This document shows positions 1 to 64,000 of a DNA stretch of 64,000 nt, one piece after another. Below the pieces are notes generated by a model. That model saw only the letters and a list, made by a program, of their open reading frames with translations. It was not told the origin of the DNA and did no database searches. The DNA lies in NCBI GenBank assembly GCA_049997875.1, contig JBEKRC010000001.1, positions 172,609 to 236,608 on the forward strand, in the 5' to 3' direction. A program made the translations under genes and the position numbers. How positions within the stretch are numbered: position 1 is the first letter of the stretch; each line of letters opens with the position of its first letter. Source of the DNA: Minisyncoccia bacterium. GTDB lineage: Bacteria; Patescibacteriota; Minisyncoccia; UBA6257; 2-01-FULL-56-20.

Positions 1-20
1 TATCTCAACTTGCGTTTGCT

Positions 21-743
21 GTGGCAGATAGCGGCTCTTTGTGGGGCCTCTGCCTGCCATGGCAAAACCCAGATTGCGTGGGGGAGCCTGCTGGCGTGCG
101 ATGGGTCCTTAAAAAGGACGAGTCGCAACATAAAGAAGGATGTGTTGCCATGAACAGCAATGTGTCTGATTTCAGTGTGGGCCTTGCCCACGAATTTTGC
201 ATCACCGCAGCGAAAGCCGGATTGACTCCGGGTGAAGTCGGTGAACTCGCCAAAAATGAAGAGATGCTACGTAAGTTTCGGCAAGTACTCCTCGGCTATT
301 CCGAAGTGAAAGCGATTGAGCACGTCATTGACCTCGACGCTTCCCCGTTCATTCCCGGCGACTGGAAGGTGGAAAAGCACCAGAGGGGCGGTTCCTTCAA
401 GTGGGACCCCAAGCAGGTGCAACTCTACCTCTCCCCGAACCAGCAGAACGGCAAGTCCATTGAGGGCAACAAGCTCCGTACGGAGCTTGAAGGGAAGCCG
501 GTCTTCAACGCCAACCTCCTCGATTACCTGCTCAAGAATCCACACCTCATTCCCGAGGAGTGGAAGCGGGACGAGCAGGGTCGTACCCACTACATATTTT
601 TCTGGGGTACGATTTACCGCAACTCCGGTGGCAACCTGTGTGTGCGTTGCCTCTATTGGGACGATGACGGGTGGGACTGGAACTACGACTGGCTTGGCCG
701 CGGCTGGCGCGTGCTCAGCCCTGCGGCTCTGCGCGCAAGTTAG
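21..743 (+). CDS. DGR variable (target) protein; C-terminal ~40 aa encoded by the VR. A GTG at 21 is in frame with no upstream stop to the window edge, so the gene may start upstream; an internal ATG lies at 150.
   Basis: The ORF track protein ends ...NSGGNLCVRCLYWDDDGWDWNYDWLGRGWRVLSPAALRAS. Its last 120 nt are a diverged copy of the downstream TR, differing only at TR adenines. The W/Y/G-rich C-terminus fits the usual C-type-lectin/FGE-like DGR target fold (inference). Confidence 0.6.
   Translation: MADSGSLWGLCLPWQNPDCVGEPAGVRWVLKKDESQHKEGCVAMNSNVSDFSVGLAHEFCITAAKAGLTPGEVGELAKNEEMLRKFRQVLLGYSEVKAIEHVIDLDASPFIPGDWKVEKHQRGGSFKWDPKQVQLYLSPNQQNGKSIEGNKLRTELEGKPVFNANLLDYLLKNPHLIPEEWKRDEQGRTHYIFFWGTIYRNSGGNLCVRCLYWDDDGWDWNYDWLGRGWRVLSPAALRAS
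617..736 (+). repeat. DGR variable repeat (VR), 120 nt, 3' end of the target gene
   Basis: Aligns base-for-base with 1081-1200. There are 16 mismatches and every one falls on an A in the TR copy (A to G, C or T here). The last 18 nt, ccctgcggctctgcgcgc, are identical in both (IMH-like GC-rich end). Confidence 0.85.
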
Positions 744-805
744 GCACTTTGGACTGGGACCATTTGCCCTTCTCGGACACTCAGTCCTTTGTCCTTTTAT
801 TTTCT

Positions 806-838
806 CCCCGTGCTTTGGCGTTATGCTGGAGCACGGGG
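806..838 (+). promoter_or_regulatory. GC-rich stem-loop about 70 nt downstream of VR (DGR homing hairpin/cruciform candidate)
   Basis: ccccgtgct ... agcacgggg forms a 9-bp perfect stem with a 15-nt loop. DGRs commonly carry such a hairpin just 3' of VR (established knowledge); its function here is inferred. Confidence 0.45.
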
Positions 839-1080
839 ATTTACTTTTTGCTACAATGAAGGCGGCAGTAGGTGAATACGCGGGCGGTTACGGCTTCCCG
901 CTACCGAACCCAGTATCCTTACGCCCGGAGCATCTCCGGTTACGGCTTGAGATGGAGTGGCGTATGAATCTGAAAAAGTGAAGATACTTGGTGTAGCGTG
1001 CTATGGCATTTCAATGCCGAATACGATACAGCCCGGAGAGTATTCGACGGGCAGTGGCGCGGACGGCACGCTATACGCAA

Positions 1081-1200
1081 CCGCAACTCCGATGGCAACC
1101 TGTATGTGCGTTACCTCTATTGGAACGATGACAGGTGGAACTGGAACTACAACTGGCTTGACAACGACTGGAACGTGAACAACCCTGCGGCTCTGCGCGC
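1081..1200 (+). repeat. DGR template repeat (TR), 120 nt, adenine-rich (many AAC codons)
   Basis: Same orientation as VR. It carries A at all 16 positions that differ from VR. It lies between the target gene and the RT, and the sequence diverges immediately after gcgcgc (tattcgc here versus aagttag after VR). Confidence 0.85.
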
Positions 1201-1224
1201 TATTCGCTTCGCTTCTCTCCCGTA

Positions 1225-1554
1225 TCACGCGGGGGAGTTTTGTTTTTGAATCTGGCGAATCCATCCGCCGAGCATCTTGCCGATTTCGTCAAGCTGTTCC
1301 GATATGAGAGCGTATTGCTTATTATCAATCGCCTTTATCTCCCAAGTAATTTGTAAAAAGAATTTTACGAGGTCGAGTTTCGCCGCAGCCCTCGGGAGAT
1401 ACTGCAATTTTTGATTGGAACCGAGATAGGCTGCCGTGAAGATAAAGTCAATTGTTTCCACGAGCAGGCCGTCAATTTTTACGCCAAGCGTGTATCGCGC
1501 GTCTTTCGGGACACGCGGCAGAAAACTGTGCCAGACCTTGTACGCCGCCACCAA
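1225..1554 (-). CDS. avd: Avd-like accessory variability determinant (four-helix-bundle / 23S rRNA IVS protein family), encoded antisense to TR and RT
   Basis: 109 aa. The C-terminus ...EQLDEIGKMLGGWIRQIQKQN resembles the Bordetella phage Avd C-terminus (...VGRILGSWIARVNRK) and the four-helix-bundle family. The stop (tca, reverse complement tga) lies 25 nt after the TR end. Strand was checked by hand translation. Confidence 0.65.
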   Translation of the reverse strand: MVAAYKVWHSFLPRVPKDARYTLGVKIDGLLVETIDFIFTAAYLGSNQKLQYLPRAAAKLDLVKFFLQITWEIKAIDNKQYALISEQLDEIGKMLGGWIRQIQKQNSPA

Positions 1555-1611
1555 GTGTTGGATGATGGGAAGCGTAAGGTGTCGGGGGGGGTTACGTGTG
1601 AATTTTTATCC

Positions 1612-2610
1612 ATGAAGATACGATTGGCCGGCGGCTTCGAGAAAATCGCCGCGCTGGAAAATTTATTGGAAGCGTGGCGCGAGTTTTTGCCCAGCAAGCG
1701 CAACAAGCGCGACGTGCAAGAGTTCCAACTGCGCCTGATGGATAACATTCTATCACTTCGCGCGGATATTTTGAACGGTACCTACCGCCACGGCGGATAC
1801 CATGCATTCAACATCTCCGATCCAAAACCTCGGAGTATCCACAAGGCGGCCGTCCGCGATCGGCTTCTCCACCATGCGATCTATCGCGTGCTCTATCCGT
1901 TCTTTGAGCGGACGTTCATCTCCGATTCCTTCTCGTGCCGCGATGAGAAGGGGAACCATGCCGCACTCAATCAGTTCCGTTCCTTCTTTCATAGTGTGAG
2001 CGAGAATAACACGAAAACCTGTTGGGTTTTGAAATGCGACATCCGTAAGTTCTTTGCGAATATCGACCACACTACCTTGCTCGCCATCCTGCATTCGTAC
2101 ATTTCTGACGGCGAAACGCTGTCGCTTCTGCAAGAGGTGATTGGAAGCTTCTCTTCTACTGCGCCCGGCGTGGGCCTTCCGCTCGGCAATCTCACCTCAC
2201 AGCTTTTCGTGAACGTTTATATGAACGAGTTTGACCAGTTCGTGAAGCACAAACTGAAGGTGAGGCATTATATCCGCTACGCCGATGATTTTGTGATTCT
2301 CTCAAGCAATCGTGAATGGCTCAAAATCATCCTGCCGGAGATGGATGCCTTCCTCTGCAATAATCTCAAGCTCACCATGCACCCCGAAAAGATATTTATG
2401 AAAACGGCAGCCTCTGGCGTTGATTTCCTCGGCTGGGTGCATTTTCCGGATCACTGTGTGCTGCGGACGGCGACGCGGCGCCGGATGGTAAAGCGGTTGC
2501 GGGTTGCGGGAGAGAGGCCGGAGGTGCGCGCTTCGTATCGGGGACTCCTTTCGCATGGCAATACCTATAAAATCACGCGTGAAGTTTTTGGGCCGCAAGC
2601 ATATAATTGA
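1612..2610 (+). CDS. DGR reverse transcriptase. The likely start is the ATG at 1612; the ORF is open from 1411 but that part overlaps avd.
   Basis: It has RT motifs including YADDFVIL. It has the DGR-specific LPLGNLTSQ ([I/L]GxxxSQ, in place of the group II intron QGxxxSP). Size is 333 aa, and it sits directly downstream of TR. Confidence 0.85.
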   Translation: MKIRLAGGFEKIAALENLLEAWREFLPSKRNKRDVQEFQLRLMDNILSLRADILNGTYRHGGYHAFNISDPKPRSIHKAAVRDRLLHHAIYRVLYPFFERTFISDSFSCRDEKGNHAALNQFRSFFHSVSENNTKTCWVLKCDIRKFFANIDHTTLLAILHSYISDGETLSLLQEVIGSFSSTAPGVGLPLGNLTSQLFVNVYMNEFDQFVKHKLKVRHYIRYADDFVILSSNREWLKIILPEMDAFLCNNLKLTMHPEKIFMKTAASGVDFLGWVHFPDHCVLRTATRRRMVKRLRVAGERPEVRASYRGLLSHGNTYKITREVFGPQAYN

Positions 2611-2613
2611 GAT

Positions 2614-3192
2614 ATGTTGTACAGCGTCGCGGGGAAGTTAACGCTGAAGTCGGATCATTTTGCGGTGGTTACCGCTGCGGGGTTGGGGATCAAGCTGTTT
2701 GCAAGCAAGCAAACGCTCAAGGCGCTCCCGGCGGTCGGGGCGGACGTGAAATTTTTCACCCACCTTTACGTGCGCGAGGACACACTGGACCTTTACGGGT
2801 TCTTGTCGGCCGAGGAGATGAACTTTTTTGAAATGCTGATCTCGGTTTCTGGCATCGGCCCGAAGTCGGCGCTCTCTATCTTGGACATCGCGCCATTGGG
2901 CGAGCTTTCGGCGGCGATAAAAGAAGGACGGCCGGATTTGCTCACGCGCGCGTCGGGCGTCGGCAGGAAGACCGCCGAGCGCGTGATTGTTGAGCTGCGG
3001 GGGAAGGTGGAATCGGCGAGATCGGGATTGGTCGTGGAAAAGATGGAGGGCGATGCGGACATCGTGGAGGCGCTTACGAGTCTTGGATATCGGCGCGAGG
3101 AGGCGCGCGCGGCGCTCGGGAAGGTTGATCCGAAAGTACGCGGCATGGAAGAGCGGCTCCGGGCGGCGCTCGGCGCGCTCGGGAAAAAATAA
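2614..3192 (+). CDS. ruvA: Holliday junction DNA helicase RuvA
   Basis: MLYSVAGKL... N-terminal OB domain, HhH (GIGPKSA), and a C-terminal domain ...YRREEARAAL. Confidence 0.9.
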   Translation: MLYSVAGKLTLKSDHFAVVTAAGLGIKLFASKQTLKALPAVGADVKFFTHLYVREDTLDLYGFLSAEEMNFFEMLISVSGIGPKSALSILDIAPLGELSAAIKEGRPDLLTRASGVGRKTAERVIVELRGKVESARSGLVVEKMEGDADIVEALTSLGYRREEARAALGKVDPKVRGMEERLRAALGALGKK

Positions 3193-3193
3193 A

Positions 3194-4513
3194 ATGGCGG
3201 CGATGGAAAAATTCAGGCGGTCGCGCATCGCACGGTTCTTCTACGATTCTCCGCGCCTTGTTTCGACGTACCATTTTCTTTGGGCGTGGCTCGGGGCGCT
3301 TTGGTATAGGCTGCCGGGCAGGAAAATTTTCGTGATCGGCGTCACGGGTACGAAAGGGAAAACGACGACGGTGGAGCTTTTAAATGCGATGCTTGAGGCG
3401 GCAGGAAAAAAGACCGCGTTACTTTCATCATTGCGCATCAAAATCGGGGAAACGAGCGAAAAGAATCCAGGCAGCAATTCCATGCCCGGACGCGCGCGCA
3501 TCCAACGCTTCCTCGCGGAGGCGGTACGGGCAGGGTGCCGTTATGCGATCATAGAGGTCACGTCGCAGGGCGTCACGCAGCACCGCCACCGCTTCATCAA
3601 TTGGAGAATCGCCGCCCTGACCAACCTTGCGCCGGAACATATTGAGTCCCACGGTTCCTTTGAGAATTATCGGCAGGCGAAACTGGACTTCTTGAACTAC
3701 GTGCTTGCGAGGGGCGGCAGGATATTTTTGAATCGCGACGACCAGCATTTTGGATTTTTCAGTAACGCGCTTTCGGCGCGGGAAATGCGATCATACTCTG
3801 CGGAAGACGAACGGATCGAAAAAGTTCTTGCGGAGGTTGGGGAGCCGAGCTTCGCGAGGCGGGCATCAGCGCCGCGGTTCGTTCTCACGCATTTCAATGC
3901 GCAGAATGCGGCGGCGGCGGTTGCGATCGCGATGGACCTCGAGGTTGATGAAGCGGCCATTGTACGCGCACTCACGTCCTTCCGCGGCGTTCCGGGGCGA
4001 ATGGAATTTTTGACGGAAGGTCCCTATACCGCGATCGTTGACTATGCGCACACACCCGATTCGCTCAAAGCAGCCTACGCGGCGGCGAAACCGAAGCCGA
4101 ATGCGAACTATCCCGACGCGCGCCTCATCTGCATCCTGGGTGCGGCGGGCGGCGGACGCGACAAGTGGAAACGGCCGGAGTTCGGAAAGATCGCCGCGAC
4201 GTATTGCGACGAGATCATTCTTACCGATGAGGATCCGTACGACGAGGACCCTGCGGAAATCATCCGCGAGATACGCGCGGGGATTTCAGACGATGATCTG
4301 GAATACGTTAACGTCTATGAAATATTGAACAGGCGGGAAGCGGTCAAGAAGGCATTCGCGCTCATGCGGGCCGGCGACGTTGTGATCGGCACGGGCAAAG
4401 GAAGCGAGGACTGGATTCATGTGGCGAGGGGAGAGAAAATTCCCTGGAACGAGCGGCAGGCGTTTGAGGAGGCGCTTGAGGAAAAAGACGCTGTGCGCTC
4501 CGCCGTATTATAA
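3194..4513 (+). CDS. Mur ligase family protein (MurE-like)
   Basis: GVTGTKGKTTT P-loop and EVTSQGVTQHRH (compare MurE EVSSHGLVQHR). The ATG is immediately after the ruvA stop. Shorter than canonical MurE. Confidence 0.7.
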   Translation: MAAMEKFRRSRIARFFYDSPRLVSTYHFLWAWLGALWYRLPGRKIFVIGVTGTKGKTTTVELLNAMLEAAGKKTALLSSLRIKIGETSEKNPGSNSMPGRARIQRFLAEAVRAGCRYAIIEVTSQGVTQHRHRFINWRIAALTNLAPEHIESHGSFENYRQAKLDFLNYVLARGGRIFLNRDDQHFGFFSNALSAREMRSYSAEDERIEKVLAEVGEPSFARRASAPRFVLTHFNAQNAAAAVAIAMDLEVDEAAIVRALTSFRGVPGRMEFLTEGPYTAIVDYAHTPDSLKAAYAAAKPKPNANYPDARLICILGAAGGGRDKWKRPEFGKIAATYCDEIILTDEDPYDEDPAEIIREIRAGISDDDLEYVNVYEILNRREAVKKAFALMRAGDVVIGTGKGSEDWIHVARGEKIPWNERQAFEEALEEKDAVRSAVL

Positions 4514-4524
4514 TTAATCCGAAT

Positions 4525-5877
4525 ATGAAACTTACCTTTTACGGCGGCGTGGGCGAAGTGACGGGCGCGAACTATCTTTTGGAATCCGGCCTGCCCGTGA
4601 CGAAGATCATGGTGGACTGCGGCCTGCACCAAGGAAGCCACTATGCCGAGCGGCGGAACTTTGACCCGTTCCCGTACGACCCAAAAGATGCCGCCGCCGT
4701 CTTCATCACGCACTCCCATCTTGACCATACGGGCCGCCTTCCTTCGCTCGTCCGCGCTGGGTTCCACGGCACGGTCTATTCCACCGCGGCGACGAAGGAT
4801 TTCGCGGAGCTCATGCTTCTTGATTCCGAACACATTCTTCAGACAGAAGCGGAACGCGAAAAGAAACCGCCGCTCTACACGACGGAAGACATCATGCAAC
4901 TGCGCACTCGCTGGCGGGGCCTTCGCTATCATGAGCCCGTCACCGTGGGAGCGTTCACCGCCGAACTTTTTGACGCAGGGCACATTTTGGGCTCCGCGAG
5001 CATACGGATAAAAGCCGAAGGGAAGACGATCGTCTTTTCGGGAGACCTCGGCAATTCGCCGTCACCGATCATTCAACCGACGGAAAAATTAAGCGAGGCG
5101 GATTACTGCGTGATTGAATCAACCTATGGTGACCGTGTGCACGAGAACGTGGATAAGCGCAGGGAGCAGCTTGAGGACGTGGTAGAGGATACGGTGAAGT
5201 CCGGCGGCACGCTTATGATCCCAACGTTCGCAATGGAGCGCACGCAGGAGCTGCTCTATCATCTTCACCAGCTGTTTGAAGAAGGGCGCATCCCGCGCGT
5301 GCCGGTCTTCATTGATAGTCCGCTTGCGATCAAGCTCACGGCGGTCTACAAAAAGTACGAAAGTTATTTCAATTCCGAAACGGCGCACATCGCGAAATCC
5401 GGCGACGATATTTTAAACTTTCCCGGCTTGCATCTTACGCTTACAACCGAACAATCAAAAGAGATCAATGGCGTACCGCCGCCGAAGGTGGTCATCGCGG
5501 GTTCCGGCATGTCAAACGGCGGGCGCATCCTGCATCACGAAATGCGCTATCTTCCCGATCCAAAGAGCACGATCCTTTTCATTGGATATCAAGGAAAGGG
5601 CACGCTCGGGCGCGAGATTCTTGATGGGGCGAAGGAGGTCAGGATTTTCGGCACGACAGTTCCCGTGCGCTGTAAAAAAGTGAACATCCCCGGTTACTCC
5701 GCGCACGCCGACCAGCCGCTCCTCATGGCGTGGCTTTCCCCCATGCGCCATTCGCTCAAAAAAGTGTTCGTCGTGCAGGGTGAAGAAGGGGCCAGTGAGG
5801 CGCTCGCGCAAAAAATCAGAGACGAGCTCGCGGTGGCCGTCGAGGTGCCGAAAGAAAAGGAATCGGTTATCATTTGA
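4525..5877 (+). CDS. MBL-fold beta-CASP RNA-metabolising hydrolase
   Basis: HSHLDHTG metallo-beta-lactamase motif, beta-CASP-like middle region, and RNA-specificity C-terminal domain. Confidence 0.8.
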   Translation: MKLTFYGGVGEVTGANYLLESGLPVTKIMVDCGLHQGSHYAERRNFDPFPYDPKDAAAVFITHSHLDHTGRLPSLVRAGFHGTVYSTAATKDFAELMLLDSEHILQTEAEREKKPPLYTTEDIMQLRTRWRGLRYHEPVTVGAFTAELFDAGHILGSASIRIKAEGKTIVFSGDLGNSPSPIIQPTEKLSEADYCVIESTYGDRVHENVDKRREQLEDVVEDTVKSGGTLMIPTFAMERTQELLYHLHQLFEEGRIPRVPVFIDSPLAIKLTAVYKKYESYFNSETAHIAKSGDDILNFPGLHLTLTTEQSKEINGVPPPKVVIAGSGMSNGGRILHHEMRYLPDPKSTILFIGYQGKGTLGREILDGAKEVRIFGTTVPVRCKKVNIPGYSAHADQPLLMAWLSPMRHSLKKVFVVQGEEGASEALAQKIRDELAVAVEVPKEKESVII

Positions 5878-6494
5878 ATATGCCCCAGGAGCTTTCAAAA
5901 ACCTACCTCAAGTACAAAATCTGCGTTTCCGGTTCCGCCGTGACGGATGCCGCGGCGCAGGGGACGCTTCTGAAGGCCGAAGCGCTCGGCCGTATGATCG
6001 CGGAGCGCGGGATGGTGCTCGTGACGGGCGCCACGACCGGCATTCCGTACTGGGCCGCAAAAGGAGCGAAGGAAGCAGGGGGCATCGTGATCGGACTTTC
6101 ACCGGCCGTTTCAAAACTCGCGCACATAAAAACGTATCATTTGCCAATTGATTATCACGACCTCATTATCTACACCGGTTTTGATTATTCCGGACGCAAC
6201 CTGCTCCTCACGCGCACGGCCGACGCCGTGATTACGATCTGCGGTCGCGTGGGAACCTTGAACGAATTTACCATCGCGTTTGAGGATAAAAAACCGCAGG
6301 GGGTTTTGACGGGCACCGGCGGGGAAAGCGATGAGATTGAGCATATTCTGAAGATTGCGCATCGCGGCACGGGAAGAGTGGTCTTTGACCCCGATCCGAA
6401 GTCGCTTTTGGATAAAGTGGTTGCGATGGTTGAAGCGGAAGAAAAAGAGGTGGATCCCGAGGGATTTCAATCTTCTGCACAAAGGTCGCAGTAA
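5874..6494 (+). CDS. LOG-family / TIGR00725-like Rossmann-fold nucleotide-binding protein
   Basis: TGATTGIPYWAAKGAKEAGG and CGRVGTLNEF resemble the LOG/SLOG GGGxGxMG and PGGxGTxxE motifs. Confidence 0.55.
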   Translation: MNMPQELSKTYLKYKICVSGSAVTDAAAQGTLLKAEALGRMIAERGMVLVTGATTGIPYWAAKGAKEAGGIVIGLSPAVSKLAHIKTYHLPIDYHDLIIYTGFDYSGRNLLLTRTADAVITICGRVGTLNEFTIAFEDKKPQGVLTGTGGESDEIEHILKIAHRGTGRVVFDPDPKSLLDKVVAMVEAEEKEVDPEGFQSSAQRSQ

Positions 6495-6516
6495 AAAAAT
6501 AAAATCAAAATATCAA

Positions 6517-6789
6517 ATGGCTGCCAAGGGATCTTCAAAAGAGCCAAAACCGATCGGAGAGGTCGTGCATTTTTATAACAAGATCGGTGTCGCCATCGTG
6601 AAGTTCAACAAAGTGGTTCCCGCAGGGACAAAACTTGCATTCAAGGGTGCGACGACGGACTTTGAGGAAGTGGCGGGGTCCATGCAGTATGACCACAAAG
6701 CGATTGACAAGGCACCCAAAGGCGAGCAGGTGGGCATCAAGGTGAGCGAAAAAGTTCACGAGGGGGATTCGGTCTATCTCGCCGAATGA
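6517..6789 (+). CDS. small hypothetical protein (90 aa, beta-rich)
   Basis: The ORF is ATG-initiated and tightly packed between neighbours. No domain recognised with certainty. Confidence 0.4.
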   Translation: MAAKGSSKEPKPIGEVVHFYNKIGVAIVKFNKVVPAGTKLAFKGATTDFEEVAGSMQYDHKAIDKAPKGEQVGIKVSEKVHEGDSVYLAE

Positions 6790-7901
6790 AGTCGGCGCAG
6801 GGCGGGTTTTTCAAAGTCGCCGCGATCGTTGCGGCGGCGACGGTGGGAGACGGCGTGTTTGCATTGCCGTACGTGTTCATGCAATCGGGCTGGCTCGTCG
6901 GCCTTTTTTATTTGGTCGTGCTCGCGGTTTTTGTGAGCGCGGCGCACGTGGTCTATTTAAAAACACTTGAGAAGATCGGCGAGAGGGAGCGGCTCCTCGG
7001 GCTCGTAAAACAATACTTCGGCCGCGGCGGGTTCTGGGTCGGATTTGTGGCGATCGTGCTTGGTCTTCTCCTCACGCTCGTCGCCTATCTTATCCTCGGC
7101 ATGCAATTTATCCATCTTGCGTTCCCCTCGGTTGCGATGGGCGTCGCGCTCCTCGTCTTCTGGCTTTTTACCGCCATCACTGTTTTTGCAAGCGATCGGC
7201 GCGTGGTTAAACTGGAGCTTGTGGGCATTACCTGCACGTCCGCGATCATCATTTTTATTTTTGTGACTGCGTGGCCGTCCATTACCTTCGCGGGGGTTCC
7301 CGCTATTAATTTCCAAAATTTGTTTTTGCCGTTCGGCGCCATTCTCTTTGCGCTTGCGGGGTGGACGAGCGTGGAGCCGGCATATGAATCGCGCAAAAAG
7401 ACCGGCGCATTGTCCGATCCGTGGCGCGCGCTTGCCGGCGGGACCTTCTTCGTAGCGTTGCTGTATATGCTTTTTACGTCAGGGATCCTCGGATCCGCGC
7501 CCACAATCGCGTCCGATACCATCTCGGGCCTTACCCAGTGGCCCGTTTGGAAAAAGGAGATCCTTGTGCTCTTTGGATTGCTCGCCGTCGCGACCGTTTA
7601 CATGCCCGTCTCGCACGAGATAAAGAACGCGCTGGAGCATGACCTCGGATGGAGCAAGTTCGCATCCCGTTCTTTGATCCTCTTCCTCCCCGTCATCTTG
7701 ATCGGCCTTGGACTAAATAATTTTTTGGTGGTCGTAGGGCTCGTCGGAGGCCTCTTTATCAGCGTGCAATACCTCCTCATCATTTCGATCGGCCGCCGTG
7801 TCCTTGCCCTTTCCGCCGCGAAAAAGTTCTTTCTTGACCTCGTCGCCGCGATATTCGTGATCGCCGCCGTTTACGAAGCGTGGACGTTTGTAGTACACTA
7901 G
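6786..7901 (+). CDS. polytopic membrane protein, amino-acid-permease-like
   Basis: 371 aa, about 10-11 hydrophobic helices. Start overlaps the upstream stop. Confidence 0.55.
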   Translation: MKSAQGGFFKVAAIVAAATVGDGVFALPYVFMQSGWLVGLFYLVVLAVFVSAAHVVYLKTLEKIGERERLLGLVKQYFGRGGFWVGFVAIVLGLLLTLVAYLILGMQFIHLAFPSVAMGVALLVFWLFTAITVFASDRRVVKLELVGITCTSAIIIFIFVTAWPSITFAGVPAINFQNLFLPFGAILFALAGWTSVEPAYESRKKTGALSDPWRALAGGTFFVALLYMLFTSGILGSAPTIASDTISGLTQWPVWKKEILVLFGLLAVATVYMPVSHEIKNALEHDLGWSKFASRSLILFLPVILIGLGLNNFLVVVGLVGGLFISVQYLLIISIGRRVLALSAAKKFFLDLVAAIFVIAAVYEAWTFVVH

Positions 7902-7912
7902 GGACGTTATAG

Positions 7913-7984
7913 CCCTCGTAGTTCAACGGATAGGACGTCTCCCTCCGAAGGAGAAGATTGAGGTTCAATTCCTCACGAGGGCAC
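7913..7984 (+). tRNA. tRNA-Arg (anticodon CCG)
   Basis: Hand-folded. Acceptor gccctcg/cgagggc, D arm gttc..ggac, anticodon stem tctcc/ggaga with loop ctCCGaa, and T arm tgagg-TTCAATT-cctca. CCA is not encoded. Confidence 0.8.
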
Positions 7985-7987
7985 AGA

Positions 7988-8062
7988 CAACAAGAACACT
8001 CCTTCTCGCTCGTGCGAAGACGAATTCGCGAGAAGGAGTGTTCTTGTTGTTTTTGTTTTCTT
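7988..8062 (+). terminator. intrinsic terminator (23-bp perfect stem plus T-run)
   Basis: acaacaagaacactccttctcgc ... gcgagaaggagtgttcttgttgt followed by ttttgttttcttt. Confidence 0.6.
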
Positions 8063-8091
8063 TGAGGGGAATTGAACGGAGGGGTGGGTCG

Positions 8092-8207
8092 GAGGGGACG
8101 GTACGTCCCCTCCGTGAAGGAGGGCCGCGTTCTTACGCGGCAGTTCGGCACCGTGGGTGCCGAAAGCGCAGGCCGATCTTATCGGCCGAGCAGTGAAATT
8201 CCTCACG
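8092..8207 (+). other. cluster of four consecutive perfect hairpins ending in a decayed tRNA-Arg 3'-end copy (R1)
   Basis: Four hairpins: ggaggggacg-gta-cgtcccctcc; ccgcg-ttctta-cgcgg; cggcacc-gtg-ggtgccg; ggccgat-ctt-atcggcc. They are followed by gagcagtgaaattcctcacg (compare the tRNA 3' end gaggttcaattcctcacgagggca). Confidence 0.4.
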
Positions 8208-8268
8208 CCAGTAAATAGGAGTTGTTTAAGGCTTGAATAATGCAGTTATAGTAGTAATATGATTAATA

Positions 8269-9198
8269 ATGATTGAGGGAAGCAAATTGGACTTTCTTAA
8301 AACGATTGCAGAAAAAGAGGGCGCGGCCGTTATAACCTTTATAGCGTCTGATAAGGTTGTCCGTATCAACCCAGCGAGTTATGACACTACGTCGATATCG
8401 ACGAACGACGCTTACGAGCTTGAAAAAGTTATAGATGAATCATGTAGGGGAATCGATAAGGCGTTTATGTTGCTTCACTCACCCGGAGGCAGTCTCACGG
8501 CATCTTACAATATAGCTCGCTTTCTACAGAAACGCTTCAAACACTTGCATATCTTTGTGCCTTATGAAGCGGCAAGTGGCGCGACGTTGATGTCTCTTGC
8601 TGCCAATAAGATTACTCTTGGTGATTTAGGATATTTGACGCCGATTGATCCACAACTTTCGTATAAAGGGGGATGGGTTTCCAGTTATGGCATAGTCGAG
8701 GAAGTGGACATGTTGGAGAAAAAATTTAAGAACATGCGGCCAGAGGAGATGCCTATTCCATGGAAGCAAATGGCCGAGAAGCTTGATATCGTGCTATACC
8801 GCGAGATGGATACTCTTGTTTGGGAAGCCCAAGAGTATGCTGTCAAATTACTAAAAGGTGCAGGCTATAACGACGATGTAGCGAGAGCTGTAGCGTATCG
8901 ATTGGCGCGGACACCATACAGCCACGGTCATTGCTTTGGGAGGGAAGAGTGCGAGGCGATGAAGCTAAATATAGATAGCAGTGGAAAGTCTGTCGGATAT
9001 TTACTTGAGATGAAAAAGTTAATCTCGATTGTCAATGAAGAAGAGGGACTCGGGGTTGGGCACTTCATTCGGGCTGTTACTCCAGGTAAAAATAATCAAT
9101 CAGCGGCAGGCTCTTCGCTCGCTGCACCAAAAGAGGGAGGAACGCAGACACACACACGGTCATTAAAAAGAACGGCTATAGCTCGCAAGAAATCGTAA
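8269..9198 (+). CDS. ClpP/SppA-fold serine protease (SDH-family, S49-like)
   Basis: HSPGGSL ... ASGATLMSLAANK resembles the ClpP/S49 active-site serine region. AT-richer than the backbone. Confidence 0.55.
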   Translation: MIEGSKLDFLKTIAEKEGAAVITFIASDKVVRINPASYDTTSISTNDAYELEKVIDESCRGIDKAFMLLHSPGGSLTASYNIARFLQKRFKHLHIFVPYEAASGATLMSLAANKITLGDLGYLTPIDPQLSYKGGWVSSYGIVEEVDMLEKKFKNMRPEEMPIPWKQMAEKLDIVLYREMDTLVWEAQEYAVKLLKGAGYNDDVARAVAYRLARTPYSHGHCFGREECEAMKLNIDSSGKSVGYLLEMKKLISIVNEEEGLGVGHFIRAVTPGKNNQSAAGSSLAAPKEGGTQTHTRSLKRTAIARKKS

Positions 9199-9283
9199 AT
9201 TGAAAACTGCTTGGTTCAAACTACTCACGTAGGATTTGGTTTGTTGTAGTTACCCCAAGGAATGCCGCCGCCTTGCAAGTGCC

Positions 9284-9306
9284 GAGCAGTGAAATTCCTC
9301 ACGAGG
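9284..9306 (+). repeat. decayed copy of tRNA-Arg 3' end (R2, att-like)
   Basis: gagcagtgaaattcctcacgaggg shares aattcctcacgaggg (15 nt) with the tRNA 3' end. Confidence 0.5.
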
Positions 9307-9317
9307 GACAATCCTAC

Positions 9318-9374
9318 TTGATTAAAAAATCATTAAATACTCTTTGACTTCTTGCTTGCGCCCGCTATGATAAT
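9318..9374 (+). promoter_or_regulatory. operator-promoter module copy 1
   Basis: Palindromic TTGATTaaaaAATCA operator, TTGACT -35 box, 16-nt spacer, and TATGATAAT -10 box. An identical module recurs at 11723-11779. Confidence 0.5.
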
Positions 9375-9406
9375 GGCGAGATGAACGTGGTATCATAGTA
9401 GTAACC

Positions 9407-9610
9407 ATGGAGCGTAAAGACCTCTTTTTCCAAACCTACGCGAACCTTCCTATTAATGTGAGAAAGGAGATTGTGTTGAGCATAGATCCTCATGGGCCGA
9501 TTACCTGGGAGGTCGCCTATAGGGAAATCAAGGCGGATACTGACCTCGGCAAAATCATTCTTCAGAAATTATTCGATTTGCAATTTATAAAAACTGATAA
9601 TGTCAAATAA
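9407..9610 (+). CDS. small hypothetical protein (67 aa), paralog of the next gene
   Basis: LP.N...D..G....E....D.D.GK.I...L pattern shared with the 9600-9827 product. Start is about 30 nt after the promoter -10. Confidence 0.45.
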   Translation: MERKDLFFQTYANLPINVRKEIVLSIDPHGPITWEVAYREIKADTDLGKIILQKLFDLQFIKTDNVK

Positions 9611-9827
9611 TCAAAACGTAGAAATTACCCCTGAGGTGGTTGACTTGGTTGTCGCCCGCCTCGAAACACTCCCCCCGAATATTTCTATGTCCGTTGGTGA
9701 CAAGGGCAATTTTGATCTCAGAGAATTGATAGAGCACGTTAAGGATCGCGATGAAGTTGGCAAGCAAATTATTGAGATGCAGTTGCTTTATCTGCAATCT
9801 CTTAAGGAGCTCGTTCCGGCCGAATAA
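9600..9827 (+). CDS. small hypothetical protein (75 aa), paralog of the previous gene
   Basis: Overlaps the previous gene by 11 nt and abuts the next (9827/9828), so operon organisation. Confidence 0.45.
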   Translation: MSNNQNVEITPEVVDLVVARLETLPPNISMSVGDKGNFDLRELIEHVKDRDEVGKQIIEMQLLYLQSLKELVPAE

Positions 9828-10442
9828 ATGCTGGCGTTGATAACCAGGCCGAGGTATGAGGATACCACCCACTATCTTTTTTATTGGGCTGGTGAATTGG
9901 TTCGGGAGGCTGAAAAGAGGGGAGTTCAAGTTATCGATTTAGAAAAAGAAAAAGCCTGCCGGAAGATGGTAGAAAGTTATCTGGCGAAGAAGGACCCCGA
10001 CATAGTGATTCTTAATGGACACGGAGACGAAACGTGCGTCGTGGGGCAGGATGGCGAAAAACTGTTCATCTTAGGGCAAAATACGCACTTGCTTAAGGGT
10101 AGAGAAGTATATATTAGGGCGTGTCGAGCCGGGCGGCAATTAGGGCCTGATATTATAAAAGCCGGAGCAAGCGGTTTTATAGGATATATTCAGAATTTTA
10201 TTTTTCCCTACGACAAGGACAGCATCCAGCGTCCCTTAGAGGATGAATACGCCAAGCCAAATTTGGAGTGTTCAAATCAGGTTGCCAGATCGTTGCTCAA
10301 GGGCAATCCTGCACAAATGGCGCATCAGGATGGCATGCGGATGTTTCGCAAGAAGCTTGACGAGACGATGACGAGCAATTCGCGAAATTCTGCGGTGGCG
10401 ACCTGTCTTCTGTGGAACATGACGAGCCAAATAGCCTTGTAG
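9828..10442 (+). CDS. minimal caspase-like (C14-fold) cysteine protease domain protein
   Basis: DIVILNGHGDE...DGEKLF...LLKGREVYIRACRAG matches the caspase/metacaspase His-Gly ... Q-A-C-x-G dyad architecture, 204 aa. Confidence 0.5.
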   Translation: MLALITRPRYEDTTHYLFYWAGELVREAEKRGVQVIDLEKEKACRKMVESYLAKKDPDIVILNGHGDETCVVGQDGEKLFILGQNTHLLKGREVYIRACRAGRQLGPDIIKAGASGFIGYIQNFIFPYDKDSIQRPLEDEYAKPNLECSNQVARSLLKGNPAQMAHQDGMRMFRKKLDETMTSNSRNSAVATCLLWNMTSQIAL

Positions 10443-10455
10443 GAGAGTCTATAAT

Positions 10456-10482
10456 CTTGAGGTCGCAAATTGCGACCTCAAG
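10456..10482 (+). terminator. hairpin after the caspase-like gene (no clear T-run)
   Basis: cttgaggtcgc-aaat-tgcgacctcaag, an 11-12 bp perfect stem. Confidence 0.35.
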
Positions 10483-10500
10483 TCGTGGGTGGGACTGGGT

Positions 10501-10523
10501 GAGCAGCGAAGCTCCTCACGAGG
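10501..10523 (+). repeat. decayed copy of tRNA-Arg 3' end (R3, att-like); probable right boundary of the tRNA-Arg island
   Basis: gagcagcgaagctcctcacgagg shares tcctcacgagg with the tRNA 3' end. Confidence 0.45.
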
Positions 10524-10558
10524 TGCTGGCCGTCGTGGACGATGTTTGAACGGCAATG

Positions 10559-11089
10559 CTAGCCATTCTTACTTCTCGCCACATCAGAAAGTAGATCAAA
10601 GGCCTCGCGACTTTCTAGGTCCATCCGTTTCTTAAAGAAGTCAAGCATAAGGTTGAGCGATTCCCTGGAAAATAATCCATACTCTATAGCTGGCCAATTC
10701 CTTTTATACCAAACCCCGATTTTTTCCGGCTTTATGGTTGATATGTCTCCTCGGGGGTCTTTGCACGCGACAACAATGCGATGTATTCGATGAACAACCG
10801 AAGCTCCCAAGCACATGAGACATGGTTCAAATGTGGTAAATAATTCAATTTTTGCTTTACCATGTTTATTCCATTTAAAGATGTTTTTAGAGTGTCGCAA
10901 AAACAAAAGCATTTCAGCGTGTGAGATGCGGTCGGCCTTATTCTCTTTTTTATTGTGTTCCTTGGCAATGATGCGTCCATTTACCACAAGCACTGCGCCA
11001 ATGGGATAGTTGCCAGCCTTCTTTGCCACAGAAGCTTGCCGAAGAGCCGCCCGCATGAACTTCTTGTCTCTTACAGAAAATCTTTTCAT
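10559..11089 (-). CDS. tadA: tRNA-specific adenosine deaminase (CDA-fold)
   Basis: HAEMLLF ... EPCLMCLGA zinc-binding deaminase motifs. N-terminal AALRQA...PIGAVLVVNGRII is typical of TadA. Confidence 0.7.
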   Translation of the reverse strand: MKRFSVRDKKFMRAALRQASVAKKAGNYPIGAVLVVNGRIIAKEHNKKENKADRISHAEMLLFLRHSKNIFKWNKHGKAKIELFTTFEPCLMCLGASVVHRIHRIVVACKDPRGDISTIKPEKIGVWYKRNWPAIEYGLFSRESLNLMLDFFKKRMDLESREAFDLLSDVARSKNG

Positions 11090-11144
11090 ATTTCAATTAT
11101 AGAACTAGTTTCAGTTGCTGGCATGCCTGGACGATGTCTGAACC

Positions 11145-11699
11145 CTATTGCCCGCCGACCTTCCGCCCGAGTCCTTCCAAGACCTGAACGTTGGGCAGGC
11201 GGGCGAGGAGCTTGCCGGGGAGGACTAATTTGGATTTGCGGATGCCGCTCCCGATAATGACGTATTCCGCATCAACCACGGTCTTATCAACAAGGAGAGG
11301 CCAATCGCTCGGAAGACCAATGGGAGTAATGGCTCCATACTCCATTCCGGTTTGCGCGACCGCTTGGTCCATAGATGCAAACGATACTCTGCGGGCATCG
11401 AGGGTGCGTCGCGCGAGACCATTCACATCCGCACGGGTACTCCCGAGGATGACGCACGCCGCGAACCATGTTCGCTCGGCACGCTTTGCTTCAAGGACCA
11501 CGCAATTAGCTGCTTGATTTATCTCAACGTGATAGTGTTCGCAAAATGCCGCCGTGTCAGAAAGGTTTGGATCTATCTCGGCCACTCCTATCTCATTTGC
11601 ATCGGGCATGGACGAAAGCATGCTTGCAACCCCTTTCGCGACCAGTGCCAGGTGTTCGTTCGCGGGAACTATTTTCAGAGTTCCCAGGTGAATATCCAC
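11145..11699 (-). CDS. ybaK: YbaK/ProX-family aminoacyl-tRNA deacylase
   Basis: IIGSGIRKSKLVLPGKLL matches the YbaK GxGxRxxxLxLxPxxL region. Confidence 0.65.
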   Translation of the reverse strand: MDIHLGTLKIVPANEHLALVAKGVASMLSSMPDANEIGVAEIDPNLSDTAAFCEHYHVEINQAANCVVLEAKRAERTWFAACVILGSTRADVNGLARRTLDARRVSFASMDQAVAQTGMEYGAITPIGLPSDWPLLVDKTVVDAEYVIIGSGIRKSKLVLPGKLLARLPNVQVLEGLGRKVGGQ

Positions 11700-11722
11700 T
11701 TGTTAAGCATAGCGCACTTCCA

Positions 11723-11779
11723 TTGATTAAAAAATCATTAAATGATCTTTGACTTCTTGCTTGCGCCCGCTATGATGGT
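11723..11779 (+). promoter_or_regulatory. operator-promoter module copy 2 (near-identical to 9318-9374)
   Basis: ttgattaaaaaatcattaaatgatctttgacttcttgcttgcgcccgctatgat. The downstream ATG is at 11793. Confidence 0.5.
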
Positions 11780-11792
11780 CACAAGACGAAAC

Positions 11793-12341
11793 ATGGACAA
11801 AAATGAAGCAGTTGGAAAAGTGAAAACGGTCGGCAACTGGTTTTCGGCGATGCTCCTCGGCAATATCCGCGAGCTGATCGCAAGAATTGATGAGAGGACG
11901 ATCTTTATGCAGAGAGATCTGAAGGATATAAAGCCGAAGGTGGACGACATGTTCCCGAAGGTTGACATTCTTTGGAGAGATCGAATTACTCCTTCGCGCT
12001 CCCCGCGTCGACTCAATGCGAGAGGCAATGCCATACTGAATGGCAGCGGCATTAAAGCAATTATTGACGCTAAAAAAGCTCAACTCCTCCAGCTGGTGCG
12101 AACAAAGAATGTCTCAAATGCCTATGATGCGGAAAATACGATATTGGAAGTGGTAAAAGAGTTGCCCCTACACTACCCAGACATAATAAGCGACTTAAAG
12201 AACGGAGCGTTTAGGGTTGGGGCCAGCATTGACGAAGTACTTCTTGTTGGCGGGATTTATTTGCGAGACATTATTTTCTCGGATTTGGGATTTTCACTTG
12301 ATAATGTAGATCGCCCGGGAACTTCAAAAGGAGGAGAATAA
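11793..12341 (+). CDS. hypothetical protein (182 aa) under the duplicated operator-promoter
   Basis: ATG is 14 nt after the -10 box. No recognised domain. The 3' end overlaps the convergent DUF2283 gene by about 85 nt. Confidence 0.45.
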   Translation: MDKNEAVGKVKTVGNWFSAMLLGNIRELIARIDERTIFMQRDLKDIKPKVDDMFPKVDILWRDRITPSRSPRRLNARGNAILNGSGIKAIIDAKKAQLLQLVRTKNVSNAYDAENTILEVVKELPLHYPDIISDLKNGAFRVGASIDEVLLVGGIYLRDIIFSDLGFSLDNVDRPGTSKGGE

Positions 12342-12508
12342 CGTACAGAACATTCCTGTCCCGAACAATTTAAAATCTCAACGCCTAAGAGGTTCCCTTT
12401 TTTGTCGTAATCAACCAGGCAGGTCCCTTCCTGTTTTGTTTTTGCTACCTCGCCCTTTTTCAGTTGAATATAGAGGGCGTCTGCTTGGGGATCGTGTTTT
12501 ATTTGCAT
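12257..12508 (-). CDS. DUF2283-family small protein (putative antitoxin partner)
   Basis: MQIKHDPQADALYIQLKKGEVAKTKQEGTCLVDYDKKGNLLGVEILNCS matches the DUF2283 profile (M.I.YD.E.DALYI.L ... GVEIL.AS). Confidence 0.55.
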   Translation of the reverse strand: MQIKHDPQADALYIQLKKGEVAKTKQEGTCLVDYDKKGNLLGVEILNCSGQECSVRYSPPFEVPGRSTLSSENPKSEKIMSRK

Positions 12509-12519
12509 GGTTTTGTTAT

Positions 12520-12732
12520 TTATGTCCAGTACGCGGTGATGACGCCGATTCTTTTGGCGCTTTTTATGTTGTATATAACGGTCAGAGTCCCCCGCTGGTT
12601 TCTGTGTGTTGCCTTTCTTAAGCCGCCGCTCGTGTCTTCCTGCGTACCATGGCGTAAGGCCGTTGCCACGTCCTTTTTCGTAATTTTTCTTTCTTTGAGC
12701 CGAGCCAGTGCGTGGTGGGTGTAATCCGCCAC
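12520..12732 (-). CDS. DUF4258-family small protein (putative toxin partner)
   Basis: YTHHALARLKERKITKKDV ... TLTVIYNIKSAKRIGVITAYWT matches DUF4258 (H...R..ERGI ... VVY ... VITAY). Confidence 0.6.
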   Translation of the reverse strand: MADYTHHALARLKERKITKKDVATALRHGTQEDTSGGLRKATHRNQRGTLTVIYNIKSAKRIGVITAYWT

Positions 12733-12797
12733 CAGCGGATTGTGCCATAAAGAGCATTAAATCCTTTTAAAAAGATTTTTGCGTTATACTGTCCTAT

Positions 12798-13439
12798 ATG
12801 GACAAGCGTGCTGAACTTATAAAGTTGGAGGCGGAGGTGGCCACCGCATCCCTGCCGTTCCGCGAATCTAATTTGGTCTTCGGCGAGGGGAATATTGACT
12901 GCGAGGTGATGTTCATCGGCGAAGGTCCGGGCTATAACGAGGACCGGCTGAAGCGGCCGTTCGTGGGGAGGGCTGGGCAACTTTTGGACGATCTCATCAA
13001 GGATATCGGCTGGAAGCGCGAGGATGTCTATATTACGAACATCATCAAGCGCCGCCCGCCGGAGAACCGTGATCCGCTGCCTTCTGAAATTGAGGCGTAC
13101 GAACCGTATCTCACGCGGCAAATAGAGATCATCAATCCGAAAGTGATCGTCGCGGTGGGCCGCTTCGCGATGAATTATTTCCTACCCGATGCGAAGATTA
13201 CGCGCGACCACGGGCGGGTGTTTAAGGTGGGAGAAAGGATCGTGTTCCCGATTTACCACACTGCTGCCGCGCTCCGATCGCCAATAGAGATGATGGGCGC
13301 GCTTCGCGAGGACTTTAAAAAACTGCCCAAGATTCTGAAGGGTGAACTTACCATAGAGGTGGTTGCGCCTATCGCGGCGGCGAAGATGGCACGGGCCGCA
13401 AAGAAAGCGGCGAAGCCGGAGCAGCCAGGCCTTTTTTGA
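12798..13439 (+). CDS. uracil-DNA glycosylase, family 4
   Basis: GEGPG motif and FVGRAGQLL motif. Confidence 0.8.
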   Translation: MDKRAELIKLEAEVATASLPFRESNLVFGEGNIDCEVMFIGEGPGYNEDRLKRPFVGRAGQLLDDLIKDIGWKREDVYITNIIKRRPPENRDPLPSEIEAYEPYLTRQIEIINPKVIVAVGRFAMNYFLPDAKITRDHGRVFKVGERIVFPIYHTAAALRSPIEMMGALREDFKKLPKILKGELTIEVVAPIAAAKMARAAKKAAKPEQPGLF

Positions 13440-13453
13440 GGTATCATTAAGGC

Positions 13454-13801
13454 ATGGATTTCGCGCCGGCGTATCTTGTGCAGCGGTTCTTTTATCGCCT
13501 CACGGATTTTTTCCATCACTGGTATGTGGACGGCTCGCGCAGGATCGGGCATCGGTTTATCGCGACACTGGAAGAGGCCGATCGCGCGTTTGCGGTCAGA
13601 GTCACTCTCCGGTATTTTTTCCGGCCGCTCTACGGCGACTACACGGTCATCGGGCGCATCCTCGGCATTATTTTCCGGACCGGCAGGATTTTGATCGGCG
13701 GCGCGGTATACGCGGTGATTGCGCTGCTTTTCCTGCTTTTCTACGCGATCTGGCTCGCGACGCCGGCCGTTATTATTTTCAATGCCGCAAGAGGACTCTA
13801 A
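13454..13801 (+). CDS. possible small membrane protein (two C-terminal hydrophobic helices); may instead be noise or part of the downstream gene's 5' region
   Basis: ORF only. Overlaps the start of the AAA+ gene in a different frame. Confidence 0.25.
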   Translation: MDFAPAYLVQRFFYRLTDFFHHWYVDGSRRIGHRFIATLEEADRAFAVRVTLRYFFRPLYGDYTVIGRILGIIFRTGRILIGGAVYAVIALLFLLFYAIWLATPAVIIFNAARGL

Positions 13802-16304
13802 TCGCTACGAGTTGCGGTTTGATGATCCGCGGCTCAAGATGACGATCGCGGGAAGATTCACGGTCCGCGTCGTGAGCTATATCACCAACTTGGTTTTGCT
13901 TTTCGCCACAGCGACCCTTCTCATTTCGGAGATACGGCCGCTCCGGTACGCCGGGATTTTCCTGGGGCTCGTCTTTTTGGACCGGCTTGTGCATTGGGGC
14001 GAAGCGGATCTCCCTATTGCGGAGCTTCCCTCACAGGGAAAGATCAATCTTGCGTGGCTCCTCACGCCCGCCGCCTTCTCGGCGCTCGCGCGCGCATTTG
14101 ATTACGGCCTTGTCGCGAAGCAGAACTTTTTCCTTTGCGTCACCGGGCGTTTGATAGACCTTCCGCGCATGGGCGAGGGCCTGCGTCGCCTTGACGTGAA
14201 ACCGGACGAATTCAAAGCGAAATTCACCGAATTACTTACGGAGCCGGTTTCCGCGGAGATGGCGTCGCATGAGGAATATCAGAAAAGCGCCGAAGTGCTT
14301 GTGGCGGCCGCCTTCGGCGAAGCGCTTACCGCTGGCCATAATTTCATAGAGCCGAGCGATCTCTTCTCGGCCCTCGCAAAGGTAAAATCCGACGTTATGG
14401 ACCGGCTTTTCCACATGTTTGGAATAGAAGCGGGAGATTTGGAAACCGCACTCATCTTTTCGTCGGCCAGGCGCTCATTCATACGCCGTTTCCCCCGCGC
14501 CGTGAGCGGATTCATTTTTGAATCAAACCGCCACCTGCGGCACCGCATTATGAACCGAGCATGGACGGCGCGGCCAACGCCGACGTTGGACAGGTACGGC
14601 ACCGACTTCACCGACCTTGCGCGCGCGCAACAGGTGGGATTTCTTATCGGCCATGATGCAGAGTACGAACGGCTTGTGGAAACGCTTGGCCGCCCCATGA
14701 ATCCGAACGCCCTTCTCGTCGGCGAGCCGGGGATCGGGAAAGAAGCACTGGTGCAGCATCTCGCGTTCGCGCTTACCAAGGACAAGGTGCCGAAGGCGCT
14801 GTTTGACAAACGGCTTGTGTCAATTGAACTTCAAAATCTCGTGGCCGGCGCGCCGCCGGAGGAGCTTTCCGCGCGGCTCAAAAAGATCGTGGAGGAAATT
14901 TACATGGCGGGAAACATCATCATCTATATCCCGGATATCCACAATCTTGTCCACACCTCCGGCACGGCATACCTTTCGGCGGCGGACGTTTTGATGCCCG
15001 TCATCAAAGATAACGCGTTCCCCGTCGTGGGGGCCACGTATCCGAGAGAGTTCAAGCAGCTCATAGAGCCGCGGAGCGATTTTGTGGGCGCTTTCGAGGT
15101 CATTCACATGAACGAGGTGACCGAAGCGGAAGCGGGAAGGATCCTCACGTACGAAAGCATACTTCTTGAGCAGAAGAGCCGCGTCGTGATCAGTTTCGGC
15201 GCGGTGAAGTGCGCGGTCACGCTCGCCAAGAAATATTTTAGGGACAAACTTCTGCCGTCAAGCGCGGAGGAACTGTTAAAGTCCGCGCTCGTGGATGCGG
15301 AAGAGCGCAGTGAAAAGACATTGACCGCGGATAGGGTGATGGCGGTGGCCGAAGCGAAGGTGCACATGCCGATCCGCGAAGCGGGCGCGGAGGAATCGGA
15401 AAAACTGCTGCACCTTGAAGAGATTATCCACGAACGGCTTGTGGACCAGGAAGAGGCGGTCACCGCGGTCGCAGAGGCGCTCCGCGAATACCGGAGCGGT
15501 CTTACGCGCAAAGGCGGGCCGATCGCGAGTTTCCTTTTTGTGGGTCCCACCGGCGTGGGCAAGACCGAGCTTGCGAAGACGCTCGCAAAGGTGCAATTCG
15601 GTTCGGAGCAGATGATGGTGCGGTTTGACATGACGGAATATCAGGACAAGGCAAGCTACTCCCGCTTCATCGGCTCGCCGGACGGGGCTACGCGCGGCGC
15701 CTTGACCGACGCCATTCATGACAAGCCGTACAGCTTGGTCCTCCTTGACGAATTTGAGAAAGCGTTTCCGGACATCCTGAATTTGTTTCTTCAAGTTTTT
15801 GACGACGGCCGTCTCACGGACAGCCTTGACCGCACGATTGACTTTACGAATACGATCATCATTGCGACTTCCAATGCGCACTCCGACATCATCAATGAGT
15901 CCCTCGCAAAAGGCGAGTCGATGACGGACATCGCGGAATACCTCAAAAAACGGCTCATAGACGTCTTCAAGCCGGAGCTCCTGAACCGCTTTTCCAAAAT
16001 CGTCATCTTCAGGGATCTTGGCCCGAAGGAGCTCGGAAAGATCGTGGAACTGAATTTGAAGGAACTCGCGGAAACGGTGAAAGATCAAGGCATTGCGCTT
16101 GAGTTTGATCCGGCGGCAGTGGCGCAGCTTGTGAAGCTCGGCTACGACCCCGCGTTCGGCGCGCGTCCCCTGCGCCGCGTGATTGACGAAAAGCTCAAGG
16201 CGCCGCTCTCCCGCACCATCCTCTCAAAGAAGATCGGCAGAGGGAGCCGCGTGAAGCTTGTGCTTACGGGCGACGCCTTTGATTTTGTGGATGCGGCGCA
16301 ATAG
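13782..16304 (+). CDS. ClpA/ClpB/ClpC-family AAA+ unfoldase with N-terminal hydrophobic segment and degenerate NBD1
   Basis: NBD2 is canonical: GPTGVGKTE Walker A, LLDEFEKA Walker B, sensor/arginine region, and the ClpB-type C-terminal block. NBD1 has GEPGIGKEA (Thr to Glu) and IIIYIPDIH (no Walker B Glu). There is a Clp_N-like repeat after a hydrophobic helix, and no long M-domain. Confidence 0.75.
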   Translation: MPQEDSNRYELRFDDPRLKMTIAGRFTVRVVSYITNLVLLFATATLLISEIRPLRYAGIFLGLVFLDRLVHWGEADLPIAELPSQGKINLAWLLTPAAFSALARAFDYGLVAKQNFFLCVTGRLIDLPRMGEGLRRLDVKPDEFKAKFTELLTEPVSAEMASHEEYQKSAEVLVAAAFGEALTAGHNFIEPSDLFSALAKVKSDVMDRLFHMFGIEAGDLETALIFSSARRSFIRRFPRAVSGFIFESNRHLRHRIMNRAWTARPTPTLDRYGTDFTDLARAQQVGFLIGHDAEYERLVETLGRPMNPNALLVGEPGIGKEALVQHLAFALTKDKVPKALFDKRLVSIELQNLVAGAPPEELSARLKKIVEEIYMAGNIIIYIPDIHNLVHTSGTAYLSAADVLMPVIKDNAFPVVGATYPREFKQLIEPRSDFVGAFEVIHMNEVTEAEAGRILTYESILLEQKSRVVISFGAVKCAVTLAKKYFRDKLLPSSAEELLKSALVDAEERSEKTLTADRVMAVAEAKVHMPIREAGAEESEKLLHLEEIIHERLVDQEEAVTAVAEALREYRSGLTRKGGPIASFLFVGPTGVGKTELAKTLAKVQFGSEQMMVRFDMTEYQDKASYSRFIGSPDGATRGALTDAIHDKPYSLVLLDEFEKAFPDILNLFLQVFDDGRLTDSLDRTIDFTNTIIIATSNAHSDIINESLAKGESMTDIAEYLKKRLIDVFKPELLNRFSKIVIFRDLGPKELGKIVELNLKELAETVKDQGIALEFDPAAVAQLVKLGYDPAFGARPLRRVIDEKLKAPLSRTILSKKIGRGSRVKLVLTGDAFDFVDAAQ

Positions 16305-16321
16305 CGAGATGTGGCATTGAC

Positions 16322-18073
16322 ATGCAGAAAGTTTCCAACCAATCGGTTGCAGAACTTCTCCGCGAGATCGGGGAATATCTTGAGATGCAAAATATTCCCT
16401 TCAAGCCGCGCGCCTATCAAAAAGCGGCGCTGGCGATAGAGGGATTGGAGGAGGAGGCAGCCGATATATATCAACGGGGCGGAATTAAAGCGCTCAAAGA
16501 GATTCCCGGCGTGGGCGTTTCCATCGCGGAGAAAATTGAGGAGTTCGTGCGGACCGGCAAAGTGAGATATTACGAAGATTTGAAAAAGAAAACGCCGGTG
16601 AATCTTGAGAGCTTGTCGCGCGTGGAAGGGCTCGGTCCGAAGTCAATCAAAAAGCTTTATCAAAAATTGGGCGTAAGCGACCTTGCGGGGCTTGAGAAAG
16701 CGGCGAAGGCGGGCAAGATCGCGAAACTCACAGGATTTGGCGAGAAGAGCGAAGAGAAAATTTTGAAGGGCATCGGTTTTGCGAAGAGTTCGGGCAGTCG
16801 GTTCCTCCTTGGTTATATGATGCCGCAGATCCGCGCCATTGAGGCGGGGCTCGCGAGAGTCGCGGGCGTTACGAAGGCGATCGCCGCGGGTTCCGTGCGC
16901 CGCAGGAAAGAAACGATTGGCGACGTGGATATCCTTGTCGTTTCCGCAAAACCGAAGGAGGCGATGGACTACTTCGTTTCCATGCCTGATGTGGTGTCGG
17001 TCATCGCGCACGGTGAGACGAAATCATCGGTAAAATTAAAATCGGGGATCAACGTTGATCTCCGGGTCGTGCCGAAGGAATCCTACGGTGCCGCACTCAA
17101 TTATTTCACCGGTTCCAAGGACCACAACGTCGCGTTGCGCAAGATTGCCGTCGCGAAGGGATGGAAACTGAACGAGTACGGATTGTTTTCTTTGAAAGGT
17201 AGCCGCGGAGGAGGCGGCCGGGAAAAAGTGATCGCGGGCGCCACCGAAGAGGAACTCTATAAGGCGTTCGGCATGGATTACATTGAGCCGGAGTTGCGCG
17301 AGAACACGGGCGAGTTGGAAGCCGCGCGGGCGCATCAGCTGCCGAAATTGGTCGGTTATGGCGATCTCCTGGGAGACCTCCAGACGCAGACCGACTGGAC
17401 CGACGGGTCAGATTCCATAGAAGGCCTGGCCAAGGCGGCGATGGCGCGCGGGCTCCGCTATATCGCGATCACCGACCACACGAAGCGGCTCGCGATGACG
17501 CACGGCTTGGACGCGGTGCGGATTTTGAAGCAGATGGCGGAGATTGATCGGCTGAACAAAAAGTTTGCGGGGAAGATCGTCATTCTCAAAGGGACCGAGT
17601 GCGACATTTTGAAGGATGGCACGCTGGATCTTCCGGATTCCGTTCTCGCCAAACTGGACGTGGTCGGGGTCTCGGTGCATTCGCATTTCAACCTTCCGCG
17701 TGCAGAGCAGACGGAGCGGCTCACGCGCGCCATGGCGAACCCGCACGCGGACATCCTTTTCCATCCTACCGGCCGGATCATCAACCGCCGCCCGCCGTAC
17801 GACGTGGATATGGAAGCGATCATCGCGCACGCAAAGAAAGCCGGCACCGTTCTTGAAATTGACGCGCTCCCCGAGCGCCTTGATCTCAAAGACGAGTATG
17901 TGCGGAAGTGCGTGGAGGCCCGCGTGCCCATGGCTATTGACTCCGATGCGCACGCCGCCGCGCATTTCTCCCTTTTGGAGTGGGGTATTGCGCAGGCCCG
18001 TCGCGGCTGGGCGACAAAAAGTGATATAATAAACACTTGGCCGTTGGAAAAAATGAAAAAGTTTCTAAAGTAA
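16322..18073 (+). CDS. polX: DNA polymerase X family with C-terminal PHP phosphoesterase domain
   Basis: N-terminal HhH pairs (GVGVSIAEK, GLGPKSIKK), Pol-beta-like nucleotidyltransferase core, and a PHP domain with His/Asp clusters. Confidence 0.85.
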   Translation: MQKVSNQSVAELLREIGEYLEMQNIPFKPRAYQKAALAIEGLEEEAADIYQRGGIKALKEIPGVGVSIAEKIEEFVRTGKVRYYEDLKKKTPVNLESLSRVEGLGPKSIKKLYQKLGVSDLAGLEKAAKAGKIAKLTGFGEKSEEKILKGIGFAKSSGSRFLLGYMMPQIRAIEAGLARVAGVTKAIAAGSVRRRKETIGDVDILVVSAKPKEAMDYFVSMPDVVSVIAHGETKSSVKLKSGINVDLRVVPKESYGAALNYFTGSKDHNVALRKIAVAKGWKLNEYGLFSLKGSRGGGGREKVIAGATEEELYKAFGMDYIEPELRENTGELEAARAHQLPKLVGYGDLLGDLQTQTDWTDGSDSIEGLAKAAMARGLRYIAITDHTKRLAMTHGLDAVRILKQMAEIDRLNKKFAGKIVILKGTECDILKDGTLDLPDSVLAKLDVVGVSVHSHFNLPRAEQTERLTRAMANPHADILFHPTGRIINRRPPYDVDMEAIIAHAKKAGTVLEIDALPERLDLKDEYVRKCVEARVPMAIDSDAHAAAHFSLLEWGIAQARRGWATKSDIINTWPLEKMKKFLK

Positions 18074-18583
18074 ATGACGCCGCCGCACGCACCCGAGCAG
18101 TTTGAAAAACCTCCCACCAAGAAACAGGTGGTCGCCGGCTTTGTGGTCTATCGGCGGACGAGCGACGGCATAAAATTCCTCTTGCTCTACCGCCGCGGCG
18201 ATTACTGGAATTTTCCGAAGGGGCATTTCCAGCCGGGAGAGCGCAGCATTGACGCGGCGCTCCGCGAACTTGAAGAGGAAACGGGCATTAAAAAATCCGA
18301 ATTGCGGATCGTGCCGAATTTCCGCGCCTATGAACGGTTTTATTTCCGCATCGGGGACCAGGGCATTTACGACACCGTCATTCTTTTTCTCGCCGAGACG
18401 CGCAAGGCAGAAGTAAAAATAATTCCGCGAGAGCACAGCGGCTACGGATGGTTCCTGTATCGCGACGCAATGGGTGTGATCGGCAAAAAATATGGCGACA
18501 CCCGGAAGGTTCTAAAGCAGGCGAACGATTTCCTCCGCGCGCGGAGCAGGCAATACCATCACCCGGCGCGGCCACCGCGTTAA
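18074..18583 (+). CDS. NUDIX hydrolase
   Basis: GHFQPGERSIDAALRELEEETG matches the Nudix box GX5EX7REUXEEXGU. Confidence 0.75.
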   Translation: MTPPHAPEQFEKPPTKKQVVAGFVVYRRTSDGIKFLLLYRRGDYWNFPKGHFQPGERSIDAALRELEEETGIKKSELRIVPNFRAYERFYFRIGDQGIYDTVILFLAETRKAEVKIIPREHSGYGWFLYRDAMGVIGKKYGDTRKVLKQANDFLRARSRQYHHPARPPR

Positions 18584-18624
18584 AGCAACTAAAAACCGGC
18601 GTCGCGCGCCGGCTTTCTTCCAAT

Positions 18625-18969
18625 TCATTTCACGAACGCCACTACTTTCTTGAATACCTCTGGTTCATGCTCGGCGAGGTCGGCGAGTATTTTTCTATCA
18701 AGCACTACTCCTTTCTTTTTGAGAGCAGCGATAAATTTGCCGTAGGTCATTCCTTCCTTGCGGACCGCGGCGTTGATTTTCACGTTCCAGAGCTGGCGGA
18801 AGACGCGCTTCTTTTCCTTGCGGCCCCGGAATGCGTGCGTCCATGCGTGGAGGAGCGCTTCCTTTGCGGCGCGTTCTTTTGATTTGCGGCCCCAGCGGAA
18901 TCCCTTGGTATATTTAAGGACCTTCGCCCGCCGCTTGTTCGCAATGGTTCCCCGTTTTACTCTTGGCAT
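18625..18969 (-). CDS. rplT: 50S ribosomal protein L20
   Basis: MPRVKRGTIANKRRAKVLKYTKGFRWGRK... Confidence 0.9.
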   Translation of the reverse strand: MPRVKRGTIANKRRAKVLKYTKGFRWGRKSKERAAKEALLHAWTHAFRGRKEKKRVFRQLWNVKINAAVRKEGMTYGKFIAALKKKGVVLDRKILADLAEHEPEVFKKVVAFVK

Positions 18970-18983
18970 TTGTCAACCAATGA

Positions 18984-19157
18984 TTAATAGTTTTTTAACG
19001 TTTTTATGGACATGCCAAGCGAGCGGGACTGCCGTTTGTTACGGATGTTTTTTTGGTTCGTCCGCGTGCGGAAATGGTCCACGGCCATTGGCCGGCGCAC
19101 GATCTTGCCGTTCTTCGTTATCCTTATTCGGTCGGTGACCGATTTACTCATGGTCAT
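18984..19157 (-). CDS. rpmI: 50S ribosomal protein L35
   Basis: Lys/Arg-rich 57-aa product MTMSKSVTDRIRITKNGKIVRRPMAVDHF... in the canonical infC-rpmI-rplT order. Confidence 0.7.
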   Translation of the reverse strand: MTMSKSVTDRIRITKNGKIVRRPMAVDHFRTRTNQKNIRNKRQSRSLGMSIKTLKNY

Positions 19158-19266
19158 TTTTTTTGTTTCCTGAAATGGTTTCGCGGAACCCCGTCGGGTT
19201 CGCCAAAGCTGGACGCTCGCTAAAACCGAGCCGCACAGACTCAACGAGGGAAGTGTACTACGCCTT

Positions 19267-19773
19267 TTATTTTTTTGCAATCTGGACGCTCATGCCGTAC
19301 TTCGCGAAGCGGGGCTCGGAGATGCACTTGTATTCCACGGGGATCATCTTCATAAAATCCGCAAGTTTCTCACGCGCCCAGTCCTTCATGCCTTTTTCGC
19401 GACCGCGGAGCCGCATGTTGATCTCCACCTGGTGGCCCTCCGCGAGGAATTCTTCAAGTTGTTTCAGTTTGATCAAGAGGTCGTTCCGCGCCGCGCGGGC
19501 GCTGATCTGCACGTGTTTCAGGCCGCCGCCTTTCTGCGCGAGCCGTTCTTTTCTCTCGCGCTTCGCCTCCTCATAGCGGAACTTGTCGTAGCTCATGAGG
19601 CGCGCCACGGGCGGTTTTGCGTTCGGCGAGATCTCAATGAGATCCACGCCTTCGGCGGGAAGCGTCAAGGCAAGCGCCTTCTCACGCGGAAGAATGCCGA
19701 GATTTTCCCCTTTCTCGCTTATAACGCGGAGTTCGGGTGCGGTTATTTGGCTGTTGATGCGGGGTTTTTGTAT
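19267..19773 (-). CDS. infC: translation initiation factor IF-3, probably with a non-AUG (AUA/AUU-type) start
   Basis: The ORF track starts at a TTG (protein LTLPAEGVDLIEISPNAKPPVARLMSYDKF...). Hand translation upstream in frame gives ...IQKPRINSQITAPELRVISEKGENLGILPREKALA, which is the IF3 N-domain. The earliest plausible start is ATA at 19771-19773. Confidence 0.7.
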   Translation of the reverse strand: MQKPRINSQITAPELRVISEKGENLGILPREKALALTLPAEGVDLIEISPNAKPPVARLMSYDKFRYEEAKRERKERLAQKGGGLKHVQISARAARNDLLIKLKQLEEFLAEGHQVEINMRLRGREKGMKDWAREKLADFMKMIPVEYKCISEPRFAKYGMSVQIAKK

Positions 19774-19956
19774 GGAAGTTTTGGAGAAAAGCTGTCGAGT
19801 ACGCGTGATAGTACCTTATCATTCTAGTGTGGGCGAACGGTCTTTGTCCAGCCCAGCACCACGTTCGCGTCTGTGACGAGTGCGAAATTCGTCCAGCGCG
19901 GCGCCTGCCTCCGTGTGCCTCATCTGTGCTCCCCGTTAGTGTGATAGAATAGCATC

Positions 19957-20532
19957 ATGGACGAAAAACCAGTGAGCCACCCCGGCGTTCCGCAGGAAGC
20001 GTATCACGCGCTCGGGAAGAAGACCTTCGTGATTTTTCTTCTGGACCGGATACACATTGCTGCGGTATTTTTGCTCATTGCAATTGCCCTCTTTGCCCTT
20101 CAGGGCCAGCAATTCTTAAAAAATGTCTTTTCCCTTGACCTTAGTTCCTATGTCGGCTTTTCCGCATGGGTCGCGTTTATCGTCTTCGCGCTGGTTGCCG
20201 CCGTCACTTTTTTGGTTACATGGCTCATTTATAGGAACTACAAATTTTATCTTGGCGACGATGCGCTGAAGATCAAAAAAGGAGTTTTGAACAAAGAAGA
20301 AACCGCGATCCCGTACCGCCAGATCCAGAATGCGGACATAGAAAGAGACCTTTCGTTCCAGATGCTTGGCTTAAGTCGGCTTGTCATTTTGACCGCGGGC
20401 GAGGAGGAAGAAAAATCCGGCGAGGACGAATCGGAAGGAATCCTGCCGGCAATGGACAAAGACCTTGCGGAGTGGCTCCAGGCGGAGTTGCTCAAGCGTG
20501 CGAACGTGCAGAAAGTGGTAGAGGCGCAGTAG
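19957..20532 (+). CDS. bacterial PH-domain (bPH_2/YdbT-like) membrane protein
   Basis: Two N-terminal TM helices, then ...ALKIKKGVLNKEETAIPYRQIQNADIE...LGLSRLVILTAG, followed by an acidic tail. Confidence 0.6.
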   Translation: MDEKPVSHPGVPQEAYHALGKKTFVIFLLDRIHIAAVFLLIAIALFALQGQQFLKNVFSLDLSSYVGFSAWVAFIVFALVAAVTFLVTWLIYRNYKFYLGDDALKIKKGVLNKEETAIPYRQIQNADIERDLSFQMLGLSRLVILTAGEEEEKSGEDESEGILPAMDKDLAEWLQAELLKRANVQKVVEAQ

Positions 20533-20537
20533 GCGCA

Positions 20538-20600
20538 ACGCGAAGCTTTCTCGCTCCTTTGAAGCCAGAGTCGCTCAAAAGCTTCGTGTTGCGCTTACCT
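20538..20600 (+). terminator. long imperfect hairpin plus T-run terminator
   Basis: gcgcaacgcgaagcttt ... aaagcttcgtgttgcgc followed by ttaccttcttcgtttt. Confidence 0.5.
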
Positions 20601-20635
20601 TCTTCGTTTTGGTACAATGGCGGGACAATTGAATA

Positions 20636-20950
20636 GGGGACGCACTGGCTTTGATAAGGGCAAGCAGTGGGTTTGCGGGCCGAGGGCGACGACGTAACCG
20701 CCGCACAAAACATAACTGCCAACTCTAATAGAGTTACAGCTCCGGCATTCGCTTACGCGTAATGCCGGGATCGGTGAGTCCGGGTTCCTTGGGCTCATAA
20801 CCGGTCTTATATAAGGGGACTAGCCGCGGCGGACGATCCTATGCCGCGCGCGAAAATCAGGATCACGTTGCTAGTGTTCCACTAGACACGCCCGTAGACA
20901 GCCCACGCGCATTACCTTTACACGGCGGTTCGATTCCGCCCGTCTCCACA
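20636..20950 (+). ncRNA. ssrA: tmRNA (SsrA)
   Basis: 5' GGGGACG pairs with 3' CGTCTCC (one G-U). It has the T-arm GGTTCGATTCC and the 3' end ccgcccgtctcca (CCA not encoded). Internal ORF ...NRVTAPAFAYA-TAA. A TACAAT -10 box lies just upstream. Confidence 0.8.
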
Positions 20951-20962
20951 AATGTCTAGTGT

Positions 20963-21670
20963 ATGATTGTCGGTAATTTTTTGTGGGGAAGTTTGGAAAG
21001 GAAGGCCCCATCTGCGCATCCCAATTTCTTTTGGTATATAATTCTTAATATCTCACATATGAAAGAATTGCTAGATACACCACAAAGAAACGAGAAGTCG
21101 CGGGCTTTCAAGGAATTGTATTCCAGGGTTTATGATGGTATGAGGCGTGAAAAGATTGAGCGTCTAAGGAAGCACAGAGAGCCGACAGAGTATGAAATTA
21201 CACAAAGGTGCTTTGAGGACGACCTTGAACCCCAGGTGAGACGTGCATTGGAGATACTTTCCCAAAAGGGGTACAGGACGACAGAAAGCGGCTTTTACAT
21301 CTATGGTGACAGGGAAAAAGATTCGCCATCGTTTCTGACCCAGTATATAACGGGATTTTTTGATGTTGGCGATGAAACGGAAAAGAAACTTAAGGAAATT
21401 GGCGTGAAGATCTCCAGAAGGGAAAATGATTATCCCAGGCTTAGCAATGCGGATTTTGACCCTCGTGAGTCTACTATCACGACTATAGAGTTTATGCTGC
21501 CCGAACCGGATATTGAAGCAATAACTTCTCAATGGGTGAAGATCGCCGAATTGCTACCGGTCGTTTCCGAAGATAAGCGCGTTGTTTGCGATAAGAAAAG
21601 GTTGGAGACCAATAGGATCATGCTGGAGGTAGAGGAACGTCGCGATAGGGATCGATATAGGATTTGGTAA
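20963..21670 (+). CDS. hypothetical protein (first gene of the tmRNA-adjacent island; possible ATG start at 21060)
   Basis: ORF track 235 aa with an internal ATG at 21060. AT-rich relative to the backbone. No domain recognised. Confidence 0.4.
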   Translation: MIVGNFLWGSLERKAPSAHPNFFWYIILNISHMKELLDTPQRNEKSRAFKELYSRVYDGMRREKIERLRKHREPTEYEITQRCFEDDLEPQVRRALEILSQKGYRTTESGFYIYGDREKDSPSFLTQYITGFFDVGDETEKKLKEIGVKISRRENDYPRLSNADFDPRESTITTIEFMLPEPDIEAITSQWVKIAELLPVVSEDKRVVCDKKRLETNRIMLEVEERRDRDRYRIW

Positions 21671-21694
21671 GAGGATCGTGCGCCCTACGTGCCA

Positions 21695-21765
21695 CTCACT
21701 GGCGCCCGATTTATAAGCGTCGGTAATTTTCTCAAGTATTCACCGACATCCGTTGTTAATCATTT
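21695..21765 (+). repeat. island repeat unit (family also at 22975-23050, 24765-24840, 26115-26180; partial copy right after the tmRNA 3' end)
   Basis: ggcgcccg...tcggtaattttctcaagtattcaccgacatccgttgttaatcatttgac. The copies at 22975 and 24765 end in gaccactcgtttccaca / gaccactcgtctcc, resembling the tmRNA 3' terminus ccgcccgtctccaca. Confidence 0.5.
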
Positions 21766-21867
21766 GACAGAAAACTACAACAGTGCTAAAACATACGCAG
21801 CCATAGAATATCGTGGCTTGACGCAAAATACTGCCGCAAAAGGAGCACGTTTATGTTTCCGAAATAC

Positions 21868-22215
21868 ATGGAACGGGGCTCGCATGGCCCTATCGTCCAG
21901 CTTGTGATTGTATTCTTGCTCGGTGCCGGATGCGGAAAGGGCCTCGTCGCAGACGGTATGTACGGTGACGTGGCCGTTGCGAACATGCAGGCGTGGCAGC
22001 GTGCCAATGGCATCAGCGATGATGGCGGGTGCGGTCCCGAAACCAGAAACTGCATGAAAGAACGCTGGGGCTTTGATCTCGAACTGGCGTCCCGGTACCT
22101 GCTAGCTGATGCCCCAACCGTCTTTTTCCAACCCGAAGGAGGATGGATTAGGTGGCACCCGGCCGAGGAATACGCGGACCCTCTCCAGTCGTCCCCCACG
22201 TCCCCCCTCGAGTAA
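21868..22215 (+). CDS. small lipoprotein with peptidoglycan-binding-like domain
   Basis: Signal peptide with lipobox LLGAGC. DGMYGDVAVANMQAWQRANGISDDGGCGPETRNCM resembles PG_binding_1. Confidence 0.45.
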   Translation: MERGSHGPIVQLVIVFLLGAGCGKGLVADGMYGDVAVANMQAWQRANGISDDGGCGPETRNCMKERWGFDLELASRYLLADAPTVFFQPEGGWIRWHPAEEYADPLQSSPTSPLE

Positions 22216-22449
22216 TGAGAGAACAGGCTGCGGACAATGCCGCATCGGATCAGGGCGGTAGCAGCAAAATACTACCGCCTCTCTCCTAAGATTATCCGCG
22301 TGGTGGGTACTTTTAGGCGAGAGGATGAATGTCATGAACATAGTGCACGTTGTGAATGTCGCAAGCCCGAACAAGCCTGCTTTTATATTTTTCTTATGTC
22401 ATCTATATTGTATGTAGCTAGCGAATGGATTTTCACCAAAGGAGGTTTT

Positions 22450-22851
22450 ATGGGTACTGCTACCGAACAGCCGCGACTGAAAGTTTCCTGGATTTCTGCA
22501 GTTTGCCTGATATTGCTGAGAAACCTGGCACGGGGAAAACGGTGCGGTCACCGGGATGTTGCGGAGGAATTGAAGCAATTGAAAGATGCCAATCTGCGGT
22601 TTTCCGATCTTGGACTGCGTGCGGCACCCGGCGGCTTCATGTCCGAAGATGCGCTCTTCTGGCTCTGGGAACTTTATCCGATGGGATACTACAAAGGCGA
22701 CCCTCATGCCACAGGGCTCATCTTGACCGACAATGGCAGAAAGTTCTGCGAGGAGATTGTGCGCGAGGAAGCCGAGAAGAATCCCGAGGAGTTTCAATCA
22801 GTGGCAAAAGCTCTTGAAGCGGACACTCTGGCGATATCTATCATCTCATAG
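22450..22851 (+). CDS. hypothetical protein (about 133 aa)
   Basis: An ATG preceded by aaaggagg, downstream of a copy of the tandem 8-mer motif. Confidence 0.4.
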   Translation: MGTATEQPRLKVSWISAVCLILLRNLARGKRCGHRDVAEELKQLKDANLRFSDLGLRAAPGGFMSEDALFWLWELYPMGYYKGDPHATGLILTDNGRKFCEEIVREEAEKNPEEFQSVAKALEADTLAISIIS

Positions 22852-22974
22852 AAGTTCTTCACCCATGTACATTGCGCCCGTCTTCTCGAAAGAAAGGATG
22901 GGCGCTTTTCGTACGCAGGAGGGGATTCAAACAAATGAACATCGTGAACGTAGTGTATGTCCTACGGGATGCTG

Positions 22975-23050
22975 ACCGGCGCCCGGTCCATCAGCCTCGG
23001 CAATTCTCTCAAATATTCCCCGAGTTCCAACGTTGACCACTCGTTTCCAC
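22975..23050 (+). repeat. island repeat unit copy (decayed tmRNA-3'-end-like att remnant)
   Basis: ggcgcccggtccatcagcctcggcaattctctcaaatattccccgagttccaacgttgaccactcgtttccaca. About 110 nt in total are shared with 24720-24840. Confidence 0.5.
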
Positions 23051-23203
23051 AGTGCTCGATATCGAACTCAGAAAGAGCTCGATTTTTGTTACATAATCTG
23101 TTTTTGTCGAGGCCTGGACGATCTTCAAGCGATTTTGAACGACCCTGAAGTTGCAAAAACTTTGTAAACTCAGGGTTGTGGGCGTGGTAATCGCAATGAT
23201 CTC

Positions 23204-23398
23204 TCACGCCCGTTTGTGGGACTTCTGCCACCGGACGTAGCAATCCTCGCCTTTCTCGTCGGGTATCCGATGGAAGAAGACATAGACGTACTTTCCGGGA
23301 AGTTTGAAGCGGATGCACTCTTCGCCAGGCAAAAGGTACTCATGGCAAGAGTAACACTGGAAGAGGAATCCATCCCTTTCAATCCATAGTTTGTCCAT
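23204..23398 (-). CDS. small Cys-rich hypothetical protein (64 aa)
   Basis: An aaggagg RBS directly precedes the ATG. CYSCHEY...EECIRF pattern. Confidence 0.4.
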   Translation of the reverse strand: MDKLWIERDGFLFQCYSCHEYLLPGEECIRFKLPGKYVYVFFHRIPDEKGEDCYVRWQKSHKRA

Positions 23399-24342
23399 AG
23401 GTGCCTCCTTCAGTTCGCGAGATTGTTTTTCTAGGGGATGAACGAGCCGGACTCCTCGACATCAGAGAGGCAAACTTGGCACAGATTTCCCCGATGGTCG
23501 AGGTTGAAGAAGAACCGATTAGACCCTCCCTGTCAAAGAGCTGGGTTGGAGCGACGGGTCGCGAGTCCCGCATCCTCCGATTTAAGAGATCGGTGCTCGC
23601 CTTGAGCTACGCCCCTCTCTGGGGCTGTCCCAGAGAGCGGAGTACCTTTTTCTTGACTTACTTCGTTTATAATATGCGAGGCACCTACCGTCAAGCACTC
23701 CCCGTAAGGGTTCAATAGCTTGTAACCAAAATGAACGTATGCACATTGTGAATGTCCTTGGAATGCCGAATGGTATCTTGTTTAACGGAAATATTAATAA
23801 AACTAAAAAGGGGAGCCAGAGACGATCACGTGAGTCGCTCCAACTCCCCTCTCTTGCTTCTTGCTGGCGCAGGCGGTTGCCTTATTTTGCGATGAGACCC
23901 GAATGGTTGTACCTAAGGCGGTCGATTTGAGTGCAATGATAAGGGTCTTCATCTTCCGGTTGGCCACCCAGGGTTGTCTGCTCCCCATGGGGAGCAAGAT
24001 GAATTGTGTACCCCCGGGGCCTTGCGAGATCTTCCTCTCGCTGTTTGAGTTGTCCCTCGGTCAACTTAGACTTTGTCTTCGCCACTGCGCACCTCGTGTT
24101 TGAGATTACTATGGTATTCACTACCACAGCCGAACTACTACCTTTTATCATTATAACACCTCTCTTATAAAAAAGCAAACATAATCTGCTACGGTTCAAC
24201 AGCTTGGAACCAAAATGAACGTATGCACGTTGTGAACGTCGCAGGGGGATAATCGGGAACAATCTGAAAAACAGAGAAGCTCCACAGCAATGAGAGCATG
24301 AGCTTCCCTGCGTGTGGAGCTGTTGTGTCGAAGGTCTGCCAG

Positions 24343-24627
24343 TTACCAGATGCTGTATGAATCTTCGGAAGGATGGCTTTCTGTAAGGCGGCGCCCTACC
24401 TGTTCCTGTACGCGGTCTTGCGCTTTGGCAAAGCGCTTTCGTGAATTGCCGGGGCGATGAGGCGGTTTTACGTGCCCGTCCTGTCCTGCGCGCTCAACAA
24501 GGTCGATTTGGCCAGCACGGAGGCCAAACTGGACGATAGCTCTGGCGAAGGCGTATTTCTTCCCATGCCGCCCTTTAACTTCCGTGATTTCCCTAGTGTC
24601 TCTTCTTCTGAACCTGAAAGTGGCCAT
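24343..24627 (-). CDS. small basic hypothetical protein (94 aa)
   Basis: An aaggagg RBS precedes the ATG at 24627. MATFRFRRRDTREITEVKGRHGKKYAFARAIVQFGL... Confidence 0.4.
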   Translation of the reverse strand: MATFRFRRRDTREITEVKGRHGKKYAFARAIVQFGLRAGQIDLVERAGQDGHVKPPHRPGNSRKRFAKAQDRVQEQVGRRLTESHPSEDSYSIW

Positions 24628-24764
24628 AGGCCCCTCCTTTGGATTCGCAAACATTTGCGAACACCTGATTAGGTTATAGATGTCGGATTGCGGTATGTCA
24701 AGCGTAAGTCTAACGGCGGCGAGTGAACATAGTGTGCATAGTGCAAATCCTATGGGATACTGAT

Positions 24765-24840
24765 CGGTACCCGGTTTAGCAGCTGTGGTAGTTTTCTCAA
24801 ATATTCCCCGAGTTCCAACGAAGACCACTCGTCTCCGCCG
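24765..24840 (+). repeat. island repeat unit copy (decayed tmRNA-3'-end-like att remnant)
   Basis: ggtacccggtttagcagctgtggtagttttctcaaatattccccgagttccaacgaagaccactcgtctcc. Confidence 0.5.
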
Positions 24841-25220
24841 ATTTCCGTTTTTGGTCGGTTGCGACCATCTCAAAGTGTTTTTTCCAAGCAACCACAAGGT
24901 TTTTATCGTGGAGGCTTAAGTTTGCCGCCATGAAAACAAGCAACCTCGGCACGGTGCCCCCTATTGATTTTTAGGCCGATTTGCTTTTAAATGCTCTCGG
25001 AAAGAGGTACCCATGGCGATGGACATTCTATGGTTGAACATGGAGGCAGAGGCATTCGGCTCCCCGCAAGCGCCACAACCAACATTTACGGGAACTCGCG
25101 GATCGACAGGCAGCCGCGAGTGTGCATATTACCCTCGGCACGCTTTATGCACGACGAGCGAATGAGCGCCCAAACAATAACAGCCCCATCTCTGGAGCTG
25201 TTTTTGTACACCTGTGCATC

Positions 25221-25589
25221 CTACCAATAAAGCAAAACGAGGCCGAGAATTAATGCGACCACCCCGCAGAACACGAGCACGCCGCCCTTATTGAATTTCC
25301 TGTAGAGAGAAACAGACGCATCGGGAAAGAAAAAGATGAAAGCCCCCTTTATGAGGGCCATCCACCCGATGATGGTGACGAGCAGCGGCAGGCCGGAGGT
25401 CCACATATTGTTAAGGACAACGATTACTGCGCCGATCAACACGGCAAGAAATCCCCACAGCCACAAGATCCCCTTGTTCTGAACCGACTCTTCCATGGCG
25501 GCGGCGGTAGCCTTGCTTCTGATGACTATTGATATGCCCACCAGTGCGAAGAAAATTCCCAGAATCTGAGCGATGACGATGGTATTCAT
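25221..25589 (-). CDS. small integral membrane protein (4 TM)
   Basis: 122 aa, four hydrophobic helices. Confidence 0.5.
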   Translation of the reverse strand: MNTIVIAQILGIFFALVGISIVIRSKATAAAMEESVQNKGILWLWGFLAVLIGAVIVVLNNMWTSGLPLLVTIIGWMALIKGAFIFFFPDASVSLYRKFNKGGVLVFCGVVALILGLVLLYW

Positions 25590-25747
25590 ATTTTAAACAT
25601 TAATTGTTAATTAATGACACCGGGTCGGCCTTTCTATAATCATAGTTCTGTTTGCATTAGAACTCCAATGTTGGCAAAAAGTCCCGTGCATCGTGAACGT
25701 ATGCACGTTGTTGAACCGGCAGAGAATCAAGAGGGCGGTTCCGGCCC

Positions 25748-26089
25748 TTACTTTTCTTTAGGGAGGTATGGTTTAAGTTCAGCCGGGGCCATCCCGATCT
25801 GCCGTAGTATTTTTTGTCGCACCGTCGCGACATACGATGGGGTTACCACGAGCGCCTCTGCGACCTCACCTATTGATTCTCCTTCAACGAATAATCTCCG
25901 AGCCACTTCTTCATAGTCCTTGCCCTTTAGGCGAGAGATCCGTTTCTCTATGAGCTTTCTCAACTCTTCCCTTTCCACGGCCTCGTCCGGCCCTAATGTC
26001 GAATCGGGAAGTCGGTGAGTTATTCTCTCCTCTCTGCCTTCAGGCCGCCCCTCAAAATTGCGAGGTTGTTCGGGGAATGATTCTTTCAT
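25748..26089 (-). CDS. stand-alone sigma-70 region 4 (HTH) domain protein
   Basis: LKGKDYEEVARRLFVEGESIGEVAEALVVTPSYVATVRQKILRQ matches sigma70_r4. No region 2 is present (113 aa). Confidence 0.5.
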   Translation of the reverse strand: MKESFPEQPRNFEGRPEGREERITHRLPDSTLGPDEAVEREELRKLIEKRISRLKGKDYEEVARRLFVEGESIGEVAEALVVTPSYVATVRQKILRQIGMAPAELKPYLPKEK

Positions 26090-26114
26090 TTGATTTGGAT
26101 TATAGCCTCATTCA

Positions 26115-26180
26115 AAAACTCAGGCAACTTCCTTAGATAATCCCGAGTTCCAATGTTGACCATTCGTTTTCACCCCAATG
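26115..26180 (+). repeat. partial island repeat unit; probable right boundary of the tmRNA island
   Basis: ataatcccgagttccaatgttgaccattcgttttcacc. Confidence 0.4.
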
Positions 26181-26184
26181 GTCT

Positions 26185-26784
26185 TTGCTGCGTGATATAA
26201 TCAGCTCCATGCGGAAGATTGTTCTTGCGTCGTCCTCTCCGAGGAGGACGGAGATTCTGAATAGGATCGGTTTGAAGTTTGTCGTGGACCCTGGTGACTA
26301 TAAGGAAGACATGACCCTAAAACTCGCGCCAAGGGAACTTGCGAAGAGGTTGTCTTTGAAAAAGGCGGAATCGGTAGCGCGGCGGCATAAGGACGCCGTC
26401 GTCATCGGGGCGGACACCTGCGTCGTTTATAAAAACCGCGTTTTGGGAAAGCCCGGCATTCCAAAGAGGGCAAAAGCGATGCTGAAATTATTGAGCGGCA
26501 GGACGCATTCGGTGTTTACCGGTTTTACTATCATTGACACCAAAACAGGGAAAAGAGTGTCGCGCGTGAGCGAGAGCAAAGTCTACTTCAAAAAACTTGG
26601 CAATCGCGAGATGAATGCATACGTGAGGACGGGCGAGCCCTTGGATAAAGCGGGAGCGTACGCCGTGCAGGGGCGCGGGGCGGCGTTCATAAGGAAAGTG
26701 GAAGGTGATTTTTTCGGCATTATGGGATTACCGCTCTACGAGATTGTGCACGAGCTCGCGAAGTTCGGAGTGAAGATTTTTTAG
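26185..26784 (+). CDS. maf: Maf-like nucleoside triphosphate pyrophosphatase
   Basis: IVLASSSPRR...GADTCVV...GKP...LSGRTHSVFTG. Confidence 0.8.
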   Translation: MLRDIISSMRKIVLASSSPRRTEILNRIGLKFVVDPGDYKEDMTLKLAPRELAKRLSLKKAESVARRHKDAVVIGADTCVVYKNRVLGKPGIPKRAKAMLKLLSGRTHSVFTGFTIIDTKTGKRVSRVSESKVYFKKLGNREMNAYVRTGEPLDKAGAYAVQGRGAAFIRKVEGDFFGIMGLPLYEIVHELAKFGVKIF

Positions 26785-26811
26785 CGAGCGTTTTTTGGGG
26801 TGCCGGCGCTG

Positions 26812-27249
26812 CTATTCGGCACTGCGCATCTCGCGTTCGTGGGCGCGCTTTTTGAGCGCCTCGCGCTTGTCGGATTTTTTCTTTGCGCGGCCGAGGCCGA
26901 GCTCCAATTTTATGAAACCGCGTTTCAGAAAAGCGCAGAGAGGGACGAGTGTCTGCCCCTTTTCTTGGAGTGCGCCGGTCAATTCCTTTATTTCCTCTTT
27001 TGTCAACAAAAGCTTCCGCGAGCGGTCTTCTTCGTATCCCGAGGGGGTGTTCTTCGGCTGGTAGGGTGGGACGTGGGAATTCACGAGCCACGCCTCGCCG
27101 TTGCGGATCAAAACCCGCGCGCCCGCGATTTGCAAGCGGCCGCTTTTTGCGCTTTTTACCTCATGGCCGAGCAACGAAATGCCCGCTTCGTAGGTATCCG
27201 AAATTTCGTAGTCAAACCGCGCCCGGCGGTTTTCCGCAATGGTTTCCAT
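26812..27249 (-). CDS. smpB: SsrA-binding protein SmpB
   Basis: NRRARFDYEI.DTYEAGISLLGHEVKS...LVPL...KRG..KLELGL.RAKKK.DKR. Confidence 0.85.
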   Translation of the reverse strand: METIAENRRARFDYEISDTYEAGISLLGHEVKSAKSGRLQIAGARVLIRNGEAWLVNSHVPPYQPKNTPSGYEEDRSRKLLLTKEEIKELTGALQEKGQTLVPLCAFLKRGFIKLELGLGRAKKKSDKREALKKRAHEREMRSAE

Positions 27250-27429
27250 AGCTTTATTATAAACCGTATAGACCGTGCGTTGAATTCCATCCGTTTTTGG
27301 CTCACAATGAATGAAAAGTGGCGGAGAGCCAAAGACCGAAGGATTGGCCTTTGCCGCCTTCAGAGCTGAAGGTCGCTCATCCGCCACCATCATTATCCGC
27401 CGCCGCCGGCATGAGTCAAATATAGCGAT

Positions 27430-29172
27430 ATGAAAGAGAAAATCGTCAAAATTCTTGAAGATACAGCCGGCCGGAAGGCGTCGCTGATAGATGTTTTTGT
27501 TCCGGAACGCGAAAATTTTGGGCATTACTCAACAAATGTTGCGATGCGGCTCGGCGGTGCGGAGGAACGGAGCGAAGAGCCGCTTGCGCGCGCGGAGCGG
27601 CTTGCGGCGAAGGTGGCCAAGGCCGCGCCCGCCGGATTTTTTGAAAAAGTGGAGGCGGTGCCGCCGGGCTTCGTCAATTTTTGGCTGAGCAAGAAAACCA
27701 CACAAGAGGAATTTCAGAAGATCGTGCGCGACGCGCGGTTTGGAACGGGCGAAGCTATGAAAGGCAAAACGGTAATGGTGGAGTTTACCGACCCGAACCC
27801 CTTTAAGCTTTTCCACATTGGCCACCTCATGAGCAATACAGTTGGGGAATCTTTCGCGTGCCTCTATGAGGCGGCGGGGGCGAAGGTGATTCGCGCGAAC
27901 TATCAGGGAGACGTGGGGCTCCACGTGGCGAAGGCGGTATGGGGGATGGAGGAAATGTCCAAGCAGCACAGAGAGAAAAAGTTGCCGGGAGAAAATGCAC
28001 CGCTTGCCGAGAAAATTGCGTTCCTCGGCGATGCGTATGCGTTCGGCGCGCGAGCGTATGAAGATCAATCGGACGCCAAAAAACAGATAGAGACCGTGAA
28101 TGAAGCAATATACCGGCGCACGAATGCCGCCGTGAACCAGCTTTACGACGCCGGTCTGCGGTGGAGCCTGGCATATTTTGAAACCATTTATAAACGGCTT
28201 GGCACGAAATTTGACCGTTATTTTTTTGAGAATGAGATGGGAGAAAAAGGCCTTGCGCTGGTCCGTGCGCGAAGAGATATTTTTAAAGAGAGCGACGGCG
28301 CGATCGTGTTTCATGGCGAGGAATACGGTCTGCACACCCGTGTGTTCGTGAATTCCCGCGGGCTGCCCACGTACGAAGCGAAAGAACTCGGTCTCAACAC
28401 GAAAAAGTTTGAACTGTATCCATTGGACCTTTCCGTCATTGTGACAGGGAATGAGATTGTTGATTATTTCAGGGTGCTTTTGAAGGCGATGGAGCTTGTG
28501 GCGCCGGAGATTGCGGCGAAGACGCGCCATGTGCCGCACGGCATGCTGCGGCTCGCAACTGGCAAGATGTCGTCGCGGACCGGGGAGGTGGTTACCGCGG
28601 AATCCCTCCTTGAACAAGCAAAAGAGAAAATAAGAGAGCGCATGACCGCGGCGGAAGGCAAGAGCGCTGCGGAACGTGAAGAAATTGCGGAAGCCGTCGC
28701 AATCGGGGCGGTGAAATATTCCATCCTGAAGCAAAACCCCGGGCAGGATATTGCCTTTGATTTTGATAAATCGCTTTCTTTTGAGGGCGACTCCGGTCCT
28801 TATGTGCAGTACGCCTACGCGCGGCTCGCGAGCATTCTTCGTAAGGCGGGAATGGTACCGCCCGCATCCGACGCTGACGCTGACGCCGACGCCGCGCGTC
28901 TTGATTCGGAACTTGAGCTCGCGGTTATCCGCAAGATCATGGAATTCCCCGACGTGGTCTCGCACGCGGCCGAACGGCATCTCCCGAGCGGCGTCGCGGC
29001 GTATCTTTATAAGTTTGCTTCCCTCGTGAACAGGTTCTACGAAACCACGCCGGTCCTGAAAGAAAAAGACGCGGCGCGCCGCAACGCGCGTCTCGCGCTC
29101 GTGCGGGTCGCGTCGGAGGTTCTCATAAAGGGCCTTGCGCTTCTCGGGGTCCGTGCGCCGGAGAAGATATAG
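27430..29172 (+). CDS. argS: arginyl-tRNA synthetase
   Basis: HIGHLMSN class-I HIGH motif, DALR anticodon-binding C-terminus, 580 aa. Confidence 0.9.
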   Translation: MKEKIVKILEDTAGRKASLIDVFVPERENFGHYSTNVAMRLGGAEERSEEPLARAERLAAKVAKAAPAGFFEKVEAVPPGFVNFWLSKKTTQEEFQKIVRDARFGTGEAMKGKTVMVEFTDPNPFKLFHIGHLMSNTVGESFACLYEAAGAKVIRANYQGDVGLHVAKAVWGMEEMSKQHREKKLPGENAPLAEKIAFLGDAYAFGARAYEDQSDAKKQIETVNEAIYRRTNAAVNQLYDAGLRWSLAYFETIYKRLGTKFDRYFFENEMGEKGLALVRARRDIFKESDGAIVFHGEEYGLHTRVFVNSRGLPTYEAKELGLNTKKFELYPLDLSVIVTGNEIVDYFRVLLKAMELVAPEIAAKTRHVPHGMLRLATGKMSSRTGEVVTAESLLEQAKEKIRERMTAAEGKSAAEREEIAEAVAIGAVKYSILKQNPGQDIAFDFDKSLSFEGDSGPYVQYAYARLASILRKAGMVPPASDADADADAARLDSELELAVIRKIMEFPDVVSHAAERHLPSGVAAYLYKFASLVNRFYETTPVLKEKDAARRNARLALVRVASEVLIKGLALLGVRAPEKI

Positions 29173-29207
29173 AATATCTGCGGAAAATCTGGTATTTTAA
29201 GAGGACG

Positions 29208-32200
29208 ATGGCGCAGAAACGGAATTCCTCCGATGATAATTCCTCGTTGCCGAGACGCGAAGAGAAAACGCTTGAGTTTTGGGACGCCCATCGTGTTTTT
29301 GAAAAAAGTTTAGAAAAAACCAAGGAAGGGAAACCTTTCACATTCTACGACGGGCCGCCGTTCGCGACGGGACTCCCGCATTACGGGCACATTCTGGCGT
29401 CCACCATTAAAGACGTTGTGCCGCGATATCAGACGATGAATGGGCGGTTCGTCCGCCGCCGCTGGGGGTGGGATTGCCACGGGCTTCCCATTGAGGAGAT
29501 TGTGGAGCGCAAACTCGGCATTTCCGGAAAGAAGCAGATAGAGGCGATTGGCATCAAAAAATTCAACGAAACCTGCCGAAGCATGGTTTTGGAATATGCC
29601 GCGGAGTGGAAAAAGATGATCCGCCGCATTGCGCGCTGGGTGGAATTTGACGATTCCTACAAGACGATGGACGCGAGCTATATGGAATCGGTCTGGTGGG
29701 CGTTCAAGGAAATATATAAGAAGAAGCTCGTCTACGAAGGGCGGAAGGTGCTTTTGTATTGTCCGCGCTGCGAGACGCCGATCTCAAACTTTGAGGTGGC
29801 GATGGACAACAGCTACAAAGACGTGACCGAGGAATCAGTGACGGTGAAGTTCCATTTGAAACCAGGGCAGAAATTCGGGAAGGGCGGTAATTATGAAACA
29901 AAAGACAACGCTTATATTCTTTCGTGGACGACAACGCCCTGGACGCTCCCCGGGAACGTCGCGCTTGCAGTAGGAGAAGATGTTTCCTACACCGCACTGC
30001 GCGTCAAAAATGTGCCCGGCCTCTATATTCTTGCAAGTGACCGCGCGAACACCGTTTTCAAAGATCAACCGGTGGAGGTTGTTCACGATGATATTAAGGG
30101 AAAGGATTTGGTCGGGTTGGAATACGAGCCGCTTTTCGATGTTCCTGCGGCGCGGAACGACAAGGCCTTCAAGGTTTACCCTGCCGACTTTGTGACGACC
30201 GAAGAGGGAACGGGCGTTGTGCACACGGCGGTCGTTTACGGAGAAGAGGACTATGAGCTTGGCATGCGCGTGGGGCTGCCCGTCGTGCCGCTGCTTGACG
30301 AAAAAGGAATTTTCAACGAAAAGGCGCCGGAGCTTGTGCGCGGGACGTACTTCAAAGACTCTGAAAAAATCATTAAAGGCGACTTGCAAAATCGCGGACT
30401 GTTGTTCAAACGGGAAGCGCATACGCACTCGTATCCGTACTGCTGGCGCTGCGGCAACATGCTCTTCTATAACGCAATTCCCGCATGGTTCATCAATGTT
30501 CAGAAGATAAAACCGCAACTCTTGGATTCGAATAACCGCGAGATCAACTGGTTCCCGGAGCACCTGAAGCACGGACGCTATGAAAAAAGCGTGGAGGCGG
30601 CGCCCGATTGGAACATCTCGCGCAATCGCTACTGGGGCAATCCGATTCCCGTGTGGAAGTGCGATGGCTGCGATCGCGAGGAGGCCGTGGGCAGCATTGA
30701 GGAATTGTCAAAGCTCGCCGGTCATTCAAAAAATAATTACTGGGTGATGCGGCACGGAGAGGCGGAAAGCAATATGTTCCACATCGTTGATTCGGGTCAG
30801 CGGAAGTATTTGCACCTCACGCCGCGCGGCCAGAAACAGGTTGGAGATTCAATCAGGAATTTCAAATCCGAGCTTGCAAAACGCGGGCAAAAAATAGACT
30901 TGGTAATCTCCTCGGACATCACGCGCACCGAGGAAACCGAATCTATCGTCGCCTCCGTTTTGGCGGGAGAAAAGGTGCGGTTTGACGCGCGGCTTGAGGA
31001 AATTCACCTTGGTCCCACGCTCACCGGTTATCGCGATGCAGAATATTCGACCGCTTTCCCCACCTACCGGGCGCGGTTTGAGAAACGGCCGGAAGGAGGA
31101 GAATCCCTGCGTGATCTCCGTGCCCGCGTGTGGGAATTTTTGGCGGAATGCGAAAGGAAATATGAGGGGAAAAATATTCTTCTTGTCACTCACGAGTATC
31201 CCACGTGGATGTTGTTTCATGTGGCGCTTGGATGGAGCGAGCGCGACGCAATCGTTGAGAAAGAGAAGCAAAAAGCGGATTTCATTGATTTTGCGGAGGT
31301 GCGTAAGTTGGAAGTGGGAATTATTCCGCGGAATGACGGGGGAGAAGCAGACCTTCATCGGCCGTATATTGATGGCATAACGTTCAAGTGTTCCGAGTGC
31401 GGGGACGCGATGAAGCGGACGCCGGAAATTTTTGATTCTTGGATGGAAGCGGGCTCAATGCCGTTCGCCGAGTATCATTATCCGTTTGAAAATAAAGAGG
31501 TCTTTGAGGGCCGTTTCCCGTGCCAGTTCGTTGCGGAATATACCGCACAGACGCGGGCGTGGTTCTATGTGATGCATGTGATCGCCATGGTTCTCTTTGG
31601 GAAGGCACCCTTTGAAAACGTGGTCACCACCGGGAACATTCTTGCGGAAGACGGTTCAAAAATGAGCAAATCAAAAGGGAACTTTCCGGACCCCAACCTT
31701 GTGATCGGAAAATACGGGGCGGACAGCTTGCGATTCTATCTCATGAATTCCGTCGTGATGCAGGCCGATGACATCAATTTTTCCGAGAAGGCTGTGGAGA
31801 ACATTTATCGGAAGGTTGTTGTTATCCTGTGGAATGTATGCAAATTTTTCACGACCTATATTGATCCGGCGGTGCTCGCGTCGGAGAAGCCGCCGTCCTC
31901 CGGCGGAGCGAATGTTCTTGATCAATGGATCGGAATACGAACGGCGGAACTTGTGGAGGGCGCGACCGAGTATCTTTCGGCCTATGACACCGTGCGCGCG
32001 ACGCGAGTGATCCAGGAATATATTGATGACCTCTCCACCTGGTATCTCCGCCGCAGCCGGAAGCGCGAAGACGCCGCTTTTTACGCCACGCTTTACAAAA
32101 GCCTCCTTACTGCAAGCAAAGTTATCGCGCCGTTCATGCCGTTTCTTGCCGAAGAACTCTATGGGACATTGAGATCGTATAGCGGCGGCAGGGAAGTTGC

Positions 32201-32765
32201 CGAGTCGGTGCATCTCGCCCGTTGGCCGGTTGCGGAAATTTCAGAGGGCGTTGCGGAAAGGAAAAGATTGATTGAGGCCATGAAAGAGGTGCGGCGGCTG
32301 GCGAGCGTGGGGCTTGCGAAGCGCGCAGGGGCCGGCATCAAGATCCGCCAGCCGCTCGGGAAATTGAAGATCAAGACCGCAGCAATGCCGCTCTCGGCTG
32401 AACTGCTTCGCGTATTGGCCGAGGAGGTGAATGTGGAGGAAGTCGTTTTTGACAAATCCCTTGAAGGCGAAATTGAGCTTGACCTTGCGATCACGCCGGC
32501 ATTGCGCGAGAAAGGGTTGCTCCGCGAGGTGGCGAGGATGGTTCAGGAGCTGCGGCAAAAAGCGGGACTTGCGCCAAAGGATAAGATTACGCTGATGCTT
32601 GATCTCCCCCCAGTTGCCAAAGCCGCCGTTCTGAAACAGGAAGCAGTGCTGCGTTCCGCCGTCGGCGCAAAATTGGTTGAATACGGGAGAGCGGAAAGGT
32701 TTAGCGCGGAAGCGCTCGCAAAGTTGGAAGGGCAAGAAGCGTGGATCGGGCTCCGCAAGGCGTAG
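29208..32765 (+). CDS. ileS: isoleucyl-tRNA synthetase carrying an inserted histidine-phosphatase (PGAM-like) domain
   Basis: PHYGHILAS HIGH motif, CP1 editing region, WNISRNRYWGNPIPVW, KMSKS, and the DLHRPYID...C..CG zinc knuckle. An insertion of about 208 aa at roughly nt 30725-31350 carries YWVMRHGEAESN and LLVTHEY (RHG histidine-phosphatase signature). Confidence 0.9.
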   Translation: MAQKRNSSDDNSSLPRREEKTLEFWDAHRVFEKSLEKTKEGKPFTFYDGPPFATGLPHYGHILASTIKDVVPRYQTMNGRFVRRRWGWDCHGLPIEEIVERKLGISGKKQIEAIGIKKFNETCRSMVLEYAAEWKKMIRRIARWVEFDDSYKTMDASYMESVWWAFKEIYKKKLVYEGRKVLLYCPRCETPISNFEVAMDNSYKDVTEESVTVKFHLKPGQKFGKGGNYETKDNAYILSWTTTPWTLPGNVALAVGEDVSYTALRVKNVPGLYILASDRANTVFKDQPVEVVHDDIKGKDLVGLEYEPLFDVPAARNDKAFKVYPADFVTTEEGTGVVHTAVVYGEEDYELGMRVGLPVVPLLDEKGIFNEKAPELVRGTYFKDSEKIIKGDLQNRGLLFKREAHTHSYPYCWRCGNMLFYNAIPAWFINVQKIKPQLLDSNNREINWFPEHLKHGRYEKSVEAAPDWNISRNRYWGNPIPVWKCDGCDREEAVGSIEELSKLAGHSKNNYWVMRHGEAESNMFHIVDSGQRKYLHLTPRGQKQVGDSIRNFKSELAKRGQKIDLVISSDITRTEETESIVASVLAGEKVRFDARLEEIHLGPTLTGYRDAEYSTAFPTYRARFEKRPEGGESLRDLRARVWEFLAECERKYEGKNILLVTHEYPTWMLFHVALGWSERDAIVEKEKQKADFIDFAEVRKLEVGIIPRNDGGEADLHRPYIDGITFKCSECGDAMKRTPEIFDSWMEAGSMPFAEYHYPFENKEVFEGRFPCQFVAEYTAQTRAWFYVMHVIAMVLFGKAPFENVVTTGNILAEDGSKMSKSKGNFPDPNLVIGKYGADSLRFYLMNSVVMQADDINFSEKAVENIYRKVVVILWNVCKFFTTYIDPAVLASEKPPSSGGANVLDQWIGIRTAELVEGATEYLSAYDTVRATRVIQEYIDDLSTWYLRRSRKREDAAFYATLYKSLLTASKVIAPFMPFLAEELYGTLRSYSGGREVAESVHLARWPVAEISEGVAERKRLIEAMKEVRRLASVGLAKRAGAGIKIRQPLGKLKIKTAAMPLSAELLRVLAEEVNVEEVVFDKSLEGEIELDLAITPALREKGLLREVARMVQELRQKAGLAPKDKITLMLDLPPVAKAAVLKQEAVLRSAVGAKLVEYGRAERFSAEALAKLEGQEAWIGLRKA

Positions 32766-32784
32766 AAGGACAGACGGCGGGACG

Positions 32785-33063
32785 CTAAAAGCCGAGCGCT
32801 TTTTCCGTGCGAACGACGCGGACGTTCAGGTTATCAATCACTTTGTGAACGCCGCGCATTTCTTCGTTGGACGCCTTTATGTTGTCTTCTGTGCGGGAAA
32901 CAGTGATTGCGATGCTATCTACGCGTTCTTCAAGGGCGGTAAACCGCCGGTCTACCATAGTAAAACCATCTCTGACCGCACCTGTAAGGTCTTCAATGGA
33001 AACGGCAAGGGTTTTGAGCGTGATTTCTTCTTCCATTCTTTCCAGTGTAGCCGCCAAAGCCAC
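32785..33063 (-). CDS. small hypothetical coiled-coil protein (92 aa)
   Basis: ORF only, between ileS and trpS. Confidence 0.35.
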   Translation of the reverse strand: MALAATLERMEEEITLKTLAVSIEDLTGAVRDGFTMVDRRFTALEERVDSIAITVSRTEDNIKASNEEMRGVHKVIDNLNVRVVRTEKALGF

Positions 33064-33125
33064 CCTGTCAAAGGTTCTTTAATAATTTTTTAATCTGCGT
33101 GCAAGGGGTTTTGGGCTCACGCACT

Positions 33126-34145
33126 TCAGAGTGCGATGCCGATTTTCCTTTTCACTTCTTTTATTTTCTTTTCCGCGACGCGTGCCGCACGCGCCGATCC
33201 TTCCTCCAAAATTTTCACGAGCGTTGCAGGTTCCGAAAGCAGTTCTTTTTTCCGGGCGCGGAATTTTGCAAGGTGGTTCGCCGCAAGCTCCACAAGCCGT
33301 TTTTTGAATGTCGCATAATTTTCGCCCGCGAATTCCTTCGCGACCATCTGTGGTTCCATGTGTGAGAGCGCCGTGTAGATGTCCAGAAGGTTCGCAAGGC
33401 CCGGTTTTTTGTGCGGCTCGTAGGTCACCGCGGAGCCGGAATCCGTGACCGCATGCGCGATCTTTTTCGCGATCTCTGCCGGCGCGTCGTCCAGAAACAA
33501 GCATCCCGCCGGCTCCGATTTTGACATTTTTTTCTCCGGATTTGTGAGGCTCATCACACGCGCGCTCTTCGTGAGCAGTGCCTTCGGTTCCGTGAATGTT
33601 TTTCCGAACCGCGCATTGAACCTCCGCGCGAGCGTGCGCGTGAGTTCCAAATGTTGCAGCTGGTCATCACCCACCGGAACGACCGCGGCATCGTACATGA
33701 GGATATCCGCCGCCATGAGGACCGGATAATCAAAAAGTCCGACATTGACGTTCTCCTTTTGTCGCGCCGACTTGTCTTTATACTGCGTCATTCTTTCCAG
33801 GTCTCCCATCGGAGCTACCGTGTTAAGGATCCACCCAAGTTCCGCGTGCGTCGGCACTTGTGACTGTTGGAAAATGCAGGATTTTTTCGGGTCAATGCCG
33901 GCCGCCAGGTATTCCGCGAGGGTTTCCAGGATTTGCTTCTTTTTCTCTTTCGGCTCAAATGGTTCAGTGATGGAATGAAGATCCGCGATGAAAAAGTAGT
34001 ACTCGTATTGCGCGGAGTCCTGGAGATCAACGAAGTTCCTGAGCGCGCCCAGATAATTGCCGATATGGAGGCGTCCCGATGGCTGGATGCCGGAGACAAG
34101 AACCGGTTTCATATCTTGATGATAGCACAAAAAACAAAGACTCAT
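33126..34145 (-). CDS. trpS: tryptophanyl-tRNA synthetase
   Basis: SGIQPSGRLHIGNYLGA and KMSKS. Confidence 0.9.
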   Translation of the reverse strand: MSLCFLCYHQDMKPVLVSGIQPSGRLHIGNYLGALRNFVDLQDSAQYEYYFFIADLHSITEPFEPKEKKKQILETLAEYLAAGIDPKKSCIFQQSQVPTHAELGWILNTVAPMGDLERMTQYKDKSARQKENVNVGLFDYPVLMAADILMYDAAVVPVGDDQLQHLELTRTLARRFNARFGKTFTEPKALLTKSARVMSLTNPEKKMSKSEPAGCLFLDDAPAEIAKKIAHAVTDSGSAVTYEPHKKPGLANLLDIYTALSHMEPQMVAKEFAGENYATFKKRLVELAANHLAKFRARKKELLSEPATLVKILEEGSARAARVAEKKIKEVKRKIGIAL

Positions 34146-34293
34146 CCTAGGTCACCCTCCCATTTTCTGTTTGATATCTTCCAATTTCAGGGCCCTGCTC
34201 TTTTCATTAAGGCGCCGCATAGCGTCTTCCTGCATGTCAAGCAAAAGATTCAGGTCTTCTTCCAATAACCTCTCCTTTTCTTTGTTTTTTAAT

Positions 34294-35910
34294 TTATCGT
34301 TTGGCATATTTTTCGGTGAAATAATTCACGAACCTTTCTCCATAAACGTCTCTAAAGTGATCCTTTCTTTCTTGTATGTCCGAAACCATGAACTCCAAAG
34401 TTCCTTCGTCCATGCCTCGATCTAATAATTGAGGATTTTCCCTTACTGCAGATCTTGTTTCGTTTATTTGTTGAGGGGTGGCGAATTGTGGATAAAACTC
34501 TGTGAGAGCGTAAGCCCCATAACCGCCTTGCTCAAATATCTTAGACGCCATTGGTGCGACCGCCTCTGGCCTTTTGTCCAATAATTCCAGCAGTGCCTTG
34601 GTGGATGCCGGATCTGCCAACGCTGCGGCGAGCAACTGCTCAGCGCGCTTTTTCAGCTCCGGGCGGCCACTCCAGAATTTTTGCAAAGCCTTATCGTTCA
34701 CGTCATATAACGCGAGTCCCAGCTCTCTATAGAAACTTGTTGACATTTTTTTCGCATCTCCGGGCTCGCCAGCAGGACCATTTTCGCGTTCCGAAGAAAA
34801 TTCTTCTACTTTATCGGTTCCTTGAGTCAGATAAGTTAAATGTTCCGCCACTAGATTTTCATATTTTTGGGCCAACGCGGGCGGCAGGTCCGCTCTGTGC
34901 CGCTCAAGTGTTTTCCATTGGCTGAACGGATGGAATAAGGCAACGTTACCCCGCGTGCGCTCCGGATGGTAACCAGGGATCCCATGCATGAATGTCCTTT
35001 CAAAGCCGTTCAGCCAACTATTGTAATGCTGGGCGTATCCTCCGGATTTTACACCCATCCGCTCTGCGAGTTTGTGGTCAACGGCGATCGGGGATTCTGA
35101 TCCTCCATACCAACCATAATCCTCCTTTTTTAAAACTTCCGTTATCGTATCGTCGCCCAAGGATTTGTTCTCAACGAATTGGATGCCGAGATTCTGACTG
35201 GTGCAAAATTCTTGTAACTGGGCCAAAGAAGCATTTTCTTTCATATCAGCTCGGTAGACGATTTTTGTTCCTTCGGGCAATTCCAGTCCGTCTGCCACAA
35301 GCCAATACGTATCATCTTTTCCTAAAGCGTACGGTTTACCATTCTTTTCAACCGTTTTATCCATCGGCATAACATACGCGAAGGCAACATCGTTCCACGA
35401 ACCACCGTCATTATTCGCGACCCTGCAATTTAAGGTGAAGTGCAGTGTGGGCCGGGGGACCTTGCCCCCCGTTTCGTCAAATGCCGTTCGGAGCTGTAAT
35501 TTGCCATCCGCAATGACGGGTAGATTATTGGAGACCCTGACCGCCGCTAAATATTCCAAAGGGTTTTCTTTCCCTATTATTGATTCTCCTTCCTTTAGTT
35601 TCCTGCTGAATGGAGGAGGGATATTTTCAACTCCTTGCTCTTCTTGTGATGCGGCTTCTCTCGCCATTTCGTGAGCGGTGTCGGAGATCGCAGCAATTTC
35701 ATTAAGCTCAGGAAGGTCTTTTGTGTTTATCGCCTCCGCATTATCTAACACCAATTCTTGGGATTTTTTCAGCCCCTTTGTAAATTTTAAAAGCTTTCGC
35801 CTTATCCGCTCTACGAAATTTTCTTTAGGAGAATTACTTTCAGGCGTCCCTTCCTTAAGAACTTCGTTCTCTTGTTGGGGTTCCTTCTTCGTTTCAGCTT
35901 CTCCATTCAT
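34294..35910 (-). CDS. large hypothetical protein (538 aa), acidic low-complexity N-terminus, lower GC than neighbours
   Basis: Long uninterrupted ORF. No recognised domain and no signal peptide. Confidence 0.55.
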   Translation of the reverse strand: MNGEAETKKEPQQENEVLKEGTPESNSPKENFVERIRRKLLKFTKGLKKSQELVLDNAEAINTKDLPELNEIAAISDTAHEMAREAASQEEQGVENIPPPFSRKLKEGESIIGKENPLEYLAAVRVSNNLPVIADGKLQLRTAFDETGGKVPRPTLHFTLNCRVANNDGGSWNDVAFAYVMPMDKTVEKNGKPYALGKDDTYWLVADGLELPEGTKIVYRADMKENASLAQLQEFCTSQNLGIQFVENKSLGDDTITEVLKKEDYGWYGGSESPIAVDHKLAERMGVKSGGYAQHYNSWLNGFERTFMHGIPGYHPERTRGNVALFHPFSQWKTLERHRADLPPALAQKYENLVAEHLTYLTQGTDKVEEFSSERENGPAGEPGDAKKMSTSFYRELGLALYDVNDKALQKFWSGRPELKKRAEQLLAAALADPASTKALLELLDKRPEAVAPMASKIFEQGGYGAYALTEFYPQFATPQQINETRSAVRENPQLLDRGMDEGTLEFMVSDIQERKDHFRDVYGERFVNYFTEKYAKR

Positions 35911-35928
35911 GTCTTATTCTGAACAGGA

Positions 35929-37785
35929 TTACACCTCAATGATCACGGGCAGGATCATCGGCCGGCGCCGCGTTTTGTTATAGAGGAATTGTCCAACTTG
36001 GTCGCGGATGAGCGTCTTTAGATAATCAGGCTCCACTTCGCGGTAACTGGGAAGGCGTGTAATGAGCGCGCGGATGCGTTTGCGAATTTCTTCCAGAAGC
36101 TCCTGATGTTCCTTAAGGTAGATAAAGCCGCGCGAGATGATGTCGGGGTTTTTGAGAAGCCGCCCCTTGGTTTGGTCAATGGTGAGAATAATGACGACCA
36201 TGCCCTCCTGGGAAAGCGCGCGCCGGTCGCGGAGCACTACTTCCTCCACGTCGCCGACGCCCAAGCCATCCACCATCACGTACGACGCGGGCACGGTCTG
36301 CTTGGTTATCGTAAACGTGTCTTTTGTGATCTCCGCCACTTGCCCATTGTCCATCATTTTGACCGTTTCGCGGGGGAGGCCCACCTCAACTGCAATTTTT
36401 TTGAGCGCCGAACGGAAGAAATAATACCCATGGATCGGGACGACAAATTTCGGTTTCATGAGCCGGAGCACGAACTTTAGGTCTTCCTGGTGCGCGTGGC
36501 CCGAGGCGTGGATGTCCAGGATCTTTACGTTGTAAAGTTCGTCCACCTGCCGCGCAATGTTATCTTGTAGTGCCTGCACGCTCCGCTCGTTTCCCGGTAC
36601 GACCGACGAGGAGAAGATGACGGTATCAGTGGATTTGAGGCGCACTACCCTGTGGTCGCCGTTCACGATGCGCATGAGTCCGGCATTCTTTTCTCCCTGG
36701 GATCCGGTCGTAAGGATGACCACTTTGTTATCGGGATATTTATTGATCTCCTCAATTGGGACGATTTCATCCTTTTTGGTCTTGAGATAGCCAAGCTGCT
36801 CAGCGATTTGGAAATTGTCCTTCATGGATCTGCCATTGAGGGCTACCTTCCGGTCAAGTTTTTCGGCGAGCTTCACGACTTCAAAAAGGCGCGTGAGGAG
36901 CGAGGAGAACGTGGCAATGAGGAGCCGCCCCTTCGCATGACTCATGAGCTCGTAGAGATTGTCGCTTACGGTTTCTTCCGAAAACGAGAATCCCGGCTTG
37001 TAGGCATTCGTGCTGTCAATGAAGACGGTGTGGATGCCTCGTTTGCCGATTTCGCCGAATATCTCCGTTTCCACCGGTTTGCCCTGCTTGTCCATCCTCA
37101 ACCGGAAATCGCCGAAGCTCACCATATTGCCAATGGGCGTTTTCAATACGAAGCCGAGCGCGTCGGGGATCGTGTGGTCAACGTTGAAGAAGTCGGCTTC
37201 AAAATATCTGCCAAGTTTTTCGTGGTCGCCGTGTTTCACCACCTTGAAGCGCAGCTTCGGCGCGTTCGTGAATTCCTGATGCCGTTTTTCTATCATTGCC
37301 TTCGTGAAGTCCGCCGTGTAGATGACGGGGTTGCCCAGCTTTTCTATGAGGTAATGGATCGCGGCCATGTGGTCATAGTGGCCGTGGGTAATGAGGATCG
37401 CCTGGATGCGGTCCTTTTTAGATTCAAGATACGCGATGTTCGGAATAATGTAATCAATACCCGGCGTTTCCTCTTCGGGGAATTGGATGCCGACGTCCAC
37501 AAGAACGATTTCGTCTTTGTACTCAAAAAAGTAGCAGTTCCTGCCAATTTCCTCCAGGCCGCCAAGCGGCACGAAACGGAGCGTGTCTTCCTTCAGTACC
37601 GCAGGCGCTGCGGCGGTTTGCTCTGTTTTCGGCCGCATCATTTCACGGCGCGGCGCCGCACTGCGACCCTGTTTAGTGCGGGTCATTGTGTGCGCCGGTC
37701 GTTGCGGCGCGGCGGGAAACGGACGTGGCCGCACTTCGGGCGGCCTTATTCTCGGTCGTTCTTTCTCTTCAATTTTTCTCATCAT
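35929..37785 (-). CDS. rnj: ribonuclease J (beta-CASP MBL) with Arg/Pro-rich N-terminal extension
   Basis: ILITHGHYDHMAAIHYL, beta-CASP and C-terminal RNase J domains. Confidence 0.85.
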   Translation of the reverse strand: MMRKIEEKERPRIRPPEVRPRPFPAAPQRPAHTMTRTKQGRSAAPRREMMRPKTEQTAAAPAVLKEDTLRFVPLGGLEEIGRNCYFFEYKDEIVLVDVGIQFPEEETPGIDYIIPNIAYLESKKDRIQAILITHGHYDHMAAIHYLIEKLGNPVIYTADFTKAMIEKRHQEFTNAPKLRFKVVKHGDHEKLGRYFEADFFNVDHTIPDALGFVLKTPIGNMVSFGDFRLRMDKQGKPVETEIFGEIGKRGIHTVFIDSTNAYKPGFSFSEETVSDNLYELMSHAKGRLLIATFSSLLTRLFEVVKLAEKLDRKVALNGRSMKDNFQIAEQLGYLKTKKDEIVPIEEINKYPDNKVVILTTGSQGEKNAGLMRIVNGDHRVVRLKSTDTVIFSSSVVPGNERSVQALQDNIARQVDELYNVKILDIHASGHAHQEDLKFVLRLMKPKFVVPIHGYYFFRSALKKIAVEVGLPRETVKMMDNGQVAEITKDTFTITKQTVPASYVMVDGLGVGDVEEVVLRDRRALSQEGMVVIILTIDQTKGRLLKNPDIISRGFIYLKEHQELLEEIRKRIRALITRLPSYREVEPDYLKTLIRDQVGQFLYNKTRRRPMILPVIIEV

Positions 37786-37816
37786 GCTTTCTCTTTCTCA
37801 ATCGTCATTCATCTTC

Positions 37817-37903
37817 TGGTGGGCAGGGAGGGATTTGAACCCTCACGACCTTGCGGCCATAGGCTCCTGGGGCCTACATGTCTGCCAGTTCCATCACCTG
37901 CCC
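37817..37903 (-). tRNA. tRNA-Leu (anticodon CAG), class II with long variable arm, CCA encoded
   Basis: The reverse complement gives GGGCAGG...TAGGC-ccCAGga-GCCTA-TGGCCGCAAGGTCGTGA-GGGTTCAAATCCCTCC-CTGCCC-A-CCA. Confidence 0.8.
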
Positions 37904-37997
37904 TTAGGAAACGGTGTTGCCGAAGGAGGAATTCGCCATGTAGATTACAGTATAGCGCCGCTCTTGTAAAAAAGTCAATGTGTCGCGTGAGCCCGCG

Positions 37998-39641
37998 TTA
38001 TTTGAGCACTCGCGCCGTGTTCAAATACCACGCGCCGATGTTTCGGAATCGGTCGGACGGATCGGAGAGGAATCCGGTTGTTATGCCCTGCACGCTTTTG
38101 TCAGTTACGTATAAGTAGTCCGGCGAGTAAAGGAATACGGCGGGATTGTCGGCGACGATGGCGTTTTCCGCGCTTGCGAATTCCTGCGTCCGCGAGGCGT
38201 CGTTCATGTCTGTGCGCGCCGCCGCGACGAGCGAATCAACCTTTGTGTTTTGGTAGATTGCAAGATTGAGGCCGGGGAAGAACCTTTGCGAGGAGGCCCA
38301 AAAAGCGCTGAGGTCGGAATCCGGACCAAGGATGTTCCCGAAAAGCAACGATTCGTAGTCGCGGTTTTTGATCGCGTTGTCCGCGAGGGACTGCGGGTCC
38401 GCAGGCGAGACGTTCACCGTGACCCCTATGCTTTCCCACGCGTTTGTGAGCGCTTGCGCAGTCCGCGTGAGGAAGTCTATCTGCGGGACGGTCAAATTCA
38501 CGACGAGCGGCACGGAGGTTTTTTGGATGGTCTTTGCACGGAAACCGTCCGTGCCCACGTTCCATCCCGCGGCATCAAGTGTGGTTGACGCGAAATAAAG
38601 TGAGGTCGTCGCGGGGATGGATATAAAATACGGAGCGCCTTCGGGAACGGGGCCGTACTCGGGCGCTCCTTTGCCGCCCAATGCGAGGGTGACGAGGGCA
38701 TCGCGATCCACCGCGGCCGAAAGCGCTTCGCGGACGGCGGGATCTTGGAGAGGAAGGCTTCTGCTTTGATTGAAGAACACCGCGTAGTAGCTTGAGGTGC
38801 GCCACGCGAAAAGATCATGAGGGCGTTCAATCGCAGCAAGGTGATCCGGCGGGATGTTGTCCATGCCGTTGATTTGCCCTGCGTTAAAACTTTTTACGAG
38901 GGCGTCAAGGTTGCTAAAAAAACTGAAATCAAAGCGTTGGATGAGAGGTTTTGTGCCGAAGTAGCTGTTCCATGCCTGGAGGTGGTAGGCCGAGATGGTG
39001 CCGTCCGATTGCTTTTCGTACGAAACGAATTCGTACGGGCCGCTCCCGACGGGCCTCAAGTTGTAGTCGGAGAGGCGCCAATTACCGGGCGGCGTATTCG
39101 CGAAAATGTGCTTCGGCACTACATAGAGGTTTTTCAAATCGTCACCAAAGAAAGCATACGGGTTGATAAGGTTAAATTGGAGCATGAGTTCGCTCGCGCG
39201 GCTTACGGTGACGCCCTGCCAGTTTGCCGCGAGCGGGGAATTGGCATCTGCGCTTTCTATTGATTGGACGGTGAAAATGACATCGTCGGAGGTGAGCTTC
39301 TCACCGTCCTGCCAGTGTAAATTTTCTTTCAGCCGCACCGTCCAGGTTTTTCCGTCCGGCGAAACCGCGATGTTGTCGGCAATGTCATAGACGTTGCTGT
39401 AGATCATTTTTACCAAGCTCAAATCGGTTTCGCTTGCCGCCATTACCGGGTTTACGTATTCGGGCTGTCCCACCATTCCTTCGGTATAATCTCCGCCGGC
39501 GGCGGGGACCACGGTGGTTGCCTGGACCACAAGCAAACTCATGACCGCCGCGAGACTCGCGACGGTAAGCGAAGCGGCGGTTAAAAAAGCAATGCGCTCA
39601 TTCCTCGTAAAGACAAAAAAAATTTTCTTGAGAGGTAGCAT
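37998..39641 (-). CDS. ABC transporter substrate-binding protein, family 5 (peptide/nickel type)
   Basis: 547 aa with N-terminal signal anchor. Typical SBP_bac_5 length and motifs. Confidence 0.75.
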   Translation of the reverse strand: MLPLKKIFFVFTRNERIAFLTAASLTVASLAAVMSLLVVQATTVVPAAGGDYTEGMVGQPEYVNPVMAASETDLSLVKMIYSNVYDIADNIAVSPDGKTWTVRLKENLHWQDGEKLTSDDVIFTVQSIESADANSPLAANWQGVTVSRASELMLQFNLINPYAFFGDDLKNLYVVPKHIFANTPPGNWRLSDYNLRPVGSGPYEFVSYEKQSDGTISAYHLQAWNSYFGTKPLIQRFDFSFFSNLDALVKSFNAGQINGMDNIPPDHLAAIERPHDLFAWRTSSYYAVFFNQSRSLPLQDPAVREALSAAVDRDALVTLALGGKGAPEYGPVPEGAPYFISIPATTSLYFASTTLDAAGWNVGTDGFRAKTIQKTSVPLVVNLTVPQIDFLTRTAQALTNAWESIGVTVNVSPADPQSLADNAIKNRDYESLLFGNILGPDSDLSAFWASSQRFFPGLNLAIYQNTKVDSLVAAARTDMNDASRTQEFASAENAIVADNPAVFLYSPDYLYVTDKSVQGITTGFLSDPSDRFRNIGAWYLNTARVLK

Positions 39642-39667
39642 GACGGGTATCTGCCTCGGTACCTCGC

Positions 39668-39883
39668 CTAGAGGTGGGCGGCGAGCCGATATACCGCGAG
39701 CACGACGAACGCGGTGGTCAATACAATCGTCGCGTAGAAAATGACCTTCTCCATGCCGCGGCGCGCTTGATAAAACCCGCCGCCCTCGCCGCCCAAAAGC
39801 CCCGATATCCCCGACGAGCGTTCTTGGAGGAGGATAAGCGCAATGATGATGACGGCGAGGGAAATTTGGATAATGGAAATCAT
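39668..39883 (-). CDS. secG: preprotein translocase subunit SecG
   Basis: 71 aa, two TM helices flanking a Gly-rich loop LLGGEGGGF. Confidence 0.7.
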   Translation of the reverse strand: MISIIQISLAVIIIALILLQERSSGISGLLGGEGGGFYQARRGMEKVIFYATIVLTTAFVVLAVYRLAAHL

Positions 39884-40252
39884 TTAGGTGGCAAGATGAA
39901 TAAGGAAGTTGATGACGCTTACGATGAGCGTGGCGAGAATGAGAGCGGGAATGGTCTCAATACTAATGCTTCCCCGGAGAATGTCAATGTGATTTGCGAA
40001 AACGGGAAGGAGATACACAATAATCGCGTTCACGACGACGATGCCGATGCCGAGCGTAATCACAATGATGGGACCGAGGACGAGCGTGAGGATCGGCTTA
40101 AGGATGAAATTGAGCAGGGCGAGGATGAGCGCGATGATCGCGAGTTGCAGCCAGTTCGCGTTCAGGACGAAGCCGGGGATGTACATATTTGCAAGCCAGA
40201 GGGCGAGGGCGTTGCCGGCGATGATGAGGACAATGCGCGCGAGCCAGTGCAT
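39884..40252 (-). CDS. DUF360 / phage-holin-family-4-like membrane protein
   Basis: 122 aa, 3-4 TM helices, abutting secG. Confidence 0.55.
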   Translation of the reverse strand: MHWLARIVLIIAGNALALWLANMYIPGFVLNANWLQLAIIALILALLNFILKPILTLVLGPIIVITLGIGIVVVNAIIVYLLPVFANHIDILRGSISIETIPALILATLIVSVINFLIHLAT

Positions 40253-40274
40253 GGTCCTATTATATCATGCGTAA

Positions 40275-40420
40275 CAGCAAGGTGGGGGCACTTTTGAAGC
40301 GCCAGAATAAAATTGCTCCGGCGGCAATTTTTTCTTGCCGCTCAGCCCGCTCATCGAAAACACGCAAGAGTTTTCGAACCAAGCTGAGCGGGCCTGCGCG
40401 ACCCGCTTCAAAAGTGCCCC
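40275..40420. repeat. structured element E1: 27-bp perfect terminal inverted repeat enclosing an approximately 92-nt core with nested hairpins
   Basis: Arms cagcaaggtgggggcacttttgaagcg (40275-40301) and cgcttcaaaagtgcccccaccttgctg (40394-40420). The core contains aaattgc/gcaattt, cgctcagc/gctgagcg and cgaaaac/gttttcg stems. The core is homologous, in reverse orientation, to 44092-44195. Confidence 0.6.
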
Positions 40421-40567
40421 CACCTTGCTGTTGCCCTTGCTATAAATGAATCAGGTTTTTGTTCGCGCAGGCGATCGTTGACAATCATAATCGGACTGTG
40501 CTTCGCTACTTTGTAGTCCCCTTGGTGCGTGCACCTCTGGGGAAAATCCAACGAAAGGAATAAGAGC

Positions 40568-41212
40568 ATGCTCGATGTCCATGGATTGCAATTGATGGTC
40601 AGCAAGTCGTTACTTACGACAAAAGAACAGTGGGTTGCGCTGATTGATGCGCGGCTCACAATGGTCAAACCCTTCCTGAACTTCATGCCTACCTGTGAAT
40701 TGCAGCATGTGGGCTGCGTGTATGACGGCAGATGCCTCTCAAACCTCAACTACCAGAAGTTTATAGCAGAGGGCAGTCCTGGCGTCCACATCAAGGTGGA
40801 ACCGAAGCCAGCCCTCCTCTCGACCGATGGCATTTGGGAACGAGGGCTGACAGCAGACAGCTCGTGGCTCCCCCAGGAAAGCTGTGTGGTTTTGGACAAA
40901 TTGGTGCTCTGGGGCCTCGTTCGGAATGGAACGTGGCTGGGAGCGTGGGCAAACTACAGCATCACGCATTATTCCTCTTGGGCAGACCAAGGGCCACAGT
41001 CATTCGCCGATCTTGGGTTTCTCGCGATACGCCCCACCACGGTACGGGAGTTGCTTGAGAAAGAGAGAATACCTCCCGCACGGATTTATAACATGCTGAC
41101 TTCCGAATTCCACAAGTGGTTTCGGGGATACAAAGAAAGATTTGAGCGTGCAAGTGATCTCGCGAAGATTATGGAAGTGGAAGATTTCTTTGTGAGCAAC
41201 CGAGATCGTTAA
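40568..41212 (+). CDS. hypothetical protein (about 214 aa; ATG at 40568 with an aagga RBS)
   Basis: ORF only. No domain recognised. Confidence 0.45.
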   Translation: MLDVHGLQLMVSKSLLTTKEQWVALIDARLTMVKPFLNFMPTCELQHVGCVYDGRCLSNLNYQKFIAEGSPGVHIKVEPKPALLSTDGIWERGLTADSSWLPQESCVVLDKLVLWGLVRNGTWLGAWANYSITHYSSWADQGPQSFADLGFLAIRPTTVRELLEKERIPPARIYNMLTSEFHKWFRGYKERFERASDLAKIMEVEDFFVSNRDR

Positions 41213-41266
41213 CCAACCCGCCTACACTAGGGCAGAAGCCCGTCTGTTGTATGGCGGGTTTTCTGG

Positions 41267-42802
41267 TTACGTGATCTGGTCCAGCAGGCTCCTTCCGGTC
41301 ATCTCGGCTGGCTTTTCTATGCCCATTGCTTCCAAGAGGGTGGGGGCGACGTCGGCGAGGGAGCCGAGTGTTTCAACCTCAAGCGTGTCGGCGTTGATGA
41401 ATTTTCTGCCGCGGTATTGGTCGGCGATGAAATAAAGAGGCACGGGATTTGACGCGTGCTGGCTCTCGGGGAGCCCCGTCACAGGACTCACCATTTCCTC
41501 AATGTGGCCGTGATCGCTCGTGATCGCGAGGGTAGTATCGGGATTTATCGCGACCTTGAGGATGCGGCCGATCTCTCGGTCAATAACCCGTACGGCAGCG
41601 AGCGCCGCGTTGTAATCGGCGGTGTGGCCGATGGTGTCGGGATTGGCGTAATTAACGAGGATAAAGTCAAATGTTTTGTTTTGAATCGCCTCAAGGAGCC
41701 GGTCGGTGATCGCCCCCGCCATCATTTCCGGATGTTCCTCGGGGTGGAGGCTGGAGTTTGAAGGGACGAGCGTTCGGTATTCTCCCTTGAACGGCGGCTC
41801 GCGGAGGCCGTTGAAGAAATAGGTAACGTGCGCATATTTGTAGGTTTCGGCAAGGCGAAGCTGGGCCATGCCCAGGTCGGAGATCACTTTTCCAATGGGA
41901 TTTTCCACGATGTCGGCGGGGTAGATGACGGGGATGTTGAACGCGTCATCGTAGTGGCTCATCGTTGCAACGTACAGGTTTTGGAACTTGAGCGTCGGGA
42001 ATTTGTCAAAATCTTTCAATATGAACGACGACGCGAGCTGCCGGATGCTATCCTCGCGGTAATTGAAGAAAATGACGGCGTCGCCATCCTGAATTTTCTT
42101 GTCTTCTCCAAAGCGCATCGGCGGGAGATATTCCTCCGTGCCGCTTTCTTGGTAGGTAGCCTTAATGATGGGCGCAGGATCATCCACTATCCTCCCTGCC
42201 TGGCCCGTCACAGTGTCATAGGCGGTTTCCGTGAGCCGCCAGGTTCCGTTCCTGTCCATGGCATAGTATCGGCCAATGAGGGAGGCAAGATATTCGCGCG
42301 GCAGTTCGCCGAGGAAGCTTTCCACGGTGTGCAGCGGGCTGTCCTTCCCGTCGGCGAAGAGGTGCAGATTGATCTTCGGTACGCGTTCTGCCTGCGCCAT
42401 TTTGATGAGCGCCTTCAGATGATCAAGCGAAGCATGCACGTTGGCCTTCGTGAGAAGTCCCAGGAAATTTATCGCGGCGTTATGTTCCCGTGCGTGAGCG
42501 CAGGCCGCCTTGAGCACCGGATTTTGGAAAAAGGTCCCGTCCCGGATTGCCATCATGATCTTCGGATAATACTGATAAAGGACCTTGCCTGCGCCGAGCG
42601 TGAGATGCCCAACCTCGCTGTTGCCGACCTCGCCCCATGGGAGTCCGATCGCGATCCCCGACGCCTGCAAGCTCGTCATCGGATAATTGTTCCTTAGCCA
42701 CTCAAACACCGGCGGTTTCACGACGTAGATCGGATTCGATTCGCTGTTGCGGCCGATGCCCCAGCCGTCAAGGACAATAAGGACGGTCGTTTTCTTTGCC
42801 AT
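41267..42802 (-). CDS. gpmI: 2,3-bisphosphoglycerate-independent phosphoglycerate mutase
   Basis: MAKKTTVLIVLDGWGIG...; metalloenzyme-domain motifs including SDHGN/SDHGH. Confidence 0.85.
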   Translation of the reverse strand: MAKKTTVLIVLDGWGIGRNSESNPIYVVKPPVFEWLRNNYPMTSLQASGIAIGLPWGEVGNSEVGHLTLGAGKVLYQYYPKIMMAIRDGTFFQNPVLKAACAHAREHNAAINFLGLLTKANVHASLDHLKALIKMAQAERVPKINLHLFADGKDSPLHTVESFLGELPREYLASLIGRYYAMDRNGTWRLTETAYDTVTGQAGRIVDDPAPIIKATYQESGTEEYLPPMRFGEDKKIQDGDAVIFFNYREDSIRQLASSFILKDFDKFPTLKFQNLYVATMSHYDDAFNIPVIYPADIVENPIGKVISDLGMAQLRLAETYKYAHVTYFFNGLREPPFKGEYRTLVPSNSSLHPEEHPEMMAGAITDRLLEAIQNKTFDFILVNYANPDTIGHTADYNAALAAVRVIDREIGRILKVAINPDTTLAITSDHGHIEEMVSPVTGLPESQHASNPVPLYFIADQYRGRKFINADTLEVETLGSLADVAPTLLEAMGIEKPAEMTGRSLLDQIT

Positions 42803-43035
42803 GGGTTCATTATACCGCGCGCGCGCGGCTGCGCGAACGATGTATGAAAACACAAAAGACCCGTTGCTCGGGTCTTTTGCTGGTCCAACGCGAAGCCGGA
42901 ACCCTCCCCACCAAGAAGGGAAACATAAATTCTGGATCGCTTGGGATGACCTCGCAAGATGCAAGGGTCGCCTCGCCAGGATCCTCGCTCGCCTGGGATT
43001 CCGTCCCTAAGTCGAGTTTTGCTCAACCCCGCAAT

Positions 43036-43078
43036 TGCACGGCCCCAAAAAGGCCCTGCAAGTCGCGGGGCCTTTTCG
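43036..43078 (-). terminator. terminator hairpin plus U-run downstream of the methyltransferase gene
   Basis: The reverse complement reads aaaaacgaaaaggccccgcgacttgcagggccttttt. Confidence 0.45.
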
Positions 43079-43081
43079 TTT

Positions 43082-43891
43082 TTAACCCCGATTACAATTT
43101 TCACAGACAAGAAATCCTCTCCTTACATTGTCGACAAAGAAACCGTTCTGGGCAATCTCCTTCTCTATCTCTGCCCTCACCATACTCTCGATTTTTTTCC
43201 AATCAGCATCTGATGGAACCGGCTCGTACATGTCCCGAACCGAGTTAAAAGCATGAAGATACGGTTCAGGCTTTTCAAGCTGGATTTGCCCCTCGTAAAC
43301 AAATCTATCGATAATCTTGAAAGTGTCTTTGAGTTGCTCTTCTGCGTTTTCCAAGTTAAACGACGAGCTGAACTGTGGAGATGCTGTTTTGCCAATCAAG
43401 TTTTCTACCGTTTTTTTGAATGCTTTGTTTTTCGGCTTATTCAGCTGACTTCCGGTCGCAATCAAAACTTTGCCGTTATCCTTCAAGGCGCGTTTCCACT
43501 CCTTTAGAGTTTTCTGGATATCGGGCATGTGATAGAGCATAAAGAAAGCAAGAATCACATCAAATGATTTATCAGGAAACGGGAGGTCATCGGCTGAGCC
43601 GACAATGAATTCTATCTGTCTGCCAAGAGATTCTTGAAATATATTTTCGTTGATCTCTAGGCCAACTAACTTCCCAAAATGGCCGGCCTGTCGCAAGTTT
43701 ACGAGGACACTGCCATCGCCGCAGCCGACCTCCAAAATATTTTCGTCCCTTTTCAGCCCCAAATGTTCAATTCCCACCTGATGTATGTCTATTTTGGGAA
43801 CTGCAAATTCGTACAAATCCCAGCGGGCGCGAAACTTGTCCGCGGAGGCGTATTGGTTGAATGACAGATATTTTATGTCCTTCAGCTTCAT
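43082..43891 (-). CDS. class I SAM-dependent methyltransferase
   Basis: ILEVGCGDGSVLVNL motif I and following Rossmann-fold motifs. Confidence 0.75.
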   Translation of the reverse strand: MKLKDIKYLSFNQYASADKFRARWDLYEFAVPKIDIHQVGIEHLGLKRDENILEVGCGDGSVLVNLRQAGHFGKLVGLEINENIFQESLGRQIEFIVGSADDLPFPDKSFDVILAFFMLYHMPDIQKTLKEWKRALKDNGKVLIATGSQLNKPKNKAFKKTVENLIGKTASPQFSSSFNLENAEEQLKDTFKIIDRFVYEGQIQLEKPEPYLHAFNSVRDMYEPVPSDADWKKIESMVRAEIEKEIAQNGFFVDNVRRGFLVCENCNRG

Positions 43892-44063
43892 TTTATTAGA
43901 ATCTATTTTAACACGTTGGAATATTCCATAACCGGTTCAACTCTGCCCGTCTCTTGGGGTTTTTGATAAAAAATACAAAAGTGGTGTCCTACAAACATTG
44001 ATTTTACTGGAGTCCCAACGTTATATGGACCGTGGAAGTGCGGGGAGTCAAACCCTGTGGATT

Positions 44064-44223
44064 CCCCCATTGCCGCAGGTACTCCAAGGCGGATCGCGCA
44101 GGCCTGCTCGGCTAGGTCCGAAATGCCATTGTGTGCATTTCGGCGAGCGGGCCGAGCGGCAAGAAAAAATCCCCGCAGGAGGGATTTTATTCTGGCGCTT
44201 TGGAGTACCTGCGGCAATGGGGG
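44064..44223. repeat. structured element E2: 28-bp terminal inverted repeat (one G-U on the + strand) enclosing a core homologous to E1 in opposite orientation
   Basis: Arms cccccattgccgcaggtactccaaggcg and cgctttggagtacctgcggcaatggggg. Core stems are gctcggc/gccgagc, ccgaaatgc/gcatttcgg and aaatccc/gggattt, and each has compensatory changes relative to E1. Confidence 0.6.
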
Positions 44224-44311
44224 ACAGGGGCGAGTTGACAGGTATTCCATCGCTGCGTTACGATGAAGTTATTAAAAGTCCTTAAAATGAAACATTTCAA
44301 TAACATTAACT

Positions 44312-45808
44312 ATGAACGCACTTATACCGCTCGTTGCGGCGGTTTTTGGCATTGCAGTAGGGTACTTCGCGCGGAGATACTGGGCAGCTAAACGCTTCGG
44401 GGATGTTGAGGAAAGAGTAAAAAAGGATCTTGCTGAGGCGGAAGCCAAAGCGAAAGAGATCGTCGTAGAGGCAAAAGATAAGGCCGCCTCGCTTTTGGTT
44501 GACATCAAAAACGACGAGAAGGAGCGCAGGAAGGAAATTGAAGCGTTGGAGAGCCGCCTTCTCAAGAAAGAGGAAACGTTTGAGAAACGATCGGAGGAAC
44601 TTTCCGCCGAAGAAGGGGAACTCCACGTCCGCGAAGAGAAATTAAAAACGGGGGAAACCGAGGTCCAATCGCAGTTGGAAAAGATTGGGAAACTTTCCGC
44701 GGAGGAGGCGAAAGAGGAAATCATGCGCCGCGTGAAGGAGGATCGGGCGCAGGATCTTGCGCAGCTTGTCCAGAAGATGGACCGCGAAGGGCGGGACGAA
44801 GTTGAGAAGAAAACGGCGGAAATCATAACGACCGCGCTCCAGCGCTATGCGCGCTCGCACGTTTCGGAGATTACGACCACGCTGCTCCCCTTGAGCGACG
44901 AAGATCTGAAGGGAAAGATCATCGGCCGCGAGGGGAGGAATATCAGGGCACTGGAGCGCGCGACGGGGGTGGAATTCATCATTGATGAGGCGCCAGAGGC
45001 GATCATCATTTCTTCATTTGATCCCTATCGCCGCGAAGTGGCGCGGCTTGCGCTGGAGCGCTTGATCAAAGACGGCCGGATCCAGCCCGCAAAGATTGAG
45101 GAGAAAGTGGAGGAGGCGAAGGCGGAACTCGCGAAGCGCACGCAGGAGATCGGCGAAGCGGCGGCGCAAGACCTCGGCATTTTTGATTTGCCGAAGGAGA
45201 TTTTGCAGATGGTTGGCCGACTGCACTTCCGGGCAAGCTTCGGGCAGAACGTACTCACGCATTCCGTTGAGATGGCGTACATTTCGGAGATGATGGCGCG
45301 CGAGCTCGGGTTGAATGCGGAGGTTGCGAAGAAAGGGGCTTTTCTCCACGACATCGGGAAGGCAATTGACCAGGAGGTGGAAGGGACTCATGTTGACCTG
45401 GGTATGAAACTCCTCAAAAAATATAACGTTGATGAGCGCGTCATTGAGGCGATGCAGTCCCACCACGATGATTATCCCTATGCGCGGCCGGAAGCGTACG
45501 TCGTAGCCGCGGCGGACGTGCTCTCGGCGGCGCGGCCCGGCGCGCGGCGCGGGACGCTTGAGAATTACGTGAAGCGCCTCGCCGATCTTGAGAAGATTGC
45601 CCTGGAGTTTCAGGGCGTGAAGCAAGCTTATGCCATCTCCGCGGGCCGCGAACTCCGCGTGTTCGTGGTTCCGGAAAAGGTGGATGACTTCCGTGCACTT
45701 GAGCTTGCGCGGGAGATTGCGAATCGGATACAATCTGAGTTACAATATCCGGGAGAGATCAAGGTGAACGTCATCCGGGAAATACGGGCCGTGGAATACG
45801 CCCGTTAG
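44312..45808 (+). CDS. rny: ribonuclease Y
   Basis: N-terminal TM helix, coiled-coil, KH domain (GREGRNIRALE), and HD domain (HDIGKA...). Confidence 0.85.
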   Translation: MNALIPLVAAVFGIAVGYFARRYWAAKRFGDVEERVKKDLAEAEAKAKEIVVEAKDKAASLLVDIKNDEKERRKEIEALESRLLKKEETFEKRSEELSAEEGELHVREEKLKTGETEVQSQLEKIGKLSAEEAKEEIMRRVKEDRAQDLAQLVQKMDREGRDEVEKKTAEIITTALQRYARSHVSEITTTLLPLSDEDLKGKIIGREGRNIRALERATGVEFIIDEAPEAIIISSFDPYRREVARLALERLIKDGRIQPAKIEEKVEEAKAELAKRTQEIGEAAAQDLGIFDLPKEILQMVGRLHFRASFGQNVLTHSVEMAYISEMMARELGLNAEVAKKGAFLHDIGKAIDQEVEGTHVDLGMKLLKKYNVDERVIEAMQSHHDDYPYARPEAYVVAAADVLSAARPGARRGTLENYVKRLADLEKIALEFQGVKQAYAISAGRELRVFVVPEKVDDFRALELAREIANRIQSELQYPGEIKVNVIREIRAVEYAR

Positions 45809-45816
45809 TCATTCGT

Positions 45817-47277
45817 ATGGACACTATTGTTAACCACCCAGAAGCGCTCGCGGTCATCGTTGCATTGCCCATTCTCGGCATCGTGGCGAAGCTTTTCGGC
45901 GCTTCCCTCCGCCGCATCGCGAAATGGTATCTCTACGTCGCCGTTTTCGCGGTCGTCATCGTGATGAATTCAATATTCTTCCCCTTCATCGGCGGGAAGG
46001 ATTATTTTTTCAGGTTTGCGGTTGAGCTTGCGCTTATTTTCTTCATTCTCGCATGGGCGTTTGAGATGCGGGAAGGCGAGTTCGCGGCGCATCTCCGGAC
46101 GGTGTTCAAGAAGCCGCTCGTGATCGCCGTCTCCGTCTTCGTGCTCGTGTTCCTCCTTGCGTGCCTCTTCGCGTACGACGTACATGCGGCATTCTGGGCC
46201 AACTACGAGCGCGGGGAAGGCGGTTTCCAGATGATCCATTATTACCTCTTCTTCCTCCTGCTCGCACTTTTGCTCCGGACCGATGGCGATTGGAAAAATA
46301 TCTTCAAGTTTTCGCTCGTTTCGGCCGGGCTCGTGATCCTCTACGGGATCGGAGGGAGCTTGACCCTTTCCGGATTCATCGGACCATGGTCTGGGAACGC
46401 CAATCCGCCTGCCGGCTGGTTGCACAAATTGATAGATACCCGCTTCCAGGGATCGCTTGGGAATGCCGCATACGTTGCGCCCTACCTCATGTTCGCCATG
46501 TTCTTCGCCGGCTACCTCTGGATCAAGCGGAAGGCGAAGGGTGCAATGGGCATCTGGTCCCATATTGGGTACGGCGCCGTCATCTTCGTTCTCCTTTTCT
46601 TCTTTTATTTGAGCCAGACGCGCGGCGCGCTTCTCGGCTTTGGCCTTAGTCTCTTCGTTCTCGTTTTGTATTTCATCTTTGCCGGTCGCGGCTCGTTCCG
46701 AAAATGGTCGCTCATCGCGTTGATCCTTCTTGTTGCCGCCGCCGGCACCGTCTATTCTCTGCGGAATTCAAGTTTGGTACAAACCTTGCCTGGCGGGCGA
46801 CTTCTCCAAATCAGTTTGTCGGATTCTTCCGCACAAACGCGCCTTTGGGTATGGGGTGAGGCATGGCAGGGATTTTTGGAACGGCCGATCCTCGGATGGG
46901 GTCCGGAGAATTTTACCTCCGTATTTGATAAATATTTCAATCCTAACTTCTTTGTCCCTGGACAAAGCACCGAAACGTGGTTTGACCGCGCGCACAGCGT
47001 ATATTTTGACTATTTAAGCGAAACCGGAATACTTGGCCTCCTTGCCTATCTTTCCATCTTTGTTGTTTTTGCATGGATGTTCTTTTCCAAAAAATACAGG
47101 CACGAGGAGGCGTCGTCCGCGAAAACATCGTCCGTCGTCCTGCGCGGCATCTTCCTTGCGACGCCCATCGCATATCTCGGCCAGGGAGTAGCGATCTTTG
47201 ACGTCTTGCCGATGTACCTAAGCTTGTTCCTCTTCCTCGGTTTCGCATACCACTACTTTTATGGACAGAACAATTAA
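45817..47277 (+). CDS. O-antigen ligase/polymerase-like (Wzy_C) polytopic membrane protein
   Basis: 486 aa with more than 10 TM helices and a central Wzy_C-like loop region. Confidence 0.6.
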   Translation: MDTIVNHPEALAVIVALPILGIVAKLFGASLRRIAKWYLYVAVFAVVIVMNSIFFPFIGGKDYFFRFAVELALIFFILAWAFEMREGEFAAHLRTVFKKPLVIAVSVFVLVFLLACLFAYDVHAAFWANYERGEGGFQMIHYYLFFLLLALLLRTDGDWKNIFKFSLVSAGLVILYGIGGSLTLSGFIGPWSGNANPPAGWLHKLIDTRFQGSLGNAAYVAPYLMFAMFFAGYLWIKRKAKGAMGIWSHIGYGAVIFVLLFFFYLSQTRGALLGFGLSLFVLVLYFIFAGRGSFRKWSLIALILLVAAAGTVYSLRNSSLVQTLPGGRLLQISLSDSSAQTRLWVWGEAWQGFLERPILGWGPENFTSVFDKYFNPNFFVPGQSTETWFDRAHSVYFDYLSETGILGLLAYLSIFVVFAWMFFSKKYRHEEASSAKTSSVVLRGIFLATPIAYLGQGVAIFDVLPMYLSLFLFLGFAYHYFYGQNN

Positions 47278-47914
47278 AGGAACCATCGCAGTCATCGTTA
47301 CCGCCGTCATCCTGCTTTTTGTGGCGTACGGTTCGTATTTGCCTATGCGGAAGGCGCAGATTTTCATTGCGACGCTCCAGAGTTTCCAGACAAAGCCGGT
47401 CACCTCGCTCCAGGATTTGGAGAACCGCCTTTCGGTTCCACTGGACTATCCCTCGCCCATTGGGCAGGAGGAACTTGTGCGAAATACGGCGAACAGCGTA
47501 CTCGGTTTCCTGCAGCACGGGACCGACGCAACGACAACCGCCGTATTCATGGGATTCCTGAACGGCTATTACAAACCGATTCTTGACCGCGGGAAGGGCA
47601 TGAGCTTCGGCCAGGATCTTTATCTTGAGGGTGCCATGAACGAGATTGCGTTCTCCCAAACCGGCGGCGCGAACTACCTTCAGGACGCGCTCAAGTACTA
47701 CTCGCTCGGCCACGAGCAGGGTCCCAACCGTCCCCAGCCGCTCTACGGGCTCTTTGACGTCTATCGCGCAATGGGGGACGTGGTTGACGCCAAAGCGACC
47801 GCCGCCGAAATTCTGGCCAATTGGCCGAGTGACACGCGCGTAGCAGACAGTATGGCGCAATTCATGAGTCCCACCAAAACGAGTTCTGTGCCGTCGTCCG
47901 CGAAGACCCCTTAG
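47261..47914 (+). CDS. hypothetical N-terminally membrane-anchored protein
   Basis: ORF with a single N-terminal TM helix. No recognised domain. Confidence 0.4.
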   Translation: MDRTIKGTIAVIVTAVILLFVAYGSYLPMRKAQIFIATLQSFQTKPVTSLQDLENRLSVPLDYPSPIGQEELVRNTANSVLGFLQHGTDATTTAVFMGFLNGYYKPILDRGKGMSFGQDLYLEGAMNEIAFSQTGGANYLQDALKYYSLGHEQGPNRPQPLYGLFDVYRAMGDVVDAKATAAEILANWPSDTRVADSMAQFMSPTKTSSVPSSAKTP

Positions 47915-47919
47915 TCTCC

Positions 47920-48900
47920 GTGGTAAGGCTGCTCGCCATGCCCTATAAAGCGGCTCCTCACGTTTGCCCAGTGTGCAAGGAGCATGCCAGATTTTCTTTT
48001 ATTCTGGATCACAAAAGCGGCAAAGATGAATGGACTTTATATGAATGCCTCGGGTGTCTGGTACAGTTTTGGATGCCATTTCGGGAGGCGGGGAGGTCAT
48101 TTTATGAAGGATATTTTCAGGTGAGGAAAAGCATGAAGCCAACCTTGAGTTCCGCGCATCGCCGGTTTTTAAAAACTGAACGCAGTTTCGTGAAAGGGAT
48201 ACGAACTCTCGATGTTGGCTGCAATACCGGGGATGTCATGGTCGAATTGCAGAAGAAAGGATGCGAGGTATGGGGAGTGGATATTGATGCGAACGCCATC
48301 AATTTCGCTAAAAAATATTTTGGCCTCCGGCACGTTTACGCAATGTCTTCTTCGAACTTTTTCCGCTTGCCGGATCTGCCGAAATTCGACCTCATCACTT
48401 TTTTTGAATTGATAGAGCATTTGGAAGACCCGGTCGGATTCGTTCATGATGTAGTAAAATTTTTGAAACCCGGCGGCAGGGTCGTGCTTAGTACTCCCTC
48501 CCGGGAGCGTTTTTTTGCGACTTCCATAAGCTCCGACCCTCCTCCGGCGCACCTTACACGATGGAACGAAGTGGCAATAACCAATCTTTTTAAAGGGACC
48601 GGCTGCGAATTCGATAAGGCAATTTATGTGGATCAAATGAAGCTTCTTGTCGAGGCATTTTCGAGGAAGCTTGCCATGGGGCTTGTGACGAAAACGGCAA
48701 GGGCATTCAAAGACAAACGCATCAATACCGAGGACGCGACAGTGGTAGGAGGGAATATGGTCACGAAAATGGTCCACGCCGGCGCCTATATGAAGAATTA
48801 TCTGTTCGGAGGATTACCGGCCGGTTTTTTCTTCTTGCTCGGAAAAATAACTGGCCGGAAGAACGGGGATATGATCGTTTGGATGCGGCGGCACGCTTAA
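47920..48900 (+). CDS. SAM-dependent methyltransferase with N-terminal Cys4 zinc ribbon
   Basis: CPVC...CLGC then LDVGCNTGDVMVEL. Paralogous to the N-terminal half of 55068-57017. Confidence 0.7.
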   Translation: MVRLLAMPYKAAPHVCPVCKEHARFSFILDHKSGKDEWTLYECLGCLVQFWMPFREAGRSFYEGYFQVRKSMKPTLSSAHRRFLKTERSFVKGIRTLDVGCNTGDVMVELQKKGCEVWGVDIDANAINFAKKYFGLRHVYAMSSSNFFRLPDLPKFDLITFFELIEHLEDPVGFVHDVVKFLKPGGRVVLSTPSRERFFATSISSDPPPAHLTRWNEVAITNLFKGTGCEFDKAIYVDQMKLLVEAFSRKLAMGLVTKTARAFKDKRINTEDATVVGGNMVTKMVHAGAYMKNYLFGGLPAGFFFLLGKITGRKNGDMIVWMRRHA

Positions 48901-49849
48901 CGATTCGCTTCGAAATAAAAACCGTGGTTCATCAGCTCCGGCGGCAATACCGCTGGGTCGAATTCCTCGGTCAGTTTTCCGTCGGAGCCCATGGCAAAAG
49001 CGCGGTAGCCCAGCCCCGCAAGAAGATCGAAAACCGCTTTCGGCTTATGGCCAAAACGTTCGGTGTGCCATTCTTGGATCTCAAATACAAGGCGAGGATG
49101 GAATCGTTCAAGGGTCTTCTGGCCCCCGAGGAGCATATGAAACTCTCCTCCTTCAATGTCCGCCTTTATAAAATCAAGGCGCTTGATATGGTGCTCATCA
49201 GCGAAGTCGTCGAGGGTCGTCATGGTGACAGGAATCCTCTTGCCATAATAGTTATATCGCGAAGCGCCTCCGCTCCCGCGAAATTCCTGGGAGACAAAGA
49301 AAGAAGTTTCGCCTTTTTTATCTCCAAGCGCCTGGTTTATCAATGCCGCATTGGAGATGTGGTTCAGCTTTATATTTTCCTCGAGTTCCTTGAACGTAGA
49401 GTAGATCGGCTCAAAGGCAAACACCTTTCCGCCCTCTCCGACATAGCGCGCGAAGTGGGTCGTATACCAGCCAAAGTTGGCTCCTGCGTCCAACACGGTC
49501 CAATCTTTTTAATAATGCCTCTCATGAGGTTCGTTTCTTCTTCCTCGAAAGAGCCAGTGTAGAATAGTGCGCTTGTGGTTGATTGGCCCGGCCGCACGAA
49601 AAACTTCATACCGTTTTTCATCACGGCAATGATCGCGTGGGGTGAAATTTCAATGCGTTCAAGGTTCGCCATGCCGACGACGGCCATAAGGTCGCAGGCG
49701 TTCACGAGGCGCTTTTCCATCAGGGAGGTTATTGCGCCATTTTTCGTGGTCAAGCGAGCGAGGTTCTCGTAACGCCTTTTCAAGAAATTCGCAAGGCGTT
49801 CATCTTTTGCGACTATTTTTTTAAGCCAGAGAGGAACTTTCATAGTCAT
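48897..49849 (-). pseudogene. FkbM-family methyltransferase split over two overlapping frames (frameshift near 49440-49500)
   Basis: The 48897-49496 product begins at the FkbM core (LDAGANFGWYTTHF...). The 49370-49909 product supplies the N-terminal region in another frame. It could be a sequencing error or a genuine pseudogene. Confidence 0.45.
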
Positions 49850-49890
49850 AGTATGTAAAAAAGTTTTGGAAATTACAAGTCTTTTCTGGC

Positions 49891-50862
49891 ATGGATTTTT
49901 ATGCGACAATGTCCCTAATGGCTTTTAAGCCCTCATCTCCAAAAGTGACGGTGATCATCCCTACGTATAATCATGTGAAGGTCATCGGGCGTACCATAGA
50001 AAGCGTGCTCTCGCAGACCTATTCCGATTTTGAGATCTTAGTGATCGACGATCGCGGCACTCCCGATACGAAGCCCACAGTGGAAGCATTCGTGGAGCGT
50101 GATCCAAGGGTGCGCTATATCCCGAACGAAGTGCGTCTCGGCCTTATGGAAAATAAAAATAAAGGAGTCCGGCTCTCAAGTCCGAGCGTTCTCTACATGG
50201 CATTTTTGGACGATGATGACGCTTATCTCCCGAAATATCTAGAGAGGACCGTCGCGGAGATGGAAAAACATCCCGATGCCGTTGCGGTGACGACCGACTG
50301 CGAATTGCGGCACCAGAATGGGGAATTCGTGAAGAGATATAGATGCGAGCGAGAGATTTTCTGGAAGATCTCTATCGGCAACGGATGCCTCGTGAGGAAA
50401 TCTGTCTTTACCAAGCTCAATATTTGGTATGACAAGGACGCTATATTTGAAGACCTTGATTTCGGCGTACGCGTGGTGAAAGACCATGCGTGGGTTGCCA
50501 TCCCCGAAGTGCTTCGGATCTACTACCGCTATTATGACGAGCAGGGGACTTCCATGAGCACAATGTATACTAGGTCCACCCCGCGGGAGAAGCTGGAATA
50601 TTTCATGACGAAGAACGGCGTGATCTACGAAGCAGCGGGGAATCATGCGCTTGCATGGATACATTCTTTGACGGGGAAAATGCTTATCCGGGCAGGGCAT
50701 TTTGGAGCCGGCCGCAAACATTTACGCAAATCGCTTACTCTTGACCCGCGACCCTCCTATCTTGCGTACTATCTTATCGCGCTATTCTTCCCGTCCGCCT
50801 TCGCGAAGCAGTCCATCGCCGTCTGGAAGAACAAGATTCTGGGAAAACTGGAGAAAGAATGA
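49891..50862 (+). CDS. glycosyltransferase family 2
   Basis: VTVIIPTYNHVKVIGRTIESVLSQTY...VIDD. Confidence 0.8.
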   Translation: MDFYATMSLMAFKPSSPKVTVIIPTYNHVKVIGRTIESVLSQTYSDFEILVIDDRGTPDTKPTVEAFVERDPRVRYIPNEVRLGLMENKNKGVRLSSPSVLYMAFLDDDDAYLPKYLERTVAEMEKHPDAVAVTTDCELRHQNGEFVKRYRCEREIFWKISIGNGCLVRKSVFTKLNIWYDKDAIFEDLDFGVRVVKDHAWVAIPEVLRIYYRYYDEQGTSMSTMYTRSTPREKLEYFMTKNGVIYEAAGNHALAWIHSLTGKMLIRAGHFGAGRKHLRKSLTLDPRPSYLAYYLIALFFPSAFAKQSIAVWKNKILGKLEKE

Positions 50863-52019
50863 CCAAAGTCCTTTTTGTATATACTCATACGGTTTTGGGC
50901 GGCGGGGAGACCATGCTCGTGCGTACGATTTCGGGGCTCGATAAGAAGAGAATTGCCTCCGTGGCAGTCATTTCTTCGAAGAACGAACGTTTGTACCAAG
51001 AACTTACGCGCGCGGGGATCCGTTGCGTGCGGTTGCATGACAAGAACCGTCCATGGAAGAACAAAGTATTCAAGGCAATCGTGCAGATCCCAAACTTTCT
51101 TTTATTGAACGTGAGGATGTTTTTTATCATTGTGAAGGAAAAACCGGACATCGTGCATGCCGGTCTCTCTTATTCCGCACTGTGGAGCATAGTGCCCGCG
51201 CGGCTCCTCGGAAAAAAATTTGTATGGGTAGGGCAAACATTGTCGGATTTTTTCGCCTATCCTTTTTTATCAAAGATGCTCATGCGTCTTTCGGATGTGA
51301 CCGTCCTTACGTGCGCCGACTTCAACCGGCTTCTCAAAGAAAACGGCATGGCGGGTGTCGGAAGGACCGAGGTCATCTACACGGGCCTCCCGCAGAACGT
51401 TTTCGAGAGCCATTCTGGCGGCCCAATCCTCAACATTGGTGAGCATCACATAAAGCGGCCCATTGTTGCCCTCATTGCGCGATTCGACGAATCACAAAAG
51501 GGATTTGGATACTTTTGGGAGATGGCAGGGATCATCCATGGGAAAATGCCGGCAGTGAATTTCGTCGTTGCTGGCGCACCGGTCAACGCCGCGGAAGAGG
51601 AATTCAAAAAGAGACTTGACGCGCTCGCCAAGAAGCTCGGCATCTGGGATAACTTGTTTTGCGTTGGGTTCGTGAACGACCTGCCGGTTTTTTTCCCTTG
51701 CGTTGACGTGGTGGTGATCCCGTCGACCTATGAAGCACCTTCGGCGGTTGCGATGGAAGCCGGCGCGGGGGGAAAACCGGTTGTTGCATTCGCGGTAGGA
51801 GGGATTCCCGAGGTGATACGCAACGGTGATACCGGCTGGCTGGTACCGCACGGCGACGCGCGGGGCCTTGCGGAAAAAACCATGCTTCTCTTGCGGGAGC
51901 CGGAGAAAGCCGCCCGCATGGGTGAGCGGGGCAGGGAATTCGTGAGGAAGACGTTTTCGCAAGAAAGGTTGGCCGAAAATTACTCGCGGCTTTATGAGTC
52001 GCTTGTCCGGGGCGCATGA
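50859..52019 (+). CDS. glycosyltransferase family 4 (GT-B)
   Basis: C-terminal IPSTYEAPSAVAMEAGAGGKPVVAFAVGGIPEVI. Confidence 0.8.
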   Translation: MTKVLFVYTHTVLGGGETMLVRTISGLDKKRIASVAVISSKNERLYQELTRAGIRCVRLHDKNRPWKNKVFKAIVQIPNFLLLNVRMFFIIVKEKPDIVHAGLSYSALWSIVPARLLGKKFVWVGQTLSDFFAYPFLSKMLMRLSDVTVLTCADFNRLLKENGMAGVGRTEVIYTGLPQNVFESHSGGPILNIGEHHIKRPIVALIARFDESQKGFGYFWEMAGIIHGKMPAVNFVVAGAPVNAAEEEFKKRLDALAKKLGIWDNLFCVGFVNDLPVFFPCVDVVVIPSTYEAPSAVAMEAGAGGKPVVAFAVGGIPEVIRNGDTGWLVPHGDARGLAEKTMLLLREPEKAARMGERGREFVRKTFSQERLAENYSRLYESLVRGA

Positions 52020-53155
52020 AGATCGGCATTGATGCGCGCCTGCTTGAGCGGCACATGACGGGAATCGGGCGGTATCTCTCCGATCTTGTCACGGAACTTC
52101 CGCGCTTGGACAAAGAGAATCGGTACACGCTTTTTTCCTATCGGCCGGTTTCCGGCTTCAGTGTTGCCAATATGAAGAACGTTCCTACGCTTGATGTCAG
52201 GAGCGAGGGGAGGTTCCAAAAAGTCATATCTCCGCTTTGGTTGAACTTCATTCTGCCGCGGTTCCTCAAAAAAGAGGAAATAGACATCTTTTTTTCGCCA
52301 AACAACCTGCTTCCAATGAGAAGTACCGCGACAAAAAACATCGTTTCCATTATGGATGTCTTCGCGCTTCTCAATCCGCGCTTCCACTCGCCGCTTTACC
52401 GGGTATATTCAGTCCCGGTGTTAAAGAGGTCGGCAAGGAGAGCGGACCACGTCATCACCATTTCGGAATGCTCAAAGCGCGATATCGTGAAATTCCTGGG
52501 AGTTTCGGAAGAAAAGGTGAGCGTGACCTACCCTTCCGCCGCAAAACGTTTTATGCCCCGGGAGGTTCCTCGCGAAACACGCGGTCTCCTTCGGCAGAAA
52601 TACCGTCTCCCGGAGCATTTTATTCTTTACGTCGGCGTGATTGAGCGGAGAAAGAACATTGAGGGAATTATCCAGGTCGCCGATGGTTTGAACAAGCCCG
52701 ACGATCTCCCCCTGGTGCTTGTCGGCCGCTTGGGCTATGGCGGAGAGCAGTATGTGAAAGAGATCAGCAAACGGAAAAATATGCACTGGTGCGGTTTCGT
52801 AGCGGACGAAGACATGCCTCTCTTCTACAATATTGCCTCGGCGTTTCTTTTTCCGTCCTGGTACGAAGGGTTTGGCCTCCCTGTTCTTGAGGCTATGCAG
52901 TCGGGGCTTCCGGTCGTGACCTCAAATAGCTCTTCGTTGCCCGAAGTTGTTGGTTCTGCCGGAATAACGCTCGCGCCGGCCGACTACGGAGGGTTTGCGC
53001 GGGAACTGCGCGGCCTTACTCGCGACGGCGTGAAACGCAAGGTCCTGCGCGACGCGGGCATCGCGCGCGCCCGCCTCTTTGATCCGGAAAGAACCGCGCG
53101 CGGGACGATTGAAGCGTTCAAAATTGCATGCCGGGCGCAAAAAGTTTATAAATAG
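52016..53155 (+). CDS. glycosyltransferase family 4 (GT-B)
   Basis: [37 protein letters not shown]. Confidence 0.8.
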
Positions 53156-53159
53156 GGAT

Positions 53160-54137
53160 ATGGGAAAACGGGCTCTTATCACTGGTATTACCGGTCAGGA
53201 CGGCTCATATCTTGCGGAGCTTCTCCTTGCGAAGGGGTATGAGGTCTTCGGGCTTGAGCGCCGCGCTTCCAGAAAGAACCGCACGAACATCGCCCACATC
53301 GAACGCCGTTTGCAGCTCATCTCGGGGGACCTTCTTGATGAGGGATCGCTTGTGAGAGCGTTGCTCATCGCCCAGCCTGACGAGGTATATAATCTTGGCG
53401 CCCAGACCTTTGTTCCGGAATCTTGGAAACAGCCAATCTACACGGCGGAGGTTTCGGGCCTCGGGGCCTTGCGCCTGCTTGAAGCGGTTCGACAGGTGAA
53501 CCCGAAGATGAAATTTTACCAGGCCTCCACTTCTGAAATGTTCGGGAAGGTTCAGGCGATCCCTCAAAATGAAAAAACGCCTTTCTATCCGAGAAGTCCC
53601 TACGGCTTTTCGAAATTGGTGGCCCATTGGGCGACGGTGAATTATCGCGAGTCCTATGGAATTTTTGCGGTCAGCGGCATTTTATTCAACCATGAATCCC
53701 CGCGGAGAGGTTATGAATTTTTGACGAGAAAAGTTTCAAATGCCGCCGCACGCATCTCGTTGGGACTGGATAAAGAGCTTATGCTCGGGAATTTGGAGGC
53801 GAAGCGCGATTGGGGATATGCGGGTGATTATGTGGAAGCGGTGTGGCGCATGCTCCAGGCGCCATCCCCCAGCGATTACGTTATCGCGACCGGCATCCAG
53901 CACAGCGTTCAGGAATTTGTTGAAAAGGCATTTTCAATCGTCGGCCTTGACTGGAAGCGATACGTGAAAACCTCTTCCGAGTTCTTGCGGCCCGCCGAAT
54001 CGGACCTCCTGGTCGGAGATGCCTCAAAAGCGAAAAAAGAGCTCGGGTGGGTTCCAAGGGTTAACTTTGACGGGCTCGTCAAAATGATGGTGGAGAGCGA
54101 TCTTGTCTTGAACAAAGGGAGTCAATTGCCGGCATAG
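53160..54137 (+). CDS. gmd: GDP-mannose 4,6-dehydratase
   Basis: [25 protein letters not shown]...[10 protein letters not shown]. Confidence 0.85.
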
Positions 54138-54139
54138 CC

Positions 54140-55063
54140 ATGGCCGCGCGTTCGATGGGTCCGAAGGTCAGCGTCATTATCCCTACCTACAACCGTCCGC
54201 AGCTCATCAAGCGGACGGTGGGAAGCGCGCTTGAACAGACATATAAGAACATTGAGATCATTGTGGTGGACGGGGATCCAACCGGCGCCACAGCGAAGGT
54301 GCTCGCGCCGTTCGTCAAGGCCCATCCCGGCGTGGTCAGAGACTTCCGTTTTGAGCAGTTGCCGCGGACGGGGACGGTATACGACCGCGCGAATATCGCA
54401 CGGAATCGGAACGCGGGCATCCGCATTGCGGAAGGGAAATATATTGCACCTCTGGACGACGACGACGATTGGCCCGACAATGAGAAGCTGGCGAAACAAG
54501 TAGCCTTCATGGAAGCGCATCCGGAATATACTTTGACGGCTGGCGGCCTGATGGGCGTTATCAAACATCCCGGCGGCACGGTGACGAAAGAAGCGATACT
54601 TTTTGCCGAGCGCGACGAGGATATTCGGAAGATGATCCTCATGCTTTTCGGGATCATGAACAGCACCGTCATGTATAAAAAGTGCGATTGGGAGAGGGTC
54701 GGCGGCTACGACGAAATCCATCCCGTGAGCGAGACGCAGGACTTTCACCTGAAACTCGGAAAAATAGGGAAACTGTACAATTTTCAGGATTATTTCGTCC
54801 GTTACGTCTTTGGGGAACACGAGAGAGACCACATCGTGAAATATGGAAGGTACTGCTTGTATGACGGCTTTCGGATCATTTGGACCTACCGCAAGGATTA
54901 CCCCGGGGTTTATAAGGCGTTTGCCGTCCAAGCTTTGTATTATGCGTACACATTTGTCCCTCTGGGTATAAAAAACGTTCTCCGCTCCTTTTCCGCGAAG
55001 ATTCAAGTCGCCTTTTTTCGAAAATTCGGCGGAACCAACGCTAAGAGGGAGAAAATGTCATAG
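54140..55063 (+). CDS. glycosyltransferase family 2
   Basis: VSVIIPTYNRPQLIKRTVGSALEQTY...DDDD. Confidence 0.75.
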   Translation: MAARSMGPKVSVIIPTYNRPQLIKRTVGSALEQTYKNIEIIVVDGDPTGATAKVLAPFVKAHPGVVRDFRFEQLPRTGTVYDRANIARNRNAGIRIAEGKYIAPLDDDDDWPDNEKLAKQVAFMEAHPEYTLTAGGLMGVIKHPGGTVTKEAILFAERDEDIRKMILMLFGIMNSTVMYKKCDWERVGGYDEIHPVSETQDFHLKLGKIGKLYNFQDYFVRYVFGEHERDHIVKYGRYCLYDGFRIIWTYRKDYPGVYKAFAVQALYYAYTFVPLGIKNVLRSFSAKIQVAFFRKFGGTNAKREKMS

Positions 55064-55067
55064 TTTT

Positions 55068-57017
55068 TTGCTTGCCATGAAAACGCCGTACCATCCGAAA
55101 CCGACTCGCTGTCCTATTTGCAAAAGAGGGACAGACTTTGCTTTTATGGAAAATTACAAAGATCAAAACGAAAAGCAATGGTCTCGCTATGAATGTTGCT
55201 CCTGCGCGGTGCAATTTTGGCTGCCGCTCGTCGCGCCCGAGGGAGATGCCTATGAGGAGGACGTTGCATATCAAGGAAAAAGCGAGGTGCTCTCCAAAAA
55301 AAATGCGCATGCAATCGTCCGCGGGTATTGGAACGCAAGACAGTTTCTTTCGGACTTCTCCAAAAAGGGCGCCGCTCCCAAGAAACTTTTGGATGTAGGC
55401 TGCGGGACGGGTGAATTCGCTTTTGTGGCGGGCGAACTTGGGTATCAAGTGGAGGGAGTGGACTTCAATGCGGGCGCCGTGGCGCTCGCCCGCGCGCGCT
55501 TCGGCCTCAGGGACGTTTTTGTGGCTGACGTTTACGCTTTTTTAGAAGACAAAAGAGAAGCCTATGACGTTATTACCGCTTTTGAGGTTATTGAGCATTT
55601 TCCCGATCCCGGGCGTTTTTTGGAACTGGCGCGCGGCGCTCTCACGGTCGGCGGCGTGCTTGTCCTTTCCACTCCGAACCGCGATCGCTACTGGGGGCGC
55701 ATCAATGCACGGAGCGAGTCATGGGATTTTCCTTACCAACATCTTTCGCGATGGAGCGTGCGCTCGCTCCGGAACTTCGCCGAGGACCGTGGCTTCGGTG
55801 CGGTCCGTATGAGAGAAGAACTGCCGACCGATTGGTTCGTGGAAAGGTTGCGGAGCGCGGCTGGCATGTTTTTGGGAAAGCCGCGGGCAGACGACCGTCG
55901 GAGCGCTTCCGAACGGACGCGGAGCCGCCTCGGGTTTTCAAGATACGAGCGCCTGAAGCGTGCGGTCCTCGCGGTTTGTGAGGTGCCCGCCGCAATCATG
56001 CATTTCATCTTCCGCTTCAAAGGGGTCCATCTGTACGGCGTTTTCATAAAGGATAGAACGGCGGATTACGGCCCGGTTGTCCGATGGCTTCGGAGCCCTG
56101 CACGCAAGCCAATCGTCCTTTCCATGAGCCGGTGGATCGGGCCCCTGCGCGTGCGCCTCCTCGCGTTCAAAGGATATTTCGCCGGCATATTCTCCCGCTA
56201 TGACCTGTACGCCTATCTGTTCAAAGGGGCGAAGAGCAGGACAAAAGAACAACGCTTGCTTCTTGCGTATTACCTTCAACGGGAAGCGACACTCGCGGCC
56301 ATCAAGCAGTTCGTCCGCGCCGATGGTTCTGTGGAATTCTGCGGCCGACCATTTTTTCCTTGCGAAGGGAATTACTGGGAAATGATGATGCTGTTTGACA
56401 GCACCGTGACAAAGGATCCCTATCGCGCGGAGCAGTTCTTAAAAGAGGATTCGGTAGTAATAGACGCTGGAGCGAACACGGGCGTTTTCACCGTCCTCGC
56501 TGCGACGCTCGCCCCCAGAGGGAGGGTGTATGCTTTCGAGCCGATACAAAGGACCTTCGCGGCGCTTATGCGGAATACCGAACGGTTGCGAAAAGAAAAC
56601 AGGGTGGAATGCCATCAAGAGTTCCTTGCAGAAAAAGATGGAGAGAAAGTCATGCGTGCGGCGCTTTCCGGATTCACGGGCTCTCTTGCCGAAGATAGTC
56701 CCTTCGTGCCGCACCAGGACACTTTTGATTTTGATATTGTGGAAAGAGTAAGAACGATCCGCATTGATGATTTTGTGAAGGAAAAACACATAAAACGCCT
56801 TGATTTCATTAAGATCGACACGGAGGGATATGAGCGGTTTGTGCTCCAAGGCGCGCACGAGACCATCCGCAGATTCAAGCCCGTCATTGCCATGTCTGCC
56901 TATCACAATCCCGACGACAAGGAAGTGCTGCTGGCGTTCGTAAAAAGCGCGTGTCCGGAGTATGTTGTGGAACTCTCGCAGGGCACCGAGGAGGATTTCA
57001 TTTGCTACGTCCCTTAG
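55068..57017 (+). CDS. fusion protein: zinc ribbon plus class I SAM methyltransferase plus C-terminal FkbM-family methyltransferase
   Basis: N-terminal CPICK...CCSC and LDVGCGTGEFAF. The C-terminal half has VIDAGANTGVFTVLAA and the paralog-conserved ending AMSAYHNPDDKEVL...EEDFICYVP. Confidence 0.7.
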   Translation: MLAMKTPYHPKPTRCPICKRGTDFAFMENYKDQNEKQWSRYECCSCAVQFWLPLVAPEGDAYEEDVAYQGKSEVLSKKNAHAIVRGYWNARQFLSDFSKKGAAPKKLLDVGCGTGEFAFVAGELGYQVEGVDFNAGAVALARARFGLRDVFVADVYAFLEDKREAYDVITAFEVIEHFPDPGRFLELARGALTVGGVLVLSTPNRDRYWGRINARSESWDFPYQHLSRWSVRSLRNFAEDRGFGAVRMREELPTDWFVERLRSAAGMFLGKPRADDRRSASERTRSRLGFSRYERLKRAVLAVCEVPAAIMHFIFRFKGVHLYGVFIKDRTADYGPVVRWLRSPARKPIVLSMSRWIGPLRVRLLAFKGYFAGIFSRYDLYAYLFKGAKSRTKEQRLLLAYYLQREATLAAIKQFVRADGSVEFCGRPFFPCEGNYWEMMMLFDSTVTKDPYRAEQFLKEDSVVIDAGANTGVFTVLAATLAPRGRVYAFEPIQRTFAALMRNTERLRKENRVECHQEFLAEKDGEKVMRAALSGFTGSLAEDSPFVPHQDTFDFDIVERVRTIRIDDFVKEKHIKRLDFIKIDTEGYERFVLQGAHETIRRFKPVIAMSAYHNPDDKEVLLAFVKSACPEYVVELSQGTEEDFICYVP

Positions 57018-57039
57018 AGTACCATTTAACTATAGACGA

Positions 57040-57298
57040 GGTTGATTTGACGCACGTTCGCCGGTACGAATTCGCAAGGCAATACGTTTCCGGGAAGAGC
57101 GTGCTGGATGTGGGGGGGGGCGCCGACGGCGTCGGGGCGGCGATCCTTGCCGAAGTTGCGGCGAAGGAACTGACGTTCCCGCAATTCTTTTGTCTCATGA
57201 ACACTTATTTCAGCCGTCCGGAATTCTTCGGACAAATTTTCTACAAGGAACCAATGTGGAAAACAAAAGTGCTTAATCTTATGAAACAGATGGCATGA
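57040..57298 (+). pseudogene. 5' fragment of a SAM-methyltransferase gene
   Basis: YEFARQYVSGKSVLDVGGGADGVGAAILAE (motif I) and then it ends. The 3' flank of the preceding gene is duplicated at 58555-58625. Confidence 0.4.
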
Positions 57299-57424
57299 CG
57301 CGCTTACCCTCCGTATTACCATGAATGGGAAAATCGCTGTCCAGATGATGCAGCGTCTTGCTTCCGCTGCTGACCTTGTGAATGTCGTGGGTAAGAAAAA
57401 TTTTGAGCGTGCCGAAATTTTTCC

Positions 57425-57830
57425 TCAGTAGATCCCCACGGGCAAGCCCGTGGGGATCTCAGAGGTCAAGCTTCGCCTGACCTGAATCCTGGTCCTGCTG
57501 CCAGCGGACGTAGTTGAGAATCTTAGTTTCGTCCAGGCCAACGGTGGACACGAAGTAGTCGGGCGACCAAACGATGTTTTCTTTCCAGTATACGTTCTCC
57601 AGCCAGGCAAACTGTTTCCTCAGGATGCTTGCGGTCTGGGCTTTGATGCGGTCGATGACCTCACTCACGGCATACTTCGGCGGGATCGACAGGCAATTCC
57701 TTTGACAAAACGGCGCTCTCAACGACGTCTTCCCTAAGTGATTTGATTTCGGTATCATTACCAAGAAAGGCATCGATCGCGCTTCGGCCAAGGAGATAGG
57801 CGGCTGTGCCGATCAAGTTAACCGAACGCG
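57425..57830 (-). mobile_element. tnpA: IS200/IS605-family remnant: frameshifted tnpA (Y1 transposase C-terminal half) plus subterminal 12-bp palindrome
   Basis: The 57459-57791 product contains IPPKYAVSEVIDRIKAQTASILRKQF..LENVYWKENIVWSPDYFVSTVG.DETKILNYVRWQ (IS200 TnpA C-terminus), but the N-terminal HuH region is missing or out of frame. Hairpin gatccccacggg-caag-cccgtggggatc at 57431-57458. Confidence 0.5.
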
Positions 57831-57833
57831 TCC

Positions 57834-58574
57834 ATGAGAATAAAGAACGCTCCATTATATGTAAAAACCGTTGTCCGCGATTTGCGACATCCGCTTCTCT
57901 TTTTGCGATCAATGCCATGGGATGAGTCGCTCAAAAAAATTACGGAATCCGCCTCATTGTTCGGGGATATTTCCGTATTAGACCAATATTGTGCGAGGGA
58001 GTTCATAAAAAAAGGGGACGTGGTGATAGAAGGCGGCGCAAACATGGGCGTTTTTTCCTGTCTTGCGGCGTCGCTTGGTGCAACGGTTTATGCTTTCGAA
58101 CCCTATAAAAAGGCGTTCTTTATCTTGTCAAAAAAAAATCAAAGATTTTCCTCCATCATCCCGGTTCATTCTGCTCTTGGCGATAGGAATGGGACTGCCA
58201 TGTTGAAGGAGGGCGGAGAAAGACATTTCGGTTGCTCCACAATGACTGATACCAGCTTGAATCCCTTGGGGTTTTCGTGGGAACCAGAATGCCAAGTTTC
58301 CGAAGTGCCGATAACAACTGTTGATGATTTCGTGAATAAGAATGGAATACGGAAAGTGGACTTTGTGAAGCTGGATATCGAGGGATACGAGGCGCAAACT
58401 CTACGAGGCGCGTTGAAAACGATAAAGAGAGACAGGCCCGTGATTGCCATGTCCGCCTACCATCACCCAGAAGACAAGAAAGTCCTCCCCGAGATCCTCC
58501 ATTCAGTCGTCCCGGACTATGTCTGCCGGTTGGAAAAAAGGGCGGAGGACGATTTCATTTGCTACGTCCCTTAG
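57834..58574 (+). CDS. FkbM-family methyltransferase
   Basis: VIEGGANMGVFSCLAA ... AMSAYHHPEDKKVLPEILHSVVPDYVCRLEKRAEDDFICYVP. Confidence 0.7.
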   Translation: MRIKNAPLYVKTVVRDLRHPLLFLRSMPWDESLKKITESASLFGDISVLDQYCAREFIKKGDVVIEGGANMGVFSCLAASLGATVYAFEPYKKAFFILSKKNQRFSSIIPVHSALGDRNGTAMLKEGGERHFGCSTMTDTSLNPLGFSWEPECQVSEVPITTVDDFVNKNGIRKVDFVKLDIEGYEAQTLRGALKTIKRDRPVIAMSAYHHPEDKKVLPEILHSVVPDYVCRLEKRAEDDFICYVP

Positions 58575-58639
58575 AGTATAGTATCTTTTAACTATGGACG
58601 AAGGCGGCACCTGCTCCGGAATGCCAGTGGAAAAATCAT

Positions 58640-58720
58640 CAACGCCGCTCGCTCCGGAATTTTGCTGGGGATCGCGGCTTCGGTGCGATCCGTACGGGAC
58701 AGCAATTAGTTCAGATCGCG
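58640..58720 (+). pseudogene. duplicated internal fragment of the 55068-57017 methyltransferase gene
   Basis: ccgctcgctccggaattttgctggggatcgcggcttcggtgcgatccgtacggga parallels 55758-55825 (SLRNFAEDRGFGAVRMRE). Confidence 0.4.
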
Positions 58721-58749
58721 CAACAAAGGGCAAGTAGCACGAAGAAATA

Positions 58750-59619
58750 ATGAAAAGCATCGTTCCACGAGAGGTTATGCGCGGGCAGGAGAACTGGTTG
58801 AAGAGAATCATCAAAAATAACCACACTCTCTATTCTGCGGTCTATAAGCTCACGAGGTGCAACTATCCACTCTATGTCCTCAAGAACCTGAGGATGGATA
58901 CCGATAAGCTATTCAACAACATTGCCATTGAGACCGTTTCCGTCTGCAACCGCAGGTGCCCCTTCTGCCCGATGAGCAAGGATTCAGGACCGAAGGGACT
59001 GATGCCGGAGAAGCTTTTCGACAAGATACTCAAGGAATTGAAGGAACTCAACTTCAAGGACAGGGTAGCGTTCAGCAACTACGGAGAGCCTTTGCTTGAT
59101 ACCCGCCTCCCGAGATTCGTAAAGAAGGTGAGGGATGAGCTTGATCCCGCCATCATCTGGGTTTCCACGAACGGGGACTTCCTTACTTCAAAGAAGTTCA
59201 GGGAGCTGGTAACTGCTGGGATGACCGTGTTCCATGTCGCCCAGCACGATGCGGAGCCTTCAGAGGCGGTTAAGGAACTCTTCTCTGTCATTACTAGGGA
59301 TGAATGGAAGTATATCTCTTATGAGGTAGTGGGGGAGAACACGGTCACCCTCAACAACCGCGCAGGCTCTGTGGATGTGGAGACGTTCTATCCCTTCAAC
59401 TGTGCACCCCAGTACCTTATAGTCCGATGGAACGGCGAAGTGTGTATGTGTTGCAACGACTACTACAACGAGGTGAAGCTCGGCAACATAAACGATGAGA
59501 AGCTCATAGATGTTTGGAACAAGCCTTTCTACCGGAAGATCAGGGACGATATAAAACGCGGCAAGTTCAATCTTGATATCTGCAGGAGGTGCTTAGGCAT
59601 AAAAAGCATGAAGAAATGA
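58750..59619 (+). CDS. radical SAM protein with C-terminal SPASM/twitch-like Cys cluster
   Basis: CNRRCPFCPM (CxxxCxxC), GEPLL, and C-terminal C...CMCC...C..C. Lower GC than flanks. Confidence 0.7.
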   Translation: MKSIVPREVMRGQENWLKRIIKNNHTLYSAVYKLTRCNYPLYVLKNLRMDTDKLFNNIAIETVSVCNRRCPFCPMSKDSGPKGLMPEKLFDKILKELKELNFKDRVAFSNYGEPLLDTRLPRFVKKVRDELDPAIIWVSTNGDFLTSKKFRELVTAGMTVFHVAQHDAEPSEAVKELFSVITRDEWKYISYEVVGENTVTLNNRAGSVDVETFYPFNCAPQYLIVRWNGEVCMCCNDYYNEVKLGNINDEKLIDVWNKPFYRKIRDDIKRGKFNLDICRRCLGIKSMKK

Positions 59620-59659
59620 GCGAATACCCCTGCAACTTTCATAAGGACGGCAACTGCGT

Positions 59660-59850
59660 GAAGAGGAGTGGCATACTGAACGTTTCGGCTACAAACCGCA
59701 GGCCATTTTCGATCTCCTCTCTGGACTTGGGTATCGCGCTTTTGCAATTGCTACCGATGGCAGATTAATCGAAGAGTTCGACGTAAAAGTGCTCCCGCCG
59801 GGAATGACATACAGCTATTATTTCAAGCACGCAGAAAGCCCATCGCGCTA
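59660..59850 (+). pseudogene. 3' fragment of an FkbM-family methyltransferase paralog
   Basis: Translates to EEWHTERFGYKPQAIFDLLSGLGYRAFAIATDGRLIEEFDVKVLPPGM, matching the C-terminus of the 48897-49496 product (QEWHTERFGHKPKAVFDLLAGLGYRAFAMGSDGKLTEEFDPAVLPPEL). Confidence 0.45.
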
Positions 59851-60855
59851 GCCGAGCTTTCTTGGATAACATATCAGATCGGCTTCGTAGCCCTTCTTTA
59901 GTTCGCAGGCATATTCCGGAACAAAAGAGCGGAGGATCGCCGGAAGCGCTTTTTTATCTCCCGGGTGGTGATATGCGGACATTGCAATAGTAGGTCTCCA
60001 TTTTTGGATCGTCTCCCGTGCGCCATTGAGGATCTGTTTTTCATACCCTTCGGTATCGATCTTGATAAAGTCAACCCGCGGGACATTCTCTTCCTGAATG
60101 AATTGGTCGAGCGTTGTGATACTGGCCTGCTTCCCTTCTCTCATGTCGCGCAAGCCGCTATCTTCAAATGTAGTTCCATGAATAGTCTTTTGAGCGACAG
60201 CGTCGCCAAGGCCCAGTTCGCGGCAAGAAACGTTTTGTAGGCCCTTCATATTTTCCTTCAGAATAGCGAACACATCTGGCGCTGGTTCAAATGCGTAGAT
60301 TTTTGCATGCGGCGCGATATGAGAAGCGAAAGCAGAAAAAGTCCCGATATTGGCGCCAGCATCAATGACTACGGCTCCCTCCTTGAGGTAATCAGCTATA
60401 TGGTATTGGTCAAATACAATCACCTCAAAAAGCAAGATTGCCAGATAGTGGTACCCGCCTCCTTCTCGTCCAAAGAGTGGGAGCCGGAAAGGACGATCGT
60501 ACAACATCAGTGAACCATCACGGGTGAGGAACGGAGAGAATTCAGCTTTTGCCTCCGTGTCAAGAAATTTCCAGAATTTATCCTGTAGTTCCCTGGAGCG
60601 GAATTCCCCGGGGAGCATTAAACGAATCACCTCCACAAAAGAAAAATGTCCCTTCCGAAGGCCGTACAGCGAGAGGAGCCTGCTCGTGATGAACGGAGGA
60701 AGTTTTTTTTCCTCCCGTAAGGTGGTAAAAACAAATGATTTGAACCGTCCTTCTTTCAGAAAAGCTATGACGTCCATGATTTTAGATATGATAACTCGGA
60801 ACCGCTCGATTTCATAATTGAACACTTTCAAATCTTGTGATAGTATAATGCTCAT
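59848..60855 (-). CDS. FkbM-family methyltransferase
   Basis: VIDAGANIGTFSAFAS ... AMSAYHHPGDKKALPAILRSFVPEYACELKKGYEADLICYP. Confidence 0.7.
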   Translation of the reverse strand: MSIILSQDLKVFNYEIERFRVIISKIMDVIAFLKEGRFKSFVFTTLREEKKLPPFITSRLLSLYGLRKGHFSFVEVIRLMLPGEFRSRELQDKFWKFLDTEAKAEFSPFLTRDGSLMLYDRPFRLPLFGREGGGYHYLAILLFEVIVFDQYHIADYLKEGAVVIDAGANIGTFSAFASHIAPHAKIYAFEPAPDVFAILKENMKGLQNVSCRELGLGDAVAQKTIHGTTFEDSGLRDMREGKQASITTLDQFIQEENVPRVDFIKIDTEGYEKQILNGARETIQKWRPTIAMSAYHHPGDKKALPAILRSFVPEYACELKKGYEADLICYPRKLG

Positions 60856-61806
60856 ATGTCAAAGAAAACCATTCTCGTAACCGGCGCGGCCGGGTTTATC
60901 GGCAGCAATCTTGCGGATCGCCTTATTAAGGAGGGATATGCGGTCATCGGCATTGATGATCTTTCCGCTGGCGTTCCGGAGCAGGTGCCGAAAGGGGTGG
61001 AGTTTCGCAAGGCGGACATCCGGTCCAAGGATATTTTCCCGATCGTAAAGAAGGCAGATGTGGTGTTCCATCTTGCGGCAAAGAACTCCGTCGTCATGTG
61101 CCAGAGGGACCCGTACGATACCGCTGACGTGAACGTGATGGGGACGCTGAACGTCTTTGAAGCGTGCCGCGCGGCGGGGATCAAGCGCGTGATTTATGCG
61201 GAAACGTCGGCGATCTATGAAGGAACGAAAACCTTGCCGACGCCCGAGACCGATTTCACTCCGCAAACATTTTACGCCATTTCAAAGGCTTCGGATCATT
61301 TGTTTGCGAAGGCCTACGGAAGTGAATTTGGCATGGAGATGGTCGGCTTGCGGTATTTGAACGTTTACGGACCTCGCCAGGATTACCGGCGCGCGATACC
61401 GCCCGTGATGACGCGGTTCATCATCCGCCTCTTGATGGGCGAGCGTCCGCCGGTCTACGGCGACGGGAGCGAGCGACGCGATTACATCCACGTGGACGAC
61501 GTGAACGATTTCCACGTGCTTTGCATTGGAAGCGACAAAGTGGCGGGGCGGGTTTTCAATTTGGGTTGCGGGAAGAACTATGCCATCCTGGAAGTGCTCG
61601 CCATGATCCAAAAAATATTAGGGACGAACATTAAACCGGAATTCGTCCCCAACCTCCCCGGAGCGGCGCCCGCAAATCTCGCCGACATCACGGCTGCCCG
61701 GAGCGTCGGTTGGGAACCGAGGGTGGGGCTGGAAGAAGGGCTGCGGGGAGTGGTAGACTATGTAAAAGCAGAAATAACGAAAGGCAATATCACCCACTCA
61801 ATATGA
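60856..61806 (+). CDS. NAD-dependent nucleotide-sugar epimerase/dehydratase (extended SDR)
   Basis: ILVTGAAGFIGSNLADRL ... YAISK. Confidence 0.8.
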   Translation: MSKKTILVTGAAGFIGSNLADRLIKEGYAVIGIDDLSAGVPEQVPKGVEFRKADIRSKDIFPIVKKADVVFHLAAKNSVVMCQRDPYDTADVNVMGTLNVFEACRAAGIKRVIYAETSAIYEGTKTLPTPETDFTPQTFYAISKASDHLFAKAYGSEFGMEMVGLRYLNVYGPRQDYRRAIPPVMTRFIIRLLMGERPPVYGDGSERRDYIHVDDVNDFHVLCIGSDKVAGRVFNLGCGKNYAILEVLAMIQKILGTNIKPEFVPNLPGAAPANLADITAARSVGWEPRVGLEEGLRGVVDYVKAEITKGNITHSI

Positions 61807-62789
61807 TTGTCACGCGAACACCGTTTAGAATAACGCTCGGCGGCGGCGGCACCGACCTTCCTTCATATGCTTCAAAATACGGCGGTTTCATTTTCGCCGT
61901 AGGGCTTAACAAGTACATGTTCGTGGACGTGAACCGTCCGGCTGCCGACGATTTGATCCGCCTCAAATATTCCGAGTCGGAAACGGTAGAGGCGATAAGC
62001 GAAGTTCAGCACGAACTCGCGCGGGAAGTGTTCCGCCTTACCGGCATTGAAAAAAATATTGAAGTAAGTTCGGTTGCCGATATCCCGGCGGGGACCGGCC
62101 TCGGATCTTCAAGTTGCTACGTGGTGGGATTGCTCCATGCGATCCACACCCTGAAGCGCGAGTACATGACCCTGGAGCAGCTCGCCGAGGAGGATTTCAA
62201 AATTGAAGCAGAGATATTGAAGCGTCCGATCGGGAAGCAAGATCCCTATCTCGCGGCATTCGGCGGCCTCACCGTGCTTGAGATAGCGAAAGACGGGAAA
62301 GTGAAAGTGCGAAAGGCGAACGTCTCCATAGAGGTCGCCGACGAACTCAATCACAACATGCTCATTTTCTTTACTGGCAAGACGCGGAGCGCCGAGACGA
62401 TCCTTACGGAGCAGTCAAAGAGCGTGAAAGAGGAAAAGAAGGACGTTGTGGAAAGCATGCATTATATCAAGGAGCTCGGATATGAAATATTGGAGGCAGT
62501 AGAGGCAGGCAACGTTGACGAAGTGGGGAGGAAGTTCCACGCGCATTGGCAGCACAAGAAGAAGATCTCAAGCAAAATGACGAATCCGGAGCTGGACAAG
62601 ATCTACGATAGTGCCGTCCGCCACGGCGCCCTCGGCGGCAAGATCTCCGGCGCCGGAGGGGGAGGATTCTTCACCTTTTATGTTCCCGGCGACCAGCGCG
62701 ACTTCCGCGCGGCTATGCGGGAATTCGGCCTCCGCGAACTTCGCTATCGCTTTGATTTTGAGGGGTCAAAGGTTTTGGTTGACTTTTAA
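61803..62789 (+). CDS. GHMP-family sugar kinase (heptose-7-phosphate kinase-like)
   Basis: PFRITLGGGGTDLPSY and PAGTGLGSSS GHMP motifs. Confidence 0.75.
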   Translation: MIVTRTPFRITLGGGGTDLPSYASKYGGFIFAVGLNKYMFVDVNRPAADDLIRLKYSESETVEAISEVQHELAREVFRLTGIEKNIEVSSVADIPAGTGLGSSSCYVVGLLHAIHTLKREYMTLEQLAEEDFKIEAEILKRPIGKQDPYLAAFGGLTVLEIAKDGKVKVRKANVSIEVADELNHNMLIFFTGKTRSAETILTEQSKSVKEEKKDVVESMHYIKELGYEILEAVEAGNVDEVGRKFHAHWQHKKKISSKMTNPELDKIYDSAVRHGALGGKISGAGGGGFFTFYVPGDQRDFRAAMREFGLRELRYRFDFEGSKVLVDF

Positions 62790-62799
62790 CCCTGCCGAG

Positions 62800-63633
62800 A
62801 TGAAGCTCCGCGAGAAGGTTGCCATTGTGACCGGCGGATCGCGCGGCATTGGGAAGGCAATCGCCGAATTTTTTTGCCGCGAGGGTGCCCTGGTGATTAT
62901 TTTTGCGAGGGATCGCCGCGAGATTGCGCAGGCAATAAAAGAAATTAAGGAAGTGACGGGGCGGACGGCGGTCGGCTTCGCATGTGATGTTTCGGATTAT
63001 CCTTCCGTAAGGCGAGCCGTTGCGAACGTCGCCAAGAAATTCCACCGGATTGACGTACTGGTAAATGCCGCGGGCATCCAGCCGCCCATCGGACCATTCG
63101 TTACGAACCGCACGGAGGATTGGGAAAAGAATGTGGCCATTAATCTTTTCGGCACCGTCCATATGTGCCATGCGGCGCTCCCGTTCATGATGAAAAAGAA
63201 AAAAGGATCCATTGTTAATTTCTCCGGCGGCGGCGCAACGTCGTCCCGCCCGAATTTCTCCGCGTATGCGGTTGCGAAGACGGGTGTTGTAAGATTTACC
63301 GAGATTCTTGCGGATGAGCTCAAACCATTCCGCATCCGGGTGAATGCGATCGCGCCGGGCGCGGTGAATACCAAAATGCTTACGGAGGTGCTTAGGGCAG
63401 GCCGCCGCGCGGGAGAAAAGGAACTTGCGGAGGCGAAGAAGAGGGAAAGAGCGGGCGGAACATCGCCGGAATTGGCGGCCGCACTCGCGGTATTCCTCGC
63501 CTCAAGCGCCTCAGTGGGGCTCACCGGCTGCCTCGTGAGCGCGGTGTGGGATGGTTGGAGCCAGTGGGGCAAAAAAGATATCAAAAAAATAATGTCTTCT
63601 GATGCGCTCAAATTGCGAAGAATGAAGATATGA
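62800..63633 (+). CDS. SDR-family short-chain dehydrogenase/reductase
   Basis: VAIVTGGSRGIGKAIA, NAAG, and YxxxK region. Confidence 0.8.
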   Translation: MKLREKVAIVTGGSRGIGKAIAEFFCREGALVIIFARDRREIAQAIKEIKEVTGRTAVGFACDVSDYPSVRRAVANVAKKFHRIDVLVNAAGIQPPIGPFVTNRTEDWEKNVAINLFGTVHMCHAALPFMMKKKKGSIVNFSGGGATSSRPNFSAYAVAKTGVVRFTEILADELKPFRIRVNAIAPGAVNTKMLTEVLRAGRRAGEKELAEAKKRERAGGTSPELAAALAVFLASSASVGLTGCLVSAVWDGWSQWGKKDIKKIMSSDALKLRRMKI

Positions 63634-64000
63634 CCATGAATCCGAAAACACTGCGCATAGGGATCGTGGGTGCCGGGCTCATCGGCGGCAAGCGCGCCTT
63701 GGCTATCAAGCATACCGGGAAAGGAATTCTCGCTGCGGTTGCCGACGTCAATCAAAAAAGCGCCGAGGCGCTTGCGGCGAAGTACGGCGCTTCTGCGGAA
63801 ACGGATTGGAAGAAACTTATCGCCCGGAAAGATATTGACGTTGTGGTCGTCGCGGTACCGAACGCTTTTACGAAAAAGATCGTCATTGCGGCCCTCCGGC
63901 ATGGGAAGCACGTGCTTTCCGAAAAGCCGTTTGGCATCAATGCGAAAGAGGCAAAGGCGATGGCGGAGGCGGCGCGGAAAAGCCGTTGCGTGGCAAAAGC
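63630..64000 (+). CDS. Gfo/Idh/MocA-family oxidoreductase (5' part; continues past window end)
   Basis: LRIGIVGAGLIGGKRA ... VVVAVPNAFTKKIVIAALRHGKHVLSEKP. Confidence 0.7.
   Translation, partial: MTMNPKTLRIGIVGAGLIGGKRALAIKHTGKGILAAVADVNQKSAEALAAKYGASAETDWKKLIARKDIDVVVVAVPNAFTKKIVIAALRHGKHVLSEKPFGINAKEAKAMAEAARKSRCVAK

What the first reader, a model, noticed from the sequence alone, without database searches (positions are those of the whole stretch)
21..2610. Complete diversity-generating retroelement (DGR) with 16/16 adenine-specific VR/TR differences and an antisense avd
VR (617-736) and TR (1081-1200) are 120-nt direct repeats. Every one of the 16 mismatches is an A in TR replaced by G, C or T in VR, for example TR gacaacgactggaacgtgaacaac versus VR ggccgcggctggcgcgtgctcagc. 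This is the signature of DGR mutagenic retrohoming. It implies the target protein's C-terminal ligand-binding surface (...CVRCLYWDDDGWDWNYDWLGRGWRVLSPAA) is actively diversified. The RT (1612-2610) carries LGNLTSQ. A 9-bp GC stem-loop follows VR. The unusual feature is the Avd homologue (1225-1554) encoded on the strand opposite to TR and RT, ending 25 nt from the TR. Most described DGR cassettes have avd co-directional. The cassette sits immediately upstream of ruvA. The target gene may be 5'-truncated by the window edge.
Basis: partly seen in the sequence, partly recalled or inferred. Interest (0 to 1): 0.75.

Follow-up and report, generated by a model that had tools for sequence, protein, structure and literature searches.

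The report
CPR retroelement with switchable avd gene
This is a complete but ordinary diversity-generating retroelement of an ultra-small (Patescibacteria) bacterium. Its helper gene avd carries a slippery run of C's that looks like an on/off switch for the mutagenesis, and here it is set to off.

Summary
The repeat signature is real. VR 616-736 and TR 1080-1200 (121 nt) differ at 16 positions, and every one is an A in the TR (p~3e-10). A bRT-like RT, an Avd and a complete 197-aa target gene are present, so the DGR call stands.

The "unusual" antisense avd is not unusual. TR-(avd)-RT is architecture B3, reported for 90% of CPR DGRs, and 75 of 75 relatives with upstream DNA show it. The target gene is not truncated.

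Two things emerged beyond the finding.

1. The TR sits in its own ~380-nt RNA unit. It has a -10 box, a covariation-supported ~215-nt structured 5' domain, a helix bracketing the TR, and a terminator-like hairpin. Rfam has no match.

2. The G8 run at 1584-1591 lies inside the 5' coding part of avd.
- Relatives carry C6-C14 runs or 2-, 4- or 7-nt repeats at the same spot.
- In two populations with identical RT proteins, tract length and VR were the only differences over ~5 kb.
- The window's C8 is out of frame with its ATG; C6, C9 or C12 would be in frame.
- Its VR is identical in ten assemblies.

Known kind of element; apparently undescribed switch.

The parts
150..743 (+). Target gene, 197 aa, complete. 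It has three N-terminal helices followed by an alpha/beta domain that carries the VR at its C-terminus.
   Evidence: ORF. 100% identical to a 197-aa NCBI hypothetical protein of a Minisyncoccia MAG, with 937 homologues of about 190-200 aa. No Pfam or NCBIfam hit. AF2 model pLDDT 94. Only weak C-type-lectin-like fold matches.
616..736 (+). Variable repeat (VR), codons 156-196 of the target.
   Evidence: 121-nt repeat; 16/16 mismatches fall on TR adenines.
744..800 (+). T/C-rich spacer after the stop codon with degenerate CTT(T/A)G(G/A) motifs. Function unknown.
   Evidence: Across 52 loci the motif occurs 2.2 times per 70 nt against 0.24 in background, with a preferred spacing of 8 nt. The window copy is degenerate.
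805..849 (+). Terminator-like hairpin plus T run ending the target transcript.
   Evidence: An equivalent hairpin follows the VR in 44 of 52 relatives.
849..857 (+). Extended -10 box TGCTACAAT, the putative promoter of the TR RNA.
   Evidence: A TAnnnT box lies mostly 11-12 nt before the conserved TAGG in 26 of 29 loci, 12 of them with TG. Inferred, not shown.
865..970 (+). 5' structured domain of the TR RNA. Helices: 871-874/902-905, 880-884/897-901, 918-925/959-966, 931-936/949-954. Two hairpins share the loop CGGTTACGGCTT.
   Evidence: On an unfitted MAFFT alignment of 20 loci, 94% of cells are paired, 21 of 23 pairs show compensatory changes, and 0 of 500 shuffles reach this. Direct repeat D6.
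974..1079 (+). TR-proximal RNA domain. P1 991-1002/1065-1076, P2 1005-1009/1014-1018, P3 1031-1035/1048-1052 with conserved loop GAGAGTATTCGA.
   Evidence: Unfitted alignment: P1 98.7% and P2/P3 93.9% of cells paired. Covariance model R1 gives 71 hits, all on the RT strand, essentially one per locus (two in L015, which has two avd copies), including 29 loci not in the seed; 95.5% paired, 20 of 22 pairs compensatory. No Rfam match.
976..983 (+). 5' strand of a long-range helix (AAGTGAAG). It pairs with 1207-1214 and so brackets P1-P3 plus the TR.
   Evidence: Compensatory variants in about ten or more lineages. Own-locus duplexes average 7.5 bp against 5.3 bp for mismatched loci.
1080..1200 (+). 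Template repeat (TR). It has 31 adenines and many AAC codons.
1207..1214 (+). 3' strand of the long-range helix (CTTCGCTT).
1215..1247 (+). Hairpin plus TTTTGTTTTT: the 3' end of the TR RNA (terminator-like, or an Avd-binding stem-loop). It overlaps the avd stop codon on the other strand.
   Evidence: Present after the TR in 48 of 52 loci.
1225..1583 (-). avd core, including the conserved N-terminal LPIIQHL upstream of the annotated TTG 1554.
   Evidence: Pfam bAvd 54 bits (cut-off 40). The NCBIfam Avd profile is matched from its position 1 only when LPIIQ is included. Translation.
1584..1591 (-). Homopolymeric tract (C8 on the avd strand, G8 on the + strand) inside the 5' coding part of avd. 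Putative contingency switch, here out of frame.
1592..1613 (-). avd leader codons MDKNSHV(T) from ATG 1613-1611. This ATG shares the palindrome CATG with the RT start codon.
   Evidence: The nearest relative L109 reads MDKNSHVTPRHPTLPIIQHLVAAYKVW in frame across a C6 tract, and L110 reads in frame across C12.
1612..2610 (+). DGR reverse transcriptase, 332 aa, with LGNLTSQ and YADD.
   Evidence: RVT_1. Best solved relative is 8ub7_A, a 328-aa 'Reverse transcriptase' chain that I take from memory to be the Bordetella phage bRT, at E 2.8e-45, against about 1e-17 for group II intron RTs. More than 8000 close relatives, the named ones from Patescibacteria.

Best explanation
The region is a chromosomal, Patescibacteria-type diversity-generating retroelement (architecture B3 of Wu et al., clade 2 of Roux et al.). 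It lies between rpsT and ruvA.

Proposed mechanism:
1. A separate non-coding transcript of about 380 nt is made from a -10 box at 849-857.
2. That transcript consists of a ~215-nt structured 5' domain, the TR, a helix pairing 976-983 with 1207-1214 that closes the TR in a loop, and a terminal hairpin with a U run.
3. RT and Avd copy the TR into cDNA and misincorporate opposite adenines.
4. The cDNA replaces the VR at the 3' end of the 197-aa target gene, rewriting about 15 codons of its C-terminal domain.

avd is transcribed divergently from the RT. The two start codons share the palindrome CATG, and avd contains a poly-C tract seven codons after its ATG. Slippage in this tract moves the Avd core in and out of frame, so the whole mutagenesis system would be switched on and off stochastically. 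In the window the tract is C8, which is out of frame; C6, C9 or C12 would be in frame. This DGR therefore most likely sits in the OFF state, which fits its unchanged VR.

Shown here: the repeats and their adenine bias, the gene identities, the conserved architecture, RNA covariation, tract polymorphism and VR turnover in relatives, and the frame states.

Inferred: the transcript ends, the role of the RNA domains, and that frame state controls activity.
For: - DGR identity: 16/16 A-specific mismatches. RT closest to 8ub7_A (taken to be bRT) at E 2.8e-45. Avd passes Pfam bAvd.
- Architecture: avd is antisense and abuts the RT in all 75 relatives with upstream DNA. The TR lies just 3' of the avd stop, with A-biased VR pairs in 51 of them. 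B3 is described in PMC5758913.
- TR RNA: covariation in seven helices. The bracketing helix has compensatory variants. The covariance model hits only the RT strand, essentially one hit per locus, 71 in all. Frequent G-U pairs fix the strand. The promoter box and both terminator-like hairpins are conserved.
- Tract lies in the avd coding region: the conserved LPxxQ motif starts 1-4 codons after the tract. There is no canonical start codon between them in 56 of 66 loci. The Avd profile starts at LPIIQ. The four repeat-free loci inspected all have an in-frame ATG.
- Tract is DGR-specific: 61 of the 68 G/C runs of 8 or more in 720 kb lie in this spacer. Other loci carry (AG)n, (AGCC)n or a 7-mer repeat at the same place.
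- Frame states: 27 loci in frame, 39 out of frame.
- Population data: with identical RT proteins, tract lengths are 8, 9, 11, 12 in one population and 10, 11, 12 in another. Full-length avd is called only when the length is divisible by 3. Tract length and VR substitutions are essentially the only differences over ~5 kb. A third population shows 20 of 20 VR changes at TR adenines.
- Window state: C8 is out of frame, while the nearest relatives read in frame at C6 and C12 with the same MDKNSHVT leader. The VR is identical in 10 assemblies.
Against: - No expression, cDNA or read-level data exist for this organism.
- An in-frame share of 27/66 (41%) is not far from the one-third expected if frame were irrelevant.
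- Homopolymer lengths in short-read assemblies can be wrong.
- An N-terminally shortened Avd from TTG 1554 or GTG 1551, or transcriptional or ribosomal slippage on the tract, could supply Avd whatever the DNA frame.
- The link between OFF state and frozen VR rests on one OFF population and three variable ones. The variable populations include out-of-frame tract alleles.
- The ten identical assemblies may all come from one clonal site.
- Single-sequence folding energy of the TR RNA is not exceptional (z = -1.5).
- Paul et al. 2017 could not be read, so prior description of the RNA domain or the tract cannot be excluded.
Confidence: 0.7

Rival explanations
1. The DGR is constitutively competent and the poly-C tract is not a switch. 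Avd would be made from the internal TTG 1554 or GTG 1551 start. Alternatively, RNA polymerase or ribosome slippage on the C run would yield a steady fraction of in-frame product at any tract length. The tract would then tune the amount of Avd rather than toggle it.
For: Public gene calls start avd at 1551 or 1554. Pfam bAvd is still passed by the short form. 39 of 66 genomes would otherwise be 'off'. VR-variable populations include out-of-frame tract alleles.
Against: The short form lacks the conserved LPIIQHL, which matches the first positions of the Avd profile. Repeat-free loci always keep an in-frame ATG upstream of this motif. Repeat units of 1, 2, 4 and 7 nt, never 3, sit at the same spot. 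Tract length varies within populations.
Confidence: 0.2
2. The tract-length differences are sequencing or assembly artefacts of a G/C homopolymer. The run would be a fixed oligo-proline linker or a 5'-UTR element with no regulatory meaning.
For: All evidence comes from consensus assemblies. Homopolymers are error-prone. Ten assemblies of the window organism and six of L091-L096 show no length variation.
Against: Lengths differ by up to 4 nt (8, 9, 11, 12) between assemblies that are otherwise identical outside the VR over ~5 kb. Lengths of 6-14 occur across 66 genomes from many projects. Non-homopolymer repeats occupy the same site in other loci. A pure linker would keep the frame, yet 39 of 66 do not.
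Confidence: 0.1
3. In this population the DGR is simply inactive or decaying: a frameshifted avd on its way to loss, not a reversible OFF state.
For: avd is out of frame. The VR is invariant in 10 assemblies. Roux et al. 2021 report lower-than-average activity for the Patescibacteria clade.
Against: RT, TR, the RNA helices and the Avd core are all intact and uninterrupted. The only defect is a 1-nt length state of a tract that is polymorphic in relatives.
Confidence: 0.15
4. The conserved structured RNA at 865-1079 is not part of the template RNA. It would instead be a 3'-UTR element of the target mRNA or an independent regulatory RNA.
For: Transcript ends were not measured. In the Bordetella phage the essential structured RNA (Sp) lies downstream of the TR, not upstream.
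Against: A terminator-like hairpin and a conserved -10 box separate it from the target gene. Helix P1 ends 3 nt before the TR. The long-range helix pairs sequence 5' of P1 with sequence just 3' of the TR, with compensatory changes, which ties the domain and the TR into one molecule. It occurs essentially once per DGR, on the RT strand.
Confidence: 0.1

Closest known systems
Patescibacteria/CPR DGRs: architecture B3, TR-(avd)-RT (Wu et al. 2018, PMC5758913); DGR clade 2 (Roux et al. 2021, PMC8144416); Paul et al. 2017 (not readable here)
   Same: Same gene order and orientation. RT 58-85% identical to thousands of CPR RTs. Small target without a recognisable domain. Chromosomal location.
   Different: Nothing in the cassette plan differs. 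The papers I could read do not mention the repeat tract inside avd or the large structured RNA 5' of the TR.
Bordetella phage BPP-1 DGR (mtd-avd-TR-brt)
   Same: Adenine-specific TR-to-VR transfer. RT with the [I/L]GxxxSQ motif, whose best solved relative is 8ub7_A (taken to be bRT). Avd accessory protein. VR at the C-terminus of the target. G+C-rich, adenine-free 3' end shared by VR and TR.
   Different: avd lies between TR and RT on the other strand and overlaps the RT start. The target is a 197-aa cellular protein, not a tail fibre. The hairpin after the VR lies 70 nt away and looks like a terminator.
BPP-1 DGR RNA (avd 3' end, TR, 140-nt Sp; Handa et al. 2018, PMC6182149, and bioRxiv 10.1101/2023.10.23.563531)
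   Same: The TR is flanked by structured RNA. A duplex forms between sequence upstream and downstream of the TR (like their 'cPRT Stop' duplex). A stem-loop lies just 3' of the TR (like their Avd-binding stem-loop).
   Different: Here about 215 nt of structure lies 5' of the TR and only about 45 nt lies 3'. The 3' side is occupied by antisense avd. The priming site is unknown. That survey looked only 40 nt upstream of the TR.
Simple-sequence contingency loci (phase-variable genes of Neisseria, Haemophilus, Campylobacter)
   Same: A homopolymer or short repeat sits early in a coding region. Unit length is not a multiple of 3. Length is polymorphic within populations. Frame is on or off.
   Different: The controlled gene is an accessory factor of a targeted mutagenesis system, not a surface or restriction-modification gene. 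The host is a Patescibacterium. Switching rates and reversibility are untested.

Membership tests
Diversity-generating retroelement | TR/VR repeat pair whose differences fall at TR adenines | tested here: met
   16/16 at A; 0/90 at other bases.
Diversity-generating retroelement | RT of the DGR clade ([I/L/V]GxxxSQ in motif 4, YxDD) | tested here: met
   LGNLTSQ and YADD. Best PDB match 8ub7_A (taken to be bRT) at E 2.8e-45, against 1e-17 for group II intron RTs. No RT phylogeny was built.
Diversity-generating retroelement | VR at the 3' end of a protein-coding target, with AAY-rich TR codons | tested here: met
   VR covers codons 156-196 of 197. The TR read in the VR frame is rich in Asn (AAC) codons; this is my own reading of the sequence.
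Diversity-generating retroelement | Ongoing A-to-N turnover of the VR in populations | tested here: not met
   In the window organism, 10 assemblies have an identical VR. In three related DGR populations the feature is met: 20/20, 69/76 and 12/12 VR differences at TR adenines.
Diversity-generating retroelement | IMH/IMH*-type 3' boundary and a nearby GC hairpin | tested here: inconclusive
   An 18-nt adenine-free G+C-rich stretch (719-736 and 1183-1200) is identical in VR and TR, and the flanks then diverge. The hairpin lies 70 nt away and looks like a terminator.
Avd (bAvd, PF22296 / NF033474) | Score above the curated threshold | tested here: met
   Pfam 54.1 bits against a cut-off of 40. 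NCBIfam 71.5 bits, or 76.6 with the N-terminal extension, both below its cut-off of 80. PDB Bbp7/Avd 4dwl only E 0.79.
Avd (bAvd, PF22296 / NF033474) | Intact ORF from a start codon through the whole four-helix core | tested here: not met
   ATG 1613-1611 is out of frame with the core at C8. The in-frame stretch upstream of the core ends at TAA 1608-1606.
C-type-lectin-fold DGR target | CLec/FGE-like fold carrying the VR | tested here: inconclusive
Architecture B3 / CPR clade | Order VR ... TR, avd on the reverse strand, RT; Patescibacteria host | tested here: met
SSR contingency (phase-variable) locus | Repeat inside the coding region with a unit that is not a multiple of 3 | tested here: met
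   C8 lies seven codons after the ATG. Relatives carry C6-C14, (AG)n, (AGCC)n or a 7-mer repeat.
SSR contingency (phase-variable) locus | Length polymorphism within a population that changes the frame | tested here: met
   Met in relatives: lengths 8/9/11/12 and 10/11/12 with identical RT proteins. Not seen in the window population, where all ten assemblies have G8.
SSR contingency (phase-variable) locus | Reversible switching of expression and phenotype | not testable with these tools
   Needs reads, cultures or reconstitution.
Rfam RNA families | Match of the TR-flanking RNA to a curated model | tested here: not met
   Nothing at gathering score. Only two chance-level hits with E above 2 in 1-2800.

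The most novel reading that the evidence does not exclude
Patescibacterial DGRs are gated by a contingency locus. A hypermutable repeat (usually poly-C) in the first codons of avd switches the Avd reading frame on and off, so targeted hypermutation is itself phase-variable. The window shows the OFF state with a frozen VR. In addition, their template RNA is a rearranged DGR RNA whose large structured scaffold lies 5' of the TR instead of 3'.
Probability: 0.55. Interest if true: 0.75.

Novelty: new member of a known kind. Interest (0 to 1): 0.55.

Why it matters
The DGR itself adds nothing new. It is one of thousands of near-identical cassettes in Patescibacteria, and its antisense avd is the published norm for that group.

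What could matter is how a cell keeps a targeted mutator under control. Roux et al. 2021 left open why cellular DGRs, and the Patescibacteria clade in particular, show low and episodic activity. A slippage-prone tract in avd would give a simple stochastic answer. It would also offer a sequence-readable ON/OFF marker that can be scored in any metagenome.

The conserved 5' RNA domain gives a defined RNA to test in reconstitution of a CPR DGR. It could also seed a covariance model for annotating TRs.

Tried and rejected
- Rfam at gathering and permissive thresholds found nothing relevant.
- A search for further VRs in the 64 kb found none.
- Foldseek against PDB and BFVD found nothing significant for the target. 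The afdb50 library was unavailable.
- I first suspected the G tract was a promoter spacer between the divergent avd and RT promoters. I rejected this for avd because the conserved Avd motif begins 1-4 codons after the tract. An effect on RT expression is not excluded.
- My first register for the long-range helix gave only 53% pairing. Anchoring on the hairpin start failed in loci with small indels. I therefore replaced it with an own-locus versus cross-locus duplex test.
- ruvA adjacency as a sign of a conserved insertion site holds only for the closest relatives, L003 and L110.
- Public gene-call lengths are unreliable as an ON/OFF read-out. L110 is in frame but was called at 95 aa. I therefore checked the frame of the decisive loci from the sequence.
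- Paul et al. 2017 and a 2026 preprint on non-coding element mining could not be opened.
- The single-sequence folding z-score of the TR RNA is unremarkable, so the case rests on covariation.
Full report
**Observation.** They differ at 16 positions. Each is an A in the TR and a G, C or T in the VR. The TR has 31 adenines, 16 of which differ, while none of the other 90 bases does. The chance of this bias is about 3e-10. No other TR-like sequence exists in the 64 kb.

**Genes.**
- The RT (1612-2610) matches RVT_1 and carries LGNLTSQ and YADD.
- Its best solved relative is 8ub7_A, a 328-aa chain named only "Reverse transcriptase" that I take from memory to be the Bordetella phage bRT, at E 2.8e-45. 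Group II intron RTs score about 1e-17.
- The minus-strand ORF ending at 1225 passes Pfam bAvd at 54 bits against a cut-off of 40.
- The target starts at ATG 150, not at the window edge. The 197-aa product is identical to an NCBI hypothetical protein of a Minisyncoccia MAG, and 937 homologues are about 190-200 aa.
- The target has no Pfam or NCBIfam family.

**Is the antisense avd unusual? No.** I fetched 80 genome loci with RTs 58-71% identical, nearly all labelled Patescibacteria/CPR or unclassified MAGs.
- In every one of the 75 with DNA upstream of the RT, avd lies directly upstream on the opposite strand.
- In 51 of them an A-biased TR/VR pair was found, with the TR ending 4-58 nt from the 3' end of avd.
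- Wu et al. 2018 call this architecture B3, TR-(avd)-RT. [quoted passage not shown]
- Roux et al. 2021 place such elements in their cellular, Patescibacteria-restricted clade 2. That clade has targets without recognisable domains and lower-than-average activity.

As a cassette, the finding is a routine member of a known group.

**The template RNA.** The roughly 230 nt upstream of the TR is strongly conserved across these loci.

- TR-proximal domain: on MAFFT alignments not fitted to any structure, three helices hold in 94-99% of cells, with compensatory changes in 20 of 22 pairs. They are P1 991-1002/1065-1076, P2 1005-1009/1014-1018 and P3 1031-1035/1048-1052.
- 5' domain: four helices hold in 94% of cells, with 21 of 23 pairs compensatory and 0 of 500 shuffles reaching this. 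They are 871-874/902-905, 880-884/897-901, 918-925/959-966 and 931-936/949-954. Two of the hairpins share the loop CGGTTACGGCTT.
- Covariance model: a model of the proximal domain finds 71 matches in 776 kb. All are on the RT strand, essentially one per locus upstream of the TR (two in L015, which has two avd copies), and 29 are in loci outside the seed. There is one in the window, at 974-1079. Frequent G-U pairs fix the strand.
- Bracketing helix: sequence 5' of P1 (976-983, AAGTGAAG) is complementary to sequence just 3' of the TR (1207-1214, CTTCGCTT). Lineages with different sequences keep the pairing, for example AAAATAACA/TGTTATTTT and AACGAAGA/TCTTCGTT. Own-locus duplexes average 7.5 bp against 5.3 bp for mismatched loci.
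- Unit boundaries: a terminator-like hairpin and T run lie upstream at 805-849, and a conserved TAnnnT box lies mostly 11-12 nt before the domain (TGCTACAAT, 849-857). A second terminator-like hairpin at 1215-1247 closes the unit and overlaps the avd stop codon.
- Rfam has no match.

Handa et al. describe, for the Bordetella phage, a duplex between sequences flanking the TR and a stem-loop just 3' of it. Their survey of other DGRs used only 40 nt upstream of the TR. My inference is that in B3 elements, where antisense avd occupies the 3' side, most of the RNA scaffold lies 5' of the TR. The function of the individual helices and the priming site are unknown.

**The tract in avd.** The spacer between avd and the RT holds G8 at 1584-1591.

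- In 61 of 75 relatives the same spot holds a run of 7-14 G. Of the 68 G/C runs of 8 or more in 720 kb of locus DNA, 61 are here.
- The tract is not intergenic. Read on the avd strand, the conserved Avd N-terminal motif LPxxQ begins 1-4 codons after the C run.
- In 56 of 66 loci no ATG, GTG or TTG lies between the tract and that motif.
- The NCBIfam Avd profile is matched from its first position only when LPIIQ, which lies upstream of the annotated TTG 1554, is included.
- The four repeat-free loci inspected all have an in-frame ATG further upstream, and their leader resembles that of tract-bearing loci (MNQFDFH and similar). The avd ATG and the RT ATG overlap head to head.
- Other loci carry (AG)n, (AGCC)n or a heptamer repeat at the same place. 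None has a unit divisible by three.
- Across 66 tract loci, the Avd core is in frame with an upstream start in 27 and out of frame in 39.

**Population evidence.**
- For RT P0037, five assemblies with an identical RT protein have tracts of 9, 12, 8, 11 and 8 G.
- For RT P0053, the complete tracts in six of seven assemblies are 10, 12, 10, 10, 11 and 11 G; one contig is cut within the tract.
- Full-length avd (127-128 aa) is called only at lengths divisible by three.
- Over about 5 kb, the only differences between these assemblies are the tract length, VR substitutions, and one base adjoining the VR. Of the VR substitutions, 25/28, 19/20, 25/28, 6/6 and 6/6 are at TR adenines.
- A third population (RT P0114, tract G10, avd in frame) shows 20 VR differences, all at TR adenines, and nothing else in 6 kb.

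The clade is therefore active in nature, and its two hypervariable sites are the VR and the avd tract.

**The window copy.** On the minus strand, ATG 1613-1611 shares the palindrome CATG with the RT start and opens MDKNSHVT. The C8 run then puts the ribosome in a frame that ends after 44 residues at 1479. The Avd frame, read upstream, hits TAA 1608-1606.
- The nearest relative (RT 85%) reads MDKNSHVTPRHPTLPIIQHLVAAYKVW in frame across C6.
- A syntenic relative (RT 82%) is in frame across C12.
- Another relative (RT 81%) is out of frame at C11.

The window needs C9, C6 or C12, and I read it as phase-OFF. Consistent with this, ten assemblies from different samples match the window at every base they cover within 1-2700, VR and tract included. 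This is one OFF case against three variable populations, so it is a correlation and not a test.

**Limits.**
- Everything rests on consensus assemblies.
- Homopolymer errors, internal initiation, and transcriptional or translational slippage remain as alternatives.
- I found no paper linking DGRs to repeat-mediated switching or describing the 5' RNA domain. Paul et al. 2017 could not be read.

**Verdict.** This is a real, complete and typical CPR DGR. The stated reason for interest does not hold. The locus nevertheless points to an apparently undescribed control layer and RNA architecture shared by its whole clade.

Noticed in passing
window 57112-57120: This is the only other G/C run of 7 or more in the window: a G9 inside a short methyltransferase-like ORF (56951-57298, motif VLDVGGG). 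The ORF looks too short for such an enzyme, so this may be another frame-sensitive tract.
   Followed up: partly
window 998-1249 (+): An 83-aa ORF covering the TR is called as a gene in public annotations of the same contig (e.g. L081 2387-2638). It is the TR read in the VR frame and is almost certainly a spurious gene call.
   Followed up: partly
window 744-800, and the 70 nt after the VR in 52 loci: There are degenerate CTT(T/A)G(G/A) motifs, about 9-fold enriched and with a preferred 8-nt spacing, between the target stop codon and the terminator-like hairpin. No function is known.
   Followed up: partly
window 1747-1775 (-): A sigma-70-like site (TTCAAA, 17 nt, TAGAAT, with TG) lies on the avd strand inside the RT coding region, 134 nt upstream of the avd ATG. 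It is a possible avd promoter.
   Followed up: no
L085, L086, L093, L094, L095: Several contigs of the same populations begin inside or just upstream of the target's VR. This is as expected if VR heterogeneity breaks assemblies.
   Followed up: no
L015 2729-3332; L027 5009-5933: Some relatives carry a second TR-RNA/avd copy with its own G run (L015) or a second A-biased TR/VR pair (L027).
   Followed up: no
window 20636-20951, 7912-7984, 37817-37903: A tmRNA (tag ANSNRVTAPAFAYA), tRNA-Arg(CCG) and tRNA-Leu(CAG). These are ordinary chromosomal genes.
   Followed up: no
window 1-3192; L110; L003: The cassette lies between rpsT (just outside the window) and ruvA. ruvA also directly follows the RT in the two closest relatives checked, and L110 shows rpsT as well, but ruvA does not follow the RT in the other 78 genome loci. 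The position is therefore not conserved across the clade.
   Followed up: partly

Follow-up and report, generated by a model that had tools for sequence, protein, structure and literature searches.

From bacteria to humans, regulated cell death and immunity depend centrally on caspase-fold proteases. To our knowledge, the prokaryotic enzymes with this fold are large and sensor-fused. The CHAT proteases (SAVED-CHAT, 8tl0; TPR-CHAT/Csx29 of type III-E CRISPR, 7y83; the DdvA anti-sigma factor, 8rot), for example, are large proteins fused to a sensor or adaptor (SAVED, TPR or transmembrane), and in type IV Thoeris a TIR signal generator is paired with a caspase-like protease (bioRxiv 10.1101/2024.10.24.620036). 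A literature search for caspase-like, clan CD or gingipain proteases in CPR, Patescibacteria and DPANN retrieved nothing relevant. We describe here an operon of three genes (A, B and C) from a Minisyncoccia bacterium, in which a bare protease domain of this type is encoded after two small proteins, and the tRNA-Arg locus at which it is found.

A variable region beside tRNA-Arg(CCG)

The DNA analysed (hereafter, the window) is a stretch of 64,000 nt corresponding to positions 172,609-236,608 on the forward strand of contig JBEKRC010000001.1 (GCA_049997875.1). Four other assemblies of the same genome were 99.99-100% identical; where some of them show calls of 158 aa and 66 aa, the genes were called differently, and a reading as mutations was rejected. 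The locus was compared with those of three related genomes: L001 (the closest relative), L044 and L045. Its features, other than those of the operon, are as follows.

7912-7984, +: intact tRNA-Arg(CCG) (ARAGORN; Rfam tRNA, 65.7 bits)
7982-8062, +: terminator after the tRNA, a long hairpin (28-nt arms) with a T-run (inverted repeat I1, fold)
8060-8217, +: conserved structured unit of four hairpins (RNAalifold, CM matches)
8188-8210, +: repeat R1, left copy of a 45-nt duplication (pattern search, duplication alignment)
8269-9198, +: SDH-type ClpP-fold serine protease gene, 309 aa (PF01972, phrog_11747)
9284-9306, +: repeat R2, right copy of the 45-nt duplication (pattern search, 15-nt tRNA identity)
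10501-10523, +: repeat R3, decayed copy, 20/23 (pattern search)
10559-12757, strand not applicable: remaining variable region, absent from L001, L044 and L045
10559-11089, -: TadA-like deaminase, flanked by a 44-nt repeat
11145-11699, -: YbaK-like deacylase
11793-12341, +: 182-aa ORF behind a duplicated promoter
12520-12732 and 12257-12508, -: DUF4258/DUF2283 toxin-antitoxin-like pair

As stated in the preliminary description of this DNA, the tRNA gene is followed by a terminator and a cluster of four hairpins (8091-8113, 8124-8141, 8144-8164 and 8171-8187), an arrangement on which ARAGORN, Rfam, the inverted repeats and the fold agree (MFE z-score of -9.4 for 7985-8215). The terminator arms (7982-8009/8028-8055) are 93% complementary and its position is conserved in L001 and L044. 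The segment GGGGAATTGAAC (8066-8077), which is the reverse complement of the tRNA segment GTTCAATTCCTC, pairs with R1, closing the four hairpins. The closing stem is an inverted repeat (ATTGAAC...GTGAAAT), and the interior is conserved in structure and variable in sequence: with L044 and L045, RNAalifold yielded 45 pairs, 11 of them with compensatory changes. The CM of this unit gave scores of 178, 174 and 132 bits in three species, at this locus only, and no Rfam family was matched. There is one full unit per genome, R2 and R3 being bare or decayed in the CM search (the surroundings of R3, 10483-10530, gave a weak match of 13.9 bits).

The pattern GAGCAGTGAAATTCCTCACGAGG, with up to three mismatches, matched only R1, R2 and R3 (0 expected in shuffles), with spacings of 1096 nt (R1-R2) and 1217 nt (R2-R3), and R1 and R2 lie within a 45-nt duplication (8185-8229/9281-9325, 78%). 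The source of the repeat core is the tRNA-Arg 3' end (7958-7984). The 15-mer AATTCCTCACGAGGG has two exact occurrences, one in the tRNA (7967-7981) and one at R2 (9293-9307), so the 15 nt that R2 was said to share with the tRNA are an exact copy; nine viral matches to this 15-mer, all in coding sequence, were rejected as due to chance. The three degenerate copies of the tRNA 3' end reported previously were thus recovered, but they are not independent copies of the tRNA: they have a non-tRNA 5' part, GAGCAGTGA, in common and therefore derive from one another. We define site R as a sequence of ~25 nt consisting of GAGCAGTGA followed by AATTCCTCACGAGGG[CA], its core copying the tRNA 3' end. The spacings agree with the two segments of 1.1-1.2 kb previously placed between decayed att sites, but with the repeat forming part of a conserved structured unit, that picture is an oversimplification.

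The four related genomes share a backbone of amino-acid transporter, tRNA-Arg and uracil-DNA glycosylase, and differ in the cargo after the repeat. L044 and L045 retain the backbone, the hairpin unit and R, with unrelated cargo 3' of R, and L044 has, besides the tRNA, three tRNA 3'-end copies of 16-19 nt (ATTCCTCACGAGGGCA at 2023, 2262 and 3930). In L001, a single R is found precisely where the window has R1, the SDH protease gene and R2. The proposal of serial site-specific insertion beside tRNA-Arg is upheld by these three observations. The cargo is also AT-rich, as had been noted (GC of 0.40-0.48, versus 0.53 for the window and ~0.56 for the flanks), but the variable region extends to about 12790, and the end previously assigned to the island, 10530, must be abandoned. 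No recombinase was found among the ORFs of 7985-12790, in accordance with the missing integrase of the preliminary description, or in the arrays of L001, L044 and L045, and a tyrosine-recombinase motif scan of the window yielded no credible ORF. With its direct repeat of a tRNA 3' end, variable presence in relatives and atypical composition, the stretch from tRNA-Arg(CCG) to the uracil-DNA-glycosylase gene is, as judged from these sequence comparisons, a genuine lineage-specific insertion hotspot without an integrase.

Cargo would enter directly 3' of R, and R would be duplicated with each insertion; the order found here is R1, SDH protease, R2, A-B-C and R3, followed by further cargo. Since the array has no recombinase gene, the recombinase may either have been lost or act in trans. 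Two points count against the insertion account: the SDH segment fits insertion and deletion by R x R recombination alike, and R2 and R3 are without the full hairpin unit.

The R sites and the hairpin unit might instead be folded recombination sites of an integron-like (CALIN-like) array, seeded by the tRNA 3' end and with no nearby integrase, rather than leftovers of a classical tRNA island, although we consider this improbable. The unit is closed by an inverted repeat and combines conserved structure with variable sequence (the 11 compensatory pairs), but only one full unit is present per genome, with R2 and R3 bare or decayed, and the R core motifs deviate from RYYYAAC/GTTRRRY. In integron arrays, each cassette is followed by an attC site, a folded hairpin of the form R''-L''...L'-R', and a complete integron also has IntI. 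Similarly, the cassettes measure ~1.1-1.2 kb, share an orientation, are each delimited by R and have no integrase, and each species has different cargo 3' of R; however, they carry their own promoters, and no IntI-like gene was found in a motif check. The exact tRNA 3'-end identity is more simply explained by tRNA-targeted integration.

The SDH-type protease gene

The SDH-like ClpP-fold protease gene reported in the cargo was confirmed by a match to PF01972 (SDH_protease) of 55.6 bits, above the gathering cutoff of 31.3, and by a match to phrog_11747 (1e-30). Its subfamily (alignment of 21 sequences) shows no variation at Ser103, Asp127 and His219/221; the score against NF047768 (NCBIfam), 70 bits, is below the equivalog cut-off of 250. 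No close relative was found in viral contigs. The functional pairing of this protease with the A-B-C operon, which had also been suggested, was not supported. The genes are adjacent, on the same strand and both of low GC, but a single two-protease defence island formed by the ClpP-fold protease and the caspase-like operon is hardly credible. The SDH gene constitutes a distinct insert of 1.1 kb, flanked by its own 45-nt duplication, and is absent from this locus in L001, L044 and L045, L001 nevertheless keeping A-B-C; its homologues in other genomes are solitary and in unrelated contexts (L013, L015), and no other A-B-C locus has an SDH neighbour. A 314-aa neighbour in L006 (Wolfebacteria) was considered as an SDH homologue and rejected as unrelated. 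Because the gene is a separate insert, missing from the closest relative and solitary elsewhere, we regard its adjacency to the operon as coincidental.

The A-B-C operon and its distribution

The operon lies between R2 and R3.

9318-9385, +: promoter region, with TTGACT-16-TATGAT at 9344-9371 and TGATT-N5-AATCA before it
9407-9610, +: gene A, conserved small protein of 67 aa, found ahead of B at every locus examined
9600-9827, +: gene B, acidic small protein of 75 aa (one helix, a beta-hairpin and two further helices)
9828-10442, +: gene C, 204-aa stand-alone predicted clan-CD (caspase-haemoglobinase fold) cysteine protease
10456-10482, +: hairpin ending the operon, perfect 13-bp stem (inverted repeat I14)

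The promoter region is kept upstream of the cassette in L001 and has an 88% copy at 11723-11790. Gene B overlaps A by 11 nt and abuts C, and A is characterized by the motif YANLP.N.R.E...GPITW.VAY.EI...LGK.IL. Both small ORFs of the preliminary description exist; their paralogy is less certain, as BLASTP gave no alignment between A and B, and hhalign a probability of 31% (E 5e-4). The two proteins most likely share one fold, and B corresponded to no known fold. No family of Pfam, NCBIfam, PADLOC or PHROG covers A, B or C. The PDB profile matches of the three proteins (cytochrome c6, phospholipase D and a designed double-psi barrel, E 0.0012) were dismissed as noise, and DUF1380 was not retained for B other than as a lead (24.3 bits for the L039 homologue, cut-off 26, and weaker scores for the others); the literature on DUF1380 was uninformative.

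Protein C has the alpha/beta/alpha sandwich of caspases, gingipains, legumain, separase and CHAT. In its predicted layout, a His-Gly follows a hydrophobic strand and a Cys, C-terminal to the His, follows the next (NGHG, residues 63-66, after strand 59-63; Cys99 after strand 93-97), the order of His after one strand and Cys after the next being canonical for clan CD. Among representatives no more than 50% identical to each other, His65 (codon 10020-10022), Gly66 and Cys99 (codon 10122-10124) were present in 145/145, and Asp139 was conserved in 99%. The caspase His-Gly...ACRAG dyad architecture previously assigned to this protein therefore stands as regards the fold and the conserved His and Cys, but only the Cys of ACRAG is conserved. 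C is a predicted catalytic domain of the caspase/gingipain/CHAT fold in minimal form, its putative His-Cys dyad intact and regulatory domains absent. Its family comprises 2319 clusters at E<1e-3 and, among the best-scoring 150 of these, nearly all members are about 205-220 aa long. None of the C14, C25, CHAT, C13 and C11 family profiles matched C at the curated threshold, and the query had no Pfam match; 37 family members gave only sporadic sub-threshold matches (CHAT, 0.0057; C25, 0.0069; U57, 0.0096). A search of PDB sequences with the C profile and a search of viral contigs for C relatives both found nothing.

A and B were directly upstream of C in 29/29 distinct loci, with different neighbours each time. 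The carriers are mostly Patescibacteria, together with two genomes labelled DPANN archaea, whose archaeal membership is that of the MAG labels only, no decisive archaeal marker being found in the flanks of the two loci. A restrictive search pattern retrieved 24 A-B-C loci from a collection of species-representative genomes. The mean column identity across phyla was 56% for A, 46% for B and 56% for C. The GC content of the cassette was lower than that of its surroundings in 8/8 loci measured (the window, L001 and six others), and in L003 the cassette adjoins a large serine recombinase. A tRNA gene was located within 1.5 kb of the cassette in about 9/29 loci; given a background of ~1 tRNA per 22 kb, this proximity is near the background density, and we therefore claim no general tRNA targeting of the cassette. 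As to whether relatives carry the same genes at the tRNA-Arg locus, a point raised in the preliminary description, the answer is divided: L001 has A-B-C, and L044 and L045 do not. A-B-C is, from gene order and composition, a putative autonomous, horizontally moving module of three genes, hitherto undescribed.

Possible roles and relationship to described systems

A and B, which are translationally coupled and co-conserved, would together act as a specific partner of C, be it an inhibitor, an adaptor or the first substrate, such that proteolysis by C would be gated in trans. Once released, C would cleave cellular or invader proteins, and A-B-C would then be an addiction- or defence-type module. 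We consider it slightly better than an even chance that the locus combines a tRNA-derived hotspot with an independent module of this type, in which A, B and C may form a complex, be regulated through it and take part in conflict. No recognisable sensor domain was found in the module. It had been stated that the genes could not be assigned to a named defence system, and we agree, since PADLOC-DB v2 gave no match for SDH, A, B or C (E up to 1). The lack of PADLOC matches and of relatives in viral contigs and the frequent housekeeping neighbours were counted against a conflict role.

A-B-C could alternatively serve ultra-small symbionts physiologically, in maturation or quality control, with A and/or B processed by C, or with A and B bringing it particular substrates, and with genome streamlining as the only reason for the module being accessory. 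The unusually strong conservation of A, B and C, across Patescibacteria phyla and the two archaeal MAGs, fits such a role better than an arms-race gene, and the housekeeping neighbours and unmatched defence and phage libraries point in the same direction. However, the distribution is patchy (the 24 loci obtained with the restrictive pattern), the module is missing at this locus in two of the three close relatives, its GC content is always below that of its surroundings in the eight loci measured, and it lies in a hotspot beside toxin-antitoxin-like genes and, in L003, next to a serine recombinase. We hold this possibility to be the less probable of the two. More speculatively, and rather unlikely in our opinion, A-B-C might be a new protease system of three components, peculiar to the ultra-small episymbionts among bacteria and archaea, with a stand-alone minimal caspase-fold enzyme gated by, or processing or ligating, a heterodimer of two small proteins of novel fold; it would serve as a switch in immunity or addiction, or else as a protein-tagging or maturation device (compare the transpeptidation of legumain and GPI-transamidase), and its cassette would enter a tRNA-derived, structure-dependent site without a linked integrase.

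A-B-C would offer a minimal, tractable model of how a clan-CD protease is regulated in trans: a catalytic domain of 204 aa and nothing more, always encoded with two small partners, from a family of >2,000 clusters outside the Pfam, NCBIfam, PHROG and PADLOC models. In its carriers, whose biology is poorly known, it is also a candidate set of genes for lifestyle or conflict. The four related genomes document that cassettes are taken up at a structured site derived from a tRNA, with no integrase linked to it, and this bears on gene acquisition by streamlined genomes.

Compared with described systems, C shares 12-14% identity with gingipains (MEROPS C25; 4rbm, Kgp; 4ief, RgpB), and PF01364 was matched by 1/37 family members (E 0.007). 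Unlike gingipains, C is cytosolic, has 204 aa, is encoded with two small partner genes and lacks a signal peptide, prodomain, Ig-like domain and secretion-targeting C-terminal domain. PF12770, of the CHAT proteases, was also matched by 1/37 members (E 0.006), but the catalytic domain of C stands alone, so any regulation must come from A and B. No CRISPR, CBASS or TIR genes were found near A-B-C. Type IV Thoeris and gasdermin-activating bacterial proteases resemble A-B-C as small operons with a clan-CD protease, the effector in those systems; however, their TIR or gasdermin partner is encoded at none of the A-B-C loci, and the PADLOC models were unmatched. The hotspot, for its part, resembles tRNA-targeted islands in adjoining a tRNA 3' end and in its tRNA-end repeats, atypical GC and variable cargo. 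It differs from them in that the arrays of the four genomes are without an integrase, the cargo units measure only ~0.1-1.7 kb, a conserved unit of four hairpins contains the repeat, and repeated insertion takes place at a displaced copy of the tRNA end, not in the tRNA itself.

The tRNA-Arg locus as an insertion site

The coordinates and ORFs of the preliminary description were correct, and its observation as a whole was confirmed. The tRNA-Arg island begins with the following features:

7912-7984: tRNA-Arg(CCG)
7982-8062: hairpin with a 28-nt arm and a T-run, 3' of tRNA-Arg
8091-8187: four further hairpins
8188-8210, 9284-9306 and 10501-10523: direct repeats R1, R2 and R3
8269-9198 (+): SDH, a ClpP-fold serine protease gene
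9407-9610 (+): A, small protein
9600-9827 (+): B, small protein
9828-10442 (+): C, 204-aa caspase-fold putative protease

The 23-mer GAGCAGTGAAATTCCTCACGAGG was found only at the three R positions (up to three mismatches; none expected by chance), with repeat-to-repeat spacings of 1096 and 1217 nt, and the GC content of the cargo was 0.40-0.48, versus a window mean of 0.53 and about 0.56 for the flanking genes. The repeats had been read as copies of the tRNA 3' half. This holds for the core, since the 15-nt AATTCCTCACGAGGG of tRNA-Arg has an exact second copy in R2, but not for the 5' part common to all three, GAGCAGTGA, which is absent from the tRNA. R1, R2 and R3 are therefore copies of one another, consisting of an element arm and a tRNA-derived core. 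Across the region, the genome's four other assemblies were 99.99-100% identical and hence gave no strain differences to work with.

The interpretation of the repeats is settled by three relatives that share the backbone of the locus (L001, L044 and L045). L001 (75-81% nucleotide identity to the window) has the order tRNA-Arg, terminator, hairpins, a 115-aa membrane ORF, one R, the same promoter, A-B-C, a DUF2878-like gene and a uracil-DNA glycosylase (UDG) gene. On its left side, the sole R of L001 aligns with the flank of R1, and on its right side with that of R2. SDH therefore lies on an inserted segment between the two copies of a 45-nt duplication (8185-8229/9281-9325), or L001 has lost that segment by R x R recombination, an equivalent reading. 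The transporter, tRNA-Arg(CCG), the hairpin unit, R and UDG are all present in L044 (about 72% nucleotide identity) and L045 (about 68%), where unrelated membrane or secreted protein genes lie 3' of R, and SDH and the deaminase, YbaK-like and 182-aa ORFs listed below are absent from both. The comparison of relatives proposed in the preliminary description thus gave a divided answer for A-B-C, present in L001 and absent from L044 and L045. In L044, ATTCCTCACGAGGGCA occurs four times, in the tRNA and at distances of 84, 323 and 1991 nt beyond it. The ancestral long terminator hairpin comes after copy 2, the classical mark of tRNA 3'-end displacement, and ahead of copy 4 lies another hairpin unit with an internal deletion. 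The tRNA-Arg-to-UDG interval is therefore a recurrent insertion site, as had been proposed: R and the backbone are kept and the cargo differs, the repeats being tRNA-derived attachment-site copies with cargo landing directly 3' of R. No recombinase gene is encoded in the arrays of the four genomes, nor did scanning the window for recombinase motifs reveal one. An integron-like reading of the island seems to us unlikely; it is a tRNA-linked hotspot without its integrase, and with an unusual conserved structured unit.

The pairing of SDH with the operon, also proposed initially, did not stand. The SDH product (100% identical to the Minisyncoccia bacterium MAG protein ABSE18_00925, Patescibacteria/CPR, on a 309-kb contig) matched PF01972 above threshold, with Ser103, Asp127 and His219/221 invariant across the subfamily. 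Elsewhere in Patescibacteria its homologues occur singly and in unrelated surroundings, such as between the L28 and DUF3850 genes or between those for LexA and thymidylate kinase, and none accompanies A-B-C at the other loci examined. It is by chance that the hotspot placed SDH next to the operon.

The hairpin unit and the remaining variable region

The structured unit was located as follows:

window 8060-8217: hairpin unit
L044 2128-2284 and 3863-3952: hairpin unit
L045 9367-9503: hairpin unit
L041 8029-8170: look-alike

The 7985-8215 stretch folds with z = -9.4 relative to shuffled sequences. In the predicted fold, GGGGAATTGAAC (8066-8077), the reverse complement of the tRNA segment GTTCAATTCCTC, pairs with R1 and closes the four hairpins, so that the closing stem joins an inverted copy of a tRNA T-arm segment to the R repeat. 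Across the window, L044 and L045, 11 of the 45 predicted pairs showed compensatory changes, and hairpin 4 of L045 differs in sequence and keeps its shape. A covariance model found full copies at this locus only (178, 174 and 132 bits), partial copies in L044 and L001, and a weak match at R3; Rfam gave no match. The unit may be an att arm, a folded recombination site or an RNA. In an unrelated genome, L041, the A-B-C cassette is followed 1.4 kb downstream by the look-alike, whose core is GGATCGAACC.

The variable region of this genome extends to about 12790:

10559-11089 (-): TadA-like deaminase gene, low GC
within the region: YbaK-like gene
11793-12341: 182-aa ORF, no family match
12257-12508 (-): DUF2283 gene
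12520-12732 (-): DUF4258 gene

The deaminase gene is bracketed by a 44-nt direct repeat (73%; 10521-10564 and 11113-11156), the first copy beginning within R3, which may mark one more cassette insertion. The 68-nt promoter region 5' of A-B-C (9318-9385; a TGATT-N5-AATCA palindrome, then TTGACT-16-TATGAT) is duplicated with 88% identity at 11723-11790, 5' of the unrelated 182-aa ORF, suggesting shared regulation or promoter capture. The DUF4258/DUF2283 pair (12257-12732) is toxin-antitoxin-like, and is annotated as a single 163-166-aa ORF in some assemblies.

Elsewhere in the window, a diversity-generating-retroelement-like pair (about 1225-2610), bAvd (accessory variability determinant, PF22296, -) adjoining a reverse transcriptase (RVT_1), sits between the S20 and RuvA genes and is absent there in syntenic L001. 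The tmRNA (tag ANSNRVTAPAFAYA; 20636-20949) and tRNA-Leu(CAG) (37817-37903) genes are ordinary-looking.

The A-B-C module

A (59-81 aa) and B (69-88 aa) always lay 5' of C, in 24 species-representative genomes and five further loci, with genes mostly overlapping or abutting and different neighbours at every locus; C is apparently translationally coupled to A and B. Hosts include Wolfe-, Yanofsky-, Giovannoni- and Nomurabacteria, Levyibacteriota and two MAGs labelled Woesearchaeota or archaeon, and cassette GC was below that of the surroundings in all eight loci measured. The set is shown to be accessory and mobile, with C always co-encoded with two conserved small proteins. In L003 (9280-10932 and 15894-16615), a soil metagenome contig, the cassette adjoins a large serine recombinase and has a ubiquitin-like conjugation system (BubE and ThiF/DUF6791 genes) and a DEAD-box helicase less than 8 kb away; it therefore probably belongs to an integrative element. 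Anecdotally, and without statistics, PemK toxin, Fic/DOC, and HNH endonuclease plus HTH protein genes were seen within a few kb of other cassettes:

L001 9760-10149: toxin-like/mobile neighbour
L040 1905-3233: toxin-like/mobile neighbour
L041 3373-4044: toxin-like/mobile neighbour

The model of B (pLDDT 84.9; helix, beta-hairpin, helix, helix) had no structural relatives. A and B share the same predicted element order, judged by eye, and a weak profile match. In each of them the last helix begins with a conserved Gly-Lys. B is acidic (about -7 net by residue count), and DNA binding by B is therefore unlikely. A·B would act in trans as the partner of C: its inhibitor, its adaptor or its substrate. 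From its context, a conflict role for A-B-C (addiction or defence) is plausible; the strong conservation of the set argues for a physiological role instead, which we consider rather less probable.

Relation of C to known proteases

A word-indexed search yielded 115 homologues of C, and an exhaustive profile search 2319 clusters at E<1e-3 (1202 at E<1e-10), nearly all of the best-scoring 150 of the 2319 having members of about 205-220 aa. The two-novel-small-protein and bare-protease architecture matched no PADLOC v2 system and nothing in the literature searched, and C matched no curated family in Pfam, NCBIfam, PADLOC or PHROG. A strand at 59-63 precedes His65-Gly66 and another at 93-97 precedes Cys99; His65, Gly66 and Cys99 were present in 145/145 divergent representatives and Asp139 in 143/145. 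C is shown to be an intact predicted clan-CD catalytic domain without a regulatory domain; by fold and dyad it belongs to this clan, outside every described sequence family. Asp139, 40 residues past the Cys, parallels the S1 Asp of Lys-gingipain, and this analogy suggests a specificity of C for basic residues.

Follow-up and report, generated by a model that had tools for sequence, protein, structure and literature searches.

The 5.2 kb between ssrA, the tmRNA gene, and maf in this Patescibacterium are punctuated by two kinds of repeats, which raises the question of what these repeats are and how they came to lie there. Within the window, by which we mean the whole 64-kb stretch of DNA analysed, four copies (R1-R4) of a ~113-nt unit and six arrays of three to four tandem 8-9-nt units (RTGNAYRTN) are confined to the ssrA-maf interval, with zero occurrences elsewhere. 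The first-pass annotation had proposed successive integrations at ssrA followed by loss of the integrases, and this stands as the best reading, given that the locus is variable and that relatives carry intact recombinase-bearing elements exactly there. The interval is thus likely a graveyard of small mobile elements, serially inserted and since deprived of their recombinases, with the long repeats as their probable leftover junctions. Tandem ssrA islands are an already known kind of locus, here with variation; the published precedent is that of Dehalococcoides, where a ~540-aa CcrB-like serine recombinase lies on the reverse strand adjoining attL (PMC3146451). The tmRNA gene and the long units are located as follows:

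20636..20949, plus strand: ssrA (ARAGORN; Rfam RF00023, 104.6 bits), encoding the tag ANSNRVTAPAFAYA
21659..21771, minus strand: R1, the most decayed copy, 62% identical to R2, with a decayed right end
22935..23051, minus strand: R2, core CCACTCGTTTCCACA at 23037-23051, tail GNEWSTLELGEYLRELPRLMDRAPVSIP and stop at 22962-23048 (tail HMM E 2.5e-19)
24723..24839, minus strand: R3, 79% identical to R2, core CCACTCGTCTCCGCC at 24825-24839, tail GDEWSSLELGEYLRKLPQLLNRVPISIP and stop at 24750-24836 (tail HMM E 1.6e-19)
about 26087..26175, minus strand: R4, the putative outermost junction, adjoining maf, core CCATTCGTTTTCACC at 26160-26174

The units share a layout in which a core resembling the ssrA 3' end is followed by an orphan minus-strand tail of 28 codons, GNEWSTLELGEYLRKLPxLLNRxPxSIP and a stop. 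The cores of R2, R3 and R4 match the tmRNA end (CCGCCCGTCTCCACA) at 10-12 of 15 positions, and among R1-R4 the exact string tccaca is found only at the end of R2. The repeats had been described earlier as decayed and resembling the tmRNA 3' end; they are real, present in four copies and placed at module boundaries, but they are not chiefly tmRNA 3' ends, since only the last ~10-15 nt are ssrA-like and the other ~85 nt, judged by their sequence, hold the last 28 codons of an element gene, now an orphaned C-terminus. In R1 no core, tmRNA-like end or array could be recognised, and the tail remnant ends in VGEYLRKLPTLINRAPVSGT and a stop (coding 21688-21759, stop 21685-21687 by translation; tail HMM E 1e-8). 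The right 32 nt of R4 are 91% identical, and its tail is broken by a 1-nt deletion into NEWSTLELG and DYLRKLPEFLNEAIIQIK with the stop, seen as two tail-HMM fragments in different frames. Tail and core units also occur in five further loci, namely L007 (two units, L7a and L7b), L008 (one, L8a), L087, L088 and L089, and the tail HMM run across 89 loci matched only the window and these. The homology among seven units runs from the array through CCACTCGTYTCCAC and ends there.

The tail carries a coding signature. The minus-strand frame is open through the core and reaches the same stop in every copy after repair of 1-nt indels (R4, L7a, L8a). Compared with the other frames of the six, it has the most synonymous codon changes and the fewest second-position changes; the mean BLOSUM62 score of its replacements is positive in nine of ten copy pairs and exceeds that of every other frame in all ten; the scores of the other five are nearly always negative. 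In the segment EYLxKLPQLLNR, R3 and L087 differ by eight synonymous changes against one non-synonymous. The tail might alternatively be a micro-protein gene standing by itself, of about 22-33 aa, with its start at the TTG/ATG of LELG/MELS or at ATGs further upstream; the unit would then be a small conserved gene and not a recombination scar. Indeed, ELG is preceded by TTG in five copies and by ATG in L087; P0001 and P0002, with 33 and 58 aa, were both called as genes starting at ATG; and in R4 an ATG stands 13 codons before the tail. However, the conservative or synonymous variation extends upstream of the start, through GNEWS(T/S), R3 and L087 have upstream in-frame stops and no start, a convincing Shine-Dalgarno sequence is absent, three of the seven copies are frameshifted and the unit always sits at an island boundary, all of which make a micro-protein gene quite improbable. 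No full-length protein with this tail was found among 1.84 billion representative proteins, where just two orphan ORFs (33 and 58 aa) came up, or in a search of 5.8 billion sequences. Conserved peptide-like ORFs (MNIVNVVYVLRDADRRPV...) had also been suspected at the arrays; the one in R3 stops after 18 codons, the 8-nt units break the frame, and the apparent similarity comes from reading the conserved minus-strand tail in antisense.

The genomic settings of the units bear on how they multiplied. In L087 and L089 the unit marks the far end of a small ssrA island in other genomes, with differing flanks (a HAD gene in L087, DUF5343 in L089), and the L088 unit lies on a 1.1-kb contig without a tmRNA. 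L008 lacks window positions 24840-26100, exactly the DNA between an R3-like left and an R4-like right part, in agreement with the units being module boundaries. The same arrangement could be that of a recombinant or a deletion between R3 and R4, and would then favour an origin within a single island, by local duplication or by homologous recombination, with the long repeats as cassette boundaries rather than traces of independent integrations; a 48-nt block duplicated at 92% identity, 484 nt apart, points the same way. Nevertheless, the substitutions that separate the units (12-38%) follow a codon-like pattern, which requires long divergence under selection and not recent local copying, and the units occur at ssrA islands in the unrelated contexts of L087 and L089, so that we judge local duplication improbable as the origin of the long repeats.

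The integration reading draws on what relatives carry at the same site. The suggested comparison at the ssrA locus revealed a hypervariable ssrA-smpB interval: the tmRNA-smpB distance ranges from 1.5 to >10 kb, and the flanks align at 75-88% among relatives while the island content does not. In six loci (L010, L042, L045, L051, L092 and L093) a large serine recombinase (LSR) of ~525-535 aa, CcrB/XisF-like (also described as CcrB/DsiB-like) and matching the phrog_95 integrase, is encoded on the opposite strand adjoining ssrA, the end of its ORF (...SNSxGVE[MT]xG[IV]EP) being antisense to the acceptor and T arm. L079 has a homologous LSR with a like C-terminus, and ARAGORN found no tmRNA in that locus. 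An HMM of the native LSR tail, built from 16 'native' tails, located orphan LSR tails at the far island end of L010 (14187-14285, E 1.9e-14) and L092 (5254-5421, E 1.3e-15), and another lies at the far end in L093 (1686-1936). The recombinase genes of these three relatives are split, and the orphaning of the C-terminal tail at the far end places attP inside the recombinase gene. The attL and attR of the relatives' LSR elements have only GTGGA in common, these recombinases leaving a shared core of ~5-6 nt and not a long ssrA duplication. The sites of large serine recombinases are short (~50 bp) and lack arm sites, and the directionality factors of these enzymes bind to the recombinase, not to DNA. 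The pattern TGTGGA-N14-GTTGGAACTC is common, with the same spacing, to core-proximal DNA of the window and to attR of L010 (local alignment p 0.004-0.02).

We hypothesize, with some confidence, that small integrative elements entered the 3' end of the tmRNA gene, the target probably being the last ssrA bases (...CGTCTCCACA) on the attL side, and that the ssrA-maf interval is their tandem array, now fixed and decayed. In this Patescibacteria clade, the recombinase gene of the elements would span attP, and integration at the last ssrA bases would place the recombinase body beside the tmRNA, reading into it in antisense, and leave the last ~30 codons orphaned at the far junction (attR). In the window, every long repeat would be such an attR-type junction, made of an ssrA-like core and the 28-codon tail, which may once have been part of a recombinase; the R2 and R3 junctions would add a 3x9-nt array directly after the stop. 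Newer elements would have pushed older ones outward, making R4, which adjoins maf, presumably the oldest, and after later deletion of the recombinase bodies small cargo genes with promoters of their own would have remained. The ssrA 3' end is identical in L092, which carries an integrated LSR element. The tail has no significant similarity to the native LSR tails (hhalign), a hybrid test did not exceed shuffles, the tail HMM found no match in the LSR-bearing loci, and neither a recombinase nor a remnant was detected in the islands of the window, L007 and L008 using the LSR HMM on six-frame fragments and Pfam. A partial repeat copy reported to abut the tmRNA (20962-20980 against 21712-21730, 16/19) does not exceed chance: by our estimate, comparing all pairs in 6 kb should yield about one exact 12-mer match.

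The modules hold small genes and, of the nine island proteins, only one of 94 aa recurs, in L008:

21059..21670, plus strand: 203-aa ORFan (ORF list), putative cargo of the module nearest the tmRNA
21853..22215, plus strand: 120-aa protein (PF01471, E 4.5e-5; phrog_2649 endolysin, E 1.1e-7, profile positions 172-237 of 261)
23546..23616, minus strand: tRNA-like gene or pseudogene with a CUU anticodon and an 8-nt T loop (Rfam RF00005, scoring 38.8 bits where the gathering score is 29)
23882..24085, minus strand: 67-aa ORFan, promoter-like TTGCTT-N17-TATAAT (24178->24150), hairpin and T-run terminator at about 23800-23850
24343..24627, minus strand: 94-aa ORFan, 87% identical to its L008 counterpart
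25221..25589, minus strand: 122-aa membrane ORFan (ORF list), preceded by array a6
25748..26089, minus strand: 113-aa stand-alone sigma-70 region-4 / KorA-like HTH protein (TIGR02937, E 4.9e-7)

The 203-aa ORFan has no match in Pfam, NCBIfam or PHROG and none by tblastn in 80 related loci; the 67-aa ORFan likewise has no family match (Pfam, NCBIfam, PHROG), and the AlphaFold model of the 94-aa protein is uninformative (pLDDT 51). The 120-aa protein, which retains only the peptidoglycan-binding domain of a phage endolysin, appears from its profile matches to be prophage debris. The tRNA-like gene was not called by ARAGORN, its lowest-energy fold is not a cloverleaf, and it has its own promoter-like site, TTGACG-N17-TATAAA (23694->23666). 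The sigma-70 region-4 assignment made earlier for the 113-aa protein was borne out (TIGR02937 model positions 84-161 of 165), with Pfam KORA and Sigma70_r4_2 at E about 0.02, a match to phrog_36, and an AlphaFold model (pLDDT 70) whose Foldseek neighbours are sigma region 4 and KorA. The start codon of its gene overlaps the R4 tail stop (ATGA), and its promoter-like site, TTGCCT-N17-TATAAT (26127->26099), lies inside R4.

The six motif copies noticed in the first pass were recovered as arrays at 22325-22360 (a1), 22935-22961 (a2, in R2), 23731-23756 (a3), 24215-24240 (a4), 24723-24749 (a5, in R3) and about 25686-25715 (a6), and the ~50-nt duplication said to contain the fourth is the 48-nt block mentioned above. 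Arrays outside the long repeats are these:

22325..22360, plus strand: a1, four tandem 9-mers ATGAATGTC ATGAACATA GTGCACGTT GTGAATGTC
23709..23756, plus strand: 48-nt block, copy 1, a 19-bp near-palindrome GGTTCAATAGCTTGTAACC and a3
24193..24240, plus strand: 48-nt block, copy 2, a palindrome GGTTCAACAGCTTGGAACC and a4
25686..25715, plus strand: a6, GTGCATC GTGAACGT ATGCACGTT GT..

The degenerate array pattern gave four matches against 0.01 expected, and the near-palindrome of the block two against 0.01. A regular expression for at least three tandem units gave six overlapping matches in the 64-kb window, corresponding to five arrays, all on the plus strand and inside the island; a6 has only two adjacent units by this expression, and merges into an inverted palindrome half (CGGTTCAACA, minus strand, 25718->25709). 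In 1.35 Mb of 86 loci, the expression matched only the same strain, the L007 island (three times) and one chance site. Generic dispersed REP/MITE-like elements or integron-type attC sites, dense here by chance, are likewise short, intergenic and punctuate small ORFan genes; such dispersal had been named as grounds for rejecting an ssrA island, and the window has no unit or array outside the island (DNA pattern, six-frame tail HMM). The 1.35 Mb of related loci have none except in the ssrA-adjacent island of L007, and the repeats do not share a conserved hairpin (consensus energies of -3.5 and -5.3 kcal/mol, with almost no covariation). There is no integron integrase, and viral contigs gave no matches. 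Over the 64-kb window and the related loci, a generic or attC origin is largely refuted, and we consider it extremely improbable.

The arrays are probably protein-binding sites carried by the elements. An array directly follows the tail stop in R2, R3, L7a and L7b, and lies 47 nt after it in L088; L8a has a single array unit, and the L087 and L089 units have none. The remaining arrays are found upstream of near-consensus promoter-like sites, 21-35 nt from the -35 boxes. Promoters here are consensus matches only; a formal scan gave seven sites against 5.5 expected, without excess. Array a1 is 21 nt upstream of a plus-strand promoter-like site (22382-22409) and of a 133-aa gene (22450-22851), copy 1 of the block lies 14 nt upstream of the minus-strand promoter of the tRNA-like gene, counted from its -35 box, and a5 is 21 nt from the promoter-like site of the 94-aa ORFan (TTGACA-N17-TATAAC, 24701->24673). 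These positions fit putative operators for one DNA-binding protein, and the arrays, with a near-palindromic unit core (GTGMAC/ACGT), may be cis elements of the element backbone that most likely bind an oligomerising protein at the junction region and at promoters. Their spacing of 8-9 bp, less than a helical turn, speaks against this. No homologue of the sigma region-4 protein was found near the arrays of L007 or L088.

The arrays might instead be recombination accessory sites, occupied by an arm-binding domain or by a directionality factor resembling Xis, Cox or Apl and assembling on the direct repeats next to the core, with stand-alone arrays as junction relics or dual-use sites (Apl, Cox). 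We hold this to be unlikely, as the recombinases at the ssrA of relatives are large serine recombinases without arm sites, no Xis-like gene was recognised (Pfam, NCBIfam, PHROG) and the L087 and L089 units lack arrays. In its favour, arrays are tied to the junction unit in the divergent copies R2, R3, L7a, L7b and L088, begin about 88 nt from the core and keep a fixed orientation relative to ssrA in both genomes. Cox, a winged-HTH protein that oligomerises on DNA, is both excisionase and repressor (PMC3936717), and Apl recognises direct repeats spaced by one helical turn, at att as well as between promoters (PMC7498355).

Two smaller features deserve mention. The homology with L008 begins right of block copy 2 (24245), where L008 instead has a tmRNA-3'-like core. 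A possible extra displaced tmRNA-3'-like fragment occurs in the window itself:

22871..22890, plus strand: ATTGCGCCCGTCTTCTCGAA, 16/20 to ssrA 20933-20952

This fragment hints only weakly at a further displaced ssrA end (with <=3 mismatches allowed in 15, one match was obtained and 0.045 expected) and overlaps the hairpin terminator of the 133-aa gene.

The interval between the tmRNA gene (ssrA) and maf, here called the island, is where the first-pass annotation had described long repeats and short tandem arrays, and repeat finding recovered both. The tmRNA gene is intact, non-conserved DNA begins directly 3′ of it at position 20950, and maf follows from about 26185.

The tmRNA gene and the long repeat units of the island (window coordinates)
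20636-20949, + strand: tmRNA gene (ssrA)
21659-21771: unit R1, 62% to R2
22935-23051: unit R2, the reference unit
24723-24839: unit R3, 79% to R2
about 26087-26175: unit R4, the right part of a unit, 91% over 32 nt

The island has a G+C content of 49.6% against 52.7-53.4% in its flanks, and an identical island, identified by its 113-aa protein, is found on at least 14 metagenome contigs, the same island recurring in all six places displayed among the matches listed. Loci anchored on smpB in species-representative genomes place the host in Patescibacteria (Paceibacteria/Minisyncoccia). Comparative genomics at the ssrA locus confirms conserved flanks around an interval of 1.5 to >10 kb in relatives: the flanks align to those of relatives at 75-88% identity, whereas the island is not alignable, and the distance from smpB to the tmRNA gene is 5.9 kb in the window, 4.2 kb in L008, 1.5 kb in L009, 8.6 kb in L010, 2.9 kb in L012, 5.6 kb in L023 and >10 kb in L007 (loci from other genomes or metagenome contigs). 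Only one of the nine island proteins, of 94 aa, recurs in relatives (L008, 87%). No integrase or recombinase gene was found on board the island using Pfam, an HMM of large serine recombinases (LSRs) on six-frame fragments, NCBIfam and PHROG. The tmRNA gene is the best-known bacterial integration hotspot and tandem ssrA islands are classic; taken alone, the window is an ordinary decayed hypervariable island at a tmRNA gene.

Several minor features accompany the locus and its counterparts. A 120-aa protein (21853-22215) has only a peptidoglycan-binding domain of the type seen at the C-terminus of phage endolysins and is probably a prophage gene fragment. A 21-nt inverted repeat with 90% complementarity and a 28-nt loop lies at 20529-20598, between a bPH-domain gene and the tmRNA gene, and is probably a terminator or processing element. 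The ssrA island of L007 carries a reverse transcriptase (18208-19604; PF00078, E 1e-23) adjoining a 115-aa ORF, which by eye resembles an Avd-type four-helix-bundle accessory protein, so that the locus looks like a diversity-generating retroelement (DGR). The island of L008 contains a 316-aa ORF (locus 13591-14541), by eye like a DDE-type (rve) transposase, and an extra tmRNA-3′-like core, AACCTCCGTCTCCACCAG (reverse-complement coordinates 7955-7972), which is closer to the tmRNA ends of L009, L010 and L023 than to that of L008 itself.

Each long unit encodes on the minus strand one C-terminal peptide, hereafter the tail, with a shared stop. The tail reads GNEWSTLELGEYLRELPRLMDRAPVSIP in R2 and GDEWSSLELGEYLRKLPQLLNRVPISIP in R3, each up to the stop; R1 retains the remnant ..VGEYLRKLPTLINRAPVSGT with the stop, and in R4 the frame is broken by a 1-nt deletion. 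Two further units occur in L007, one intact and one with a 1-nt deletion, and the single L008 unit has likewise lost 1 nt. Pairwise codon comparisons reveal that, among the reading frames, that of the tail has the most synonymous and the fewest second-position changes. Its replacements have mean BLOSUM62 scores above zero (0.13 to 1.33) in nine pairs out of ten and of -0.25 in the tenth, R3 against a metagenomic copy, L087; in all ten, no other frame of the six scores as high, and the other five are negative in nearly every pair. The tail frame and its antisense partner are not told apart by the pN/pS ratio alone (0.41 vs 0.47, respectively), but are by codon-position counts and by BLOSUM scores. 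The tail frame stays open across the core, the ssrA-3′-end-like end of the unit (TGT GGA AAC GAG TGG, encoding CGNEW), upstream of which the copies are unrelated to each other and most meet a stop within 4-12 codons. Given the open frame through the core and the unrelated sequence upstream, the units are therefore the orphaned 3′ portions of a protein gene that crossed the core. In seven units, conservation extends over about 100 nt to the element side of the core; the cores are oriented as in ssrA and placed exactly where unit homology ends, and they match ssrA at only 10-12/15 nt. The segment 24840-26100 of the window is missing from L008, whose sole unit has the left flank of R3 and the right flank of R4; thus, the units are points of module gain and loss.

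Other readings of the repeats fared less well. Integron gene cassettes, with the units as attC sites, are not supported, as consensus folding found no conserved RNA secondary structure in the long repeat on either strand and no tyrosine recombinase was found. Dispersed REP- or MITE-like elements are largely refuted, as regex and tail-HMM searches find zero units or arrays outside the island within the 64-kb window of the ~0.9-Mb genome, and confinement to the island thus holds across the window. The short conserved peptides thought to be opened by the arrays on the plus strand are dismissed because they are the antisense of the tail's minus-strand frame; their lengths are not conserved, that of R3 stops after 18 codons, and their replacements are non-conservative. 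The partial copy said to abut the tmRNA gene is a 16/19 match, at chance level.

Further copies of the tail were sought elsewhere. Scanning metagenome contigs with a peptide pattern brought up L087, in which a tmRNA gene (1717-1900, minus strand) is followed by one EamA-type transporter gene, the tail GNEWTKMELSEYLQKLPQLLNRQVTMTS with its stop, the core and then a HAD gene. When 1.84 billion representative proteins were searched exhaustively with a profile, only two real matches emerged, both of them orphans, of 33 and 58 aa, and no full-length owner. One of the two (L089) lies ~1 kb past a tmRNA gene with one gene between; in the other (L088), an array (AACGTTCAC GACATTCAC CACGTTCAC) begins 47 nt after the tail stop. 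These divergent copies, L087, L088 and L089, retain frame and stop, and over the stretch EYLxKLPQLLNR, R3 and L087 differ by eight synonymous changes and one replacement. In six-frame translations of all loci, matches of the tail HMM are confined to known units. A profile search of 5.8 billion proteins found no full-length protein with a window-type tail; a fused 146-aa ORF used as query found nothing, and no owner was found in viral contigs by DNA or by peptide, nor in metagenome contigs by DNA pattern. Long ORFs entering the tmRNA gene in the tail's frame number zero in 39 tmRNA loci, and no recombinase body N-terminal to a window-type tail was found at the other junction in any data searched. 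A full ORF ahead of the tail, such as an LSR body ending ...CGNEWSTLELGEYLRKLP, would identify the owner.

A recombinase is present at this site in relatives. In L010, a 532-aa LSR (17586-19184) is encoded on the strand opposite the tmRNA; its codon V505 begins at the last base of the tmRNA, and the ORF runs on as ...GVETEGIEPSS..., which is encoded antisense to the acceptor and T arm. Homologues occupy the same position in L042, L045, L051, L092 and L093, remnants are seen in L009 and L062, and L079 has a homologue with a like C-terminus in a locus where no tmRNA was called. The protein is CcrB/XisF-like and matches the phrog_95 integrase; within NCBIfam, the L010 LSR matches CcrB best, with an E of 7e-21, far below the model cut-off. 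A search of viral contigs with the LSR gave no match. Among the best 120 homologues (P0004-P0123), the strict tmRNA-antisense motif occurs in 55 and by eye more end in this way; many others form a group that instead terminates antisense to the 3′ end of a tRNA (VDPTGLEPATPSLQMR...; for example, VDPTGLEPATPSLQMRCSTR), whose sequences suggest sister lineages that may likewise use tRNA genes as targets. A further 16 of the 120 end in a distinct, 'native' tail, V[DE]M[VL]xxSWNxLExx[IV]F[ED]..., and one such copy is carried on the element L090, together with PrimPol, ParB_N and a second serine recombinase, with no tmRNA nearby. A native-tail HMM detects orphans of this tail, ~32-45 aa long, on the recombinase strand at the far end of integrated elements in all three testable cases.

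Orphan native tails at the far end of integrated elements (locus coordinates, recombinase strand)
L010, 14187-14285: E 1.9e-14, 4.9 kb from the tmRNA
L092, 5254-5421: E 1.3e-15, ~6.2 kb from the tmRNA; LSR body at 10001-11587
L093, 1686-1936: frameshifted, ~9.8 kb from the tmRNA; LSR body at 10001-11584

The LSR gene in L010, L092 and L093 is split by its own integration, the body beside the tmRNA gene reading into the antisense of the latter. The orphan tails at the far junction place attP within the recombinase ORF in this clade, so that the last ~30 codons are exchanged on integration at the ssrA end. The 3′ end of the L092 tmRNA is identical to that of the window. The attL and attR of these relatives have only GTGGA in common, and direct repeats of the tmRNA end of at least 11 nt are absent from the distal boundary of the LSR-bearing loci, which is consistent with a ~5-nt LSR core; the only such repeat in these loci, of 11 nt, lies ~200 nt past the tmRNA, inside the L051 LSR gene. 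Outside the attR core, the recombinase strand of L010 (14160-14186) and L092 (5279-5296) has a T-loop-like GTTCAA(T/C)TCC followed by (G/T)ATGTGGAC, which could represent the remaining, dyad-symmetric half of attB or else belong to the tmRNA terminator. The proposal that the window records successive integrations at ssrA that have lost their integrases is supported by the variable locus and by the recombinases at the site in relatives, with the amendment that the repeats are mainly orphan coding tails. The split serine-recombinase gene is the more interesting result, and it is found in the relatives, not in the window.

The geometry of the window units is that of the LSR elements, with a core, an orphan tail opposite the ssrA strand and cargo genes in the direction of the tail, and TGTGGA-N14-GTTGGAACTC is common to the window units and the L010 attR with equal spacing (p 0.004-0.02). 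From this geometry we infer, rather than observe, that the window tail was once part of a recombinase, because the tail families are not demonstrably related (hhalign of the window tail against the LSR native tails gave nothing), the tail HMM has no match in LSR-bearing loci, and the LSR HMM detects no LSR remnant in the islands of the window, L007 or L008. Two likenesses noted by eye were also discarded: a hybrid reading, in the LSR frame to WNS and then in the tail frame, is no better than shuffled controls, and the right flank of R2 as an LSR C-terminus is unsupported (E 41).

We know of recombinase genes that span attP solely from tyrosine integrases (Mx8, SSV), and the open-access literature yielded no description of a serine recombinase gene across attP or of such elements in Patescibacteria. 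The closest description to the window locus is that of the ssrA-GIs of Dehalococcoides, tandem islands directly downstream of a single-copy tmRNA gene, bounded by ssrA-end repeats with extra conservation around them, with a ~540-aa CcrB-like serine recombinase on the reverse strand beside attL and some modules without recombinase (PMC3146451). Here too, tandem islands follow the tmRNA, the ssrA-end-like boundary repeats have added conserved sequence, and islands lack an integration module; the reverse-strand CcrB-like recombinase near attL is seen in L010, L042, L045, L051, L092 and L093, and the ParB_N and second serine recombinase of the unintegrated relative L090 recall the Dehalococcoides module. 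However, the window is without any integration module, the ~540-aa reverse-strand recombinase included, in place of a clean 20-bp repeat there is a common core of about 5-15 nt, crossover takes place at the extreme end of ssrA instead of in the T loop, the recombinase ORF crosses attP, and the modules are tiny (0.5-1.8 kb) and belong to Patescibacteria.

The Mx8 and SSV integrases 'extend across attP', and the Islander paper cites Tojo et al. 1996 for the altered C-terminus of IntP (PMC4383910). As in these systems, attP lies inside the ORF, so that integration alters or removes the recombinase C-terminus and leaves an orphan C-terminal piece at the other junction; the window units share the ORF continuous through the core, the conserved stop beyond it and the coding signature. 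Unlike these tyrosine recombinases with tRNA targets, the enzymes of the relatives are LSRs that target the last ssrA bases, and the window tail family has no owner gene found. The same survey lists the tmRNA gene as the most enriched target and, as of 2014, serine integrases as not known to target tDNAs (PMC4383910). The arrangement also resembles the tandem arrays of Islander/TIGER, in which an intact tDNA is followed by islands and then by displaced tDNA-like fragments in the same orientation, but Islander expects one integrase per island plus a recognisable tDNA fragment, and here each of these is absent or of insufficient length. Standard island finders depend on an integrase and on a long tDNA fragment; the orphan tails mark scars even after recombinase loss and could aid in setting island limits in Patescibacteria genomes.

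Between ssrA and maf there are six arrays, each with three or four tandem units of 8-9 nt (RTGNAYRTN).

Tandem 8-9-nt arrays and promoter-like sites of the island (window coordinates)
22325-22360: array a1, 21 nt before a + strand promoter-like site
22935-22961: array a2
23731-23756: array a3, 35 nt from promoter-like TTGACG-N17-TATAAA (tRNA-like gene)
24215-24240: array a4, 35 nt from promoter-like TTGCTT-N17-TATAAT (67-aa ORF)
24723-24749: array a5, 21 nt from promoter-like TTGACA-N17-TATAAC (94-aa gene)
about 25686-25715: array a6, ahead of a 122-aa gene
within R4: promoter-like TTGCCT-N17-TATAAT, predicted to drive the gene of the 113-aa sigma-r4/KorA-like HTH protein (25748-26089, minus strand)

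A regex for at least three units gives six overlapping matches in the 64-kb window, representing five arrays, all on the + strand and all in the island; the sixth (a6) has just two regex-acceptable units, and TRF did not detect the arrays. The 86 other loci, 1.35 Mb in all, add just three arrays, all of them in the equivalent island of L007, and a single chance hit. An array lies directly past the tail stop in R2, R3 and both L007 units (L7a, with five array units, and L7b), and 47 nt away in L088. On the tail strand the unit reads NACGTKCAC and holds ACGT and the near-palindrome GTGCAC/GTTCAC, so array orientation may matter little. The promoter-like sites are consensus matches only, of which a formal promoter scan found no overall excess; the four on the minus strand predict transcription starts near 23659, 24143, 24666 and 26092. 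A 19-bp near-palindrome with an AGCT centre (GGTTCAAYAGCTTGKAACC) lies at 23709-23727 and 24193-24211, between the array (a3 or a4) and the -35 box.

The arrays are likely binding sites of an oligomerising element-encoded protein, and a regulatory role is somewhat more likely than one in recombination; serine recombinases need no arm sites. The KorA operator is GTTTAGCTAAAC, and the island HTH protein resembles KorA weakly, in Pfam (E 0.022) and in Foldseek (5clv); the half-site CGGTTCAACA shows no enrichment in the window, and no homologue of the protein lies near the arrays of L007 or L088. The AlphaFold model of the 94-aa protein, a candidate ribbon-helix-helix repressor, was uninformative, and no cognate DNA-binding protein for the arrays was identified. 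In MetJ and omega operators, ribbon-helix-helix dimers bind cooperatively to short palindromic boxes set in tandem; the arrays resemble these operators in their 3-5 contiguous 8-9-bp boxes with an internal palindrome (ACGT / GTGCAC) upstream of promoters, but no ribbon-helix-helix protein was recognised. Phage 186 Apl and P2 Cox, which serve both as directionality factor and as repressor, bind direct repeats at att and at promoters (PMC7498355, PMC3936717). The likeness is of layout only, namely short tandem direct repeats beside the attachment site and at promoters, and differs in that no cognate winged-HTH gene was identified here, the spacing is 8-9 bp vs about 10.5, and theirs use tyrosine integrases.

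A tentative reading, possible and on balance doubtful, would join these strands: Patescibacteria would host a large family of elements with CcrB/DsiB-like LSRs, directed at the terminal bases of tmRNA (and tRNA) genes and with attP in the LSR ORF. As attP lies inside the ORF, integration would replace the last ~30 residues of the enzyme with an antisense-tRNA-encoded peptide, a built-in switch between free and integrated forms. The window units would be orphan tails left by a sister lineage for which no intact recombinase has ever been assembled, and the 9-mer arrays the operator by which an element-encoded oligomerising protein couples cargo expression or excision to the switch. Less ordinary than the window itself is the use of this hotspot, in a clade of ultra-small bacteria, by LSRs whose gene spans attP; the tail swap could bear on the control of LSR direction and is of interest for serine-integrase engineering. 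To our knowledge, almost no regulation has been described in Patescibacteria, and the arrays offer a clean, testable candidate binding site.

Two further observations concern short repeats and small genes beside them. L090 has two tandem 19-nt direct repeats (GAAGCGGAGATTTTGGCT / GAAAGCGGAGATCTTGGCT) at 11030-11070, between the recombinase stop and the ParB_N gene, a relative position equal to that of the window 9-mer arrays. The tRNA-like sequence at 23546-23616 (minus strand; anticodon CUU, Lys) has an 8-nt T loop, a 1-72 mismatch and a lowest-energy fold that is not a cloverleaf; neither ARAGORN nor the whole-window Rfam scan picked it up, but it scores 38.8 bits with the Rfam tRNA model against a gathering score of 29, and it has its own promoter-like site and upstream array.
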